Positions 1-64,000 of a stretch of 64,000 nt of DNA are shown here, in pieces. The notes beneath the pieces were generated by a model. The model did not search any database. It was not told where the DNA came from and was given only the letters and a program-made list of their open reading frames with translations. The stretch comes from Bacteroidales bacterium (lineage in GTDB: Bacteria; Bacteroidota; Bacteroidia; Bacteroidales; Bacteroidaceae): contig JAUNOO010000001.1 of assembly GCA_030531095.1 (NCBI GenBank), forward strand, positions 7,747 to 71,746. Direction: 5' to 3'. A program made the translations under genes and the position numbers. Numbering within the stretch: the stretch's first letter is position 1; each line of letters starts with the position of its first letter.

Positions 1-219
1 GCGTCCGCCCTTGGCAGGCGGCGTAAAGTTGGGGCTCATGAAGTGGCGCACGGGACACTGCACGCTCTCCCTGAAGAAGCGCGGCAGGCGGCGGTAACTG
101 TTCTTTCCGACCAGCATTTCCACCACCTCGTGGCCGTTGCGGCGCAGCATTTTTTCGAGCGCGATGGCTTGCGTGAGGTGGCCGCGACCTTCACCTTGTA
201 CGATAAACAGAAATTTCAT
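1..219 (-). CDS. Glycosyltransferase (GT-B, MJ1255/Glyco_trans_1_3-like), 5' part only; runs off window edge
   Basis: Hand translation from ATG at 219: MKFLFIVQGEGRGHLTQAIALEKMLRRNGHEVVEMLVG...; GxGRGH motif and GHEV typical of this GT family; not in ORF track. Confidence 0.85.
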   Translation of the reverse strand, partial: MKFLFIVQGEGRGHLTQAIALEKMLRRNGHEVVEMLVGKNSYRRLPRFFRESVQCPVRHFMSPNFTPPAKGGR

Positions 220-440
220 AAGCGATAAATGCCTGACTTTTCAGTTGCAAATTTCGCCCGCCGAAATTACAAACCCGTTGAGCCGCAGTTAAATTGGTGT
301 GTCGGTGCGGTGGCATCTTGTTCGTGCCGCCGTTTTGTTGGAAACCATTGGTAGAGGAGGGGAGGTCTACATTTTCTCTGCCACATCGCTCAACCCTCTT
401 TTAATGGTTCGGAATGGTGAAGCCCTTTGCGGGCAGAGCG

Positions 441-448
441 TATCTTTG
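441..448 (+). promoter_or_regulatory. Bacteroidetes -7 promoter element (TATCTTTG)
   Basis: Matches TAnnTTTG, about 40 nt upstream of small ORF at 490. Confidence 0.5.
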
Positions 449-489
449 CAAGCAGAACAGCAACCCCCTTCTAATCATCCAAGAAAATT

Positions 490-624
490 ATGACCGAAAA
501 AAACGACATCACAAAGCGCACCGCATCCCTCCGCGAATGGTTTACCATGCCACTTGTGGAGAATGATAATCAGTTCAAGGATTCAGGAACAGACGTTGTC
601 GCCATTGCGACAGATAATCAATAG
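490..624 (+). CDS. Small hypothetical protein, 44 aa (MTEKNDITKRTASLREWFTMPLVENDNQFKDSGTDVVAIATDNQ)
   Basis: Hand translation; A-rich sequence before ATG, upstream -7 element, downstream terminator. Confidence 0.45.
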   Translation: MTEKNDITKRTASLREWFTMPLVENDNQFKDSGTDVVAIATDNQ

Positions 625-663
625 GAAGTGAGTCCGGCATAAGAAAAAGCAACAAATACTATC

Positions 664-707
664 GGCGTCCGAAAAAGACATTCAAGTTCTTTTCGGACGC
701 CTTTTTT
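664..707 (+). terminator. Intrinsic terminator
   Basis: GGCGTCCGAAAA...TTTTCGGACGCC stem followed by T6. Confidence 0.8.
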
Positions 708-754
708 ATTCGCATTTCCCGCCCCGTTTTCTCTCGTTTTTCGCCCGGGCTATC

Positions 755-800
755 AAAAATTAGTCCTGAGCTTTTTCAACTTAGTCCTGAGCTTTTTGAG
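755..800. repeat. 21-bp-period repeat (core TAGTCCTGAGCTTTT), copy 1
   Basis: Cores at 761 and 782; degenerate inverted unit near 843-856. Confidence 0.8.
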
Positions 801-1353
801 AAGTATCACGGGGATATTTTTCAAAAGTTCTGTTGGGGGATTAAAAAGCACTGGGAAAAAGCCCGAGAACCCGTAATGCGCTTTCATTTTGACACGAAGA
901 ACACGTATAAACACTGTTTTTGTAAGTGCTTTCAGCGGATTTTCGCATAATTCACACCTAAAAAAGTGACATTTTGCAAGTACGGATTTGGGGTTCGGAC
1001 AGCCCATTTCAGGTAGACCGTCAAAGCCTTTTTCATCCTCCAAAATGAAAAGAATTTTTTCAAAATACCAATTATAGAGCCTGATTTTCTGATGCGAAAG
1101 ACGCAAAAACGCAGAAAATTTTCCTATTTAACAAAAATTACCCCCCCGATTCGGTTATTTGAGATTTAGTATCTATTTTTGGCTTCGATTTAAAATAGGC
1201 GGATAGATTAGTACTGTCTCTTGCATGGCAGTAAAGCAGTCTGCTCATTCGTAAAAAAAGTGGTGGTTTACGGAAAAGCCGCCCTCTAACAAAACTCGCA
1301 CTTACTGCAAAACAATAAAATAATTATTTACTAACAACTTAAACTTTTAATTT

Positions 1354-4227
1354 ATGAGGAGATTTACTTACTCTTTCCTCTTGTCCTTGCTCTTGATTTT
1401 GGGTGGGGGCTTAGAAATTTCGGCACAAGTCTTTATACCACGGACGTCGACAAGTGGTGTCACCTACACCTACTACATTAAGAGTGCCGGTGAGAATCCT
1501 AACTATTATGTGTCCGCTGCGAATATGGAAAATGGCGGTGCAGTCACTTTGACAAGTGGAGACATGTCTGATGCTCAAGCATTCAAGCTGGTAGCGGGCG
1601 AAGAAGGAATGTTTGGTACTTATGTTTATATCTGTACTCCAGATGAATCTTACGTTGTGGATTGGTGGGGAGATGACTTTCCTGCATACTTCGATGCAGG
1701 TGGTCAGGTCTATGGCTGTGGTGCATGGTTCTGGACTATATCATATGGTAGTGAGCCTGAAACGATGAATGGTTGTGAACCTTACTTCCGCATAAGTTAT
1801 AGCACCGAAGAGGAGTATGAGGAATTGGGCCTGAATTGGTTTGTTTCTGACGGGAATGAATATTGCGGATTAGGGAGTAGTGCGGAAAAAAACTCCATCT
1901 GGAATTTCATTCCTGCCGACCTTAGCACCATGAAGAAGACGGCGGAAGACATCAAGGCCACTTTGAACCCGTATGCCGGGTTTGCGTATTCAGAGTCTTT
2001 CTCTAGCTCTAATGTTATTTCTGATTTGAAGTCACAAATTTCTGAAATAGAGAGCCTGTCGGAATATTCCTTGGAGAGTGCGAACAAGCTGCTGGCTGCC
2101 TATTCCACTTTTCTGACTTATGGTGATAGGTTTGTGAAAGATGATTCGTTCACAACGGGCTATTACAGAATTACGAATAAGGCTACTGACCGGTATCGCT
2201 ACCTATTCAATGATGATTTTTATGATAGCAATGACTATTTGTGTACCCTGCTGTCGAAAGAACCAGTAGAAACCAACAATGGTTATTGGTATGTAGAAGT
2301 TGACGGCAATACCCTGAATATAAAGAACGGACAAGGTAATGGTATCACAGAAGACAGAGACCTCATGATTTATTCTGCTCTTAATATCTATGAAGATGAA
2401 ATCGTTGATGGCTACTATTCTTTTGAAGAGGCTTTAAGTAGCAGCAAAGGTTATGGTCATTTTGTCGGTAGCTATTATTCCCTCACGACAAGTGAAAGCG
2501 CCGAGTCAAATTCGTCTGCGGAGAATCGCTGGGCCTTTGAAAAGATTGATGAAACTACTGTTTATAAGGTGGATGTGACAGGGTTGGAGGACAATTTTGG
2601 GCTGTACGTGACGTACACTCATGACGGTACGACCGAATACGCTTATTCCGGCGGCTTCTTTGTCTCTGCCGATGTGCCAGATGTCAGCAAAATGACAATT
2701 CCAGACCAGAATGGTTATGTCTCCGCTACGTTTACAGTGGAGGGACAGACGATTAAAGTCGAATATAAGAAGAAAGATATTAATGACATTTTGCCCCAAA
2801 TCGAAGAACCTTTGGCGATTGCTCAAAAGATGTTGCCAATCCGTGGTATAGGTTATCCGACTGAAGAAAGCGAAGCTTATTATTGGCTGAGTAATGCCGT
2901 TATTGATGCCACTTCCCTCACAGAGAATGATGACCCCACTAGGGCGGAATCGATTTTGAATGATCTAAACTCTGCAATCTCATATTACGCTACGACCGAC
3001 AACGGCATTCAGATGCCGGAGGATGGTAAGGCCTATACCTTTACGTTTGTGGCTTACGATGGTGCCCGCAGCTATATGTATTTTGATGTTGACGCTGACG
3101 AATATCAGTTGTCGAAGACGGAGGCTACCTCTAATGCGGATTATCCTATGACAGCTACCCTCATTTGTAGAGATTTGGGTAATAACGAGTATGCCTTTGT
3201 GAACAATTCTGGCAAGTACCTTATTTGGCGTTCGGGCGGTTCTTATTCAACTCAGGGTGGTAATGACAATAAGGGATATTCTGACACTTATATGTATACC
3301 GAAACAGAATATATATATGGCGCGACCTGGACTAACCATTATTATGCCTCGGTTACTTTGGGGAAATTGAGTAACAGCTTCGCTGGCGTAACTCCCCAGA
3401 ATGTGTCTGACTTGTTGGGTCTTATGACAATCGCAGGGGAAGGCAAACCCAATTTTGCCATCCAAGACGGGACGACTTATTACGGCGGCGGTCCATATTT
3501 CAATTCCGAATACTCCTCAGCTATATGTATTGAGGAAATAGATTATCCTAACAATGTGACTCTCATCTCTTTGGAGGGCGCGAACGACCAAACTCTGCAA
3601 AATTGGGGCTTTAATTACGTCGGCACATTCAGTGCGCCCTTTGATGCTTGGTTTGATGATAATGAGAATCCGGACGTGAGGGTATTCTATGTGTCCACTT
3701 TGGAGAATGAGGATGGTAAGACGACTGCGGTCTTGACGGATATTGAAAATGCCGCTCCGCTGTACTACTACGTACCAGCCAATACTGGTGTTATCTTGGC
3801 AAGTGCTTCAGAAGGGGCAGTGAGGATGCTTCCCTATACGAATGAATTTGAAGGAGAAGACCTCCCCACGACGATTGAAGGTAATCTGCTTGGCAATTCT
3901 GCGGGTGAAGCAAAAGTAATCGGCAGCGACAACACGAGCATTTACGTCCTTTCTAAGTATAACAACACTGTGGCATTCTTCCTTTCCGCTGCAGGCACGT
4001 TGCCGATGAACAAGGCCTACCTGGATAAGACGCTCGCAGGCGAAGGGTTCAATGCAGCGCAACTGTACCTGGGCTTTGGCGGTATGGTTGACGGCATTGA
4101 AAATGTGGAAACCACTGAGGCAGAAAGCGCCGAAGGCAAGGCAGTATTTGACCTCTCTGGTCGTCGCGTGACGAATGCCACGAAGGGCCTTTACATTGTG
4201 AATGGAAAGAAGGTTTACGTGAAGTGA
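1354..4227 (+). CDS. Large secreted protein with T9SS-like C-terminal domain, 957 aa
   Basis: Signal peptide (MRRFTYSFLLSLLLILGGGLEISAQ); C-terminus VFDLSGRRV...KGLYIVNGKKVYVK; acidic and Tyr-rich; no catalytic motif recognised. Confidence 0.85.
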   Translation: MRRFTYSFLLSLLLILGGGLEISAQVFIPRTSTSGVTYTYYIKSAGENPNYYVSAANMENGGAVTLTSGDMSDAQAFKLVAGEEGMFGTYVYICTPDESYVVDWWGDDFPAYFDAGGQVYGCGAWFWTISYGSEPETMNGCEPYFRISYSTEEEYEELGLNWFVSDGNEYCGLGSSAEKNSIWNFIPADLSTMKKTAEDIKATLNPYAGFAYSESFSSSNVISDLKSQISEIESLSEYSLESANKLLAAYSTFLTYGDRFVKDDSFTTGYYRITNKATDRYRYLFNDDFYDSNDYLCTLLSKEPVETNNGYWYVEVDGNTLNIKNGQGNGITEDRDLMIYSALNIYEDEIVDGYYSFEEALSSSKGYGHFVGSYYSLTTSESAESNSSAENRWAFEKIDETTVYKVDVTGLEDNFGLYVTYTHDGTTEYAYSGGFFVSADVPDVSKMTIPDQNGYVSATFTVEGQTIKVEYKKKDINDILPQIEEPLAIAQKMLPIRGIGYPTEESEAYYWLSNAVIDATSLTENDDPTRAESILNDLNSAISYYATTDNGIQMPEDGKAYTFTFVAYDGARSYMYFDVDADEYQLSKTEATSNADYPMTATLICRDLGNNEYAFVNNSGKYLIWRSGGSYSTQGGNDNKGYSDTYMYTETEYIYGATWTNHYYASVTLGKLSNSFAGVTPQNVSDLLGLMTIAGEGKPNFAIQDGTTYYGGGPYFNSEYSSAICIEEIDYPNNVTLISLEGANDQTLQNWGFNYVGTFSAPFDAWFDDNENPDVRVFYVSTLENEDGKTTAVLTDIENAAPLYYYVPANTGVILASASEGAVRMLPYTNEFEGEDLPTTIEGNLLGNSAGEAKVIGSDNTSIYVLSKYNNTVAFFLSAAGTLPMNKAYLDKTLAGEGFNAAQLYLGFGGMVDGIENVETTEAESAEGKAVFDLSGRRVTNATKGLYIVNGKKVYVK

Positions 4228-4262
4228 GCCAATATTGGAAATATCATTTAATCATTAGAATC

Positions 4263-4430
4263 ATGAAGAAAAAATATATCACTCCCACGTCGGAGGTCAT
4301 CAATCTGTTGCCTGAGAAGATGCTGGCAATGTCAGTCTCTGATCAAAAAGTAGACCCTGCTACATCCTTCTCCAACCGCAAACAAGGTTGGAACAGTGAG
4401 GACTGGAGCGGCGGCGAGATAGAAGAATAA
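4263..4430 (+). CDS. Small YxxP-leader peptide A, 55 aa (MKKKYITPTSEVINLLPEKMLAMSVSDQKVDPATSFSNRKQGWNSEDWSGGEIEE)
   Basis: Start set at ATG 4263 by similarity to paralogs at 28904 and 32111; lies between secreted-protein gene and terminator. Confidence 0.85.
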   Translation: MKKKYITPTSEVINLLPEKMLAMSVSDQKVDPATSFSNRKQGWNSEDWSGGEIEE

Positions 4431-4457
4431 AAATAAATAACTCTAAATCCAGTCAGC

Positions 4458-4505
4458 AGCGGGTGTGCGCCTTGAGAGCAGGGTGGCGCACCCGCTATTC
4501 TTTTG
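4458..4505 (+). terminator. Intrinsic terminator after peptide A
   Basis: AGCGGGTG(T)GCGCC...GGCGCACCCGCT stem followed by ATTCTTTT. Confidence 0.7.
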
Positions 4506-4620
4506 CACTGACGTTTCTGCCCGCGCTGCTGAAAGCCTCAGCAGGGGACAAATGGGCTTGCCTACTCCTTGTTGCCCCTCCGCCGCGTTTGGGTAAAGCA
4601 ATACAAAGAAGTTTTGTCCC

Positions 4621-4660
4621 TCGCGCACGCGCGCGTATTATAAATAGGAGTGGGAGAGGA
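4621..4660. repeat. CGCG-tract + TATTATA..ATAGGAGTGG dispersed repeat, copy 1
   Basis: Similar to 53999-54043. Confidence 0.6.
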
Positions 4661-4733
4661 CGGGATGCGCCTGCCGCTGGGGAATTGGATGATTTGGTGT
4701 TCAAAAAAATAGTTATAATAACTCCCTGAAAAT

Positions 4734-4765
4734 CTTGCTTGTTCTGAGAAATATTTGTAACTTTG
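4734..4765 (+). promoter_or_regulatory. rpsL operon promoter (-33 TTG, -7 TAACTTTG)
   Basis: TAACTTTG at 4758-4765 with CTTG 20 nt upstream. Confidence 0.75.
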
Positions 4766-4848
4766 CAGCCCGAAAGGTGTAGTGTACACCTTCGCCAACC
4801 CTCGATACAAACAAAAATATAATATATAACAAATTAAAAATCAAGTAA

Positions 4849-5232
4849 ATGCCTACTATTCAACAACTGGTAAGAAAGGGCAGAAGCGTGGCAGTTGACA
4901 AGAGTAAGTCGCCTGCTTTGGATTCGTGTCCTCAGCGTCGCGGTGTATGCGTACGCGTTTACACAACGACACCTAAGAAGCCTAATTCGGCTATGCGTAA
5001 GGTGGCTCGTGTGCGTTTGACTAACTCCAAGGAAGTCAACTCCTACATTCCAGGAGAAGGCCACAACCTGCAGGAGCACTCCATCGTACTCGTCCGCGGC
5101 GGCCGTGTGAAGGACCTCCCCGGTGTACGTTATCACATCGTTCGCGGTACGCTCGATACCGCCGGCGTGGCAAGCCGCACGCAGCGTCGCTCGAAGTATG
5201 GCGCAAAGCGTCCTAAAGCCGGTAAGAAGTAA
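4849..5232 (+). CDS. rpsL: 30S ribosomal protein S12
   Basis: [27 protein letters not shown]. Confidence 0.99.
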
Positions 5233-5336
5233 AAACAAACAAAACGTTGGTTTGCAGGAGGTTGAGTAAACGTCCCAACGGGGAGTTGAAGAACTGAGAT
5301 TGCAGCCTGTTAAAAAACAAATCAACTCAAGTCACA

Positions 5337-5813
5337 ATGAGAAAAGCAAAACCAAAGAAGCGTGTGGTCCTCCCGGATCCCGTTTACGGAGACCAGAAGG
5401 TTTCCAAGTTCGTTAACCATCTGATGTTTGACGGTAAGAAGAACATCTCTTACGAAATCTTCTACAAGGCCCTCGAAATCGTGGGCGAGAAGATGAAGGA
5501 TCAGGAGAAGTCCGCCCTCGAAATCTGGAAGACTGCGCTCGACAAAATCACTCCGCAGGTGGAGGTGAAGAGCCGCCGTATCGGTGGTGCTACGTTCCAG
5601 GTTCCTACCGAAATCCGTCCCGACCGTAAGGAGTCCGTTTCGATGAAGAACATGATTGGTTACGCCCGCAAGCGTGGCGGCAAGACTATGGCCGACAAGC
5701 TCGCTGCCGAAATCATGGACGCCTACAACGAACAGGGCGGTGCCTTCAAGCGTAAGGAAGACATGCACCGTATGGCCGAGGCCAACCGCGCATTCGCACA
5801 CTTCAGATTCTAA
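5337..5813 (+). CDS. rpsG: 30S ribosomal protein S7
   Basis: [27 protein letters not shown]. Confidence 0.99.
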
Positions 5814-5840
5814 AAACTTAAAGGGTTTACACGTACTAAA

Positions 5841-7961
5841 ATGGCAAAGCACGACTTACATTTGACTCGTAACATCGGTATCATGGCGCACATCGATGCC
5901 GGTAAGACGACGACTTCGGAGCGTATCCTCTTCTATACGGGTAAGACGCACAAAATCGGCGAAGTGCACGATGGCGGCGCTACTATGGACTGGATGGCTC
6001 AGGAACAGGAGCGCGGTATCACGATTACCTCTGCTGCCACGACGACCTACTGGAACTGGGACAACAAGCAGTTCAAGATTAACCTGATTGACACTCCGGG
6101 ACACGTTGACTTCACGGCTGAGGTTGAGCGTTCGCTCCGCGTGCTCGACGGCGCTGTGGCTACCTACTGCGCTGTGGGTGGCGTAGAACCCCAGTCGGAG
6201 ACGGTTTGGCGTCAGGCTGACAAGTATAACGTTCCCCGTATCGGCTACGTGAACAAGATGGACCGCTCGGGCGCCGACTTCTTCGAAGTTGTCCGCCAGA
6301 TGAAGGACATCCTCGGCGCGACGCCTTGCGTCATCTCAATTCCTATCGGAGCTGAGGAGAAGTTCAAGGGTATCATCGACCTCATCAAGATGAAGGCTAT
6401 CATCTGGCACGACGAGACGATGGGCGCTGAATATGAAATCGACGAAATCCCCGCCGAACTGAAGGCTGAGGCTGACGAGTGGCGCATGAAGATGCTGGAA
6501 ACGGCTGCCGAATGCGACGAGAACCTGATGGAGAAATTCTTCGAGGACCCCGAAAGCCTCAAGGAGGAGGAAATCGTAGCTGCTATCCGTAAGGGTACGC
6601 TCGCTATGGACATCGTCCCCATGACGCAGGGTTCTTCGTTCAAGAACAAGGGTGTGCAGACGCTGCTCGACTACGTTTGTATGTTCTTGCCCTCTCCCCT
6701 CGACACGCCCAACATCGTGGGTACGAACCCCGAAACCGGCGAAGAGGAAGACCGCAAGCCCAGCGAGGACGAGAAGACCGCTGCCCTGGCGTTCAAGATT
6801 GCTACCGACCCGTACGTAGGTCGTCTGACGTTCTTCCGTGTTTACTCCGGTAAGGTGACTGCAGGCTCCTACATCTACAACGTGCGTTCGGGCAAGAAGG
6901 AGCGCGTGAGCCGCCTCTTCCAGATGCACTCTAACCACCAGAACCCCGTTGAAGAGATTTGCGCTGGTGACATCGGCGCAGGTGTCGGCTTCAAGGATAT
7001 CCACACCGGCGACACGCTCGCTGACGAGGATGCACCGATTGTACTCGAGTCGATGGACTTCCCCGAACCCGTTATCGGTATCGCCGTTGAGCCCAAGACG
7101 CAGAAGGACCTCGACAAACTGTCGAACGGTCTGGCCAAGCTGGCCGAAGAAGACCCCACCTTCACGGTTCGCACTGACGAGCAGAGCGGCCAGACGGTTA
7201 TCTCGGGTATGGGTGAGCTTCACCTCGACATCATCATAGACCGTCTGAAGCGTGAGTTCAAGGTAGAATGTAACCAGGGTAAGCCCCAGGTGAACTACAA
7301 GGAAGCCATCACGAAGACTGTCAACCTCCGCGAGGTTTACAAGAAGCAGTCGGGTGGTCGCGGTAAGTTTGCCGACATCATCGTGAACGTTGGTCCCGTA
7401 GACGAGGACTTCAAGGAAGGCGGCCTCCAGTTTGTCAACAAGGTGACTGGCGGTAACATTCCCAAGGAATTCATCCCCTCCGTACAGAAGGGTTTCGAAA
7501 ACGCCATGAAGAGCGGTGTGCTCGGTGGCTTCCCCTTGGACAGCCTGAAGGTAGAACTCCTCGACGGTTCGTTCCACCCCGTAGACTCCGACCAGTTGTC
7601 GTTTGAAATCGCAGCCCTCCAGGCTTACAAGAACGCTTGCGCTCAGGCCGGTCCCGTGCTCATGGAACCGATCATGAAGCTGGAAGTTGTGACGCCAGAA
7701 GAGAACATGGGTGACGTGATTGGCGACTTGAACAAGCGTCGCGGTCAGGTGGAAGGTATGGAAAGCAGCCGCTCGGGTGCCCGTGTCGTTAAGGCTATGG
7801 TTCCCCTGTCGGAAATGTTCGGCTATGTAACGGCTCTGCGTACCATTACTTCCGGTCGCGCTACGTCTTCTATGCAGTATGACCACCACGCTCCCGTCTC
7901 CAACTCTATCGCCAAGTCGGTACTCGAGGAGATTAACGGCCGCGTAGACCTCGTGAAGTAA
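5841..7961 (+). CDS. fusA: Elongation factor G
   Basis: [26 protein letters not shown]. Confidence 0.99.
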
Positions 7962-8025
7962 TATTCGACGGGTCACACCATCCAACCAATATCTTTTTTA
8001 GGAAGAAACCTAAACAATCAATGCC

Positions 8026-8074
8026 TCAAGGGCAGGCGGGCTAACGAATGACTCTTAGCCCGCTAACCCCTTGA
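8026..8074 (+). promoter_or_regulatory. Stem-loop in fusA-rpsJ spacer (candidate leader or processing element)
   Basis: TCAAGGG/CCCTTGA outer stem and GCGGGCTAA/TTAGCCCGC inner stem; no strong U-tract. Confidence 0.45.
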
Positions 8075-8099
8075 CGGTTTCAAAAACAATAAATAAAAA

Positions 8100-8405
8100 A
8101 TGAGTCAGAAAATCAGAATCAAGCTGAAAAGCTACGATCACACTCTCGTAGAAAAGTCTGCCGAGAAGATCGTGAAGAGCGTAAAGGCCACCGGCGCCAT
8201 CGTTAGCGGCCCGATTCCTCTCCCCACGCGCAAGCGTATCATTACTGTCAACCGCAGTACGTTCGTCAACAAGAAGAGCCGCGAGCAGTTCGAAATTTCT
8301 TCGTACAAGCGTCTCATCGACATCTACAGCTCTACGCCCAAGACCGTTGACGCACTGATGAAACTGGAATTGCCCTGCGGCGTTGAAGTAGAAATCAAGG
8401 TGTAG
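8100..8405 (+). CDS. rpsJ: 30S ribosomal protein S10
   Basis: [25 protein letters not shown]. Confidence 0.99.
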
Positions 8406-8457
8406 TCCTCACACAAATTAATCACACACATATACCTAAAATTAAAATCAAACTGAA

Positions 8458-9075
8458 ATGCCAGGATTATTAGGAAAGAAAATCGGAATGACATCCGTGT
8501 TCAGTGCCGACGGTAAGAATGTTCCGTGCACTGTTATCGAAGTAGGTCCTTGTGTGGTAACTCAGATCAAGAGCGTCGAGAAAGACGGATACGCTGCCGT
8601 TCAGGTAGGTTTCCAGGACGCAAAGGAGAAGAACACTTCTGCTCCTTTGATGGGCCACTTCAAGAAGGCCGGAGTTACTCCCAAGCGCCACTTGGCCGAG
8701 TTCACAGGGTTTGACCAAGAATTCAACTTGGGCGACACGATTACGGTAGACCTCTTCAGCGATGCTGAATACGTTGACGTAGTCGGTACCTCTAAGGGTA
8801 AAGGCTTCCAGGGTGTAGTAAAGCGCCACGGTTTCGGCGGTGTGGGCCAGACGACCCACGGTCAGGACGACCGTCTGCGCAAGCCCGGTTCAATCGGTGC
8901 CTGCTCCTATCCCGCAAAGGTCTTCAAGGGCATGCGCATGGGCGGCCAGATGGGCGGCGATCGCGTTACTACGCAAAACTTGAAAGTATTAAAAGTAATT
9001 CCTGAACACAATCTGCTCCTCATCAAGGGTTCTGTAGCCGGTTGCAAAGGTTCAATCTTAATCATCGAAAAGTAA
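8458..9075 (+). CDS. rplC: 50S ribosomal protein L3
   Basis: [21 protein letters not shown]. Confidence 0.99.
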
Positions 9076-9705
9076 ATGGAAGTTAGTGTATTAAATATCA
9101 AAGGTGAAGACACCGGCAGAAAGGTAACTCTCAGCGATTCTGTCTTCGGCATTGAACCCAACGACCACGCTATCTATCTCGACGTAAAGCAGTACCTCGC
9201 CGCTCAGCGCCAGGGTACGGCCAAGACGAAGGAAAGAAGCGAACTCAGCGGTTCTACTCGCAAACTCGGTCGCCAGAAAGGTGGCGGCGGTGCACGTCGT
9301 GGTGACATCAACTCTCCGGTACTCGTAGGTGGTGCCCGCGTGTTCGGTCCCAAGCCCAGAAACTACGACTTCAAGCTCAACAAGAAGGTGAAGGCTCTGG
9401 CTCGTCGTAGCGCCCTGAGCTACAAGGTTCAGGAAGGTGCAATCATCGTAGTTGAAGACTTCGATTTGCAAACTCCAAAAACCAAATCTTTTGTCGAAAT
9501 CGTAAATAATCTTAAGGTTGCCGACAAGAAGGTGCTGGTAGTCATGCCAGAAGCTAATAAAAATGTATATTTGTCAGCTCGTAATTTGGAACGCGCTAAA
9601 GTGGCCATCGCTTCTGACCTCAACACCTATGGTGTGCTGAATGCAGGAGTTATGGTTGTGACTGAGAGTGCGCTCGGAAAAATTGAGGCTGTCTTGACCA
9701 AATAA
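9076..9705 (+). CDS. rplD: 50S ribosomal protein L4
   Basis: [29 protein letters not shown]. Confidence 0.99.
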
Positions 9706-9722
9706 TAGAGACTACGAAGAAA

Positions 9723-10013
9723 ATGGCATATATTGTAAAACCCCTCGTCACCGAGAAAGTGACTGGTCTTACGGAGAAGCGGAATACGTTCTGCTTCATT
9801 GTTCGTCCTGAAGCAAACAAGCTCCAGATTAAGCAGGAAGTGGAAGGATTGTACAATGTGAAGGTCGTGAACGTAAACACGATTAACTACGCAGGCAAAA
9901 ACAAGTCCCGCTATACGAAGGCGGGTCTTCTTCGTGGTAAGACGAATGCCTTCAAGAAGGCATATGTAACCCTGAAAGAGGGCGAAACGATCGATTTTTA
10001 TAGCAATATCTAA
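9723..10013 (+). CDS. rplW: 50S ribosomal protein L23
   Basis: PLVTEK, FKKAYVTL; operon position. Confidence 0.98.
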   Translation: MAYIVKPLVTEKVTGLTEKRNTFCFIVRPEANKLQIKQEVEGLYNVKVVNVNTINYAGKNKSRYTKAGLLRGKTNAFKKAYVTLKEGETIDFYSNI

Positions 10014-10020
10014 ATAACAG

Positions 10021-10845
10021 ATGGCAGTACGTAAATTTAAGCCCACAACACCGGGGCAGAGACACAAAATTATTGGTACGTTCGAAGAAATTACTGCATC
10101 CGTACCAGAAAAATCTCTCGTATACGGTAAGCGTGCAAGTGGTGGCCGTAACAATGTCGGTAAGATGACAATGCGCTACATCGGCGGCGGCCACAAGAAG
10201 AAGTTCCGCTTCATCGATTTCAAACGTGAGAAAGACGGTGTTCCCGCAGTCGTGAAGACTATCGAATACGATCCGAACCGCTCGGCTCGTATCGCTTTGC
10301 TGTTTTACGCTGACGGTGAAAAGCGTTACATTATCGCTCCCAATGGATTGAAAGTTGGCGCACAGCTGATGTCTGGTGCCGAAGCTGCTCCTGAGGTTGG
10401 TAATGCCCTTCCCCTGCAGAACATTCCTGTAGGTACGGTGATACACAACATCGAGCTTCGCCCGGGACAGGGTGCGCTTCTTGTACGTTCCGCTGGTAAC
10501 TTCGCTCAGCTGACTTCCCGTGAGGGCAATTACTGTGTGATTAAGTTGCCTTCTGGCGAAACTCGCCAGATTCTTAGTGCTTGCAAAGCTACGGTAGGTA
10601 GCGTTGGTAACTCTGACCACGCGCTCGAGAGTTCCGGTAAGGCCGGTCGCTCACGCTGGTTGGGTCGTCGCCCGCACAACCGTGGTGTTGTTATGAACCC
10701 TGTTGACCACCCGATGGGTGGTGGTGAAGGCCGTCAGAGCGGTGGTCACCCGCGTTCTCGTACAGGTCTGTATGCTAAGGGGTTGAAGACGAGAGCTCCG
10801 AAGAAACAGTCTAACAAGTACATTATTGAAAGACGTAAAAAGTAA
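10021..10845 (+). CDS. rplB: 50S ribosomal protein L2
   Basis: [21 protein letters not shown]. Confidence 0.99.
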
Positions 10846-10871
10846 CAAGCACTAAATAGCATAGATCGTAT

Positions 10872-11141
10872 ATGAGTCGTTCATTAAAAAAAGGTCCGTA
10901 CATCGCTGTCTCTTTGGAGAAGAAAATTCTTGCCATGAATGAAAGCGGTAAGAAGAGCGTTGTTAAAACTTGGGCCAGAGCTTCAATGATATCGCCCGAC
11001 TTCGTCGGACATACTGTTGCAGTTCACAACGGTAACAAATTCATTCCTGTCTACGTTACGGAAAACATGGTAGGCCACAAGCTCGGTGAGTTCGCACCCA
11101 CCCGCAAGTTCGGCGGCCACGCTGGTAACAAGAAGAAGTAA
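10872..11141 (+). CDS. rpsS: 30S ribosomal protein S19
   Basis: [22 protein letters not shown]. Confidence 0.99.
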
Positions 11142-11184
11142 GCAGGATATTTTCATCCAGAATCAAAAAGAAAGAATCAAATAA

Positions 11185-11583
11185 ATGGGAGCTAGAAAAA
11201 GATTAGCGGCTGAAAAAAGAAAAGAAGCCCTTAAGACCCAGTATTTTGCAAAAATGCGAAATGTTCCCTCCTCTCCCCGCAAGATGCGCTACGTCGTTGA
11301 CATGGTGCGCGGCATGGAGGTGAATCGTGCCCTCGGTACGCTCAAGTTCTCGAAGAAGGCTGCATCGCAGGACGTGGAGAAGCTTCTCCGCTCTGCCATC
11401 GCCAACTGGGAACAGAAGAATGATCGTAAGGCTGAAGATGGCGAATTGTTCATAACCAAGATTTTTGTTGATGAGGGTGTGACGCTCAAGCGTATGCGTC
11501 CGGCCCCCCAGGGTAGAGGTTATAGAATTCGTAAACGTTCAAACCACGTAACGCTGTTCGTGGGCACTAAAACTAATGATTAA
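11185..11583 (+). CDS. rplV: 50S ribosomal protein L22
   Basis: [25 protein letters not shown]. Confidence 0.99.
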
Positions 11584-11594
11584 TAGAAAAAAGT

Positions 11595-12326
11595 ATGGGA
11601 CAAAAAGTAAATCCGATAAGTAACCGTCTTGGAATTATTCGTGGCTGGGATTCAAACTGGTACGGTGGTTCTAATTTCGGCGATAACTTGCTTGAGGATA
11701 GCAAAATCCGTAAGTACCTTGATGCTCGTTTGGCTAAGGCTAGCGTTTCGCGCATCGTTATTGAACGTACTCCCAAACTGGTTACTATCACCGTATGCAC
11801 CTCGCGTCCGGGTTTAATCATTGGTAAAGGTGGTCAGGAAGTTGACAAGCTCAAGGAAGAGCTGAAGAACGTGACTGGCAAAGACGTACAGATCAACATC
11901 TTCGAGGTAAAGAAACCCGACCTTGATGCTACCATCGTTGGTAAGAGCATCGCTCGCCAGGTTGAGGGTAAAATTGCCTACCGTCGTGCTATCAAGATGG
12001 CTATCTCGAACGCCATGCACGCTGGTGCCGAAGGTATCAAAATTCAGATTTGCGGACGTCTCAACGGTGCTGAAATGGCCCGTAAGGAGATGTTTAAGGA
12101 AGGCCGCACGCCGCTGCACACTTTCCGCGCCGACATCGACTACTGCCAGACTGAAGCCCTCACGAAGGTGGGTCTGCTCGGTATCAAGGTGTGGATTTGC
12201 CGTGGAGAAGTTTACGGCAAGCGTGACCTGACGCCTAACTTTACGCCTGAGAAGGAAACTGGTCGTGGAAACGGTTACGGCAACGGTGGCCGCAAGTTCC
12301 GTGGCAAAAGAAACAACAACCGCTAA
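11595..12326 (+). CDS. rpsC: 30S ribosomal protein S3
   Basis: [28 protein letters not shown]. Confidence 0.99.
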
Positions 12327-12351
12327 ATCAAAAGTTTAGACTTAGAGTATT

Positions 12352-12777
12352 ATGTTACAACCGAAAAGAACAAAATACAGAAGACCGCAAAAGGGTCGTT
12401 GCAAAGGTAACGCCCAGCGCGGTAATCAGCTGGCCTTCGGTAGCTTCGGAATCAAGAGCCTTGATACGCATTGGCTGACCGGTCGCCAGATCGAAGCTGC
12501 TCGTATCGCGATGACGCGTTACATGCAGCGTGAAGGACAGAGCTGGATTCGCATCTTCCCTGACAAACCTATCACGAAGAAGCCTGCCGACGTCCGCATG
12601 GGTAAGGGTAAGGGTGACCCCGTAGGATACGTGTTCCCCATTACCCCGGGCCGCATCATCTTTGAGATTGAAGGTGTACCTTTTGAAGTAGCCAAGGAGG
12701 CTCTCCGTCTTGCTGCTCAGAAGCTCCCTGTGACCACGAAATTTATTGTTAGACACGACTACGACCAAAACGCCTGA
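12352..12777 (+). CDS. rplP: 50S ribosomal protein L16
   Basis: [17 protein letters not shown]. Confidence 0.99.
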
Positions 12778-12779
12778 TT

Positions 12780-12974
12780 ATGAAGATTGCAGAAATTAGA
12801 CAAATCCCGGCCAACGAACTGGCTGAGAGATTGGATGCTGAGGTTGCAAAGTATAACCAAATGCTGCTCAACCACAGCGTTTCCCCTCTGGAGAATCCTT
12901 CTCAGATCAAGGCAACTCGTCGTACGATTGCTAGGATGAAGACTGTGTTGAGAGAAATTGAGCTTAACAAATAA
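12780..12974 (+). CDS. rpmC: 50S ribosomal protein L29
   Basis: [16 protein letters not shown]; operon position. Confidence 0.97.
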
Positions 12975-12976
12975 TA

Positions 12977-13243
12977 ATGGTCCAGATGGAAGCTAGAAAT
13001 TTAAGAAAGACAAGACAGGGTGTTGTTGTCAGCACGAAGATGGAGAAAACCATTGTTGTTGCCACCAAGTTCAAGGAGAAGCACCCTATTTATGGTAAAT
13101 TTGTCTCCAAGACGAAGAAGTATCACGTTCACGACGAGAAGAACGACTGCAACGTAGGCGATACGGTGCTGATTATGGAAACTCGTCCCTTGAGCAAGAC
13201 TAAGCGTTGGAGAGTTGTAGAAATTGTAGAAAGAGCTAAGTAA
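12977..13243 (+). CDS. rpsQ: 30S ribosomal protein S17 (start may be 12986)
   Basis: [17 protein letters not shown]. Confidence 0.97.
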
Positions 13244-13245
13244 TT

Positions 13246-13611
13246 ATGATACAAGCAGAATCCAGACTTACAGTAGCTGATAATAGCGGTGCTCGCGAAG
13301 CGCTGTGCATCCGTGTACTGGGTGGCACGAAGCGTCGTTATGCTTCTGTCGGCGATGTGATTGTCGTTTCTGTCAAGAACGTCATTCCGTCGAGTGATAT
13401 TAAAAAAGGTGCCGTATCTAAGGCTTTGATTGTACGTACGAAGAAGGAAATCCGTCGTGCTGACGGCTCCTATATCCGTTTTGATGATAATGCTTGCGTC
13501 CTCCTCAACAACGCAGGCGAGCTCCGCGGCAGCCGTATCTTTGGCCCCGTGGCACGTGAGTTGCGCGCAGTCAACATGAAGGTCGTATCATTGGCACCCG
13601 AGGTTCTTTAA
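13246..13611 (+). CDS. rplN: 50S ribosomal protein L14
   Basis: [24 protein letters not shown]. Confidence 0.99.
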
Positions 13612-13634
13612 TCCAGTAAAAACTGAAAATCGTA

Positions 13635-13955
13635 ATGGCTAAATTACATATCAAAAAAGGCGATACCGTCTACGTTAACGCTGGTGAGGACAAGGGCAAG
13701 ACTGGTAAGGTTCTTAAGGTTCTTGTAGAGAAGCAGCGCGCTATCGTTGAAGGTCTCAATATGGTTTCTAAGAGTCAGAAGCCCAGTGCCAAGAATCCGC
13801 AAGGTGGCATCGTGAAGATGGAGGCTCCTATTCACATCTCTAATTTGAACGTGTTGGATCCCAAGAGTGGTAAGCCGACTCGCATTGGCCGTCGCAAGAA
13901 CGAGGCTGGCAAGTTGGTACGTTATGCAAAAAAATCAGGAGAGGAGATTAAGTAA
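13635..13955 (+). CDS. rplX: 50S ribosomal protein L24
   Basis: KKGDTV..GEDKGK KOW motif, EAPIHISN. Confidence 0.99.
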
Positions 13956-14512
13956 TGAGTAATACAGCAAGCCTTAAGAAGGAATATGCCGAGCGCATTG
14001 CGCCGGCTCTGAAGAAGCAGTTCAACTACACTTCTTCTATGCAAATCCCCGTGCTCAAGAAGATTGTTATCAATCAGGGTTTGGGTATTGCCACTGCCGA
14101 CAAGAAGATTATTGACGTTGCAGTCAATGAACTGACGGCAATTACTGGCCAGAAGGCCGTCCCCACGGTTTCCCGCAAGGACGTCGCTAACTTCAAGCTT
14201 CGTAAGAAGATGCCTATCGGCGTGATGGTAACTCTGCGCCGTGAGCGTATGTATGAATTCCTTGAGAAGCTGGTGCGCGTGGCTCTGCCCCGTATCCGTG
14301 ACTTCAAGGGTATCGAGAGCAAGTTTGACGGTCGTGGTAACTACACGCTCGGTATTCAGGAGCAGATTATCTTCCCTGAAATCAACATCGACACGATTGA
14401 CCGCATCCTCGGTATGAACATCACGTTTGTAACTACGGCTCCGACCGACGAAGAGGGCTACGCTCTCCTCAAAGAGTTCGGACTTCCTTTCAAAAACGCT
14501 AACAACAAGTAA
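13955..14512 (+). CDS. rplE: 50S ribosomal protein L5
   Basis: [19 protein letters not shown]. Confidence 0.99.
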
Positions 14513-14517
14513 TTGAT

Positions 14518-14820
14518 ATGGCAAAAGAATCTATGAAGGCTCGTGAAGTGAAGAGAGCCAAATTAGTAGCCAAGTATGCCGCCAAGCGTGCAGCGTTGAA
14601 AGAGATTGTAAACAAGTCGAATGATCCTGTTGAAGCTTATGAGGCAGCTCGTAAGCTCCAGGAGATTCCCCGCAATGCCAATCCTATCCGTCTGCACAAC
14701 CGTTGCAAGGTTACGGGTCGCCCCAAAGGTTATATCCGCCTCTTCGGTCTTTCTCGTATCCAGTTCCGCGAGATGGCTTCCAACGGTCTCATCCCTGGCG
14801 TAAAGAAAGCAAGTTGGTAA
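14518..14820 (+). CDS. rpsN: 30S ribosomal protein S14 (long, zinc-independent type)
   Basis: [18 protein letters not shown]; no CxxC pairs. Confidence 0.99.
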
Positions 14821-14876
14821 ATTCCATTATTTTTTAATATTGTCGGGGCAGTCCCGATTAATTAAACAACATTTTT

Positions 14877-15272
14877 ATGACTGATCCAATAGCAGATTAT
14901 TTGACGCGGTTGCGCAACGCCATCCAGGCCAAGCATCGTGTGGTAGAAGTGCCCGCATCAAATTTGAAGAAGGACATCACGAAAATCCTTTTCGAAAAGG
15001 GTTACATCCTCAACTACAAGTTTGAGGAGGACGGTCCTCAGGGTACAATCAAAATCGCTCTGAAGTATAATCCTCAGAGCAAGGTCAACGCTATCAAGAG
15101 CTTGACCCGCGTGTCTACTCCGGGTATGCGTAAGTACACGGGTTACCGCGAAATGCCGAGAGTTATTAACGGACTTGGTATTGCTATCATTTCCACGTCC
15201 AAGGGTGTTATGACTGACAAAGAGGCTTCCGAACTGAAGATCGGTGGTGAAGTTCTTTGCTACGTTTACTAA
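14877..15272 (+). CDS. rpsH: 30S ribosomal protein S8
   Basis: DPIADYLTRLRNA, STSKGVMT, GGEVL. Confidence 0.99.
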   Translation: MTDPIADYLTRLRNAIQAKHRVVEVPASNLKKDITKILFEKGYILNYKFEEDGPQGTIKIALKYNPQSKVNAIKSLTRVSTPGMRKYTGYREMPRVINGLGIAIISTSKGVMTDKEASELKIGGEVLCYVY

Positions 15273-15287
15273 TTTAGGAGGAACAAC

Positions 15288-15857
15288 ATGTCTAGAATAG
15301 GTAAATTGCCGATTAACATCCCTGCAGGTGTAACTGTCACCGTGCAGGATAATGTAGTGTCTGTGAAAGGACCGAAGGGTGAGTTGAGCCAAGCTGTCAA
15401 TCCTTCTATCAAAGTAAACATTGAGAACAACGAGATCACTTTTGCTATCGACGAGGCTAACGACACTGTCGAGTTGAAGCAGAAGCAGGCCTACCATGGT
15501 CTCTACAGAGCACTGGTCAACAACATGGTTGTAGGTGTGTCTGAGGGCTACAAGAAGGAAATGGAGCTTGTCGGCGTTGGTTATCGTGTATCCAACCAGG
15601 GCAACATCGTGGAATTCGCTTTGGGTTACACCCACAGCATCTTCCTCCAGCTCCCGGCCGAGATCAAGGTTGAGACAAAGACTGAAAGAAATAAGAACCC
15701 GTATATTTGCCTTGAGTCTTGCGACAAGCAGCTCCTGGGTCTTGTATGTGCTAAAATTCGTTCTTTCCGTAAGCCTGAACCTTACAAGGGCAAGGGTATT
15801 TTGTACATTGGCGAACAGATTCGCAGAAAGTCTGGTAAGTCGGCTGGTGCTAAATAA
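15288..15857 (+). CDS. rplF: 50S ribosomal protein L6
   Basis: MSRIGKLPI, PEPYKGKG. Confidence 0.99.
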   Translation: MSRIGKLPINIPAGVTVTVQDNVVSVKGPKGELSQAVNPSIKVNIENNEITFAIDEANDTVELKQKQAYHGLYRALVNNMVVGVSEGYKKEMELVGVGYRVSNQGNIVEFALGYTHSIFLQLPAEIKVETKTERNKNPYICLESCDKQLLGLVCAKIRSFRKPEPYKGKGILYIGEQIRRKSGKSAGAK

Positions 15858-15875
15858 TTTTAAGGAGATAAGATT

Positions 15876-16220
15876 ATGACAACGAAAAAAGAACAGAGAC
15901 GCATCAAAATTAAATATCGGGTACGCAATAAGATTTCTGGTACTGCAGAGTGCCCGCGTTTGACCGTGTTCAGAAGCAACAAGCAGATCTACGTTCAGAT
16001 TATCAACGACGAGACTTCTTCTACGCTTGTGGCTGCATCTTCTCTCGGCATGGAAGCCATGCCCAAGAAGGAACAGGCTGCTAAGGTCGGTGAGGCTGTT
16101 GCCAAGAAGGCGATCGAAGCTGGAATCACGAAAGTCGTTTTCGATAGAAATGGCTATTTGTATCATGGCCGTGTAAAGGAAGTTGCTGACGGTGCACGTA
16201 ACGGTGGACTTAAATTCTAA
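15876..16220 (+). CDS. rplR: 50S ribosomal protein L18
   Basis: [21 protein letters not shown]. Confidence 0.99.
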
Positions 16221-16733
16221 ATGATTATGGCAAACAGAGTAATAGTTAATAGCGAAGAATTAAAGGATAGACTCGTTGCTATCAATCGTGTAGTTAAGGT
16301 CACCAAGGGTGGTCGCACATTTACCTTTGCTGCAATCGTCGTTGTCGGCGACGGCAAGGGCGTGATTGGCTACGGTCTCGGTAAGGCAGGCGAAGTTACG
16401 GCTGCTATTGCCAAGGGCGTTGAAGCCGCTAAGAAGAATCTGATTAAGGTTCCCGTCATCAAGGGTACGGTTCCCCACGAGCAGGCTGCTCGCTTCGGTG
16501 GTGCAGAGGTCATCATCCTCCCCGCTTCTGAAGGTACTGGAGTTGTGGCTGGTGGCGCTATGCGTGCTGTGCTGGATAGTGTAGGTATCAAGGACGTTTT
16601 GGCTAAGTCTAAGGGTTCTTCCAACCCCCACAATCTGGTGAAAGCTACGATTTTGGCCTTGAGCGAGATGCGTGACGCCAGAACCGTCGCTCAGCATCGC
16701 GGTATATCTATGGAAAAAGTATTCAGAGGATAA
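16221..16733 (+). CDS. rpsE: 30S ribosomal protein S5 (start may be 16227)
   Basis: [15 protein letters not shown]. Confidence 0.98.
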
Positions 16734-16739
16734 ACGACT

Positions 16740-16916
16740 ATGGCAACGATAAAGATTAAGCAAGTAAAGAGCAGAATCGGTGCTCCCAGTGATCAGAAGC
16801 GAACGCTCAATGCTTTGGGCCTGACGAAGTTGAACCACATCGTGGAGAAGGAGGATTCTCCTGCACTCCAGGGTATGATCAACAAGGTTCGCCATTTGGT
16901 AAAAGTCGTAGACTAA
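16740..16916 (+). CDS. rpmD: 50S ribosomal protein L30 (58 aa; not in ORF track)
   Basis: Hand translation [28 protein letters not shown]...[14 protein letters not shown]. Confidence 0.97.
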
Positions 16917-16938
16917 TTTAAATACTAAAACGAAAGTC

Positions 16939-17385
16939 ATGAAATTACATACTTTAAAGCCCGCCAACGGTTCAACCCACTCTCGCAAGCGTATCGGACG
17001 TGGTCCGGGTTCTGGAATGGGTGGTACCTCTACGCGTGGTCACAAAGGTGCCAAGCAGCGTTCTGGCTACAGCAAGAAGATCGGTTTTGAAGGTGGACAG
17101 ATGCCTTTGCAGCGTCGTTTGCCGAAGTTTGGTTTCAAGAACATCAACCGCGTTGAGTACAAGGCTATCAACATCTCCACGCTCCAGGCTCTCGCAGAGG
17201 CCAAGAACCTCTCGAAGATTGGTATCGAGGAATTGGTTGCTGCCGGTTACATCTCTTCTTCTCAGTTGGTGAAGATTCTTGGAAACGGCGAGCTTACCCT
17301 CAAGCTTGATGTAGAAGCTAACGCTTTCTCCAAGAGTGCTGAAGCCGCTATTCAGGCTGCTGGCGGAACTGCAACGAAAATCTAA
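16939..17385 (+). CDS. rplO: 50S ribosomal protein L15
   Basis: [22 protein letters not shown]. Confidence 0.99.
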
Positions 17386-17399
17386 CAAAGTCTCAACAA

Positions 17400-18749
17400 A
17401 TGAAGAAAATAATCGAGACTATCAAGAACATTTGGAGAATTGAGGATTTGAGAGTTCGAATCCTCATCACTCTCCTTTTTGTCGCCGTCTATCGTTTTGG
17501 CTCCTTCGTAGTGCTTCCGGGCATCGACCCTGGTACTAACGGACTTCAGGGCCTGCGCGACCAGACCAGTGAAGGCTTGATGTCCCTGCTGAACATGTTC
17601 TCGGGTGGTGCATTCTCTAACGCCTCTGTGTTCGCGTTGGGAATCATGCCCTACATCTCAGCGTCCATCGTCATCCAGCTCCTGGCCATCGCCGTGCCCT
17701 ACTTCCAGAAGATGCAGCGCGAAGGCGAAAGTGGCCGAAGGAAGATCAACCAGTACACGCGCTGGCTCACAATTGCCATCCTCGTGTTCCAGGCTCCCGC
17801 CTACCTGATCAACCTTCACAACCAGGTTGGTGGTGCTTTCCGCGTCGATATGGGCGTGTGGTTCATGGTCTCGTCTACGGTTCTCCTTGCTGCAGGCAGC
17901 ATGTTTATCCTGTGGTTGGGTGAGCGTATCACCGACAAAGGCGTCGGCAACGGTGTGTCCCTCATCATCATGATCGGTATCATCGCCCGTCTGCCCGAGG
18001 CATTGGGTCAGGAATTTGTGAATGCACTTTCCGGCAGCCAAGGTGGTGGACTTGTAAAGTTCCTCTTCGAGATCATCGCATTGCTCTTCGTGATGGCACT
18101 TGCCATCTTGTTGGTAAAGGCTACCCGTAAGGTTCCCGTTCAGTATGCCAAGCGCGTTGAAGGTAACAAGCAATATGGCGGCGCCCGCCAGTATATCCCC
18201 CTGAAGCTGTTTGCTGCAAATGTGATGCCTATCATCTTTGCACAGGCCATCATGTTCATCCCCCTCACCATTGTGTCAGCATCCGCAGATGCCAACTCAA
18301 GCGGTTTCTGGATGAGCTTCAGCGACCACACGAGCGTGCCTTACAATATCGTTTTGGTTGTCTTGATTATCGCCTTCACGTATTTCTACACGGCCATCAC
18401 CCTCAACCCGGTGCAGATGGCAGAGGATATGAAGCGCAACAACGGCTTTATCCCCGGCGTGAAGCCTGGTAAAGCCACGGCCGACTACCTCGACACCGTG
18501 ATGTCGCGCATCCTCCTCCCCGGTTCACTGTTCATCTCTGTCATTGCCATTCTGCCCGCATTCGCAGGTGTGTTTGGTGTCAGCCAGGGCTTTGCACAGT
18601 TCTTCGGAGGAACCTCGCTGCTCATCCTTGTAGGTGTAGTCCTCGACACGCTCCAGCAAATCGAGAGCCACCTGCTCGTAAGGCGTTATGACGGCCTGCT
18701 GAATTCCGGTCACGTGCGTTCACATTCAAGTAGAGTTTCTGCCTACTAG
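17400..18749 (+). CDS. secY: Preprotein translocase subunit SecY
   Basis: ALGIMPYISASI, FIPGVKPG, GGTSLLI. Confidence 0.99.
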   Translation: MKKIIETIKNIWRIEDLRVRILITLLFVAVYRFGSFVVLPGIDPGTNGLQGLRDQTSEGLMSLLNMFSGGAFSNASVFALGIMPYISASIVIQLLAIAVPYFQKMQREGESGRRKINQYTRWLTIAILVFQAPAYLINLHNQVGGAFRVDMGVWFMVSSTVLLAAGSMFILWLGERITDKGVGNGVSLIIMIGIIARLPEALGQEFVNALSGSQGGGLVKFLFEIIALLFVMALAILLVKATRKVPVQYAKRVEGNKQYGGARQYIPLKLFAANVMPIIFAQAIMFIPLTIVSASADANSSGFWMSFSDHTSVPYNIVLVVLIIAFTYFYTAITLNPVQMAEDMKRNNGFIPGVKPGKATADYLDTVMSRILLPGSLFISVIAILPAFAGVFGVSQGFAQFFGGTSLLILVGVVLDTLQQIESHLLVRRYDGLLNSGHVRSHSSRVSAY

Positions 18750-18760
18750 TCCAGTGCGGA

Positions 18761-19555
18761 ATGATTTATTTGAAGACAGATGATGAAATCGAGCTGTTGC
18801 GCAAAGCCAATCTCCTGGTCAGCGCCACACTCACTGAAATAGCTAAAGTTGTTCGTCCAGGAGTGACCACACGACAGTTGGACACACTGGCCGAACAATT
18901 CATCAGAGACCACGGTGCAATCCCCACCTTCAAGGGTTTCCCCAATCCTTTCGGTCCTGAGTTTCCCGCCTCCATCTGCACCTCAGTCAATGAGGTCGTA
19001 GTGCACGGCATCCCCAACGATGTCCCCCTCAAGGAGGGCGATATTGTTTCCGTAGATTGCGGTACACTGCTCGAAGGCTTCTGCGGCGACTCCTGCTACA
19101 CATTCTGTGTCGGCGAAGTAGCACCCGAAGTCAAGGCCCTCCTCCAGACGACCAAGGAGTCGCTCTACAAGGCCATCGAGCAAGCCCTTCCGGGCAAGCG
19201 CTTGGGCGACATCGGCTACGCCGTCCAGTCCCACTGCGAAACCCAGGGTTATGGAATCGTGCGCGAGTTTGTCGGTCATGGCATCGGTCATGACATGCAC
19301 GAAGACCCGCAAGTCCCCAACTACGGCACCCGCGGTAGCGGCAAGCAAATCAAGAACGGGCTTTGCATCGCCATTGAGCCGATGGTCACGATGGGTTCGC
19401 CCGCTCTGTTCATGCTCGAAGACCGTTGGGGAGTAGTCACCAAGGACGGCAAGCCCGCTGCTCATTTCGAGCACACCATTGCCATCCATAACGGGAAGGC
19501 TGACATCATGTCATCATTTGAACAAATCGAAGAAGCAGAAAGACAGAATAGATAA
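18761..19555 (+). CDS. map: Methionine aminopeptidase type I
   Basis: [26 protein letters not shown]. Confidence 0.97.
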
Positions 19556-19560
19556 TCTCT

Positions 19561-19779
19561 ATGGCCAAACAAACCGCAATTGAGCAAGACGGCACCATCG
19601 TGGAGGCATTGAGCAATGCCATGTTCCGCGTAGAGCTTGAGAACGGGCACGAAATCACTGCCCACATTTCCGGTAAGATGCGTATGCACTACATCAAAAT
19701 CCTTCCCGGCGACAAGGTGAAGGTAGAGATGAGTCCCTACGATCTTTCCAAAGGTCGCATCGTGTTTAGATACAAATAA
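19561..19779 (+). CDS. infA: Translation initiation factor IF-1
   Basis: [17 protein letters not shown]. Confidence 0.99.
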
Positions 19780-19792
19780 AAGAAAAAAAGAT

Positions 19793-19909
19793 ATGAAGAC
19801 TAGAGCATCTTTGAAGAAGCGGACGGCAGACTGCAAAATCGTGCGTCGTAAGGGTCGTCTGTTCGTGATTAACAAAAAGAACCCCAAGTTTAAAATGCGT
19901 CAGGGGTAA
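19793..19909 (+). CDS. rpmJ: 50S ribosomal protein L36, zinc-independent type (38 aa; not in ORF track)
   Basis: Hand translation [38 protein letters not shown]. Confidence 0.97.
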
Positions 19910-19939
19910 TTCCGTTTTCGCAAATAATTAAAATCGTAT

Positions 19940-20320
19940 ATGGCAATAAGAATTGTTGGTGTAGATTTGCCTCAGAACAAGCGAGGCGAAATCGCTTTGA
20001 CCTATATCTACGGTATAGGTCGCAGTAGTTCGGCTAAAATCTTAGATAAGGCCGGCATAGACAGAGATCTTAAAGTTAAGGATTGGACCGATGACCAAGC
20101 CGCTAAGATCCGTGAAATCATCGGCGCTGAATACAAGGTTGAGGGTGACCTCCGTTCCGAAATTCAGTTGAACATCAAGCGCCTGATGGACATTGGTTGC
20201 TATCGTGGCGTCCGCCATCGTATTGGTTTGCCTGTTCGCGGCCAGAGCACGAAGAACAACGCTCGTACGCGCAAGGGTCGCAAGAAGACTGTCGCTAACA
20301 AGAAAAAAGCTACTAAATAA
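19940..20320 (+). CDS. rpsM: 30S ribosomal protein S13
   Basis: [19 protein letters not shown]. Confidence 0.99.
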
Positions 20321-20332
20321 TAAATAGAAGAT

Positions 20333-20722
20333 ATGGCAAAGAAAACAGTCGCAGCTAAGAAAAGAAATGTAAAGGTTGACGCTATGGGTCAGTTGCATGT
20401 TCATAGCTCCTTCAACAATATCATCGTATCTTTGGCTAATAGCGAGGGCCAGATCATCTCTTGGTCGTCCGCTGGTAAGATGGGTTTCCGCGGTTCTAAG
20501 AAGAACACGCCGTATGCAGCCCAGATGGCCGCTCAGGATTGCGCCAAAGTAGCTTACGATTTGGGTCTTCGCAAGGTGAAGGCATACGTCAAGGGTCCGG
20601 GCAACGGTCGTGAGTCCGCCATCCGTGCCTGCCATGGTGCCGGCATCGAAGTAACCGAGATTATCGACGTTACCCCGCTGCCCCACAACGGCTGCCGCCC
20701 TCCCAAGAGAAGAAGAGTATAA
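20333..20722 (+). CDS. rpsK: 30S ribosomal protein S11
   Basis: [22 protein letters not shown]. Confidence 0.99.
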
Positions 20723-20766
20723 CACATACATTTCACTGTAACGCATAAATATAATAGAAATAAAAT

Positions 20767-21375
20767 ATGGCTAGATATATTGGACCCAAGTCTCGTATTG
20801 CCCGCAGATTCGGGGAGGCGATTTTCGGTGCTGACAAAGTACTTTCCAAGCGCAACTTCCCTCCTGGTCAGCATGGTAACTCCCGTCGTCGCAAGACCTC
20901 TGAGTACGGTGTCATGTTGGCTGAAAAGCAGAAGGCAAAGTACACTTACGGTGTATTGGAGAAGCAGTTCCGCAATTTGTTCGAAAAGGCAGCCCGTTCC
21001 AACGGCATTACCGGTGAGTTGCTCCTCCAGGCACTCGAATGCCGTCTCGACAACGTCGTATATCGTCTTGGCATCGCCCCCACGCGTTCCGCAGCCCGTC
21101 AGCTTGTCAACCACAAGCACATCACGGTCGACGGCAAGGTAGTCAACATTGCTTCCTACAGCGTAAAGCCCGGCCAGATTGTTGCTGTCCGCGAACGCTC
21201 CAAGTCTCTCGAAGTCATTGCCGACGCACTGGCAGGATTCAACCACAGCAAGTATCCTTGGATTGAGTGGGACGAAAACGTGAAGGGGGGTAAGCTTCTG
21301 CACAAGCCCGAACGCGCCGACATCCCTGAGAACATCAAGGAGCAGCTGATTGTCGAGTTGTACTCTAAAAACTAA
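20767..21375 (+). CDS. rpsD: 30S ribosomal protein S4
   Basis: [19 protein letters not shown]. Confidence 0.99.
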
Positions 21376-21392
21376 TTAAAATACGATTATTC

Positions 21393-22418
21393 ATGGCGAT
21401 ATTAGCATTTCAAAAACCTGATAAAGTAATAATGTTGGAGAACGACTCCAAGTACGGAAAGTTTGAGTTCCGTCCTTTGGAGCCGGGTTTCGGCACTACT
21501 GTCGGAAATGCACTACGTCGCATCCTGCTCTCTTCGCTGGAGGGTTTCGCCATCAACGCCATCAAGATTGAAGGTGTTGAGCACGAGTTTGCCTCTGTTC
21601 CTGGAGTGCGCGAAGACGTAACCAACATTATACTCAACCTGAAGCAGGTACGCTTCAAACGTTTAGTCGAAGAGTTCGAAACTGAGAAAGTAAGCATCAA
21701 TGTAGCCAACACCCTTGAGTTCAAGGCCGGCGACATTGGCAAATGCCTTACTGGATTTGAAGTGTTAAATCCGGACCTGGTGATTTGTCACCTCGAGCCC
21801 AAAGCCACGATGCAGATTGATTTGAATATCAATAAAGGCCGCGGATATGTTCCTGCCGAAGAGAACAGAGAGCTCTTCGTCGACAAGAACGACCGATTCA
21901 AGGACAGCTTTGATATTCACACAATTCCAATCGATTCAATTTACACCCCTATCCGTAACGTGAAGTACACGGTTGAGCCCTATCGTGTCGCCCAGAAGAC
22001 CGACTACGACAAGCTCACCATCGAAATCACGACGGACGGTTCCATCCAGCCCAAGGATGCACTGCGCGAGACCGCCAAAATCCTCATCCAGCACTTCTCC
22101 CTGCTTGCCGACGACAAGAGCATCACTTTCGACGACCAGGCAAAGGTGGACAATGAAGAGTTCGACGAGGAAGTTCTCCACATGCGTCAGCTGCTCAAGA
22201 CAAAGCTCATCGACATGGACCTCTCGGTTCGTGCCCTGAACTGCTTGAAGGCTGCCGACGTCGAGACGCTTGGCGATTTGGTTCAGTTCAACAAGAACGA
22301 CCTCCTCAAGTTCCGCAACTTTGGTAAGAAATCGCTCTCCGAGCTTGATGATTTGCTCGAGGGTCTGAATCTGTCGTTTGGAACCGACATTTCTAAGTAT
22401 AAATTAGATAAAGAATAA
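21393..22418 (+). CDS. rpoA: RNA polymerase subunit alpha
   Basis: [31 protein letters not shown]. Confidence 0.99.
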
Positions 22419-22426
22419 ACTGAAAA

Positions 22427-22960
22427 ATGAGACACAATAAGAAATTCAACCATCTGAGCCGTACTGCTTCTCACCGCGCAGCCATGCTTTCCAACATGGC
22501 CTGCTCCCTGATCAAGCACAAAAGAATCACTACGACTCTGGCAAAGGCCAAGGCACTCAAGAAGTACGTTGAGCCGCTCATCACGAAGAGCAAGAACGAC
22601 ACGACCAATTCCCGTCGTGTAGTCTTCAGCTATCTTCAGGACAAGTATGCAGTGACCGAGCTGTTCAAGGAAATCTCCGTCAAGGTCGCCGACCGTCCGG
22701 GTGGCTACACTCGTATCATCAAGACCGGCTTCCGTGCCAGCGACGCTGCCGAGATGTGCTTCATCGAGTTGGTAGACTACGATGAGAACATGGCAAAGAC
22801 GCAGAAGAAGGCTACGCGCACCCGTCGTTCCAAGAAGTCTGCCGCCGCTGAAGCTCCCGCAGCCGAAGCCGCAGCAGTTGAAACGACTGCCGCAGAAGCA
22901 CCTGCAGCAGAGGCTCCCGCAGCTGAAGCCACTGAGGCCGAAGCCCCCAAGGCTGAATAA
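22427..22960 (+). CDS. rplQ: 50S ribosomal protein L17 with Ala/Glu/Pro-rich tail
   Basis: [14 protein letters not shown]; C-terminal AEAPA repeats. Confidence 0.99.
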
Positions 22961-22995
22961 AAGTCACAGGCGTCTCTACAACGGACGTTCCTTAC

Positions 22996-23042
22996 AAAAA
23001 AGCCACGTGTATGTGTGCTCCACATGCACGCGGCTTTTTTTG
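22996..23042 (+). terminator. Terminator of ribosomal superoperon
   Basis: AAAAGCCACGTGTATGTG/CACATGCACGCGGCTTTT stem plus T-run. Confidence 0.8.
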
Positions 23043-23057
23043 TTCCCTTTTCTCGTT

Positions 23058-23145
23058 GAAACTTCCTGAGCTTTTTAAAATTAGTCCTGAGGTTTTGAGA
23101 ACAAAGCTCTGGACTTTTTGAAACTTGGTCCAGAACGCTTTGAAA
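23058..23145. repeat. 21-bp-period repeat, copy 2 (degenerate, direct and inverted units)
   Basis: TTCCTGAGCTTTT, TAGTCCTGAGGTTTT, inverted AAAGCTCTGGACT. Confidence 0.65.
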
Positions 23146-23316
23146 AACTCGGGTCGAAGTTTGAATTTCCCGAGCAGAAGTTTCAGAAACGCAAGGTCAT
23201 TTCGGACAATATGGTGCAGTTGCACCTGTAATTCTCCGACACTCTTTCCCGGTTCCGCCGTTGTCTTGGGTGGAATCGAAGAACCATTATCAAAAAAAAG
23301 ACAAACAACTGTTGGT

Positions 23317-26103
23317 ATGACAAGAATATTTACTTTGACGAAAGCGTTGCTCGCGCTTTCCCTCTTTTGCATTGCGGGAATTGTGGGTGCAAATGCGCAG
23401 ACGACGGTCGTGTACGACTTCACCAAAGCCGATGCCGCCAGTGCGTTTGGCGCTACGGTAGCGACCGGAAGTTCGGGCTATCTGACGGTGAATCAAGCTT
23501 ATCACCATTCGTCAGACCCCATCGCCTTCACGCCGACCGATGCAGAAGGTGTAAGATTTTTCTGCAGCAACGCCAATTTATACACCCTGCGTGTCAATAA
23601 TGGTGGCGCGTTCACGGTCAGCGCGGACAAAGGCTACCTCATTACAAGAATCAGAGCGTACATTTCTAAGTATTGCAAGGCTTATCTTTGGGGCGATGAC
23701 CTGTTTCCTTCAAATTCTTGGGGTGGTAGCGAGACTAGTGTTTTATTGAGTAATACCTCTGGCGTCACCTGCATCATCGACAGTATGGCTATCACTTATC
23801 AGCCCGAGTCGACGAGCGGAAAGAATGCCGCCAAACTGGATTTCTCTACCTCGACAGTTTCTGTGATTTTCGGTGAGACTGAGACCTTCACTGAGCCTAC
23901 ACTGACCGGCGAATCTGACGGCGCGGTGAGCTACGCCAGTTCTGACGAATCGGTCGCTACCGTGGACGAGAACGGCAATGTGACCATCCTCGCTGTGGGT
24001 ACTACTGAAATCACCGCCACGTCGGCAGAGACTGACGACTACGACGCCGGCACAGCCTCCTACACCCTGACGGTGTGGCCGTTGTATGAATCGCTCTCTG
24101 CGCTGAAGGCGCAAATCGTCAGCGACGCCAGCAGCACGGCGAAGGACTACTACGTCAAGTTGACCGATGCCGTCGTGTCGTATGCCAATACCTTTGCGGG
24201 CTACATCGAAGAAGGCACGACGGGTCTTGCCCTCTATTACAGCGACCACGGACTGGAGACCGGCAATGTGCTCAACGGCACGGTGAAGGTGTCCGCGCTG
24301 GTCTATAGGGGCTTGGCAGAAATCACCAACATCGAAGCCGCCGCCGAACAGATTACTACTGGTGGCACGGTTCCCACCCTCGAAGTCTCCATTGCCGACC
24401 TCATTGCCAATCAAGACCTCTACGACTCGCGCCGCGTGAAGATTAGCAGCGCAGAGGTGACGAAGACCCTCTCCGCAAGTATTGCCTACGTGGCGAAGGA
24501 CGGCTCGAGCCTCAAAATCTTTTCGTCTGCCGACCTGAACAATTTCAGCAACGTCGGCAACGTGGTCGACGTTGAGGGCTTCCTTTATTATTACTATTAT
24601 CATGACGACGTGTGGGGTAGAACGGAGTCTGGTCTCCAGTTCCGCGTTTGGGAAGAGCCCACGCTGGTGGAAGGAAAGGTGTCTCCCCGCTTGTCCTTCA
24701 CCACCACTTCCTATTCGGTCAGCGTGAACGGCAGTTTTCCGAGGCCAGTGCTGAACAATCCCTACGGCGTCGAAGTGACCTACTCCAGCAGCAACGAGGC
24801 TGTGGCTACGGTGGACGCCAACACCGGTGCAGTGACCATAGTTGCTGCCGGCACAGCGACCATCACCGCCTCGTCTGTGGCGACCGACGACTACCGCGCC
24901 GGCAGTGCTTCCTATAAGCTGACCGTCGTGGACGCCGACCAGGCTTACTACTACAAGAAGGTGACGAGCCAGAGCGATATTGTGAATGCTGGTTCTTATC
25001 TGATTGTCAGTCCCGACAAAAACTACTTCCTCGGCGCAGCCAACTCGGAAAGCACCTACCGCACTGCGGTGAGCGCCTCAAAGTTTTGCACGCACCTGAC
25101 GGACGAACTCATGCTGGTGAACCAGAACAACGTTTCGGGCGCGCCCTATGAGGTGACTATGTGGTCAACCGGGGTATATGAAGGCAAGGACACCTACTGG
25201 CTCGAAGTTGTAACCACTGATGAGAGCACAGGAGGCAGTACTGTCGGCTATCTGGCCCATACCTCCACCGCCAATGACATCAGCGAGGTGGCGGAAGGTA
25301 ATTTTTATCCGACGATGCGGTGGGCAGTCACTTTTAACGAGGCGGACGGTACAGTGGATATAATGAACACCGTGCCCTATCAGTATAACGGTTCAGAGAA
25401 ATACGGCTATCTGCAGTTCAATCCAACCTCAAGCGTAAGGCGGTTTGCCACCTATACGGGAACGCAGCAGGCTCCCATTCTCTACCGCCGCGTCAATGTC
25501 GGCCTGATTAACGTCGTCACCGAAGAGGGCTATGCCACCTTCTACACCGACAAGAACTTCAGAATGCCTGCCGGCCTCACCGGCACCACCATCACGGGTG
25601 TGGACGCCAACGGCCAACTCATTGCCGACTGGGCGTACACCGAGGGAACGGAAGTGCCCGGCGGAACCGGATTGCTCCTCAAGGGCGAGAAGGGCAGCTA
25701 CTACTACGTCGTCCTCGACGAAGTGAGCGCCACTGCGCCCGATGACAACCTGCTGCACGGCTTCACCACCGCCCAGACGATTCCGGCTGACGACTCGAAG
25801 AACTTCTACAAGCTGACTTACTCGGACGACGACCACGTCATCGGCTTCTACTGGGGCGCGCAGGATGGCGGACCCTTCTATTGCTCCGCCTACAAGTCCT
25901 ATCTGGCTCTGCCCAAAACGGCGGAAACCGCACTCGCCAACGGCTACTCCTTCGACCGCACCGTCACGTCCATTGCCGACGTGCGTCAGTCGCAGCCCGA
26001 CGCCGCTGTCTACAGCCTGACGGGCGTGCGCCTCGATGAAAACGTAGAGAGCCTGCCCAAGGGCTTCTATATCGTGGGCGGAAAGAAGGTAATTGTAAAG
26101 TAA
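23317..26103 (+). CDS. Secreted Ig-like (Big_2) repeat protein with T9SS-like tail, paralog 1
   Basis: Start moved to ATG 23317 (MTRIFTLTKALLALSLFCIAGIVGANA, matches paralog signal peptides); two SS(D/N)ExVATVD Big_2-like motifs; tail KGFYIVGGKKVIVK. Confidence 0.85.
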   Translation: MTRIFTLTKALLALSLFCIAGIVGANAQTTVVYDFTKADAASAFGATVATGSSGYLTVNQAYHHSSDPIAFTPTDAEGVRFFCSNANLYTLRVNNGGAFTVSADKGYLITRIRAYISKYCKAYLWGDDLFPSNSWGGSETSVLLSNTSGVTCIIDSMAITYQPESTSGKNAAKLDFSTSTVSVIFGETETFTEPTLTGESDGAVSYASSDESVATVDENGNVTILAVGTTEITATSAETDDYDAGTASYTLTVWPLYESLSALKAQIVSDASSTAKDYYVKLTDAVVSYANTFAGYIEEGTTGLALYYSDHGLETGNVLNGTVKVSALVYRGLAEITNIEAAAEQITTGGTVPTLEVSIADLIANQDLYDSRRVKISSAEVTKTLSASIAYVAKDGSSLKIFSSADLNNFSNVGNVVDVEGFLYYYYYHDDVWGRTESGLQFRVWEEPTLVEGKVSPRLSFTTTSYSVSVNGSFPRPVLNNPYGVEVTYSSSNEAVATVDANTGAVTIVAAGTATITASSVATDDYRAGSASYKLTVVDADQAYYYKKVTSQSDIVNAGSYLIVSPDKNYFLGAANSESTYRTAVSASKFCTHLTDELMLVNQNNVSGAPYEVTMWSTGVYEGKDTYWLEVVTTDESTGGSTVGYLAHTSTANDISEVAEGNFYPTMRWAVTFNEADGTVDIMNTVPYQYNGSEKYGYLQFNPTSSVRRFATYTGTQQAPILYRRVNVGLINVVTEEGYATFYTDKNFRMPAGLTGTTITGVDANGQLIADWAYTEGTEVPGGTGLLLKGEKGSYYYVVLDEVSATAPDDNLLHGFTTAQTIPADDSKNFYKLTYSDDDHVIGFYWGAQDGGPFYCSAYKSYLALPKTAETALANGYSFDRTVTSIADVRQSQPDAAVYSLTGVRLDENVESLPKGFYIVGGKKVIVK

Positions 26104-26126
26104 TCAAATAATTAAAATCAGAAGAT

Positions 26127-28883
26127 ATGAAAAGAATAACTACTTCAGCAAAGGCGTTGCTCGCGCTTTTCCTCTTGTGTGTTGGAGGGATTGCGGGAGC
26201 GAACGCGGAGACTGCAACTTTCAGTTTTAACGAACCTCTCTTCATCTCTGAGACGATGAAACTGGATCCACCGCCTTCGGGTGGTGGTACGGAGATTGGA
26301 ACTTCTGCTTATACTGTAGATAATGTTTCAATGAGTGCAACAAATGGTACAACAGCCACAAGACTGTGGTGCGACAACACCTCCGGTACGTATCATTTGA
26401 GAGTTTACGAAAATGGAACTTTAACCTTTAGCACCCCAGATGGGTACGAGATTACAAAAATAGAGTGTACGTTCACTGGCAATTATGCCTCAAGATTTAG
26501 TGCAGATTGTGGCACGTGGACAAGCGGAACAACATCTGGCACTTGGGAGGGACAGTCTCCTTCTGTGACGTTTACAGCTTCAGCTCAAGCCCGTTTGTTG
26601 ACAGTCACAGTCACGTATCAAAAAGGTCTTCGCAATCCCAACCTTAGCTTCTCGACCACAGCATTTACGATTTGTAAATACGATGATATCACAGCTCCCA
26701 CGCTGAATTATGCTACTGGCTTTGACGGCACCGTGACGTATTCCAGCGACAATGAAGATGTGGCATATGTTGATAATGAAGGCGAAGTGTATATTGGAGT
26801 CAGCACTGGCACAGCGACCATCACGGCGCAGTCTGCGGCAACCGATAATTTCTACGCGGGCTCGGCTTCTTATACCATTACCGTCCTTCCGTACTTCTCT
26901 GGTGGTCTGGCCGAACTGAAGGCACAAATTATCGAAGACGCCGGCGCGGCAGAATATTACGTCTATCTGTCTTCTACCGTCGTCACCTATGTGAATGATG
27001 CCTATGCCTACCTTGAGGATCTGGATAAAGGGATCGGTCTGGTCTACTATAAGGAAGACGGCGACCACGTTTTGGAAGCTGGCGATAGACTGATCGACAA
27101 AGTGAAAGTCTCCACCATGGTCTATAACGGCTTGGCAGAAATCACCAGTCTCGAATTCACGGAAGAAGGCCAGATATACCTTAAGAACGCCGATGTCCCC
27201 GTTACGGGGGCAACCATTGCCCAACTGAACGCCAGTCCGGACACCTACGACTCGCGCCGCGTGAAAATTATCGGCGCAACGGTGACGACGCCCCAATCGG
27301 AAGAGAGCAATGAGGCCGTGCTGACGCTGGGAGGCTCGACCATCAAGGCGTATTCCACTCTTCCCTTGGACCATCTTTCTACTGCCGGCAACGTAGTCGA
27401 CGTCATTGGTTATCTTTACACCTACGGCACGGAACTCTACTTCCGCGTATGGGAAGACCCCACGGGTAAGACCAATCCCGCCCTGTCCTTCTCTGCCACC
27501 ACGGCTACGGTCAATAATGGCGATACCTTCACGGCGCCCGAACTGACCAATCCAAACAGCATGACGGTGACTTACAGCAGCAGCAATGAGGCTGTGGCTA
27601 CGGTCGATGCCTCCACTGGCGAGGTGACTATCGTTGGTATCGGTACGACGGTCATCACCGCCTCGTCTGAAGCGACCGATGATTATCTTGCAGGCGAAGC
27701 CTCTTACACGCTGACGGTCGTAGACCCCAATGGAGTTTACTACTACAAGAAAGTGACGCGCCAGGACGACATCGTGGCTGGTGGCGTTTATCTGATTGCA
27801 AGCCCTGACGTAGACTACTTTGCTGGTGCGCAGTCGACTACGTCTACCAAGTATCGCACGATAGTGGACGCCACAACAGCAAGCACAACCCTCATGGGCG
27901 GTCTGCTGCAAATCAGCCAGACTGGAGTCAATGCTACGGGCATGCCCTATGAGGTGACTCTGGTGGAAAGCGAGACGGCGGGTGAATACAAACTTCAGAT
28001 TCTTGGTAGCGATGGCACAACCGCCTATCTGGTTCATAATTCTTCCAGCAATGACGTAAAAGAAGATGACTCTTCTGACGCGGACGGCAGTTTGTGGAAA
28101 CTTACTTACGACGAGACGAAAGGTACTGTTTCTGTGCAGAACACGACGCAGTATGCAAAGAGCGGCACATTGAGTGACTGGTATCTTCAGTACAATTCGA
28201 ACAAAAATCAACAGAGATTTGCCACCTATACGAATTCTATGAAAGACCCCGTCCTCTACCGCCGCGTCGAGGCTGGTCAGCTGACCATCGTCGCCGAAGA
28301 GGGCTACGCCACCTACTTCACCGACAAGAACTTTGAAATGCCAGTAGGTGTTACCGGTACGACCATCACGGGCGTGGACAATGGCAACCTGAACGCCGCT
28401 TGGGGATACACTGAGGGCGCTGAAGTTCCTGCTGAAACCGCGCTGCTCGTCAAGGGCACGCCGGGCACTTACTACTACGCCATTCTCGACAACGTGACTG
28501 CCACAAAGCCCGAAGGCAATCTGCTGAACGGCTACACTACCGATACCCCAATTACGGCGGACGACACGAAGAACTTCTACAAGCTGACTTATTCTAACGA
28601 CGGCAGTGCGTTCGGCTTCTACTGGGGCGCAGAAAACGGCGGTGCCTTCACTTGCAAAGCCAACAAGGCTTACTTGGAACTGGACAAAACGCAGAGCGCG
28701 CAGGCCAACGGATTCTCCTTCGGCGACAACGGCGAAATCACCTCTATCACAGGCGTGAAGCAGTCGCAGTCTGCCGCCGACGCAGCAGTCTATAGCCTGA
28801 AGGGCGTCCGTCTCAATGGCAACCTCGACAGCCAGACGAAGGGCCTCTACATCGTGAACGGAAAGAAAGTATTGGTAAAGTAA
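26127..28883 (+). CDS. Secreted Ig-like repeat protein with T9SS-like tail, paralog 2
   Basis: Signal peptide, same domain order as paralogs 1 and 3; tail KGLYIVNGKKVLVK. Confidence 0.87.
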   Translation: MKRITTSAKALLALFLLCVGGIAGANAETATFSFNEPLFISETMKLDPPPSGGGTEIGTSAYTVDNVSMSATNGTTATRLWCDNTSGTYHLRVYENGTLTFSTPDGYEITKIECTFTGNYASRFSADCGTWTSGTTSGTWEGQSPSVTFTASAQARLLTVTVTYQKGLRNPNLSFSTTAFTICKYDDITAPTLNYATGFDGTVTYSSDNEDVAYVDNEGEVYIGVSTGTATITAQSAATDNFYAGSASYTITVLPYFSGGLAELKAQIIEDAGAAEYYVYLSSTVVTYVNDAYAYLEDLDKGIGLVYYKEDGDHVLEAGDRLIDKVKVSTMVYNGLAEITSLEFTEEGQIYLKNADVPVTGATIAQLNASPDTYDSRRVKIIGATVTTPQSEESNEAVLTLGGSTIKAYSTLPLDHLSTAGNVVDVIGYLYTYGTELYFRVWEDPTGKTNPALSFSATTATVNNGDTFTAPELTNPNSMTVTYSSSNEAVATVDASTGEVTIVGIGTTVITASSEATDDYLAGEASYTLTVVDPNGVYYYKKVTRQDDIVAGGVYLIASPDVDYFAGAQSTTSTKYRTIVDATTASTTLMGGLLQISQTGVNATGMPYEVTLVESETAGEYKLQILGSDGTTAYLVHNSSSNDVKEDDSSDADGSLWKLTYDETKGTVSVQNTTQYAKSGTLSDWYLQYNSNKNQQRFATYTNSMKDPVLYRRVEAGQLTIVAEEGYATYFTDKNFEMPVGVTGTTITGVDNGNLNAAWGYTEGAEVPAETALLVKGTPGTYYYAILDNVTATKPEGNLLNGYTTDTPITADDTKNFYKLTYSNDGSAFGFYWGAENGGAFTCKANKAYLELDKTQSAQANGFSFGDNGEITSITGVKQSQSAADAAVYSLKGVRLNGNLDSQTKGLYIVNGKKVLVK

Positions 28884-29131
28884 TAACGGAAAGGAAATTC
28901 ATCATGAAAGCATACATCAAACCTACCAGCGAAATCATCAACCTCACTCCCGAAAACATGTTGGCCAAATCTGGTCCATCGGTCTACGACGAGTCTTCCA
29001 ATGGCGACATGTACAGCAACAAAAAAGGCTGGGACAGCTCCCAGTGGATCAACGAGGAAGAATAATAGCACTCTGTCTTCAGAGTAATCCGTAAATGCGA
29101 CGGGCGTACCGAACAAAACCGGTGCGCCCGT
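28713..29131 (+). repeat. ~420-bp direct repeat (CTD + peptide gene + terminator), copy 1
   Basis: Near-identical to 31920-32345 except in peptide middle. Confidence 0.9.
28904..29065 (+). CDS. Small YxxP-leader peptide B, 53 aa (MKAYIKPTSEIINLTPENMLAKSGPSVYDESSNGDMYSNKKGWDSSQWINEEE)
   Basis: Hand translation; not in ORF track; paralog of 4263 and 32111. Confidence 0.85.
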   Translation: MKAYIKPTSEIINLTPENMLAKSGPSVYDESSNGDMYSNKKGWDSSQWINEEE

Positions 29132-29196
29132 CTTTTTGTGTAGTCCACAGATTAGGCGAAGCACGCGACCCCGCAGCGTGTTTCGCCTTTCTTTTA
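29099..29196 (+). terminator. Two tandem intrinsic terminators
   Basis: GACGGGCGTACCG/CGGTGCGCCCGTC + T5; AGGCGAAGCACGC/GCGTGTTTCGCCT + TTCTTTT. Confidence 0.75.
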
Positions 29197-29229
29197 CTTA
29201 TTTGTAGCACGATTGTGATAAGCCCTCTC

Positions 29230-29237
29230 TAATTTTG
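29230..29237 (+). promoter_or_regulatory. -7 promoter element (TAATTTTG) for paralog 3
   Basis: TAnnTTTG match after terminators, upstream of ATG 29346. Confidence 0.55.
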
Positions 29238-29345
29238 CAGGCGAAAACTAGACCGACCGCGCCCCGCATTGGTGCCGCCCTCGTCCGGAAAACAAAAGAT
29301 GGCAAGCTAAGAAAATATCACCAACAATAATCAAATTCTGATGAA

Positions 29346-32090
29346 ATGAAAAAGTTTACAACTTCAATGAGGACGCTGCTCGCCCTTTTCCTCTTGTGTA
29401 TTGGAGGGATTGCGGGAGTGAGTGCAGAGACGGCTACTTTTAGCTTTAGCGATTTGAACTTCATCACTGGGACGATGGGTGTAACAGAATCTGAAGCGAG
29501 CGGTTTTAACATTGGGACTAACACCTATACTGTGGGTGAGGTCACAATGAGTGCAACAGATGGTGACACACCTACGAGACTATGGGTTACCAGTGGGAAG
29601 TATCATTTGAGAATATACAACAATGGTGGAACTATAACCTTTGGTGCCTCTGAAGGGTACGAGATTACAAAAATAGAGTGTAGTTTTAGAATTAGTAATA
29701 ATGGCGCATCTAAACTAACTGCAAATGTTGGCACTTGGTCTGGAGGAACAACTACTGGCACTTGGACGGGTTCATCCTCTTCTGTGACCTTTACCGCTGC
29801 CACAGGTACTGCTCAAATGTTGACGGCGACTATCACGTACGCCGCAACGTCTGGACTGCCAAAGCCTGAACATAATTTCTCTGAAACTGAGTTTACACTT
29901 AAGCAAGGTGAGACAACTTTCACGGCTCCCACGCTGACTTCTGCTACTGACTTTGACGGCACAGTGACGTATTTCAGTGACAATGAAGATGTAGCAACGG
30001 TCAATTCCTCCACTGGTGAAGTGACTATAAAAGGTGGAGCAGGTACGGCGACCATCACTGCACACTCTGCTGAAACCGCCAACTTCGCCGAGGGGTCGGC
30101 TTCTTATACGATTACGGTCATTCCTGTCTTCTCTTCTCTCGCAGCACTGAAGTCTCAAATCACTGCTGCCAGTAGCACCGCCTACGTCACGTTGACCGAT
30201 GCTGTTGTGACCTATGTAAATGGTTCTTACGCCTATATTGAGGAAGGTGAGACCGGTCTTGTCTACTATAACCGCAGTCACGGTATGGAGGCTGGCAACG
30301 TGTTGAACGGCACGATGAAAGTTACCACTACTATCTATTATGGTTTGGATGAAATCACCAGTCTTGATGCCTCTGAGGGCACGATTACCACTGGCGGCAC
30401 TATCTCTACAACGACGGCAACCATAGCCGAACTGAATGCCAGTCCGAGCACCTACGATTCCCGCCGCGTGAAGATTAGTGGTGCTACGGTGACGACGGTC
30501 CAATCTGGCACTTCGGCTACGTTGTCGCAAGGTGATGCGACTCTCGCGCTGTATTTAGGCAGCAACACCTTCAAAGCTCTTGGCACTGTGGGCAACACCG
30601 TCGACGTCATCGGCTACCTCTATTACTATAACTCAGAGCTCCAGTTCCGCGTATGGGAAGAGCCCACGTTGGTAAGTGGAAAGGTTGACCCCAATCTGTC
30701 TTTCTCCGCCACCACTGCGACTGCCAATTTGGGCGAGAGCTTCACTGCTCCGACGCTGAGCAATCCCAACGGCGTGACGGTGACCTACAGTAGCAGCAAT
30801 ACGGCTGTGGCTACGGTGAATGCCAACACTGGCGCGGTGACTATAAATGCCGCTGGTACAACGACTATCACTGCCTCCTTTGACGGAGATGAAAGTTACA
30901 ACGCCGGCGATGCTTCTTATACGCTGACGGTTGTAGACCCCAATAAGGTTTACTACTACAAGAAAGTGACGCGCCAGAGCGACATTGTGGACGGTGGCGT
31001 TTATCTGATTGCAAGCCCCAATTCCGATTACTTTGCTGGTGCGCAGTCAACTACGAACACCAAGTATCGCACGGTAGTGGACGCTTCTACTGTCGGCACG
31101 ACCCTCACTGGCGGCCTGTTGCAGATTAACCAGTCCGCAGTCAACGTCTCCGGCGTACCCTATGAGGTGACTTTGGTTGAAAGTTCGACGACGGGTGAAT
31201 ACGCACTTCAGATTTTGGGCAGCGAGGGTACAGAGGCCTATCTGGTTCATAATTCCTCCAGCAATGACGTCACAGAAGGTGAATCTTCTGACGCAGAGGG
31301 CGGTCTCTGGACGCTCACCTACAATGAGAACGGCACAGTAAACATAGAGAATAATTTGACCTATACTTATAACAAAGTGGAAGGTTCTGTCGGTCATCTG
31401 CGATTCAATTCAAGTGCAGAGCGCTTTGCGACCTATACGACGCAGCAAGACCCCGTCCTCTACCGCCGCGTCGAGGTTGGCCAGCTGACCATCGGCACCG
31501 AAGAGGGTTACGCCACCTACTTCACCGACCAGAACTTTGAAATGCCTGCAGGTGTCACCGGTACGACCATCACGGGTGTGGACGCAGAAGGCAACCTGAC
31601 TGCCGCTTGGGAATACACTGAGGGCGCTGAAGTTCCTGCCAACACTGCGCTGCTCGTCAAGGGCGATAAGGGCACTTACTACTACGCCATTCTCGACGAC
31701 GTGAGCGCCACGACGCCCGAAGACAATCTGTTGAACGGCTACACCACCGCCACCCAGATTCCTGTGGACAATACGAAGTGCTTCTACAAGCTGACCTATT
31801 CTGACGACGACCACGTTCTCGGCTTCTACTGGGGCGAAGAAAATGGCGGTTCATTCCTCTGCTCTGCCAACAAGGCCTACCTTTCGCTGACCAGAGCGCA
31901 GAACGCCCACGCCAAGGGCTTCTCCTTCGGCGACAACGGCGAAATCACTTCCATCACTGGCGTGAAACAGTCGCAGTCTGCCGCCGACGCAGCAGTCTAC
32001 AGCCTGAAGGGCGTCCGTCTCAATGGCAACCTCGACAGCCAGACGAAGGGCCTCTACATCGTGAACGGAAAGAAAGTATTGGTAAAGTAA
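29346..32090 (+). CDS. Secreted Ig-like repeat protein with T9SS-like tail, paralog 3
   Basis: Signal peptide, Big_2-like motifs; final ~55 aa identical to paralog 2. Confidence 0.87.
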   Translation: MKKFTTSMRTLLALFLLCIGGIAGVSAETATFSFSDLNFITGTMGVTESEASGFNIGTNTYTVGEVTMSATDGDTPTRLWVTSGKYHLRIYNNGGTITFGASEGYEITKIECSFRISNNGASKLTANVGTWSGGTTTGTWTGSSSSVTFTAATGTAQMLTATITYAATSGLPKPEHNFSETEFTLKQGETTFTAPTLTSATDFDGTVTYFSDNEDVATVNSSTGEVTIKGGAGTATITAHSAETANFAEGSASYTITVIPVFSSLAALKSQITAASSTAYVTLTDAVVTYVNGSYAYIEEGETGLVYYNRSHGMEAGNVLNGTMKVTTTIYYGLDEITSLDASEGTITTGGTISTTTATIAELNASPSTYDSRRVKISGATVTTVQSGTSATLSQGDATLALYLGSNTFKALGTVGNTVDVIGYLYYYNSELQFRVWEEPTLVSGKVDPNLSFSATTATANLGESFTAPTLSNPNGVTVTYSSSNTAVATVNANTGAVTINAAGTTTITASFDGDESYNAGDASYTLTVVDPNKVYYYKKVTRQSDIVDGGVYLIASPNSDYFAGAQSTTNTKYRTVVDASTVGTTLTGGLLQINQSAVNVSGVPYEVTLVESSTTGEYALQILGSEGTEAYLVHNSSSNDVTEGESSDAEGGLWTLTYNENGTVNIENNLTYTYNKVEGSVGHLRFNSSAERFATYTTQQDPVLYRRVEVGQLTIGTEEGYATYFTDQNFEMPAGVTGTTITGVDAEGNLTAAWEYTEGAEVPANTALLVKGDKGTYYYAILDDVSATTPEDNLLNGYTTATQIPVDNTKCFYKLTYSDDDHVLGFYWGEENGGSFLCSANKAYLSLTRAQNAHAKGFSFGDNGEITSITGVKQSQSAADAAVYSLKGVRLNGNLDSQTKGLYIVNGKKVLVK

Positions 32091-32345
32091 TAACGGAAAG
32101 GAAATTCATCATGAAAGCATACATCAAACCTACCAGCGAAATCATCAACCTCATCCCCGAAAACATGTTGGCTAAATCTGGCGATACCCCTCAGCCCAAC
32201 GACGAGTATTCCGGGAACGACATGTACAGCAACAAAAAAGGCTGGGACAGCTCCCAGTGGAGCAACGAGGAAGAATAATAGCACTCTGTCTTCAGAGTAA
32301 TTCGTAAATGCGACGGGCGTACCGAACAAAAAACGGTGCGCCCGT
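31920..32345 (+). repeat. ~420-bp direct repeat, copy 2
   Basis: Near-identical to 28713-29131. Confidence 0.9.
32111..32278 (+). CDS. Small YxxP-leader peptide C, 55 aa (MKAYIKPTSEIINLIPENMLAKSGDTPQPNDEYSGNDMYSNKKGWDSSQWSNEEE)
   Basis: Hand translation; not in ORF track; the indel versus peptide B is in frame. Confidence 0.85.
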   Translation: MKAYIKPTSEIINLIPENMLAKSGDTPQPNDEYSGNDMYSNKKGWDSSQWSNEEE

Positions 32346-32350
32346 TTTCT
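32312..32350 (+). terminator. Intrinsic terminator after peptide C
   Basis: ACGGGCGTACCG/CGGTGCGCCCGT + TTTCT. Confidence 0.7.
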
Positions 32351-32801
32351 GTGGGCGGGAAAATCCGTGCGGAAATGCTATCTTTGCGGTATGTGATGGC
32401 GGAATATACCGCCGATTTGGTATTTCGCAGAAAAATGTCCCTTCGTACCTTTGCACCGTCGGGACAGAATGGCTCATGTCAGCTGTCCGGAATTGGTCGA
32501 GAAATCGGGGAAATTCATCGATAAAAAGACGTTAGTTTTTATTAACGAAAAAGAAAACCATCTGAATTTTCTTATTTGCTATATTTGCGAATGTGAAATG
32601 GTGGTTTTGCAGCTGCCGCGCTACAGCTACCAGACACGTGACCAGCTAACTAATTATTAATAAGTATATTGGCGGTCGTTTCTCTGCTCCATGAAGCGGT
32701 CGTCTAAATTGTAAGAAGGAGCAATTGTTGAATTTGCCTGTCTCGTAAAGTTCAGAGAGAAGTAGAACCTTGCGGGGTCTGGCCACAAAAAACAAAGTGC
32801 C

Positions 32802-35800
32802 ATGAGGAAAATGTACAAATCCTTATTGTTGTTCCTGTTTGCAGTGGCGGGTAGTGTGAGTCTAAACGCTCAGGTCAGCTACTATGCAATCGAGGGAGAC
32901 GCTGTGACCGAGGTAGAGCCGGAAACAGATTATGCGTTGAAGAATGCCATTGTGGCGAGTTCGGATGCCTATGTGACGGGGACTTCTGTGTCTACCATGC
33001 TCACGGAGGACAACGCTTACCAGTTTGAGGAGTTCGGTACAGACGATGAAGGCTATACTGTCTATCGTCTGAAGAAGACTACGACTGGTGAGTACCTTGA
33101 AGACCCGGACATCAGTGGTGGTACCATCGCCATGACGACCATTCCCGGTCGTGCCTTCAAGTTCACCGTCTTCACGGCTGTGGTTCACGACACAGTAAGT
33201 ACTGAATATCTGCAGAATCCGGATGTCGAAATACGCAGCTTCCTTTACAACACGACAGTGAGCGATGTTCTGCCTGTGGTGCTTTGTAATGTCAACTATG
33301 CCAACAGCTCCTACTACTGGCTGACCAGTACGTCGAGCGGTGGTTTCAGCTGGACCCAGACGGCAGCCAATACGGGCTGGATTGTCTATGGCATTGGCGT
33401 GGCTAATGGTTATACCAACCTGTTCAGCGTAATTCAGGAATACTTCAATGAGAAGGCGCCTGCCGACTTGTTCACCGTTGGTACCTCGTTCGGCAACGTC
33501 AGCCAGGAACTGTTCGATGCCCTGGATAGTGCCTACGACAGCGCTATCGCCCTTCTTAACAATACCACATCTGTCACCGACGAGCAATTCCAGGCTGCAG
33601 CCGATAACCTCTACAACGCCTACTGCGATGCTGGTGCAGGCGTCATCGGTCTCGACGAAGGCTACTACATCATCCGCAACGGCGCCAGCGACCGCGGTAA
33701 CGGCAACGCCCTCGTCTACGATACGGGCTCTGTGCTCTATTGGGTTGAATATGCCTACACCGACAGCGCAACCTTCGACTCCAACCACGCCGACTGTATC
33801 TGGGAAATGACCAGAGCACGCGGTACTGTGGGCGGTTACTACATCCGCAACTACAAGACGGGCCGCTACATGGGTTCGCAGGCCACCACGGGTGTGGCCG
33901 TGCCCACGACAGAAGGCCCCGACCAGGTTTGGTATCTGAAGATTCAGACTGGTACTGCCTATAATATCTACACCACCAACCAGAACTCCGTTCGTCCGTG
34001 TCTGCACGGCGGTAGTGGTACTCCGCTCGTAGTGGTTTGGGGTTGGTATGCAACCGCTTCCGGTTGGTACTTCCAGTCTATCTCGCAGGAAGAACTTGAC
34101 AACATGGTTCCTGGCGGCGGTGACAGTGGCGAAGTTGAGGAAGACACTCTCACTCAGGCTGAGCTCAATGACTCTGCTACTGTACTTATTGAAACGGCTG
34201 AACCTGCGCTCACGCAGGGCATCGCCATCGTTTCTGAAGCCACCGAGGACGGCGACATGACGAGCGCAGGTCTCGTGACCGACGGCTCTTGCTTCTTCTC
34301 GAACGCTGTTGAAACAACGGAAGGCTCGCTCGATTATCTTATCGATAACGACCAGACTACCTTCTTCCACTCCAAATGGAGCGCTGTTACCGACCCCACC
34401 GACCTCATCCACAATGTGGGTGCCGACCTCGGCAAGGAAGTGCAATATCTCCACATCAAGTACTCCCGTCGTAACACGGGTTCTGCTGGTACGCCGCTGA
34501 CAGTCCGTGTTTATGCTTGCAACGACACGACCGACGCAGCCAACTGGGTAGAGCAGGGTGTCTACACCTTCTCCTACACCTATACATCCACGACCTATAG
34601 TTCTGAAACTGAAAACTTCACCGGTCTCACCGGCGTGGCTCTGGATGCCCCCTACCGCTTTATCCGCCTCGACGTGGAACACACGCTCAACGATGCTACT
34701 TCCAGCGTGGGCAACCTCTACTTCGTATTCAGCGAACTCCGCTTCTATGAAGGTACCTATGACGCCGACAACTCCCTCATCGAGGTTGTACCCGACGAGG
34801 TGATTGCCGAACTCAAGACTCAGATTGCTGCAACCAAGGCCGAACTGGCTGAAGAACTCGTGACCGAGACCACGCTCGCTGCCCTCCAGGCTGCTTATGA
34901 CGCCTTCGTAGCGGCTTATCCCGATGTTGAATCTGTGAACGAACTCTACGCAGAGTGCCAGGAATACCTTGATGGTGCAATGGAAGGCGCTGATATTGGT
35001 TATTACGAAGAAGGCAGTGTGACGGCCTTTGAAACAGCCCTCACCGCTGTTGCTGCCGACATCAAGAGCGTGATGAGCGTGTCTGAGATTAGCAGTTGCA
35101 TTACCAGAATGAATGAGGCCCTCGCTGCCCTCAAGGCTGCCCTCATCCTGCCCACTGGTGGTGAAGTATATTACATCCGCAGTGCATCGACCGGTACGCC
35201 TGCTTCCAACTACATCTACGCTCAGAACACTGACGAAAGTGTAGCGAAGTGGGGTGGCGCTAGTGCCCTGTCTATTGAAACGCGTCTCAACTATATGTGG
35301 AGAGTCATCGACAATAGCGACGGCACCTTCAGCCTGCAGAACTTGGGAACGGGTATGTATCTCGGCAACCCCGGAGTGAACAACTCTGACGTCTACATGT
35401 CTTACGAAGCCGACACCGTATCCTTCAAGTCTTCTAAGTTGGCTGGTATTATCAACATCGTATTTGCCGACGGCATCTATGCTAACTTGCAGACCGGCTC
35501 CTATGACGTGGTTTCTTGGGGCTCTGCCAGCGGTACTGACAACTCGGCGTTCGAATTCGTTGAGGTTGACAATTCTTGGGATGGTTCTTACCACTATGAC
35601 ATCGACCAGAAGATTCAGGTTGTCACCCTGCCTATCGACATTACGGTACTCCCGATGGACGCTGACTTCTACAAGGTTTATGGCAAGACTTCTACCTCTG
35701 CTGAAGACGGCACTATCGAGCTGACCATGTATGCAGAGAATGAAGAAATTCCTGCCGGTACACCGTTCGTTTACGTGCCTTACGAAGATGCTACTGAAGG

Positions 35801-36212
35801 CGCTACCGACTTCATCTGTACAGCTACCTCGTTCGACGAACTCGAATACGACCTGACGCCTAAGACCGACAACGGCCTCGTGGGTGTATTCCAGGAGCAG
35901 AGTGTTGGTAACGGCATGGGCCTTATCTTCAACGGCTTCGTGACCCTCTCGATTTCTACTGACGTTGTAGCAGCCGGTTCCGGTTACTTCAACGAGTCAG
36001 TGCCTACCGTAGAAACCAGCGGCGACTACTCGCTCCCGCTCTACGGTGTCATCAGCGACATCAGCACCGTTAAGGTAGCCGACGCTGAGAAGGTTAACGT
36101 CTACACCCTCTCTGGTATCAAGGTACGTGAGGGCGTGAAGGCTGCAACCGCTACCTCCGGTCTGCCGAAGGGCATCTACATCGTAGGTGGTAAGAAGATG
36201 TACGCCAAGTAA
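32802..36212 (+). CDS. Large acidic secreted protein with F5/8 type C (discoidin)-like domain and T9SS-like tail, 1136 aa
   Basis: Signal peptide; LIDNDQTTFFHSKW...YRFIRL...FSELRFY; helical bundles; tail VYTLSG...KGIYIVGGKK. Confidence 0.82.
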   Translation: MRKMYKSLLLFLFAVAGSVSLNAQVSYYAIEGDAVTEVEPETDYALKNAIVASSDAYVTGTSVSTMLTEDNAYQFEEFGTDDEGYTVYRLKKTTTGEYLEDPDISGGTIAMTTIPGRAFKFTVFTAVVHDTVSTEYLQNPDVEIRSFLYNTTVSDVLPVVLCNVNYANSSYYWLTSTSSGGFSWTQTAANTGWIVYGIGVANGYTNLFSVIQEYFNEKAPADLFTVGTSFGNVSQELFDALDSAYDSAIALLNNTTSVTDEQFQAAADNLYNAYCDAGAGVIGLDEGYYIIRNGASDRGNGNALVYDTGSVLYWVEYAYTDSATFDSNHADCIWEMTRARGTVGGYYIRNYKTGRYMGSQATTGVAVPTTEGPDQVWYLKIQTGTAYNIYTTNQNSVRPCLHGGSGTPLVVVWGWYATASGWYFQSISQEELDNMVPGGGDSGEVEEDTLTQAELNDSATVLIETAEPALTQGIAIVSEATEDGDMTSAGLVTDGSCFFSNAVETTEGSLDYLIDNDQTTFFHSKWSAVTDPTDLIHNVGADLGKEVQYLHIKYSRRNTGSAGTPLTVRVYACNDTTDAANWVEQGVYTFSYTYTSTTYSSETENFTGLTGVALDAPYRFIRLDVEHTLNDATSSVGNLYFVFSELRFYEGTYDADNSLIEVVPDEVIAELKTQIAATKAELAEELVTETTLAALQAAYDAFVAAYPDVESVNELYAECQEYLDGAMEGADIGYYEEGSVTAFETALTAVAADIKSVMSVSEISSCITRMNEALAALKAALILPTGGEVYYIRSASTGTPASNYIYAQNTDESVAKWGGASALSIETRLNYMWRVIDNSDGTFSLQNLGTGMYLGNPGVNNSDVYMSYEADTVSFKSSKLAGIINIVFADGIYANLQTGSYDVVSWGSASGTDNSAFEFVEVDNSWDGSYHYDIDQKIQVVTLPIDITVLPMDADFYKVYGKTSTSAEDGTIELTMYAENEEIPAGTPFVYVPYEDATEGATDFICTATSFDELEYDLTPKTDNGLVGVFQEQSVGNGMGLIFNGFVTLSISTDVVAAGSGYFNESVPTVETSGDYSLPLYGVISDISTVKVADAEKVNVYTLSGIKVREGVKAATATSGLPKGIYIVGGKKMYAK

Positions 36213-36245
36213 AGACAGTTCTCACAATTGTCTTTGACCATATTG

Positions 36246-36286
36246 CAGAGCCCGTCCGCAGTTTTGCGGGCGGGCTCTCGTTTTTG
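36246..36286 (+). terminator. Intrinsic terminator
   Basis: AGAGCCCGTCCGCA/TGCGGGCGGGCTCT + T-run. Confidence 0.75.
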
Positions 36287-36441
36287 TCTGGCGACTGCCG
36301 CGTGTCCGTCCAGAAGGCAGCGGCTTCGCCACGTTTTCCTGCTGAATTTTTGCCACTGAAAAACATTATTTAGTTTAGGTGGGAAGATATTTTTCCGTAA
36401 CTTTGCCAATGCCCTCCCGCGAGGAGGAAAAACAGTACCGT

Positions 36442-37923
36442 ATGAGAAAAATCCACATTGCCACCATATTGTCTGTCGGTCTCGTCGCACCGGCGCACGC
36501 CGACAACTGGATGAACCGTTTGCCCGACGAACTTTTTGCCGCCGCCGTCTCCATTCCCGGCACGCACGACAGTGCCACGGGCAACGGTTTCAGCGGTTTC
36601 CTCGGCCTCTTGGGCGGTTCGTCCTACGCCAAGACGCAGGACCTCACCATCGCCGAGCAGTGGGCAGCCGGTGTCCGCGCCTTCGACTTCCGACCCTGCG
36701 TCGACGGTGACGAACTCCGCATCAACCACGGCGTCATCGCCACCAGCGTCACCCTCCAGACCGCCCTCACCACCCTTCGCGACTCGCTTGCCGCCAACCC
36801 CTCCGAGTTTGCCGTCGTACACCTGCGCCACGAAACCGAAGGCGACGGTAGCGACTCCAGCTACGGCACGCTCCTCACCGCCCTGTTGGGGAGCGACGAC
36901 TTCAGCGGTCTGTTCGCTGATTTTTCCCGCGACCTCACCGTCGGTGAACTGCGCGGCAAAATCCTCCTCACCAGTCGCGACACCTACGCCACCAGTCCCG
37001 TCGGCGCCTTCATCTCGGGTTGGTGCAGCAATGTCGACTGGGCTTCGCAGACAAAGGGCACCCTCACGGGCGCAGGCTCGGGCACTGAAGCCTCGAGCCC
37101 CCTCTATATGCAGGACTTCTACGACACCCACGCCGACGGTGCAGTTGAAGAGAAAGTGGAAGCCGTCACCAAGCTCCTCACCTACAGCGCCACGCACGCC
37201 ATGCGCCAGTCCTCAGCCATCCGTTGGTATTATAATTTCACGTCGGGCTATTCAAAGACCGGAAGTATCTTTGGCACGGAAGTCTCCACGAGCGACGGCT
37301 ACCGCGATAACGCATCCTACACCAACGCCGCCGTCATTTCCTACCTCCAGAGCAACGAAGCAGGCCCCGCGGGCATAGTCATGATGGACTACGCCGGCGT
37401 CAACACCAGCAGCGGCTACAACACCCTCGGTCAGGCGCTCATTGACACGCTCATTGCCAACAACTTCAACTACCTTGCCCGCGTCAACGCCGAGCAGTAC
37501 GCCACTTTCTGCGCGAGCATCGCGACCCTCAGCGAGCGACTCGCCTCCGCCAAGGCGCTTATCGCCAGCGATTATTCCGACGTCGCCGCCGATTTTGACG
37601 CCCGCGTCGCCGCCATCGCGTCGTCCCTCGACAGTTTGCAGGCTGACCTTGACGAACGCTACGAAAACGCCCTCCTTCTGGAGACCAGCCGACTGAGTAC
37701 CACTGCCATTTACACCGCTATCTCCGCGCTCACCGAAGATGCCGCAGCGGCGCAGGCAGAATACGACCGCACCGTCCCGGTTTCGGCAGTCACAATTGCC
37801 GCCGATGCCAAAGTCAGTGGCATCTATAGCCTCGAGGGCGAGCAACTTTCAGCCCCGCCCGTCGGCTCCATCTGCATCCTCCGCTACTCCGACGGCGCAG
37901 TCCGCAAAGTGAAGGTGGAGTAA
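36442..37923 (+). CDS. Secreted phosphatidylinositol-specific phospholipase C X-domain protein
   Basis: SIPGTHDS, KTQ, GVRAFDFR; signal peptide from ATG 36442 (downstream of TAACTTTG at 36398); CTD-like tail IYSLEG...YSDGAVRKV. Confidence 0.85.
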   Translation: MRKIHIATILSVGLVAPAHADNWMNRLPDELFAAAVSIPGTHDSATGNGFSGFLGLLGGSSYAKTQDLTIAEQWAAGVRAFDFRPCVDGDELRINHGVIATSVTLQTALTTLRDSLAANPSEFAVVHLRHETEGDGSDSSYGTLLTALLGSDDFSGLFADFSRDLTVGELRGKILLTSRDTYATSPVGAFISGWCSNVDWASQTKGTLTGAGSGTEASSPLYMQDFYDTHADGAVEEKVEAVTKLLTYSATHAMRQSSAIRWYYNFTSGYSKTGSIFGTEVSTSDGYRDNASYTNAAVISYLQSNEAGPAGIVMMDYAGVNTSSGYNTLGQALIDTLIANNFNYLARVNAEQYATFCASIATLSERLASAKALIASDYSDVAADFDARVAAIASSLDSLQADLDERYENALLLETSRLSTTAIYTAISALTEDAAAAQAEYDRTVPVSAVTIAADAKVSGIYSLEGEQLSAPPVGSICILRYSDGAVRKVKVE

Positions 37924-38038
37924 GAAATCCTTTTGTATTTGTACCAGTTTCTCAAAATCCTCCCATTGGGAAACTGATTTTTCAGCCCGAACTTTCAGAA
38001 ATTGAGTTCGGGCCTTTTTATATTCTGTCAGCACTTTC

Positions 38039-38128
38039 AAAAATTAGTCCTGAGCTTTGACCTCAAAAGCTCAGGACTAATTCTAAAAAGCTCAGGACTT
38101 AGTACTTAAAAGCTCAGGACTATTTTTT
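38039..38128. repeat. 21-bp-type repeat, copy 3 (1 direct + 3 inverted units)
   Basis: AATTAGTCCTGAGCTTT followed by AAAGCTCAGGACT three times; can form a hairpin. Confidence 0.85.
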
Positions 38129-38285
38129 GATGGCTCCACAATATAGTCTTTCCTGTCTACTTCAAACATATTCCTATTTTATTTTTTTGCAAAAATAAGC
38201 GGGAAAGTAAAATAGAGCAAGGAATCTCCTGATTTTAATGGGAATGATATACCTATATTATTGGCACATAAATGGACTAACCCCG

Positions 38286-39980
38286 TCAGTGCGCCTTCGC
38301 CCCCGCCTCGCGATATTTGCAGCAGCCGGGGAGGGCGGCGTAGATGTCGTCGGGGGCGTGGTCGTAGTCCGTGTCGTGCCCCACGGCGGCGACCGCCTTG
38401 CTGATGGCGCGGATGTCGGTGAGCGCGCTGTCGAAGGTGAGGGCGAGTTTGCCGTCCGATGAAGTCCAGGTGGCAGCGGTGACGCCGTTCACGCTGAGGG
38501 CGGCGGCTTCGATGCGGCGTTTGCAACTGCCGCAAAGACCTTTTACTTTTAGTGTGGCTGACTTGATGGTCGATGCCGGTTTTTCGGCTTTTGCCGGTGC
38601 GGCGTGTTCTGAAGAAGTGGACTGCGTCGCAGCGGAATTGGAACTGGTGTGCGATGCCTGATTGCTTGCGTCGTGACTGGCAGGGTTATGGGCGGCATCG
38701 TCTTGGGCAGGCGTGGTGGTTTCTGCCGTGCGGTTCATCATGCTCGGCTTGCCCTCCAGTTGGGCAGCGGCATCTATGGCGAAAGTGCCGTTGGTGACGA
38801 TGGTTTCGCCCGCTGTGAGTCCGTCGAGAATGACGTAAGCGTCGTCTAAGGCTGGGCCGAGCGTCACCTCGCGCAGGCGGAACACGGGCTGGGTGTAGTC
38901 TGTCAGGCGGACGTAGACGACCGACCGCTTGCCCGTCCAGAGCACCGCACTGCGCGGCACGACGATGTGGTCTTCGTATTGCGGCAGGCGCGCTTCGATG
39001 CTTGCGTTCGCCACCATTTCCGGTTTGAGTGCGCCGTCGGCGTTAGCCACCGGGACGCGGACGCTCACTGTGCGCGTTTCGGCATTGAGCACCGGGTCGA
39101 TGAAGTCCACCTTCCCCGTAAATGTGCGGCCGGGCAGCGCATTCACCGTGAAGGAGAGCGCGTTGCCCACTTTGAGGAAGGGCAAGTCCGATTCGTACGC
39201 CTGGAAGAGCAGCCACACGCGGGAGAGGTCGGCAATCTCGAAGAGCACTGTTCCCTGCGCCACATAGTCGCCCTCGCTCACGCGGCGGGTGATGACCGTG
39301 CCGCTTGCCGGTGCCTCCACGTCGATGGTGGGCGACGCCTTGCCCGACTGCTCAATGGCGGCAATCTGCGCGTCGGTGAGTTGCCAGAGTTTCAGGCGTT
39401 CGCGCGCCGCCGAGAGCAGTTGGGGCTGCACGCCCGAAAGTTTCTTCGCCTCGAGCAATTCTTGCTGTGCCGTATAGAGTTCGGGCGAATAAATCGTTGC
39501 CATCACCTCGCCGCGCTTCACCTGACGACCGGTGAAGTCGACCTTGAACGCGTTGATGCGGCCTGCAAACTGGGCGGTGATGGTGCGGCGCGTGCGCTCG
39601 TCGGGTGCTACTTTGCCGTAGAGCGTCACCGTCTTGCCCGTGCCGTCGCCCGTCCCCACCGTCATGGTGCGCACGTTGGCGAGTGCTGCTGCCTCCTCGC
39701 TCATGGCGATGGCATCGTCGGGCACGGCAGCGTCAGAAGCGCCCGAAGTAAGCGGAATGAGGTCCATGGCGCAGAGCGGACAGAGCCCCGGTTCGTCCTG
39801 ACGGATTTGGGGGTGCATGGAGCACGTCCAAACTTCGGGCGTAGCCGCTTCGTCGGCTGCCGCCGCGCCGTCTTGCGCCGCATTGCTGTCGCCGAAAATC
39901 ATGCCGCCGAGTACGATGCCGACTATCAGAATGAGTGCCGCCAGAAAGTAGGGGCGGCCTTTTGTGATTATCGTTTTCAT
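38286..39980 (-). CDS. CusB-like RND periplasmic adaptor with N-terminal metal-binding domain and C-terminal HMA domain
   Basis: WTCSMHPQI...CPLCAMDL; YSPEL..AQQE; LKPEM; C-terminal GLCGSC...LPGCCKYR. Confidence 0.9.
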   Translation of the reverse strand: MKTIITKGRPYFLAALILIVGIVLGGMIFGDSNAAQDGAAAADEAATPEVWTCSMHPQIRQDEPGLCPLCAMDLIPLTSGASDAAVPDDAIAMSEEAAALANVRTMTVGTGDGTGKTVTLYGKVAPDERTRRTITAQFAGRINAFKVDFTGRQVKRGEVMATIYSPELYTAQQELLEAKKLSGVQPQLLSAARERLKLWQLTDAQIAAIEQSGKASPTIDVEAPASGTVITRRVSEGDYVAQGTVLFEIADLSRVWLLFQAYESDLPFLKVGNALSFTVNALPGRTFTGKVDFIDPVLNAETRTVSVRVPVANADGALKPEMVANASIEARLPQYEDHIVVPRSAVLWTGKRSVVYVRLTDYTQPVFRLREVTLGPALDDAYVILDGLTAGETIVTNGTFAIDAAAQLEGKPSMMNRTAETTTPAQDDAAHNPASHDASNQASHTSSNSAATQSTSSEHAAPAKAEKPASTIKSATLKVKGLCGSCKRRIEAAALSVNGVTAATWTSSDGKLALTFDSALTDIRAISKAVAAVGHDTDYDHAPDDIYAALPGCCKYREAGAKAH

Positions 39981-40043
39981 ATCAGAATATCAGTTGAATT
40001 TATGGGTTGAACACTTCGGAAATATCTGCCCTCTGCGGGGGAA

Positions 40044-41570
40044 TCAGAAATCCGAAGACAGAAGATTTTCGATTTTTGCCACCGCGAGGTTGTAGTCGGC
40101 TATCGACGTGGCGCGCCGCAGCCGGTAGTCGAGGAGCTGGCGGTAGGCTTGGAGCACGTCGTCGAGAGCGGCGCGTTCCGTCACCATCTCCTGCACGGCA
40201 AGGTCGCACGCTGTGGCGGCAAGACTGGCCTGCGCCTCGTTGAGCTGCACGTCGCGGTCGGCGTCCGCCAGTTGCTGACGCGCCGTGACGTACGCCAGTT
40301 CGAGGTTGTTGCGCATTTCGAGACATTGCGCCTCGGCAGCCTCAATGCGTAACTGCGTTTCGCGCTGCTCCGCCTTATACTTGCCGCGGAAGATGGGGAG
40401 CGTGACGGTGAGCATCGGCATCACCATGTCCATGCCGTTCATCGACGCCATGTCTGTGCCCGACATCGTCATGTCGCTGCCCATGTCGCGGCTCGTCTTG
40501 AGCGAATATTGCAGGCCCACGCCCCACATGGGCAGGCTCATCTTCTTCTGCATCTTGAGCTTGGCGCGTGCCGCCTCCGCGTCGGCGGAGAGCATCCGCA
40601 ACATGGGGCTGCGCGTGCCGAGTTCGCCGAGCGCCGCCGTCAGGGAGTCGGCTGCAAAGGGCGTGCGCAGCAGGGTGTCGGGCAGGCAGAGGGCGCTCGC
40701 CGTGGGGCGGTTGAGGAGCGTATTGAACGCCGCCGTCGCTGTGGCGATTTGCGACTCGAGGTCGCGGCACTGGTTCTCCAGTTCGTTCAACTCCAACTGA
40801 ATGCGCAGCACTGACGAGAGCGAGGCACTGCTGCCGCTGCCGCCCGTCATTGCACCGCCCGACATCGCCCCCATTGTGGACGAACTGGCGGCGGAAGTTG
40901 AGGCAGAGGCGGCAGAAGAAGCCGGCGCGCCCATTCCAGCCATCGCGCCCATTGCGCCACCTGTTGAGGCTGAGGCGGAGGCAGAAACCGAAGCACCGCT
41001 GCCCGACATGGTTGAGACAGATGCCGACCCGCTGCTGCCGCTCACCCCAGCCGTGCCGAAGCGTGCCGTCGCCAACTGTTGCAGCACGCGGAGCAGGCGG
41101 ATGTTTTCGACCACAGATTTGCGCGTCTCGTTGAGGCGGGCGATATTTATCCACGCCGTTTTGACGTCCAGAAAGAGTTGGTCGCGCTGTCGGCGGAACG
41201 CCTCGTAGTCCATCCGCGCCATCTCGGTCGCCTCACTGCGCGCCGCCTTGCGCGTCCCGAACCAGGGGAACATTTGCATGACCTTGATGTCGAGCACGCG
41301 CTTGCCCGTGTAGTCCGTCATTGGTTTCACGAAGAAACCGAAATCAATCTGCGGGTCGTCGAACGCCCCCGCCTGCGGCACGCGCTGGAGCGCTGCCTGA
41401 TAGGTGAGAAACTGCGCGCGGAGTTGCGGATTGCTACGCGCCGCCGCCTCCATGTAGGTAGCAAGCGAATCGGGCTGCGCAGCGGACCTCGCGGGCGAGG
41501 GGAGAAGCGCCGCGAGCATGACCGCAAACGTCAGCAGGGCGGCGGGTCTATATTTAATATTGAGCGTCAT
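40044..41570 (-). CDS. TolC-family outer membrane channel with Ser/Ala/Gly/Met-rich insertion
   Basis: QMFPWFG motif, coiled-coil repeats, located between RND permease and adaptor. Confidence 0.88.
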   Translation of the reverse strand: MTLNIKYRPAALLTFAVMLAALLPSPARSAAQPDSLATYMEAAARSNPQLRAQFLTYQAALQRVPQAGAFDDPQIDFGFFVKPMTDYTGKRVLDIKVMQMFPWFGTRKAARSEATEMARMDYEAFRRQRDQLFLDVKTAWINIARLNETRKSVVENIRLLRVLQQLATARFGTAGVSGSSGSASVSTMSGSGASVSASASASTGGAMGAMAGMGAPASSAASASTSAASSSTMGAMSGGAMTGGSGSSASLSSVLRIQLELNELENQCRDLESQIATATAAFNTLLNRPTASALCLPDTLLRTPFAADSLTAALGELGTRSPMLRMLSADAEAARAKLKMQKKMSLPMWGVGLQYSLKTSRDMGSDMTMSGTDMASMNGMDMVMPMLTVTLPIFRGKYKAEQRETQLRIEAAEAQCLEMRNNLELAYVTARQQLADADRDVQLNEAQASLAATACDLAVQEMVTERAALDDVLQAYRQLLDYRLRRATSIADYNLAVAKIENLLSSDF

Positions 41571-44500
41571 TTGGGGAAGGTATTTGGGGTTTCACATCTT
41601 GTTCGTCTTCAATATCCACAGCGTAGTCGGCAGATTGTGCTGCGCGCGCCTTTTTCTTCTCCTCCCGGCGGATGACCCGCTCGCGCCAGATGCACTGGAG
41701 CACCGGCACGACGAGCATCGTCATCGACTGGATGAACATGCCGCCGAAGGTGGGGAGCGCCATCGGAATCATGATTTCAGCCCCCTTGCCGGTGGACGTG
41801 AGGACGGGGAGCAGGGCAATGAGCGTCGTGGCTGTCGTCATGGCAGCGGGGCGCACGCGCTTGAGACCGGCGAAGACCACTGCCTCGCGCACTTCGGCAA
41901 CCGTGCGTGGCGAGCGTTCCTGGAAAACGTCGTGGATGTAGGTGCCCATGAGCACGCCGTCGTCGGTGGCGACGCCGAAGAGGGCGATGAAGCCCACCCA
42001 TACCGCCACACTGAGGTTGACGGGGTGGACCTGGAAGAGGTCGCGCAGATTGACGCCCGCGAACGATGCGTCGAGGAACCACGGTTGGGCGTAGAGCCAG
42101 AGCAGAATGAAGCCGCCCGCGAACGCCACGAATACGCCCGAGAAGTGGATGAGCGAAGCCGTGAGCGTGCGGAATTTGAAGTAGAGAATCAGCAGCACGG
42201 AGAGCAGCACCAGCGGAATGATGAAGAGCAGGCGGTTCATGGCTTGCGCCTGTTGCTCGTAGTTGCCCGCAAACTGGTAGCTCACGCCCTTGGGCAGGTG
42301 GAGCGAGCCGTCGGCAATCTTGTCCGCCAGGACTTGCTGCGCCTCGTGCACCACGTCCACCTCGGCGCGTCCCTCGCGTTTGTCGAAGATGACGTAGCCC
42401 ATGAGGAAGGTGTTCTCGCTCTGAATCATCTGTGCGCCCGCGGCGTAGTCGATTTTAGCCACACTGCCCAGCGGAATCTGCGCCCCCGTCGCTGTGGGCA
42501 CCAGCAGGCGCGCCAGTTCGTCGGGATTTTCCCGCAGTTCGCGCGGATAGCGCAACCGCACGCCGTAGCGCTCGCGCCCTTCGACTGTGGTGGTGAGCGT
42601 CATGCCGCCCACCGCCGCCGAAATGACCTCCTGAAGGTCTGCCACGGTGAGGCCGTAGCGCGCCATTTCGTGGCGGTCGAGCGCGATTTCGAGATAGGGC
42701 GCTCCCGCCGCGCGGTCGTAGAACACCGACGAAGGCAGCACCGATGGCACGTCGTGGAGCGCCTGCTCGAGCGCTTTGCCCGCCTCCTCAATGGCGGCGA
42801 GCGACGGGCCGTAGACTTTCAGTCCCATCGGGGCGCGCATACCGGTGGAGAGCATGACGAGCCTGCCCTCAATGGGTTGCAGGCGTGGGGCAGATGTCAG
42901 ACCGGGTAAGTGCGCCACATTGATAATGGCTTGCCAAATGTCCTCCGCGCTGTGAATTTCCGGTCGCCACTGGCGGAGGTATTTGCCGCGCGCGTCGGGT
43001 ATCAGACTGTCGGCTGGCACGAGGCGGAAGCCTTCGGCAGGGTTGTAGCGTCCGCCGTTGCGGAGCACGTAGGCACCGTCGCCGTCCACCTTGAAGCGGA
43101 GCCGGTGGCCGTTGGCGTCGAGCGCGTATTCGGGGCGGTAGCTGATGGTGTTTTCAAACATCTGGACAGGCGCGGGGTCGAGTGCCGAATTGACGCGCCC
43201 CCATTTGCCCACGTTGTGCTCCACTTCGGGAATGGCGGATATGCGGCGGTCGATGAGGCGGATGTAGTCGAGGTTTTGCGCCACGCCCGTGTGGGGCATA
43301 GTGGTTGGCATGAGAAGGAACGACCCCTCGTTGAGCGTGGGCATGAATTCCTCGCCAATGCCCGGGAAGGTTTCGCAAAGTCCTGTCCAGACGGCAGACT
43401 GGCGCACGCGTTCAGAGCCGAAACTGAGCCAGCCGAAAGTGCGGTCGAAGCCCAGCCAGCAGAGCATGCCGAAGACGAATGTCACGACGGGGATGAGCAG
43501 GAACTGCCAGCGGTGGGCGAGGCACCAGCGGAGGATGCGCTCGTAGAAGACGACCAAGAGCCAGAGCAGACCGAGGATGAGGCCCACGGCGAGGGCGACG
43601 AACAGGACGTTGAGCCACCAGTTGCGCTCAGGGCCGAGGGGCAGCCACGCTTCGGCGAGGAAATGGAGGGCGACGAGCAGGACGAGCGCGACGTTGATGT
43701 AAGTGCGCAATTTCGGACGGGTGGGGATGAGCCGCGCGGTGAAGAGATTGTTGAGCCCTATAAGTGACAGCACCAGTGCCAGCGGCGTGCGCCACACGAC
43801 GGTGAGGACGACGCCCGCGGCGACCAAGCCCCAGTTGGTTACGCGCTGCCACCGCCGACTGCCGAGGCGGACGGAGAAGACCAGATACGCCACAGTGGGC
43901 AGGAGCACCACGCCGAGGATGAAGGCAAACGCCAACACGCACGTCTTCGTGAATGCCAGCGGTTCGAAGAGTTTGCCCTCCTGCCCCTGCATCGTGAAGA
44001 CGGGAATGAAGCTCACAATCGTGGTGAGCATCGCGGTGGCAATGGCGCCGGACACTTCGCCCACCGCGTTGCCGATGAGGCGCACGAGTCCTGGTCCAGA
44101 TTCTTCGCCGTCGTCCGCTTTGTGGCGGTCGCGCGCCTTGAGTATGTTTTCCACAAACACCACGCCCACGTCCGCCACCACGCCGATGGCGATGGCAATG
44201 CCCGAGAGGGCGACGATGTTGGCGCTCACTCCTGCCAACTTCATGACGATGAACGTCGCCAGTACGGCGATGGGGAGGAGCGAGGAGATGATGACGGAGG
44301 CGCGCAGGTTGAGCACGAGGACGATGATGACGATAATGACGATGAGCATTTCGTGGGAGAGCGCCGTCTCGAGTGTGCCGACAGTTTCGCGGATGAGTGT
44401 GGTGCGGTCGTAGAAGGGTACGACCGTCACCTTCGATACTGTGCCGTCCTCGAGCGTTTTTTCGGGCAGGCTCAGCGCGAGTTCGGCGATTTTCTCCTTC

Positions 44501-45462
44501 ACCCCGTCGATGACGGCCTGCGGATTGGCGCCGTAGCGCGCGACGACCACGCCGCCCACGGCTTCCACGCCCTCCTTGTCGAGACCGCCGCGGCGCGTGG
44601 CAGGACCGGTGGTGACGTACGCCACATCGCCGACGCAGACGGGCACGCCATTGCGCACGGCGACCACCGCCTCGCTGAGGTCTGCCACGTCCTTGATGTA
44701 GCCGAGACCGCGGATGAGGTATTCCGCCTTATTGATTTCGACCGTCTCAGCGCCGACGTCGATGTTGCTCTTCTCGATGGCTGCCATGACGTCCATGACC
44801 GAAACGCCGTGCGCGAGGAGCGCGTCGGGCTTCAGTTCCACTTGATATTCGCGGACGAAACCGCCAATGGAGCCCACTTCCGCCACGCCCTCCGCCGACG
44901 ACAGTCCGTATTTGACGTAGTAGTCCTGCACGCTGCGGAGTTCCTCCGGGTCCCAGCCGCCAGTGGGGCGTCCCGTCTTGGGGTCGCGTCCCTCGAGTGT
45001 GTACCAGAATATTTGTCCCAGCGCAGTTGCGTCGGGCCCGAGCGTGGGTTGGACGCCTTCGGGGAGTGTGCCCGGCGGCAGCGAACTGAGTTTTTCGAGC
45101 ACGCGCGAACGGCTCCAGTAAAATTCGACGTCGTCCTCAAAGACAATGTAGATGAACGACATGCCGAACATCGACGTGCTGCGGATGGTGCGTACGCCGG
45201 GAATGCCGAGCAGGGCGGTGGAGAGCGGATAGGTGACCTGTTCCTGCACGTCCTTGGGCGAGCGTCCCATCCACTCGGTCGCCACAATCTGTTGGTTGTC
45301 GCCGATGTCGGGAATGGCGTCCACCGCCACGGGGTCGCGGGGAAGAAGTCCGCCCGACCAGTCGAAAGGCGCAGTGATGAGTCCGCCCGCCAGAATGAGG
45401 ACGAGCAGAATCACCGTCACCAGTCGGTTCTGCAGAAAGAATCGAATGATTTTGTTGAGCAT
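41554..45462 (-). CDS. CusA/CzcA-family heavy-metal RND permease
   Basis: DAIPDI, LGPDATALG, FMPTLNEG, GFIALFGVA, RVRPAAMT. Confidence 0.93.
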   Translation of the reverse strand: MLNKIIRFFLQNRLVTVILLVLILAGGLITAPFDWSGGLLPRDPVAVDAIPDIGDNQQIVATEWMGRSPKDVQEQVTYPLSTALLGIPGVRTIRSTSMFGMSFIYIVFEDDVEFYWSRSRVLEKLSSLPPGTLPEGVQPTLGPDATALGQIFWYTLEGRDPKTGRPTGGWDPEELRSVQDYYVKYGLSSAEGVAEVGSIGGFVREYQVELKPDALLAHGVSVMDVMAAIEKSNIDVGAETVEINKAEYLIRGLGYIKDVADLSEAVVAVRNGVPVCVGDVAYVTTGPATRRGGLDKEGVEAVGGVVVARYGANPQAVIDGVKEKIAELALSLPEKTLEDGTVSKVTVVPFYDRTTLIRETVGTLETALSHEMLIVIIVIIVLVLNLRASVIISSLLPIAVLATFIVMKLAGVSANIVALSGIAIAIGVVADVGVVFVENILKARDRHKADDGEESGPGLVRLIGNAVGEVSGAIATAMLTTIVSFIPVFTMQGQEGKLFEPLAFTKTCVLAFAFILGVVLLPTVAYLVFSVRLGSRRWQRVTNWGLVAAGVVLTVVWRTPLALVLSLIGLNNLFTARLIPTRPKLRTYINVALVLLVALHFLAEAWLPLGPERNWWLNVLFVALAVGLILGLLWLLVVFYERILRWCLAHRWQFLLIPVVTFVFGMLCWLGFDRTFGWLSFGSERVRQSAVWTGLCETFPGIGEEFMPTLNEGSFLLMPTTMPHTGVAQNLDYIRLIDRRISAIPEVEHNVGKWGRVNSALDPAPVQMFENTISYRPEYALDANGHRLRFKVDGDGAYVLRNGGRYNPAEGFRLVPADSLIPDARGKYLRQWRPEIHSAEDIWQAIINVAHLPGLTSAPRLQPIEGRLVMLSTGMRAPMGLKVYGPSLAAIEEAGKALEQALHDVPSVLPSSVFYDRAAGAPYLEIALDRHEMARYGLTVADLQEVISAAVGGMTLTTTVEGRERYGVRLRYPRELRENPDELARLLVPTATGAQIPLGSVAKIDYAAGAQMIQSENTFLMGYVIFDKREGRAEVDVVHEAQQVLADKIADGSLHLPKGVSYQFAGNYEQQAQAMNRLLFIIPLVLLSVLLILYFKFRTLTASLIHFSGVFVAFAGGFILLWLYAQPWFLDASFAGVNLRDLFQVHPVNLSVAVWVGFIALFGVATDDGVLMGTYIHDVFQERSPRTVAEVREAVVFAGLKRVRPAAMTTATTLIALLPVLTSTGKGAEIMIPMALPTFGGMFIQSMTMLVVPVLQCIWRERVIRREEKKKARAAQSADYAVDIEDEQDVKPQIPSPNDAQY

Positions 45463-45663
45463 AAGTAAATACTTTCTTTGCGCTCGGGCACAGCGGAAAG
45501 GGGGGACTTTGCGGCACGTCTCTCCTTTCCCTCATTTCTTTTCTGTGCCCATTTGTTTTCTTTGTAGTTAAATTGGGTTGGGGTACAACGCCCCTAAGCG
45601 GGAAACCGCACCTGTCTGGAAGGAAGTGGTTCTCGCTGAAAAACAGAAAAGAAAGTGGAACGA

Positions 45664-46083
45664 TTAAATGAGGAGCGAGCAGTCGCGCTGCAAAATGGTG
45701 CGTCCCCACGGAGGTAACGGCGGGTCGGGCGGCGCGCCGCGTGGACTGCGCACTTCCGCCGTGGGGCAGAATATAAGAGCCATTCCGACAGATTGGGGAA
45801 TGACGGTTTGAATGGATTTGACAGAGGGTTGCGGCACCGACGCTGTGGTGTGGCGCAGGTAGTCACCCGCCGACAGTTGCAGGCTCGTTGTGCGGCAGCA
45901 GTTCATGTCGAGCGCGGCGCCGCTGGCGTCATTGTGCTGGAGCGTCATGCCGCAGGGGCAGGCGGCGTTCCCCGTGAGCGACACGTCCGAAAGGTTGTTG
46001 CCGCAATAGTGGAAAGCCACAGCGGGGTGGAGCGCTACGACCAGCAGCACTGCACACGCGAGTATGACCTTCAACTTTTTCAT
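45664..46083 (-). CDS. HYC_CC_PP-type small Cys-rich protein
   Basis: FHYCG, CPC, CC and PP motifs; first gene of metal efflux operon. Confidence 0.75.
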   Translation of the reverse strand: MKKLKVILACAVLLVVALHPAVAFHYCGNNLSDVSLTGNAACPCGMTLQHNDASGAALDMNCCRTTSLQLSAGDYLRHTTASVPQPSVKSIQTVIPQSVGMALIFCPTAEVRSPRGAPPDPPLPPWGRTILQRDCSLLI

Positions 46084-46176
46084 ACTGCAAAATTACGATG
46101 TAGAATGGGGTAGACGCGGTGCGCGTCGTTAAAAATTGTAAGGTGCGGAAAATATACCGCGTTTGGGGTAGTCGGT

Positions 46177-47187
46177 TCAGTCCTGTGTGCTGATGGTGCC
46201 GTCGGGGTGGTGCAGGAAGTCCATTGCGGTTTCGACTGCCCGTTCAAATGCCATGCTCTGTCCGGGCATTGTGATGAAGAGGTGGACGGCAGAGGGGAAA
46301 ACCACGTGGCGCGTCTTCACGCCGAGGTGGCGCAGGCGCATGGCGAAGGCTTCGCCTTGGTCCGCCAGTATGTCGCGCCCCGCCGAAACGATGAGTGTGG
46401 GCGGAAGTTGTCGGACAATTTCGTCGTCAGCCAAAGCCACAGATATGAGCGGACGCTGCGGCGAGGAGCCAGCATAGGCGTGGCTGAAGGCCTTCATCAA
46501 GTAGCTGTCGAGACCGTAGCCCTTGCCGAAAAGCCGCCACGAGGGGGAGGAGTCATTCCAAACCTTCGTCACGGGATAGAAGAGCAACAAGGCGCTCAGG
46601 TCGGTCATGCCCTCAGCTGCCAGACGCAAAGCGGTGGCGATGGCAAGGTTGCCGCCCGAACTGTCGCCGCCGAGGGCAATGCGCGAAGGGTCGCAACCCC
46701 ATTCCTTCGCCATAAGCCGCGCCTTCTTGACCGCTTCGACGCAGGCGTCGAGGGCGGCAGGGTAGGGGTGTTCAGGTGCAAGCGGATAGTCCACAGCCAA
46801 GACCGAAGCCCCCGACCGTTGGCAGAACCGCGCGCAGAAACGGGCGCAACTGTTGAGGCTGCCAAACGTCCAGCCCCCGCCGTGGAAGTAGACGAGCAAA
46901 GGTGCTGCGTCGTCGCTCTGCGGAGTGCGCGTGTAGAGGCGGAGATGAGCGTCGAGTTCCTGCGTCTGTACGCCGGGCACGGCGGACATTGCCGCATTGC
47001 GTGCAGCGCGGACGTCCTGAAGCGCCGCGGTGTCGCCCCCAATGGCCGAGAGAATGGCCTGGCACTGCCGGGTCTGCAGTCCGGTGGGCAGGCGCATCAA
47101 GAAGATATCGGCCTCCAGGCGCATAAAGTCGTCGAGGGCAGGCGGGACCGTTTCGTCTTGGGATTGAGAACTGAGAGCTTGATTCAT
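46177..47187 (-). CDS. Alpha/beta hydrolase (HSL/Aes-like esterase); start uncertain
   Basis: HGGG, GDSSGG nucleophile elbow, D-I-L, H-L-F; ORF is open to 47400 but ATG 47187 fits family length. Confidence 0.85.
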   Translation of the reverse strand: MNQALSSQSQDETVPPALDDFMRLEADIFLMRLPTGLQTRQCQAILSAIGGDTAALQDVRAARNAAMSAVPGVQTQELDAHLRLYTRTPQSDDAAPLLVYFHGGGWTFGSLNSCARFCARFCQRSGASVLAVDYPLAPEHPYPAALDACVEAVKKARLMAKEWGCDPSRIALGGDSSGGNLAIATALRLAAEGMTDLSALLLFYPVTKVWNDSSPSWRLFGKGYGLDSYLMKAFSHAYAGSSPQRPLISVALADDEIVRQLPPTLIVSAGRDILADQGEAFAMRLRHLGVKTRHVVFPSAVHLFITMPGQSMAFERAVETAMDFLHHPDGTISTQD

Positions 47188-47728
47188 ATCAGAGGCAATA
47201 TGCTGCGGGGGACAGCATGACTGGATTGATTTGAAAAAACCGTTACTACTTTGAAAGGAAGTTAAAACCCATAAGCCCTGCTGTGCGTCATTCCCCATGA
47301 GCGCTTTCAGCAAAAAGTGGCGAAGGTCGGGGTGCAAGAGTCCCGAAAATAGGAGAGAGCGGCCGGGACGCCGCATCTGATGCACGCCAATTGGTTGCAA
47401 AATTACGAAAATTTGTTCAGAAATCGCCTACGTTTGGGAATTTAATACATCAAGTTTTTGTAAAAAATGAGGATTGGGAGCGTCCGACCTTCAGAGAACC
47501 GCCCTTTCAAGATATTGGCGAGAAGTCAGGAAAGCGAAAGTGGGCGGCAAAAACCTTTTCGGAAAAAGAGGTAGACGTGTCCGTAATTTTGGTAAAGAGT
47601 TTTCTGGTATAGAGGCGTAAATTTGCAGTGGTCATTCCGAATACCCGAGTGGGGTTTCCTGCTGACGGGGAAATTTATCCCATCGGCAGGGAGAGGACAA
47701 GAGACATTCCTTATTATATATAATAGAC

Positions 47729-48670
47729 ATGAACACGAACAATTCCATCAGCCGCCGCTCAGCCCTGAAGCGTATGGGCGCGGTGTTGCTTGGCGGCGTA
47801 GCAGCCGCCACGGGGCTGTCCTCGCTCGCCGCGTGCGGGACGCCGGAGAAGAAACGCCTGATTCTCTACTTCACGGGTACGGGCAACTGCCTCTACGTGG
47901 CGCGCCAACTGGCGGGCGAAGGCGGCGAGGTGGTGAGCATTCCGCAGTTGGTGAAGCGCGGACAATATGAACTTGACGCCGACGAGATTGGCCTGGTCTA
48001 TCCCGTCTACGGCCACATGCCGCCCTACATGGTGCGCCAGTTCCTGCTGAAGGCGAAGCTCAATGCCGACTACCGCTTTGCCGTCCTCACTTACGGCGCG
48101 CGCAAATGTGACGCCGTAGAAATCCTCGACCGCATTCTGGAGCAGGCGGGCACGCCTTTCCACTTCGTCGGCACGCTCCTGATGGTGGACAACTGGTTGC
48201 CCAACTTCGACATGAACGAGCAGATGAAGATGGAGAAGCACATTCCCGAAAACCTCGCCAAACTTGAGGCGGACATCAACGCGCGCCGCCAGTGGCACGA
48301 GCCGGTCAGCCAGTTGGAGCGCGAGCAGCACCAAGGTTTCATGCAGCGCAGCGGCCTCGACCCCGAGGTGGGCTTCCTCATGAAGTGCGAGAAGCACTTC
48401 CGCGTCACGCCCGACTGCATCGGCTGCGGCATATGCACCGACGTTTGTCCGCGCGGCAACTACTCCCTCGGCTCGCAGGGCGTGGCGCTCTCGGGCGACT
48501 GCGAATTCTGTTTCGCCTGCATCCAGAACTGCCCGCAGAAAGCCATCCAGTTTGCCGAAGTGGAGCCGGGCACCTTCCCCGACGGCACGGAGAAGAACCC
48601 CAAGGCGCGCTTCCGCAACGAGCACGTCTCGCTCATGGACATCAAGCGGGCAAACAGCCAGAAGGGCTAA
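47729..48670 (+). CDS. EFR1-type flavodoxin + 2x[4Fe-4S] protein with twin-arginine signal
   Basis: YFTGTGN; CIGCGICTDVCP and CEFCFACIQNCP; SRRSALK signal, LAAC lipobox-like. Confidence 0.88.
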   Translation: MNTNNSISRRSALKRMGAVLLGGVAAATGLSSLAACGTPEKKRLILYFTGTGNCLYVARQLAGEGGEVVSIPQLVKRGQYELDADEIGLVYPVYGHMPPYMVRQFLLKAKLNADYRFAVLTYGARKCDAVEILDRILEQAGTPFHFVGTLLMVDNWLPNFDMNEQMKMEKHIPENLAKLEADINARRQWHEPVSQLEREQHQGFMQRSGLDPEVGFLMKCEKHFRVTPDCIGCGICTDVCPRGNYSLGSQGVALSGDCEFCFACIQNCPQKAIQFAEVEPGTFPDGTEKNPKARFRNEHVSLMDIKRANSQKG

Positions 48671-48821
48671 TGCGCCTCGCCACACCTTATATATAATAAG
48701 CGCCTCAGAGCGGGCAGCGGCGGAGACTTCACAGTTTCTTAACCGCCAATCAGCCGTAGCGTCACAACAAAGTGAGAACTTTGCAGCGGAATTAGAAACA
48801 AACTCTAAACTCAACGCTGCT

Positions 48822-49028
48822 ATGAATTCAGATTTCCAAAACAACGTGGTCACTGAACCCACTGAAGACGGACTCTTCATTGCCTACTTCTCAAAGCGCA
48901 TGATGTGCTACGCCTACGGCGAAACCGCCGTCGAGGCAGAAAGCAACCTGCTTGAACGCTACGACTTCAATCCCGACAACTGGTCGGACTTCGACGAATA
49001 CTGCTATTTGTCGGGCGCAATCATGTAA
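48822..49028 (+). CDS. Small HicB-like protein, 68 aa
   Basis: EDGLFIAYF...CYAYGETAVEAESNL resembles HicB N-terminal motif; terminator follows. Confidence 0.6.
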   Translation: MNSDFQNNVVTEPTEDGLFIAYFSKRMMCYAYGETAVEAESNLLERYDFNPDNWSDFDEYCYLSGAIM

Positions 49029-49052
49029 GCACCCCCAAAGCCGCTCCCACTG

Positions 49053-49089
49053 CGCGCCTGAGGCCATCCGGTCTTGGGCGCTTTTTTTG
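49053..49089 (+). terminator. Intrinsic terminator
   Basis: GCGCCTGAGGCC/GGTCTTGGGCGC + T7. Confidence 0.7.
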
Positions 49090-49093
49090 TGGC

Positions 49094-49213
49094 GGTGTGT
49101 CATAATAGGCAATCTGCGTCGTTGCTTTCGATATTCGTGTTCGGTCACATACTTCAGTATGCTCCCTTCACACTCAATCTCAGCGCCTGGCATCTCACCT
49201 ATTCTGACGCACC
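49094..49213. mobile_element. 120-bp MITE-like element with 16-bp terminal inverted repeats
   Basis: GGTGTGTCATAATAGG ... CCTATTCTGACGCACC (14/16 match); central CATACT-TC-AGTATG palindrome; no ORF. Confidence 0.65.
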
Positions 49214-49362
49214 TTAAAGGCGTTGCATCAAAACTTGCATTTTGACATAGCCCCTTTCCGCTTTTTGGTCTTCGGAAAACGCCTCGCCGATTCGCTACTT
49301 TCACAGAAATGTCTTATTTTTGTAGCGCAAAACAAAAATCGAAATCTTACACCACTTAAACT

Positions 49363-50775
49363 ATGGGAGGCTTCTTTGGCACCATTTCGCAGCGCAGCTG
49401 CGTCGCCGACTTGTTTTACGGCACGGACTATAATTCTCACCTCGGCACGCGTCGTGGCGGTATGGCAGGATACAATTCGGGCGAGCGCAGTTTTGTGCGC
49501 TCCATCCACAATCTTGAGAGTTCCTATTTCAGAACAAAATTTGAGCCCGTCCTCGACCGCTTCAAGGACTGCACGTCGGGCGTGGGCGTCATCAGCGACA
49601 CCGACGCCCAGCCGCTCGTCATCAACTCCCACCTGGGGCGCTTCGCCATCGTCACTGTGGCAAAGTTGGTCAACCTCGAAGAGCTGACGCAGCAGTTGCT
49701 TGACCAGAATATGCACTTCGCCGAACTGTCATCGGGCAGCACCAACCAGACGGAAGTGGTGGCGCTCCTTCTCACGCAGGGTCGCACTTTTGTGGAAGGC
49801 ATTGAGAACGTGTTCCGCCACGTCAAGGGCTCCTGCACCATACTCCTGCTCACCGAGGAAGGCATCATCGCCGCCCGCGACAAGTGGGGGCGCACGCCCA
49901 TAGTCGTCGGCAAGAAGGAAGGCGCCTATGCCGCCACGAGCGAAACGTCCGCCTTTGCCAATCTCGACTACAACGTGGAGCACTATCTTGGTCCCGGCGA
50001 AGTGGTGCGCCTCACGCCCGACGGCATGGAGCAGCTCCGCGCCCCCGAGGAGCGGATGCAGATTTGTTCCTTCCTGTGGGTCTACTACGGTTTCCCCACC
50101 TCCAGCTACGAGGACCGCAACGTCGAGGCGGTGCGCTTCGAGAGCGGACGGCTGATGGGCAGCGAGGACACCACCGAAGTGGACGGCGTATGCGGCATCC
50201 CCGACTCGGGCGTGGGCATGGCACTCGGCTATGCCAACGGCATGGGCCGCCCCTATCTCCGCGCCATCTCGAAATATACCCCCACCTGGCCGCGCAGTTT
50301 CACCCCTGCCAACCAGGAAATGCGCTCGCTCGTGGCGAAGATGAAACTCATCCCCAACCGTGCGGTGCTCAACGGCAAGCGCATGCTCTTCTGCGACGAC
50401 TCCATCGTGCGCGGCACCCAGTTGCGCGACAACGTCAAAGTCCTCTTCGACGACGGCGTGCGCGAGGTTCACATGCGCATCGCCTGTCCGCCGCTCATCT
50501 ACGGCTGCCCCTTCATCGGCTTCACCTCCTCCAAGAGCGACATGGAGCTCATCACGCGCCGCATCATCCGCGAACTGGAGGGCGACGGCGACCAGCGCCT
50601 CGAAGCCTACGCCACGACCGACTCGCCCGAGTACAAGCGAATGGTCGAAATCATCCGCCAGCGCCTCGGGCTGACCTCGTTGCGCTTCAATAAGTTGGAG
50701 ACGCTTGTAGCCGCCATAGGCCTGCCCAAGTGCAAGCTCTGCACCCACTGCTTCGACGGTTCGAGCTGCTTCTGA
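49363..50775 (+). CDS. purF: Amidophosphoribosyltransferase-family protein lacking N-terminal Cys
   Basis: DDSIVRGT PRPP motif, IPDSG, Fe-S Cys (ICSF, GCPF, LCTHCF); N-terminus MGGFFG. Confidence 0.85.
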   Translation: MGGFFGTISQRSCVADLFYGTDYNSHLGTRRGGMAGYNSGERSFVRSIHNLESSYFRTKFEPVLDRFKDCTSGVGVISDTDAQPLVINSHLGRFAIVTVAKLVNLEELTQQLLDQNMHFAELSSGSTNQTEVVALLLTQGRTFVEGIENVFRHVKGSCTILLLTEEGIIAARDKWGRTPIVVGKKEGAYAATSETSAFANLDYNVEHYLGPGEVVRLTPDGMEQLRAPEERMQICSFLWVYYGFPTSSYEDRNVEAVRFESGRLMGSEDTTEVDGVCGIPDSGVGMALGYANGMGRPYLRAISKYTPTWPRSFTPANQEMRSLVAKMKLIPNRAVLNGKRMLFCDDSIVRGTQLRDNVKVLFDDGVREVHMRIACPPLIYGCPFIGFTSSKSDMELITRRIIRELEGDGDQRLEAYATTDSPEYKRMVEIIRQRLGLTSLRFNKLETLVAAIGLPKCKLCTHCFDGSSCF

Positions 50776-50885
50776 AATAATTGCCCCGCGCCCTGCTCCC
50801 TTTGCAGACGCGGGGCAACTTAGTTAGCAGTGCGCCCTGCTTTCTGCCCAAAAAGTAGTAACTTTGCACCTGCAAACACAACGAT

Positions 50886-52271
50886 ATGAACCAGACAGAG
50901 AAATTCAACGTGTTGGGCGAGAAGCCGGTCGGCAGTCTGCTTATGCAGTACGCCATCCCCGCCATCGTGGCGATGACCGCCTCGTCCATCTACAACATCA
51001 TCGACGGCATCTTCATTGGCCAGGGTGTGGGCAAGGAAGCCATTATGGGATTGGCGCTGACCGCCCCCATCATGTCGCTGACCGCCGCCTTCGGCGCTAT
51101 GGCAGGCGTGGGCGCCTCCACCCTGATGTCCGTCCGGCTTGGACAGAAAGACTACGACACCTCCAAGAAAATCCTTGGCAACGTCGTCATCATGAACGTC
51201 ACGATGGGCCTCGTGCTCGGCGGGCTGCTCCAGCTTTGCCTCACGCCCATCCTCCGCTTCTTCGGTGCGAGCGACGCCACGCTCCCTTATGCCCACGACT
51301 TCATGACCATCATCCTTGCGGGCAACGTCGTGACCCACCTCTACTTGGGTCTCAACGCCCTGCTCCGCTCCACCAACCGACCCATGAAGGCGATGTATGC
51401 CACCTTCGGCACGGTGGGGCTCAACTGCATTTTCGCGCCCATCTTCATCTTCGTTCTCGAGTGGGGCATCCGCGGCGCAGCCGCAGCCACCATCCTCGCG
51501 CAGGTGTGTATGCTCATGTGGCAGTTGCACCTCTTCTCCTCCAAGGACGAACTGATACACTTCAGCCGCGAAATCATGAAGCCCAATCCACGCATCATGC
51601 GCGAGTCGCTTCTCATCGGTCTGCCGCCCTTCCTCATCAACCTCTGCGCCTGCACGGTCACCATCTTCGTCACCCGCAGCATGACGCAGTACGGCGGTGA
51701 CGTTGCCGTGGGCGCCTACGGCATCAGCAACCGCCTCATCCTCTTCGTCGTGATGGTCGTCATCGGTCTCAACCAGGGCATGCAGCCCATTGCCGGCTAC
51801 AACTTCGGCGCGCAGAAGTACGACCGCCTCATCAGCGTGCTCAAGCGCGCCACGATATTTGCCACCTGCATCACGACGACGGGCTTCCTCGTCGGCACCT
51901 TCCTGGCGCGCCCCTGCGTGACGCTCTTCGCCAAGGACGCGCCCGAACTGGTCGACGCCGCGGCGCGCGGTCTGCGCATCGTCGTCATGTTCTTCCCCAT
52001 CGTGGGCATGCAAATCGTGTCGACCGCCTTCTTCCAGAGCATCGGCATGGCGGGCAAGAGCATCTTCCTGTCGCTCACGCGCCAGCTCATCTTCCTGCTC
52101 CCCGCGCTGCTCATCCTGCCCCACCTGATGGAGGACAAGGTGCTCGGCGTGTGGTACGCCTTGCCCACGGCCGACTGCGCCGCCGCCATTCTGTCCGCCA
52201 TCATGCTCACCATACAGGTGAAGAAGTTCAAGAGTAAAATAAAGGAGGGCGCACAGCCTTCACAAGCCTGA
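50886..52271 (+). CDS. MATE-family efflux transporter (MepA-like)
   Basis: YNIIDGIFIG, WGIRGAAAAT, QPIAGYNFGA; promoter TAACTTTG at 50859. Confidence 0.92.
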   Translation: MNQTEKFNVLGEKPVGSLLMQYAIPAIVAMTASSIYNIIDGIFIGQGVGKEAIMGLALTAPIMSLTAAFGAMAGVGASTLMSVRLGQKDYDTSKKILGNVVIMNVTMGLVLGGLLQLCLTPILRFFGASDATLPYAHDFMTIILAGNVVTHLYLGLNALLRSTNRPMKAMYATFGTVGLNCIFAPIFIFVLEWGIRGAAAATILAQVCMLMWQLHLFSSKDELIHFSREIMKPNPRIMRESLLIGLPPFLINLCACTVTIFVTRSMTQYGGDVAVGAYGISNRLILFVVMVVIGLNQGMQPIAGYNFGAQKYDRLISVLKRATIFATCITTTGFLVGTFLARPCVTLFAKDAPELVDAAARGLRIVVMFFPIVGMQIVSTAFFQSIGMAGKSIFLSLTRQLIFLLPALLILPHLMEDKVLGVWYALPTADCAAAILSAIMLTIQVKKFKSKIKEGAQPSQA

Positions 52272-52336
52272 TTAATCAAAAACTGCCCGCGGCTGGGGAA
52301 ATTTCTACCTCGCCGTAGGGCACAACCACAACATAA

Positions 52337-52957
52337 ATGGATAAGTTTGTCATCAACATCGGTCGTCAGTTGGGCAGCGGAGGTCGCGCCATCGGCCACA
52401 TCCTCGCCAAAGAGCTTGGCATTGTCTACTACGACCGCGAGATTCTGACCCTTGCCGCCCGCGAGAGCGGTTTCAGCCAGGAAATCTTCGAGCGTAACGA
52501 CGAGCGCAAAGGCTTCCTCCGTTCCGTATTCGGCAACATCGTGCCCTTCTTCGGCAGCGGCAGTGAGTTCTACGCCAACTCCCTGAGCGAGGAAAACCTC
52601 TTCCAGCTCCAGAGCGAGGCCATCCGCAAAGCCGCCGCCGACCACTCCTGCATCTTCATCGGGCGTTGCGCCGACTACGTCCTGCGCGACTATCCCCGTT
52701 GCGTCAACGTCTTCATCGCCGCCGACATGGAGGACCGCATCCAGCGCGTCTGCCGTCTCGACAAGGTGGACCGCGAAGCCGCCATGCGCCTCATCGCCCG
52801 TGGCGACAGCCGCCGCGCCGACTTCTACAACTTCTACAGTTCGGGCACATGGGGCGCCGCCAACACCTATCACCTCTGCGTCAACACGTCGGTGCTGGGG
52901 CTGGAGCGCACCGCCGAGCTCATCAAGGACTTTGCGCTCAAGAAACTGAACGCCTGA
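52337..52957 (+). CDS. Cytidylate kinase-like family protein
   Basis: INIGRQLGSGG, IGRCADYVL, YHLCVNTS. Confidence 0.88.
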   Translation: MDKFVINIGRQLGSGGRAIGHILAKELGIVYYDREILTLAARESGFSQEIFERNDERKGFLRSVFGNIVPFFGSGSEFYANSLSEENLFQLQSEAIRKAAADHSCIFIGRCADYVLRDYPRCVNVFIAADMEDRIQRVCRLDKVDREAAMRLIARGDSRRADFYNFYSSGTWGAANTYHLCVNTSVLGLERTAELIKDFALKKLNA

Positions 52958-53005
52958 CCCCGCGCCTTGCGCCGCCGCAACCGCACCCGTCAAATCCCCA
53001 CAGGA

Positions 53006-53506
53006 ATGAAACGCATAGGTCTACTCTCCGACACCCACGGCTACTGGGACGACAGATACGCGCAGTACTTCGAGTCGTGCGATGAGATATGGCACGCCGG
53101 CGACATCGGCACGATGGAGTTGGCGGAGCGCTTTGCCGACCTCAAGCCCTTCCGCGCCGTGTGCGGAAACATTGACGGCGGCGACCTGCGCAAGCTCTAT
53201 CCCGAAAAGCTCCGCTTCAAGTGCGAGGACGCCGACGTCCTCATGAAGCACATCGGCGGCTATCCCGGACACTACGACATCAGCATACGCGGCCAACTCT
53301 TTGTCCGTCCGCCGCAACTTTTCATCTCCGGTCACTCCCACATCCTCAAGGTGCTCTACGACCGCTCGCTCAATTGCCTCCACATCAATCCCGGCGCGGC
53401 AGGCATCCAGGGCTTCCACAAGGTGCGCACACTGGTGCGCTTCACCGTCGACGGCAAAGCGTTCCGCGACCTTGAGGTCATAGAACTTGGCGAAAAAAAG
53501 AAATGA
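53006..53506 (+). CDS. YfcE/MJ0936-like metallophosphoesterase
   Basis: SDTH, HAGD, GNID, GHSH, NPG; start at MKRIGLL. Confidence 0.9.
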   Translation: MKRIGLLSDTHGYWDDRYAQYFESCDEIWHAGDIGTMELAERFADLKPFRAVCGNIDGGDLRKLYPEKLRFKCEDADVLMKHIGGYPGHYDISIRGQLFVRPPQLFISGHSHILKVLYDRSLNCLHINPGAAGIQGFHKVRTLVRFTVDGKAFRDLEVIELGEKKK

Positions 53507-53513
53507 ACAACCC

Positions 53514-53554
53514 GAGGGGCTGCATCAGCGCGAAAGCTATGGTGCAGCCCCTTT
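53514..53554 (+). terminator. Intrinsic terminator
   Basis: AGGGGCTGCATCA/TGGTGCAGCCCCT + TT. Confidence 0.65.
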
Positions 53555-53707
53555 CAGTTTTGGACGGTTGCGGCGAATATGGTCGCCTCGCCCGTCGTTC
53601 ACGAATCCGTGCCGCGCTTTTCAGACCTCATCCGCAGAAAACGAAAAATTTTCTCAGTTTGTAAATCACTATACCATAGCGATTTATACATCGGCCAGAG
53701 CCGTTGT

Positions 53708-53813
53708 AAAATAGTCCTGAGCTTTTGAAAAATAGTCCTGAGCTTTTCAAAATTAGTCCTGAGCTTTTGGGGAATTAGCTCAGGACTTTTTTTATTTAGC
53801 ACTGGACTTTTTT
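53708..53813. repeat. 21-bp-period repeat, copy 4 (3 direct + 2 inverted units)
   Basis: TAGTCCTGAGCTTTT at 53712, 53733, 53754; then AGCTCAGGACT and AGCACTGGACT. Confidence 0.88.
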
Positions 53814-53998
53814 GAATCCCCTCTGACGCAATTCTAAAATGGTTCTGAATCAGCGTGTTGCAGAATTGGTGAAATTGAGATTGCTCTGGCGAAAATTTAG
53901 AACGGCGCGGGGGTGGATGGGTACAAACTGGGCAAGGGCGGAAAGCCGCCGGACTATTGGTGAACCTGCCGTCCCTGCGCGCTGCGTGCTGGACGCTC

Positions 53999-54043
53999 TC
54001 GCGCGCGTGTGCGTGCGTATTATATAATAGGAGTGGACAGGGA
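53999..54043. repeat. CGCG-tract + TATTATATAATAGGAGTGG dispersed repeat, copy 2
   Basis: Similar to 4621-4660. Confidence 0.6.
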
Positions 54044-54253
54044 CTTGAAGTCACTTTTTTCTTTTCCATTTCCCCCTATTTGTGGCTAACATTGCCAAAT
54101 TCAGAGGCAAATAGATAAAATTAAGGAAACTAATTCCGTGGAAATAGTTTTTATTTGTATATTTGCACGTCGGTAGGTTGCAATCGTGGAATTGAAAACA
54201 AGTTTTCCGTCCTCCCGTTTGCCTTATCATAGCCCAAATAAAAAGAAGTTCAC

Positions 54254-54889
54254 ATGGAAGAATCGACGTCCAACCGCGCGGAGTTGCGCAAGCACATCAT
54301 CGAGGCGGCCACTCAGGCCTTTCACACCAACGGCATCAAGTCGGTCACGATGGACGACATCGCCCACCTGCTGAGGATGTCGAAGCGTACGCTCTATCAG
54401 CTTTTCCACGACAAGGAGGAGCTGGTGTTGGCGTGCTTCCTCAATAGGGCCAACGAGGACCGCAAGTTCTTTGAATCCTTGGTGCAGACCTCCAACAACG
54501 TGCTGGAAGTCGTCCTCCAGATTTACGCCTACAAGGTGGAGGAGATGAGCGCCATCAATCCCGCCTTCTTTGCCGATATTTTCAAGTTCCCCCGCGTGCT
54601 CGACTACCAGTATCGCCGCATGCTTGGCGACATCAAGCAGGGCGTGGAGTTTATGAACCGCGGCATTGAACAGGGGCTGTTCCGCTCAGATGTCGACTTC
54701 AACATCGTCATTCCCTATATGCAGCCGAAGCAGGGGGTTGCCGTAAACCGAGAACTGTTTCCCGAATGCCCCATTTCGCATTACATCCAGAACACGCTCC
54801 TCATCGTGTTGCGCGGTTGCTGCACGCAGAAGGGCGCTGTCGTCATCGACGAATTCCTCGAGAAGCGCCGGCACCAGGCTGAGGCCTGA
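54254..54889 (+). CDS. TetR/AcrR-family transcriptional regulator
   Basis: GIKSVTMDDIA..LRMSKRTLYQLF.DKEEL HTH; promoter TATATTTG at 54158. Confidence 0.92.
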   Translation: MEESTSNRAELRKHIIEAATQAFHTNGIKSVTMDDIAHLLRMSKRTLYQLFHDKEELVLACFLNRANEDRKFFESLVQTSNNVLEVVLQIYAYKVEEMSAINPAFFADIFKFPRVLDYQYRRMLGDIKQGVEFMNRGIEQGLFRSDVDFNIVIPYMQPKQGVAVNRELFPECPISHYIQNTLLIVLRGCCTQKGAVVIDEFLEKRRHQAEA

Positions 54890-54917
54890 TTCCGCTCTGC
54901 CGTTTCGGTCAAATACA

Positions 54918-54953
54918 GCAGAGCCTCCCTGCCATTCGGTGGGGAGGCTCTGT
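54918..54953. terminator. Hairpin between convergent genes
   Basis: CAGAGCCTCCC/GGGAGGCTCTG stem. Confidence 0.65.
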
Positions 54954-54991
54954 CGTTGTTACGGGTGGAAGCGTCGGCAGGACGCGATGCG

Positions 54992-55510
54992 TCATTGCAG
55001 GTTGCTGACGTAGCGCTGCAGGCCGTTGAGGTCGTTGTTGAAGTCCGCCACAAACCAGTCGCCGTGCTCGAAGCGCAGGCGCACCTTCACCTCGATGGCG
55101 TTTTCGGTTTCGCTGGTGGGGTAGACCACCACGTCGACGAGGGCGCTCTTCATCGTGATGTCGTAGGCCTTGACGATGTCGGCACAGGGGTGCGTATAGT
55201 TTTGCGTGCGCACCCACGGGTCGAAGTCGTAGAAGCCTATTTCGCCGTAGGGCGTCAGGCTTTCTGCCGTTTCGTAGAGCGCGCGGAATTCGTCAGAGAA
55301 GAAATAGTCGGCTATGGCGTAGTGACCTGTCTCGACCGAGTTGAAGACCAGCGCATAGATGAGCTTCATGCGGGTCTTGATGTAGTCTTCGTTGTGCTTG
55401 GCAAACTTCTGTTCGGTGGGTTGAGGCGTCACAGGTTCTGTGGCATAGCTTGCGGTCGTCTGGAGTGAGAGACAGAGGAGTCCGCAGAGAAGAAGGCGTG
55501 AGTGTTTCAT
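54992..55510 (-). CDS. Exported DUF3828/YbjP-like protein
   Basis: Signal peptide; DFDPW..TQ and W.VADF motifs. Confidence 0.65.
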   Translation of the reverse strand: MKHSRLLLCGLLCLSLQTTASYATEPVTPQPTEQKFAKHNEDYIKTRMKLIYALVFNSVETGHYAIADYFFSDEFRALYETAESLTPYGEIGFYDFDPWVRTQNYTHPCADIVKAYDITMKSALVDVVVYPTSETENAIEVKVRLRFEHGDWFVADFNNDLNGLQRYVSNLQ

Positions 55511-55712
55511 GGTTTGATGTATTATTTATTTTGTGATATGCTGTCAGAATTGTGGCAGTGCTTGATGCAAAGGTATATGTTTCTTGTTGAACTGACAAAA
55601 ATTGTTGATGAAAACTTTCGCCTCCCGCCCCAATATTCCAAACAAAACTCCCGACGCACTGTGTGTGAGTGCGCCGGGAGCCATTTTCTAGGGTCTATCT
55701 AAGCCGTAGTCT

Positions 55713-58700
55713 TCAGAAAGACACGGCGCCGAGGTTGCGGTCTACGAGAATGCCGTCCTGGGCCTTGAGGCTGAACTTGCCCGCCTTCTTGGCCTTAAAC
55801 TTGATGACGAAGAGGTCGTGGTCGCCCTCGTCGAGCAGGAAGTTGTTGCCGCGGTTGACGAACGTCGGGTAGAGTGCCTTCTGTCCGTTGGTGTGCAGAC
55901 GGTCGTAGGTGAGGTTCACCATGTCCTTCATGCCGATGAGCTCGGTGCCGACGTACTCCAGTTCCTGCGTGTCGTAGGGCAGGGCGAAGCTGAGGCCGTT
56001 GACGTAGTGGAGCGCCTTGCCCGATACCTTAATCTCGATGACGTCGCCGGCGGCGTAGGTCGTCTTGTTGGGCGTGAGGACAACAGAGCCCGAAACCTTG
56101 TCGTTGGAGTTGCGCACACCGCCGTCGAGCTCAGTCGTCACGACAGAAATGTCGTAGGCGTCGATGAGTCCGTTCTGGTTGATGTCGCCCAGGCTGACGT
56201 AGTCGAAGTCGCTGTCGCCACGGCGCAGACCAGTGTAGTTCATGTAGGACGTGAGGTCGTTTTCGTCGATGCGCTTGTCGCGGTTGATGTCGCCCTGGAT
56301 GACGCTCTCGGTGTCTGCCACCTTGAAGACGTACATTTCAGTACCGGAGGCGAAGTTGCCCACAGCGGCGCTGACGGCAATCTTCACGTAGCGGGCCTGC
56401 GGGTTGCCGTCGAAGGCGAATGTCTTGACGTTGCCGTCCTTTGCCCAGGTGAAGTCGACAGGCGTGCTCCAGTTCTGGCGGTCGGTGCTGTAGGACACCT
56501 GACCCTTCAGGAGCGTGCCGTTGCCGGCGTCGGCGCGCGGCGTGTATTCGATGCGGTCGAGCTGGTTGACCGAACGGAGGTCGAGCGTCATGTCGAACGG
56601 CACGGCAGTGCCTTCGCCCCACTTGGAGTGCCAGCCGCTCTTCGGGTCGAAGTCGAACAGCTTGCTCACGGGCGTGCCCGGCTGGTCCTCGCAGGTGGCC
56701 TGAGCCTTGATGCCCTTGATGGCAAACTCGAGCGGGTTGCTCTTCGTCGTGGCGCTTACGGTGGCCCATTCGGAGTAGCCGTCCTTATTGACGGCGCGTA
56801 CCTTGAAACTATAGGTGGCTTCGGGCGTGAGACCGTCGAAGCTGAACTGCTGCTCGCGGATGGTGGAGTAGAGCATGCCGTTGAATTCCACTTCATAGAA
56901 GTCGGCGTTGGCAACGGGCGCCCAAGAGGGCGTCAGCTCGAACGAACCGATGCAGGAGTCGGCGATGACGGGCTTGGGCGCAGAGAGGCTGCCCGTGCTC
57001 ACGAGGAAGCGGCTGGCGGGGGCGTACTCATAGCCTGCTACAGTCACCTCGACTGTCGTCTCGCTCACGTCGGCTTTCGCCAACTTCACGAGCAGTTGCG
57101 GGTTCTTCGTGATGTCCACTTTGGCGAAGTCGGAGCCCGGCGTGGCGAAGCGGTTCAGCTGGGGCTTTTCGTTGTAGAAATAAACGTCAGAACCGCTCTC
57201 GAAGGCCTCGAGCGACGTGGCGGCGGTCCGTTTCACCTTCCGGCCGTTCACCTTTGCCGTCACCTTCTCGGGCTGAGCCGAGACGTTGATGCGCAGTTCC
57301 GTCTCCTTCTGGTTCTCAAAACCGTCGTAGCTGCCCACCGTCGGGGCGATGGACACCGTCAGTTCGTCCTTCTCCACAGCCGTAGAGATGAGCGTGTGGG
57401 TTGAGGCGCCGCTTAGGTATTCCTGCGTCTTGCCGTCGTCATCATATTCGTTGAACTCCGTACCCTGGTCGGCGTAGATTTCGTAGGCGCGATAGTCCTG
57501 ACGAATCTGCGACGGATTGTTGTTGGGGTTTGTCATCGGGATGATGGCGTCACTCTTCACGAACACCGGAATCTTCCAAAGCGGCGCGTCGAAGTTGTTG
57601 ATGAGTCGGCCGCCCGTGTATACGTCGCCCGTGAAGTAGTCCACCCACTTGCCCTCGGGCAGGTAGATGCCGTTGCGGATGTCGTTGCCGTCCTTGTCCA
57701 TCTTCGTGTCCTTATATATAGGAGCTACGAGGAAGCTGGGGCCGTACATGAACTGGTATTGCGTGGCTGTGCCGAGCGTGTAGTCGTTGGGGTAGTCGAG
57801 GAACATGGCCCTTATCATGGGCTTGCCGTCCACGGCTTCGGCAGCGATGCTGTAGGTGTAGGGCATCAACTCCGCCTTGAGCTTGAGATAGGTGCGGTTG
57901 ATGGAAGTGGCGGGCTCGCCCAGCACTTCAGGGTACTTGGGGTTGCTGCCCCAGCCGTCCATGTTGAGTTCCATTGGCGTAAAGGTCTTCCACTGGAATT
58001 CGCGCACATTGACGGGCACGTTCTTGCCGCCGAAGATGCCGTCGACGTCCGACGTGATGTTGGGTTGTCCCGAGAGGCCCGAGCCGATGAATGTGGGGAT
58101 GTGGAAGCGGATGTACTCCCAGTCGCCACCCGTCTGGTCGCCGCTCCAGATGCCTGCATAGCGCTGCGTGCCTGCCCAGCCGTCGAGCGAGATGATGAAC
58201 GGGCGGGCGTTAGAGCCGTAGTAGGGCATGATTTCGCCCACGTCGGCGACGCCGTTGAGTCCGAAGCTGTAGCCGGCGCCGACCCAAGCCACGTCGGTCT
58301 TGAGCACGCGCACGCCGGCGTCGCGCACTTCCTTCACGATGTCGCGCTGCAGGAGGGCTTCAACGCCTTCCTTCGGGTGCAGGTCGCTCTGGGTCCAGAG
58401 ACCAATCTCCACGCCCTTGGAGCGCGCGTAGTCGCCAAATTCCTTTAGGTTTTGGACGTTGCCGTCGAGCGTGCCGGTCTGGCCGTAGCCTGCGCCGTAG
58501 CCGTCGTTGGGGAGGAACCAGCCCAGCGGCATGTCGTTCTTGATGTAGCGGTCTATGGCGGCGCGGGCGGAGAACTGGTAGTTGTTCTTCTCGCCGTTGA
58601 GGCTTTCCTTGATGCCGCCGTTGTCCTTCTGGCTTTCGTTGTAGCGCTTGCCGTCCTCGTAGAGCATGAAGCCGTTTTCAGCCTCCGTCCAGTAGTCGCG

Positions 58701-59630
58701 GTTGTAGGCGTTGAGGTGGCCCTGATAGAAGCCGAACTTAGGCAGCAGCACGGGGTTGCCCGTCAGCTGGTAGAAGTCGTTGAGCAGGTTCACGGCACCG
58801 TCGTTGACCATGATGAAGACGTCGAGGTACGCCTCGCCGTGCGAGAGGATGACCTTGCCCTCCTCCGTCGCACCGAAGTCGTAAGTACCTGGTTTGAACG
58901 TGTGCCAGAGCACGCCGTAGCCCTTGGTGCTCCAGTAGAACGGCGTCGGGGAAGCCACACCGCCGTCCACCCAGTTGTTGGTGTTCTCGATGGCGATAAT
59001 CTTGCCCTTGTGGGAGAAGCGGCCGTTCTGTACGCCGCCGCCGAAGAAGTATTCGTCCGGCTTGGCGCTGAGCGTCAGCGTCGTCTTGCTCTTCTCGAAA
59101 GCGATGGGCGACGACTCGTTGACGATAGTCTCGCCCGTTTCGTTGTTGACGATGGAGAAGAGACCCGTGGTGAGGTTGAGGTTCACCGTGATGCGCGGCG
59201 TTGCCACCGTGGCGGTTCCGCCGTTCTTCGTCAACGTCACGCCGCCCGTGGCGCGGCGCGGATGGGAGGTGAGGATTTCGGCAGCGGGCGAGGCCTGCGG
59301 GTCGCGCACGATGCCGCCGTTGTCGTCGCGGAAAAGGCGCACGATATTGGCGCCGTAGAAGTCGAGCGTCAGCATCTTGCCGTTGGCATAGATGACCTCA
59401 ACCGTCGTGGGGTTGAGCTTCCGCACGTCGGAGACGAGCTGCGCGTCGGCGTTGAGCGCACTGACCGCACTGACGGCGGAGTGGGGCAGGGCGGCTGCCG
59501 CCTGTGTGGGCAGCGTTCCCCCAATCGTCAGCGGCAGCGCCAGCGCGATGGCGGCGCAGCAAGCGGAGTAGTTCGTGGAATTCTTTTTCATAGAGTTTAT
59601 GTTGAGAGTTTTAAATTTCTTAGTGGCCAT
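55713..59630 (-). CDS. Multidomain GH31 glycosidase (alpha-N-acetylgalactosaminidase-like) with FN3, F5/8, dockerin-like and cohesin-like domains; start may be 59591
   Basis: LKTDVAW nucleophile region, WSGDQ, NMDGW; GDINRD..IDEND and GDINQNGLIDAYD Ca-binding repeats. Confidence 0.88.
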   Translation of the reverse strand: MATKKFKTLNINSMKKNSTNYSACCAAIALALPLTIGGTLPTQAAAALPHSAVSAVSALNADAQLVSDVRKLNPTTVEVIYANGKMLTLDFYGANIVRLFRDDNGGIVRDPQASPAAEILTSHPRRATGGVTLTKNGGTATVATPRITVNLNLTTGLFSIVNNETGETIVNESSPIAFEKSKTTLTLSAKPDEYFFGGGVQNGRFSHKGKIIAIENTNNWVDGGVASPTPFYWSTKGYGVLWHTFKPGTYDFGATEEGKVILSHGEAYLDVFIMVNDGAVNLLNDFYQLTGNPVLLPKFGFYQGHLNAYNRDYWTEAENGFMLYEDGKRYNESQKDNGGIKESLNGEKNNYQFSARAAIDRYIKNDMPLGWFLPNDGYGAGYGQTGTLDGNVQNLKEFGDYARSKGVEIGLWTQSDLHPKEGVEALLQRDIVKEVRDAGVRVLKTDVAWVGAGYSFGLNGVADVGEIMPYYGSNARPFIISLDGWAGTQRYAGIWSGDQTGGDWEYIRFHIPTFIGSGLSGQPNITSDVDGIFGGKNVPVNVREFQWKTFTPMELNMDGWGSNPKYPEVLGEPATSINRTYLKLKAELMPYTYSIAAEAVDGKPMIRAMFLDYPNDYTLGTATQYQFMYGPSFLVAPIYKDTKMDKDGNDIRNGIYLPEGKWVDYFTGDVYTGGRLINNFDAPLWKIPVFVKSDAIIPMTNPNNNPSQIRQDYRAYEIYADQGTEFNEYDDDGKTQEYLSGASTHTLISTAVEKDELTVSIAPTVGSYDGFENQKETELRINVSAQPEKVTAKVNGRKVKRTAATSLEAFESGSDVYFYNEKPQLNRFATPGSDFAKVDITKNPQLLVKLAKADVSETTVEVTVAGYEYAPASRFLVSTGSLSAPKPVIADSCIGSFELTPSWAPVANADFYEVEFNGMLYSTIREQQFSFDGLTPEATYSFKVRAVNKDGYSEWATVSATTKSNPLEFAIKGIKAQATCEDQPGTPVSKLFDFDPKSGWHSKWGEGTAVPFDMTLDLRSVNQLDRIEYTPRADAGNGTLLKGQVSYSTDRQNWSTPVDFTWAKDGNVKTFAFDGNPQARYVKIAVSAAVGNFASGTEMYVFKVADTESVIQGDINRDKRIDENDLTSYMNYTGLRRGDSDFDYVSLGDINQNGLIDAYDISVVTTELDGGVRNSNDKVSGSVVLTPNKTTYAAGDVIEIKVSGKALHYVNGLSFALPYDTQELEYVGTELIGMKDMVNLTYDRLHTNGQKALYPTFVNRGNNFLLDEGDHDLFVIKFKAKKAGKFSLKAQDGILVDRNLGAVSF

Positions 59631-59872
59631 GTCAGGGCAGTGCCCACGCGTTCCCGCTCAATCATACCTTCTGGGAGAATGATTGTTTTGGCAAGAAAAA
59701 CGTAATAGGGCTTTCAAAGGTACAGATTTTTCGCTGATAAATCCCCATTTTCCCGCCACAAATATTCCGCCGCGCCCCACAAAGCGGTGATATTTTGCGG
59801 GATAAACTCTGTGTCGCCCCGATTTCTCAGTCTTTTTCCTTAAATTTGCCCCACAACCAATCCCCGAATCCC

Positions 59873-62548
59873 ATGAACAAATGGTTCTTAACCTGTATGT
59901 TTGGGCTCGCCGCTTGCGGTCTTGAAGCCCATACGCCCGGCCAATCGTCCACCGCCAGCTTGCGGGAGGGCATAACTGCCGTCGACCAATCCCGCGAAGA
60001 CTTCCTCGCCCGCCGCGCTGACCTCCGCGCCGCCAGCGTTGACTTGGACGCCCTCGCGAAACTCGACGCCGCCACCGATTCCGCCCTCCGTTTCCTCTAC
60101 GCTTATATGCCCTGGCCCGACATGACCGACTACTCGACCAGCTACTACATCGCCCAGACGCAGTGCGCCCTCCGCGCCCGCGCCGAGATGCCGTGGGGAA
60201 AGCAAGTGCCCCAGCGCGAATGGCTCCACTTCGTCCTGCCCGTCCGCGTCAATAACGAGAACCTCGACACCTTCCGCACCGCCATGTACGACGAACTCAA
60301 GCAGCGCGTGCAGGGGCTCTCCATGCGCGACGCCGTGCTCGAAGTGAACCACTGGTGCCACGAATACGTCACCTACAAACCCTCCGACGCCCGCACGTCC
60401 TCGCCCCTTGCCTCGATGCGCACCGCCACTGGCCGCTGCGGCGAGGAAAGTACCTTCACCGTGGCGGCGCTCCGTGCCATAGGCATCCCCGCCCGTCAGG
60501 TCTACACGCCGCGTTGGGCGCACACCGACGACAACCACGCCTGGGTGGAGGCCTGGGTGGACGGAAAATGGTACTTCCTCGGCGCTTGCGAGCCCGAACC
60601 CGTGCTCAATCTGGGGTGGTTCAACCAACCCGCCTCGCGAGGCATGCTGATGCACACTAAGGTCTACGGCCGCTACGACGGTCCCGAGGACGTCATCAGC
60701 CGCACGCCTTGCTACACGGAAATCAACGTCACGTCCAACTACGCCCCCGTGGCGCGGCAGTCGGTAATGGTGCTCGATGCCAACGGGAAACCCGTGGCGG
60801 ACGCCGACGTCGAATTCAAACTCTACAACTACGCTGAACTCTACACCGTGATGCGCACGCGCACCGACAGCGAAGGAGTGGCCTCTATCACTGCCGGACT
60901 GGGCGACCTCGTGGCGTGGGCTGCAAAGGACGGGCGCTACGGACTGACGAAGTTCACCGTAGGCGCTACGCCTATCGTCAAGGTACAACTCACGCACAGC
61001 GCGGGCGAGGCGTTCGAACTCGACCTCAACATCACACCGCCTGCCGGACAGAACAATGTGCCCCAACTCCCCGCTGAGGCTGTGGCTGCCAACGACCGCC
61101 GCAAAGCGCACGAGGACAGCATCCGCACGGCGTACGTCGCCACCTTTGCCGACTCCATCCGCACGGCGGAATTCTGCCAGGCGCAGGGACTCGACTACGC
61201 CACCGTGCGCCCCTTTGTGGAGAAGAGTAAGGGCAACTGGGCGAACGTGTTCAGTTTCCTCACCCGCGCCACCGAGGCGGAAAAGCGTCTGGCGCTCGAC
61301 CTCCTGTCCACACTGAGCGAGAAGGACTTGCACGACTTTGACCTCGCCGTGCTCAACGACCATTTCGCCGCCTGCCGTGCCGCCCGCATCCAGCCCAAGG
61401 CCGACCTCGGCGTGCGCATCGCCAACGAAGGCCTGACGCCTTGGCGCAGCTATTTCCGAAAGGCGTTCAGTCAGTCGGCGCAGGAGCGCTTCCGCGTACA
61501 GCCTGCCGCCCTCGCCGCTTGGATACGTGACAGCGTCGAGACCGACGACGTGTGGAATCCGCAGAGCTATTGCCTCTCGCCCGAGGCGGCACACGCCACC
61601 CGCCGCGCCGACAGCCGTTCCAAGGGACTCCTCTTTGTCGCCGCCGCCCGCGCGCTCGGCATTCCCGCCCGCATCGATGCCGTGACGGGCAAAGTGCAGT
61701 ACCGCCTCATCCCTGCCGACGCTTCCATCTACGACGGCACATGGACCACGGTGACGCTCACCGCCGAGGGCGAAAAACGCGCGCATCAGCCGGCGGCTCA
61801 CCTGACGCTCGACTACACACCGCGTCCGCACATGGAGAATCCGGGCTACTATTACCACTTCACGCTCTCGCGCCTCGTGGACGGCCGTCCCGTCCTCCAG
61901 GAATACGGCGAGACCGACACGTGGCGCGACGACTTCGCCGACGGCGTAAGCCTCGACGCGGCGGACTACCTCCTCACTTCGGGCACGCGTATGGCAGACG
62001 GCAGTGTACTGGCGCACCTCTCTGTCTTCCCCGTACAGAGCGGCGAGCAGCGCACCGCCCAACTTGAAATGCGCGAAGACACAGCGCGCCTGCAAGTCAT
62101 CGGCAACTTCAATTCCGAAAACCTCTACACCGATGCCAACACGGCACGCGAACAGTCCGTCCTCGCCACGACGGGGCGCGGCTATTTCGTCGTGGGACTC
62201 ATCCGCGCCAACCACGAACCGAGCAACCACATCCTGCACGACCTGGAGAAACTGCGTGACGAACTCGAAGCATGGGGTCGCCCCATCGTGCTCATGTTTC
62301 CCACGCAGGACGAGTTGGACCGTTTCAACCAGAACCGCGCCGAGTTCACCAACCTGCCCGCCACCCTCCGCTTCGGCGTGGACAGCAGCGGACAGGTCAG
62401 CGCCGACCTCTTCGGCAGCGGCCTCACCTCATCCTCTGAAATGCCCGTCATCGTCCTCGGCGACACATTCAACCGCGTAGTCTTCATGACCCAAGGCTAC
62501 ACCATCGGCATCGGCGAACAAATCAAACAGGCGCTCCAGAAACTCTGA
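59873..62548 (+). CDS. Exported transglutaminase-like domain protein
   Basis: GRCGEES, GIPARQ, NHAWVE; second degenerate repeat without Cys; start at MNKWFL after TAAATTTG at 59841. Confidence 0.85.
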   Translation: MNKWFLTCMFGLAACGLEAHTPGQSSTASLREGITAVDQSREDFLARRADLRAASVDLDALAKLDAATDSALRFLYAYMPWPDMTDYSTSYYIAQTQCALRARAEMPWGKQVPQREWLHFVLPVRVNNENLDTFRTAMYDELKQRVQGLSMRDAVLEVNHWCHEYVTYKPSDARTSSPLASMRTATGRCGEESTFTVAALRAIGIPARQVYTPRWAHTDDNHAWVEAWVDGKWYFLGACEPEPVLNLGWFNQPASRGMLMHTKVYGRYDGPEDVISRTPCYTEINVTSNYAPVARQSVMVLDANGKPVADADVEFKLYNYAELYTVMRTRTDSEGVASITAGLGDLVAWAAKDGRYGLTKFTVGATPIVKVQLTHSAGEAFELDLNITPPAGQNNVPQLPAEAVAANDRRKAHEDSIRTAYVATFADSIRTAEFCQAQGLDYATVRPFVEKSKGNWANVFSFLTRATEAEKRLALDLLSTLSEKDLHDFDLAVLNDHFAACRAARIQPKADLGVRIANEGLTPWRSYFRKAFSQSAQERFRVQPAALAAWIRDSVETDDVWNPQSYCLSPEAAHATRRADSRSKGLLFVAAARALGIPARIDAVTGKVQYRLIPADASIYDGTWTTVTLTAEGEKRAHQPAAHLTLDYTPRPHMENPGYYYHFTLSRLVDGRPVLQEYGETDTWRDDFADGVSLDAADYLLTSGTRMADGSVLAHLSVFPVQSGEQRTAQLEMREDTARLQVIGNFNSENLYTDANTAREQSVLATTGRGYFVVGLIRANHEPSNHILHDLEKLRDELEAWGRPIVLMFPTQDELDRFNQNRAEFTNLPATLRFGVDSSGQVSADLFGSGLTSSSEMPVIVLGDTFNRVVFMTQGYTIGIGEQIKQALQKL

Positions 62549-62568
62549 ATATTCTGCCGCAGCAAAAA

Positions 62569-62604
62569 ATCAGGCGTACCAACGGGAATCGTGGTACGCC
62601 TGAT
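62569..62604. terminator. Hairpin between convergent genes
   Basis: ATCAGGCGTACCA/TGGTACGCCTGAT perfect stem. Confidence 0.75.
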
Positions 62605-62678
62605 GTTGGTTGTACAAAATCTTTGAATTTGTTTATGGCATAAGTGTTGGCTGTTCGCAAACCTATGCCCGCATTTTG

Positions 62679-63683
62679 CTAAAGTCCGTCTTTCAGCATC
62701 CCGCGACGGAAATTTGTGGATTGACGATATTCTCTCTTCAAATTGTCCGACAGGAAAGAGCGGTCTATCAAACTTTCCGCCAAAGGACTGTCTTGCGAAA
62801 AACGGTCTAACTCTCTTTTTATCAAGTTTTCAGGAAGGCCGATACGCCTTCCAAATTCCATAAAGTCTTTCCTGCCCACTGAGCGCGTGTCGCTCATAGA
62901 CATTCCCTCGCGGAACAACCCTTTTTCGAGCGCAAATATTCTTGGCTCATACAAATGGAGCGACGTGTTAATCAGGTCATAGGCAGGAGAAAGCCAGTAT
63001 TCATCCCCCAAGTTAATCAGAGAGAAATTCTTCAGGTGGGCATCGTCATTCAAAGAAATGAAATTGAACACCACCAGACTGAAAAAGCGAAGCATATCTA
63101 CACGACTGGCTCTGACGTATCGGCTGATGACTTCCGCACATTCTTCATAACTCCCGTTGCAATACTTATAATCGCTGCCGCCATTGGCTTTGGTAAGTCC
63201 CAGCAGGGAAGTGAAATCTTCCTGCTGACATTTCCCCTTCGGCTGCATATCGAAACGGCGCGTAATGTAGGCGGCTTCTCCGTCTGAGAAAAAGCACAGA
63301 CCATTGGCTGCCGTCTCAATACCATACACTTGCGAGGCTATCTGCATGGTCAAATGTTCATTGGCTGCACAATAATTCTTGTTCACCAGATGATAACTGT
63401 TGGGACGGGGCTTCAGCAAGTGGGTGCCCTGCTCACCCTCCTCCGTATAGCGCAAAGACAAATCCGCACCAACCACCATTGAGAATTTGGGCTGTGCACC
63501 GGAAAGGGAAATTCGACCCACATTTTTCAGTGCCTCCTGGGCTTCCCTGTCGTCGTTCGCTGGGCTGTGTACATTCAGACAGTGAGAAACCTTTGCACCG
63601 TCAAAGAGCGCTCTTCTCGCTGCCGGACAGTATGTATCATAGCCTTCGGCTAATGTGGAGGGGCAAACTTTAAGCTGTATCAT
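62679..63683 (-). CDS. HipA-family (HipT-like) kinase toxin
   Basis: ISLSGAQPK loop, ANEHLTM, DAHLKNFS, LSPAYDL. Confidence 0.9.
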   Translation of the reverse strand: MIQLKVCPSTLAEGYDTYCPAARRALFDGAKVSHCLNVHSPANDDREAQEALKNVGRISLSGAQPKFSMVVGADLSLRYTEEGEQGTHLLKPRPNSYHLVNKNYCAANEHLTMQIASQVYGIETAANGLCFFSDGEAAYITRRFDMQPKGKCQQEDFTSLLGLTKANGGSDYKYCNGSYEECAEVISRYVRASRVDMLRFFSLVVFNFISLNDDAHLKNFSLINLGDEYWLSPAYDLINTSLHLYEPRIFALEKGLFREGMSMSDTRSVGRKDFMEFGRRIGLPENLIKRELDRFSQDSPLAESLIDRSFLSDNLKREYRQSTNFRRGMLKDGL

Positions 63684-64000
63684 GACATCACGCTTTTTAC
63701 AGTTACAGCCCCTATCGTATCCGTGTGGGCAGTGGCGAGCAGAATGCCGAAATCATCCTCTGGAGATATACGCAAAAGCCTTGCCTGCATCTGGCGGTTC
63801 TCCCCCTCAGAAAGCATACTGAAAAAGAAGGGGAAAAGATGGTCCGAACGATAGGGCTCTTCCCGCAAAGGCAAGGTCAGACTGACAGGAGGGTTGCCCT
63901 CGTCCTTCAAATAGGACTGGTCGTAGGCAAACACGTATTCCATGTTGTCAAGCTCTGCCAGTTCGCCGGCTTTTACGCCATGCACATAAACTTCACCTTT
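63680..64000 (-). CDS. HipA N-terminal domain protein (HipS-like); 5' end beyond window
   Basis: Frame is open to window edge (KGEVYVHGVKAGEL); SLTLP, LFPFF..LSEG, DTIGAVTV. Confidence 0.85.
   Translation of the reverse strand, partial: KGEVYVHGVKAGELAELDNMEYVFAYDQSYLKDEGNPPVSLTLPLREEPYRSDHLFPFFFSMLSEGENRQMQARLLRISPEDDFGILLATAHTDTIGAVTVKSVMS

Follow-up and report, generated by a model that had tools for sequence, protein, structure and literature searches.

Small peptides encoded behind domain-X surface proteins of Prevotella-group Bacteroidales and their likeness to precursors of linear polyphosphorylated peptides

The small open reading frames that follow secreted-protein genes in the window analysed here (the whole stretch of 64,000 nucleotides of Bacteroidales contig JAUNOO010000001.1) belong to a large unnamed peptide family of the Prevotella group, located almost solely behind one unnamed domain, termed domain X. 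Judged from sequence, the maturation gene set of relatives corresponds to the one known for linear polyphosphorylated peptides (LPP), namely lppA-K-B-S-D-N from Paenibacillus alginolyticus (Popov et al., Nat Commun 2026; PMC13381572), here with dispersed precursors linked to cargo genes. On balance we lean, with restraint, towards LPP-type precursors that are processed in trans, the core then acting on domain X of the cargo. The features concerned are listed below.

1354..4227, + strand: cargo 3, 957 aa, lacking Big_2; short T9SS-type tail preceded by domain X (3556-4077)
4263..4430, + strand: candidate precursor peptide 3, 55 aa from the ATG at 4263; Ser codon 4332
about 4458..4496, + strand: strong hairpin with a weaker T-run, likely terminator, after peptide 4263
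23317..26103, + strand: further cargo with domain X (928 aa counted from the first ATG), 23 nt ahead of cargo 1; own peptide absent
26127..28883, + strand: cargo 1, 918 aa; signal-like hydrophobic N-terminus, two Big_2, domain X, short T9SS-type tail
28269..28721, + strand: domain X of cargo 1, about 145-150 aa, predicted beta-rich, just before the tail
28904..29065, + strand: candidate precursor peptide 1, 53 aa; YxxP leader, conserved E, A-x-S, Ser codon 28970
29099..29132, + strand: terminator-like hairpin with T-run, after peptide 28904
29346..32090, + strand: cargo 2 of 914 aa, in tandem with its paralogue cargo 1; domain X spans 31473-31928
32111..32278, + strand: candidate precursor peptide 2, 55 aa; Ser codon 32177
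about 32313..32345, + strand: 12-bp hairpin with short T-run, likely terminator, after peptide 32111

The small ORFs are genuine genes under purifying selection. Those at 28904 and 32111 begin, as originally described, 20 nt past the stop codons of cargos 1 and 2; the third homologue is real, but is spaced 35 nt, not 20, behind its cargo. The terminator expected after each peptide is represented by a T-run hairpin in the first case and by hairpins with weaker T-runs in the other two, of which 32313-32345 is absent from the list of the terminator scan and 4458-4496 lay outside its range. Comparison of the three sequences reproduced the shared motifs that had been reported, and a Sec signal is absent from the peptides. 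The core of the first peptide is acidic and ends in an SNKK-W-4x-W tail. An Ig-repeat protein had been placed upstream, a description that fits cargo 1 through its Big_2 domains but not cargo 3, which lacks a Big_2 match. The domain-X cargo at 23317..26103 is likely to be on one transcript with peptide 28904. No family was matched when Pfam and NCBIfam were searched with the peptides. Selection on the conserved motifs, the lack of which had been named as a possible refuter, was estimated from seven pairs: dN/dS was 0.19 for the leader, 0.52 for the middle and 0.44 for the tail, and the leader is thus under purifying selection.

In the organism's own genome, a model of 143 sequences found 11 family ORFs and none among shuffled ORFs. 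All 11 follow, at a distance of 16-53 nt, a gene whose product ends in a Prevotella-type T9SS tail, against a chance expectation of about 0.13% of positions falling within 110 nt behind such a gene, so that the placement is not due to chance. The same adjacency, proposed for scoring in the original prediction, was observed at 28 of 28 peptide loci fetched from relatives. The family is present in 96 of 150 family genomes with up to 19 precursors (about 20) scattered per genome, and it comprises at least 852 small-protein clusters that lack annotation; a search of the atlas with the peptide gave unnamed clusters only. Members are 50-65 aa long, with the leader pattern YIxPxSExIxLxxExMLAxS and a core with a Trp tail. 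Across the 143 members, the leader Y and P are invariant and E is present in 86%; a Ser lies 18-21 residues past the leader Y in 137, and the last two Trp are spaced 5 apart in 127. Several precursors are placed before pilin-like lipoproteins and not behind tail cargo, the type of partner varying by genus. A word-indexed homologue search with three query sequences returned only 4 proteins. Long forms numbered only two, P0072 and P0098, among the best 150 profile matches; the first of these, considered as a natural fusion, proved on inspection to be a repeat protein matched by chance.

The partner is more narrowly defined than the dedicated T9SS-cargo partner first suggested. The tail gene upstream was found throughout, but what distinguishes the partnered cargos is domain X, which occurs in 11 of 11 of them versus 7 of 36 unpartnered ones in the own genome (8 of the 11 lay outside the domain-X model). 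Moreover, of 35 upstream genes at loci outside the model, 33 encode domain X (32 of 34 minus one duplicate), a count that leaves aside 9 further rows with no qualifying upstream ORF. S26 or ABC genes are present in 89 of 92 domain-X genomes. Seven domain-X cargos of the own genome are without an adjoining peptide. Domain X is not the sole partner, since 16 peptide-positive genomes are without it and the pilin-like lipoprotein contexts exist. Domain X matched no Pfam family and no PDB sequence. For models of domain X with the tail (pLDDT 74) and of the secreted protein of the operon described below (pLDDT 90), the PDB yielded no match reaching Z >= 5 or E <= 0.001; these missing fold matches are evidence for neither novelty nor function. 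Regarding export, the tails of the three cargos received no score in the TIGR04183 search, and a T9SS route is therefore suggested by the C-terminal motif together with an iterated local tail model, which matches all three and also finds 32802-36212, a weak TIGR04183 match. The resemblance of YxxP to the YPNP motif prompted the idea that the peptide supplies the missing strands of the short tail. It was rejected: the peptide has no profile match to short tails, no peptide accompanies short tails that lack domain X, and longer-tailed cargos of genome G093 do have one.

The candidate maturation machinery is found in relatives, which carry a stand-alone kinase/S26-peptidase/RRE operon, a dedicated ABC exporter and a nucleotidyltransferase. 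The operon also encodes an extra secreted protein and is carried by cultured Segatella bryantii DSM 11371, Prevotella veroralis DSM 19559 and Alloprevotella tannerae ATCC 51259, among others. Co-occurrence with an RRE had been recommended for checking: 22 of 24 relatives from the same genus encode one in trans (PF05402 above cut-off), within the kinase and S26 operon. The RRE profile matches the structures 6jx3 (E 5e-7), 9x90 (E 0.0015) and 9x8z (LppB; E 0.017). In the S26 peptidase, S35, H75 and D90 are invariant in 15 sequences from relatives and the Ser aligns with the catalytic Ser of SpsB, the TIGR02228 match being below cut-off. The kinase, with a P-loop GxSGTGKSTH and a DD invariant in 16 sequences and with HprK_rel_A/B matches far under the NCBIfam cut-offs, adjoins S26 in 80 of 80 genus loci; the nucleotidyltransferase and the exporter are usually located away from this operon in the genus. 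A co-fold of RRE and peptide, for genome G017 only, scored 0.37 against 0.01 for the best control and lends weak support, with runs agreeing in at least 96% of contacts and a partner pLDDT of 50-51. Among calibration pairs, 116 of 157 solved ones and 2 of 215 mismatched ones attained the co-fold mark, but at scores of 0.60 or less only 18 solved pairs and both mismatches did; given this calibration and existing structures of lasso RREs with leaders, the pass may reflect structures already known to the folding model.

Across the same 150 genomes, the peptide occurs in 96, S26 in 118 and the ABC exporter orthologue in 111. Peptide and S26 are found together in 93 of the 96 peptide-positive genomes and neither in 29, while S26 and ABC are found jointly in 110 and neither in 31, co-occurrence statistics that are overstated because the genomes are related. 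The trans-matured RiPP that the original prediction allowed for is supported by this distribution and by the operon. Three peptide-positive genomes are without S26, and 25 genomes have S26 and no peptide match at E <= 0.001. Genome G011 holds all the enzymes and has no peptide match at E <= 0.1; its S26 gene, at first taken as lost together with the peptides, was instead relocated beside the ABC exporter, and with its enzymes complete this genome counts against the link between machinery and peptide. In genus g20 the combination of peptide, S26, ABC and domain X is confined to G093 out of 9 genomes, and in genus g21 only G044 of 3 has peptide, S26 and ABC. In other genera, family peptides lie in or beside RRE/S26/ABC/kinase/nucleotidyltransferase clusters (L049, L115, L117, L121, L122, L125, L129, L242). 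Searches of the organism's own assembly found RRE, kinase, S26, nucleotidyltransferase and dedicated ABC exporter all absent; the assembly has a completeness of 68.7%, and 10 of the 11 housekeeping neighbours probed (e.g. purH, murA, pyrG, yidC) are missing from it as well, so that this gap is uninformative. The presence of the machinery in the organism itself is thus a prediction from its relatives.

In the proposed process, the RRE would bind the YxxP leader, the HprK-like kinase would phosphorylate the conserved Ser past the leader, the Ser-His-Asp S26 peptidase would cut the leader, and the ABC half-transporter would export the core. By analogy with LPP biochemistry, these four steps are very probable. 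The cut may follow E-x, matching the register of LPP E-2/T-1 with Ser at +5, or fall between L and A, giving an A-x-S start with Ser at +3 as in LppA. A cut after A-x-S had been suggested by the signal-peptidase -3/-1 rule. That candidate was dropped, LppA being cut before A-Q-S and phosphorylated on that Ser (PMC13381572). Subsequently, the acidic Trp-tailed core would meet the Sec-exported cargo in the periplasm and act on domain X of the co-transcribed cargo. Its role as a partner in folding, secretion or display, argued from genetics, is fairly probable. Both options of the original prediction, a cargo partner or a trans-matured RiPP, gain support and are best combined.

Other readings share part of this evidence. 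Maturation might be of LPP type and the product act alone as a signal or a biofilm/capsule peptide, merely sharing the cargo promoter. Bacillota LPP clusters do lie in capsule loci, with no surface-protein partner named in the main text of PMC13381572; moreover, the core middle is variable and partners differ across genera. However, promoter sharing alone would not select one domain, and in the own genome the peptide follows 11 of 18 tail proteins with domain X and 0 of 29 lacking it, while domain-X and peptide copy numbers track each other (Spearman 0.69, n = 108). We consider this reading unlikely. Still less likely is further decoration of the phosphorylated core by NTP_transf_5 (PF14907) into a glyco-tether that joins the cargo to surface polysaccharide. 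NTP_transf_5 is present in 5 of 5 genus genomes and stands with RRE and kinase inside Wza/Wzc loci, PsmN is associated with pseudomycoidin glycosylation (PMC7533575), and the final LPP product is stated to be unknown (PMC13381572); against this, the gene occurs in 0 of 80 genus S26 loci, apart from the core operon, and deletion of lppN caused no change in a heterologous host (PMC13381572).

A peptide that stays unmodified and serves the cargo as chaperone or strand donor in the cytoplasm or periplasm, the enzymes being unrelated, would fit the tight link to domain X, the own assembly without machinery, and the zero peptides found within the fetched flanks (7 kb) of 80 genus-type S26 operons. 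It is nonetheless very improbable: peptides without a Sec signal need an export route, co-occurrence with S26 and ABC is strict, other genera cluster the genes in cis, the leader is LPP-like with a conserved Ser, and profile similarity between peptide and tail is absent. Lasso or triceptide precursors, suggested by the YxxP motif and by lasso B1 proteins as nearest solved relatives of the RRE, have hardly any probability left. The lasso reading was rejected as the B2 protease (PF13471) occurs in 0 of 5 near-complete genomes and just 3 of 143 members carry Thr at the lasso position -2; in addition, no cyclase was noticed at the machinery loci, Asn_synthase matching proteins of about 565-620 aa elsewhere. 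Triceptides are defined by a radical SAM/SPASM maturase and an aromatic-X-X core motif. The earlier hint at them gained no support, given the Trp spacing of 5 and no radical SAM gene noticed on inspection of the Bacteroidaceae machinery loci; a related cluster in G208 has one.

If LPP-type precursors processed in trans do act on domain X, this would be the first function for LPP, a class described in 2026 solely from bacilli, with domain X as a specific target. It would also give a role to the at least 852 small-protein clusters, a common unnamed domain and a conserved unannotated operon. In a bacterial group that is dominant in gut, rumen and mouth, a single machinery seems to act on as many as about 20 precursors, each tied genetically to a surface protein via domain X. 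This points to an accessory step in the biogenesis of Bacteroidales surface proteins that was not found in the literature searched. More tentatively, gut and oral Prevotellaceae may possess a second, ABC-dependent lane that gives each domain-X protein a custom phosphopeptide, a RiPP pathway serving as an obligate accessory of secretion or display, possibly as a phospho-glycan tether, and this may be the role of LPPs.

The original prediction knew of no described system with this layout. For the cargo-linked arrangement this stands, as it is absent from PMC13381572 and peptides of this kind were not described in the literature searched (excluding subscription journals and bioRxiv supplements); it does not stand for the maturation set, which matches LPP (PMC13381572). 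In PMC12710340 and PMC7470986, term searches turned up no passage on Bacteroidales, a kinase or S24/S26, and the passages obtained from PMC10352776 treat other clusters. According to PMC13381572, LPP are restricted to Bacillota with 1-3 precursors per cluster and their biological role is unknown; its dataset includes 5 Bacteroidota peptidases with precursors given as 'ND'. Both systems have a discrete RRE, an archaeal-type Ser-His-Asp signal peptidase (LppS requires the triad; PMC13381572), an HprK-like kinase, an NTP transferase plus an exporter resembling MsbA, along with a capsule-locus link and no cyclase. The precursors likewise share a YxxP leader, E before the cut region, Ser just after it and a variable core. 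Compared with the LPP consensus YxxPxVLxHQxIxFETxxS (PMC13381572), the leader here keeps YxxP, hydrophobic-x-x-E and Ser without HQ, F and T, and the spacing from Y to S is 19-21 instead of 18. Whereas the LPP precursor lies in or next to its cluster, this arrangement was observed here in other genera only; the peptides are dispersed, each of them following a domain-X cargo or preceding a pilin-like lipoprotein, while the machinery genes are distributed among several loci and the operon encodes an additional secreted protein. The phosphorylated lasso clusters of paeninodin and pseudomycoidin similarly combine RRE, HprK-like kinase, nucleotidyltransferase and ABC exporter (PMC7533575, PMC13381572), but need the B2 cysteine protease and a macrolactam cyclase. 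In Tannerella forsythia, potempin/KLIKK-peptidase pairs also dedicate a small co-transcribed gene to one secreted protein (PMC9890683); potempins, however, are upstream-encoded beta-barrel lipoproteins of 98-132 aa that inhibit proteases, in contrast to the signal-less peptides of 50-65 aa encoded here downstream of varied cargos. PCATs couple leader removal to ABC export by means of a C39 cysteine peptidase and double-glycine leaders (PMC10885120), a coupling that is paralleled here by an S26 serine peptidase with an RRE and, in L129, by the fusion of S26 peptidase and ABC exporter.

The arrangement put forward in the original prediction, in which a small peptide gene with a YxxP leader and Trp tail directly follows the gene for a secreted protein (the cargo), is confirmed, and three such ORFs with the motifs claimed for them are present. 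The features concerned are:

1354-4227, cargo gene 3
4263-4430, peptide ORF behind cargo gene 3
4849-22960, ordinary ribosomal-protein cluster (S12, S7, EF-G onwards to L17, by translations), separating two groups of surface-protein genes
23317-26103, domain-X protein gene without a peptide, 23 nt upstream of cargo gene 1
26127-28883, cargo gene 1
28904-29065, peptide ORF behind cargo gene 1
29346-32090, cargo gene 2
32111-32278, peptide ORF behind cargo gene 2
32802-36212, tail-bearing secreted ricin-type/F5-8/FIVAR protein, peptide absent, weak domain-X score
36379-37923, tail-bearing secreted PI-PLC-X-like protein, peptide absent

The predicted 20-nt spacing to the upstream stop codon was found for the ORFs at 28904 and 32111, but is 35 nt for that at 4263. 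A strong hairpin lies 3' of each peptide, as anticipated, and little or no structure is predicted in the three spacers. Each cargo begins with a signal-like stretch and ends in a short tail typical of secreted proteins of the Prevotella group. Since this tail falls short of TIGR04183, export by the T9SS is presumed. The Ig repeats ascribed to the cargos are missing from that at 1354-4227, which had no such Pfam hit.

The small ORFs are genuine genes. An iterated six-frame profile search, as suggested earlier, recovered 11 full members in the bacterium's own 1.96-Mb assembly and none among shuffled control ORFs. Purifying selection is evident: seven non-overlapping close pairs among 39 sequences gave dN/dS values of 0.19 (leader), 0.52 (middle) and 0.44 (tail). 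An A at -3 of the start, found in 31 of these 39, fits Bacteroidota translation initiation, of which it is a feature. The three peptides had no match in Pfam or NCBIfam, and 16 homologues were unmatched in NCBIfam save for one weak hit. At least 852 clusters (50% identity) were obtained by profile search; among 10 cluster members looked up, the sole named one is an Alloprevotella hypothetical protein. The first family model was positive in 18/24 same-genus genomes and 0/16 genomes of other families, and a 143-sequence model detected the peptide in 96 of 150 family genomes and 24 of 27 genera. Furthermore, a leaderless remnant of a peptide tail (L009:567-656, on G000:C15) is a near copy of the tail of the C41 member in another context, and at L072:1500-2520 (genome G008) a second family peptide lies about 800 nt past the first without its own cargo gene.

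The probable partner of the peptide is an unnamed region of about 145 aa ahead of the tail (domain X), and not the tail itself. All 11 of the assembly's peptides lie 16-53 nt behind a gene with the tail, and the same layout was observed in 28/28 relatives' loci fetched in one set. T9SS cargo in general, as first proposed, is nevertheless too broad a partner, as a peptide accompanies only 11 of 47 tail genes. Domain X is common to 11/11 partnered tail proteins and occurs in 7/36 unpartnered ones, including that at 23317-26103. At loci outside model building it was present in 33/35 upstream genes (32/34 minus one duplicate); nine further rows without a qualifying upstream ORF were contig edges, a tandem second peptide, or peptides preceding lipoprotein genes. 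Of the 150 genomes, 92 carry domain X, and 80 of these also have the peptide; the copy numbers of the two correlate at 0.69. It has no Pfam family, and neither solved relatives by sequence nor a clear fold match were found. In the tandem pair of cargo genes 1 and 2 with their peptides, a single case, DNA identity is 96-97% for tail and leader and 82-83% for domain X and core. Separately, in three unlike cargos (L001, L002 and L007, on G000:C47, C13 and C139) the tail is near-identical and the peptide behind it, 46 nt away, begins in a similar way, which suggests that tail and leader move or are homogenised as one module.

In same-genus relatives the maturation machinery is encoded in trans. 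RRE, NTase, kinase, S26 peptidase and dedicated exporter were all not found in the own assembly; this says little, since the assembly is 68.7% complete and 10/11 probed neighbouring genes are likewise missing. In the co-occurrence check proposed earlier, the RRE was present in 22/24 same-genus genomes. There, an operon comprises a secreted protein, an HprK-like kinase, an S24/S26 peptidase and the RRE. Exactly this order was observed in 72 of 80 named loci (kinase in 80, secreted protein in 79, RRE in 78), with a precursor nearby in none. The peptidase lacks an N-terminal membrane anchor and its Ser, His and Asp are invariant; it also occurs on two plasmid-collection records, NC_022111.1 and OY725995.1 (H1, H2), from a Prevotella and a Phocaeicola. 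The protein of about 140 aa with a signal-like N-terminus that heads the operon in 79/80 loci (L046:6691-7110 and homologues, alignment A11) gave a confident alpha/beta model (pLDDT 90) with conserved G-F-x-x-S-F-N-D-S and R-x-x-Y-S-x-Q, and neither a Pfam hit nor a PDB fold match; it is a candidate periplasmic carrier.

In other genera, clusters of the machinery genes also contain an NTP_transf_5 enzyme and an ABC half-transporter, together with family peptides that adjoin lipoproteins, some pilin-like. At L129:7722-9770, an S26 peptidase-ABC exporter fusion of 683 aa, the S26 counterpart of C39 peptidase-containing transporters, lies close to an RRE, a lipoprotein and a family peptide. Polysaccharide loci with Wza/Wzc and a sugar transferase (L049:295-8510, L242:2-9994, L116, L244) harbour RRE, NTP_transf_5 and kinase, and a family peptide immediately ahead of a large lipoprotein. 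In L238:5462-11576 (G208) and L239:5386-11471 (G265), from the same phylum, RRE, kinase, S26 and ABC exporter lie upstream of a small ORF whose leader reads YxxP...E..L and whose core is rich in Cys and Arg; L238 additionally holds a radical SAM/SPASM gene. These two clusters resemble SynChlorMet cassette models, yet score under their cut-offs. Among the 96 peptide-positive genomes, the peptidase was found in 93 and the exporter in 90; both are present in 110 of the 150 genomes and both absent in 31, P values for co-occurrence being overstated since the genomes are kin. Within genus g20 (nine genomes), all four of peptide, peptidase, exporter and domain X occur in G093 and none of them in the other eight. 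Conversely, 25 peptidase-positive genomes gave no peptide hit; some contain divergent precursors, and in one, G011, there was no peptide at E<=0.1. The peptidase subfamily occurred in 6/200 genomes drawn phylum-wide. Co-folding of RRE and peptide from one genome gave weak support (0.37 against 0.01 for the best control), to which the already solved lasso RRE-leader structures may have contributed.

Cargo and peptide are likely cotranscribed. Sec would take the cargo across the inner membrane, and very probably the RRE binds the peptide, the Ser behind the leader is phosphorylated, the S26 peptidase cleaves, either after E-x, by homology with linear polyphosphorylated peptides (LPP), or at L|A, and the ABC transporter then exports the peptide. 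Given such maturation and export, the genetics make it somewhat more likely than not that the acidic core of 33-37 residues, bearing a Trp-4x-Trp tail, binds domain X and serves as the cargo's partner in folding, secretion or display. Other partners exist as well, because some precursors are lipoprotein-linked. A peptide that acts freely is unlikely, and a phospho-glycan tether slightly more so; an unmodified chaperone is improbable. A lasso or triceptide product is scarcely credible: lasso peptides are ruled out by a missing B2 protease (0/5 genomes) and by a Thr at -2 in only 3/143 members. The earlier interpretation is partly supported: maturation in trans and a dedicated partner both gain ground, the lasso reading falls, and the partner narrows to domain-X cargo.

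No account of the cargo-linked precursors or of domain X turned up in the literature searched. The potempins are analogous in layout only. The closest comparison is with LPP (lppA-K-B-S-D-N, Paenibacillus alginolyticus), where, according to the main text, Ser3 of the LppA core is phosphorylated, cleavage follows T-1 and requires the RRE plus S29, H68 and D93, and changes at F-3, E-2, T-1 and L-10 lower it (PMC13381572). That text states the class to be restricted to Bacillota, with function and final product not established, and contains no mention of Bacteroidales or of surface or secreted proteins; its dataset holds five Bacteroidota peptidases, precursors not determined, two of which (about 745 aa) run on into a long membrane-protein part (PMC13381572). 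In the Prevotella-group family, YxxP is kept in 143/143, L/I/F/M then E in 86%, and a Ser 18-21 residues past Y in 137/143, preceded by Ala at -2 in 92/137 and L/I/M at -3 in 131/137. In contrast, HQ, F and T of the LPP leader are missing and the precursors are dispersed, and for these two reasons the family is not filed as an LPP member, although by its sequence features it would operate like LPP.
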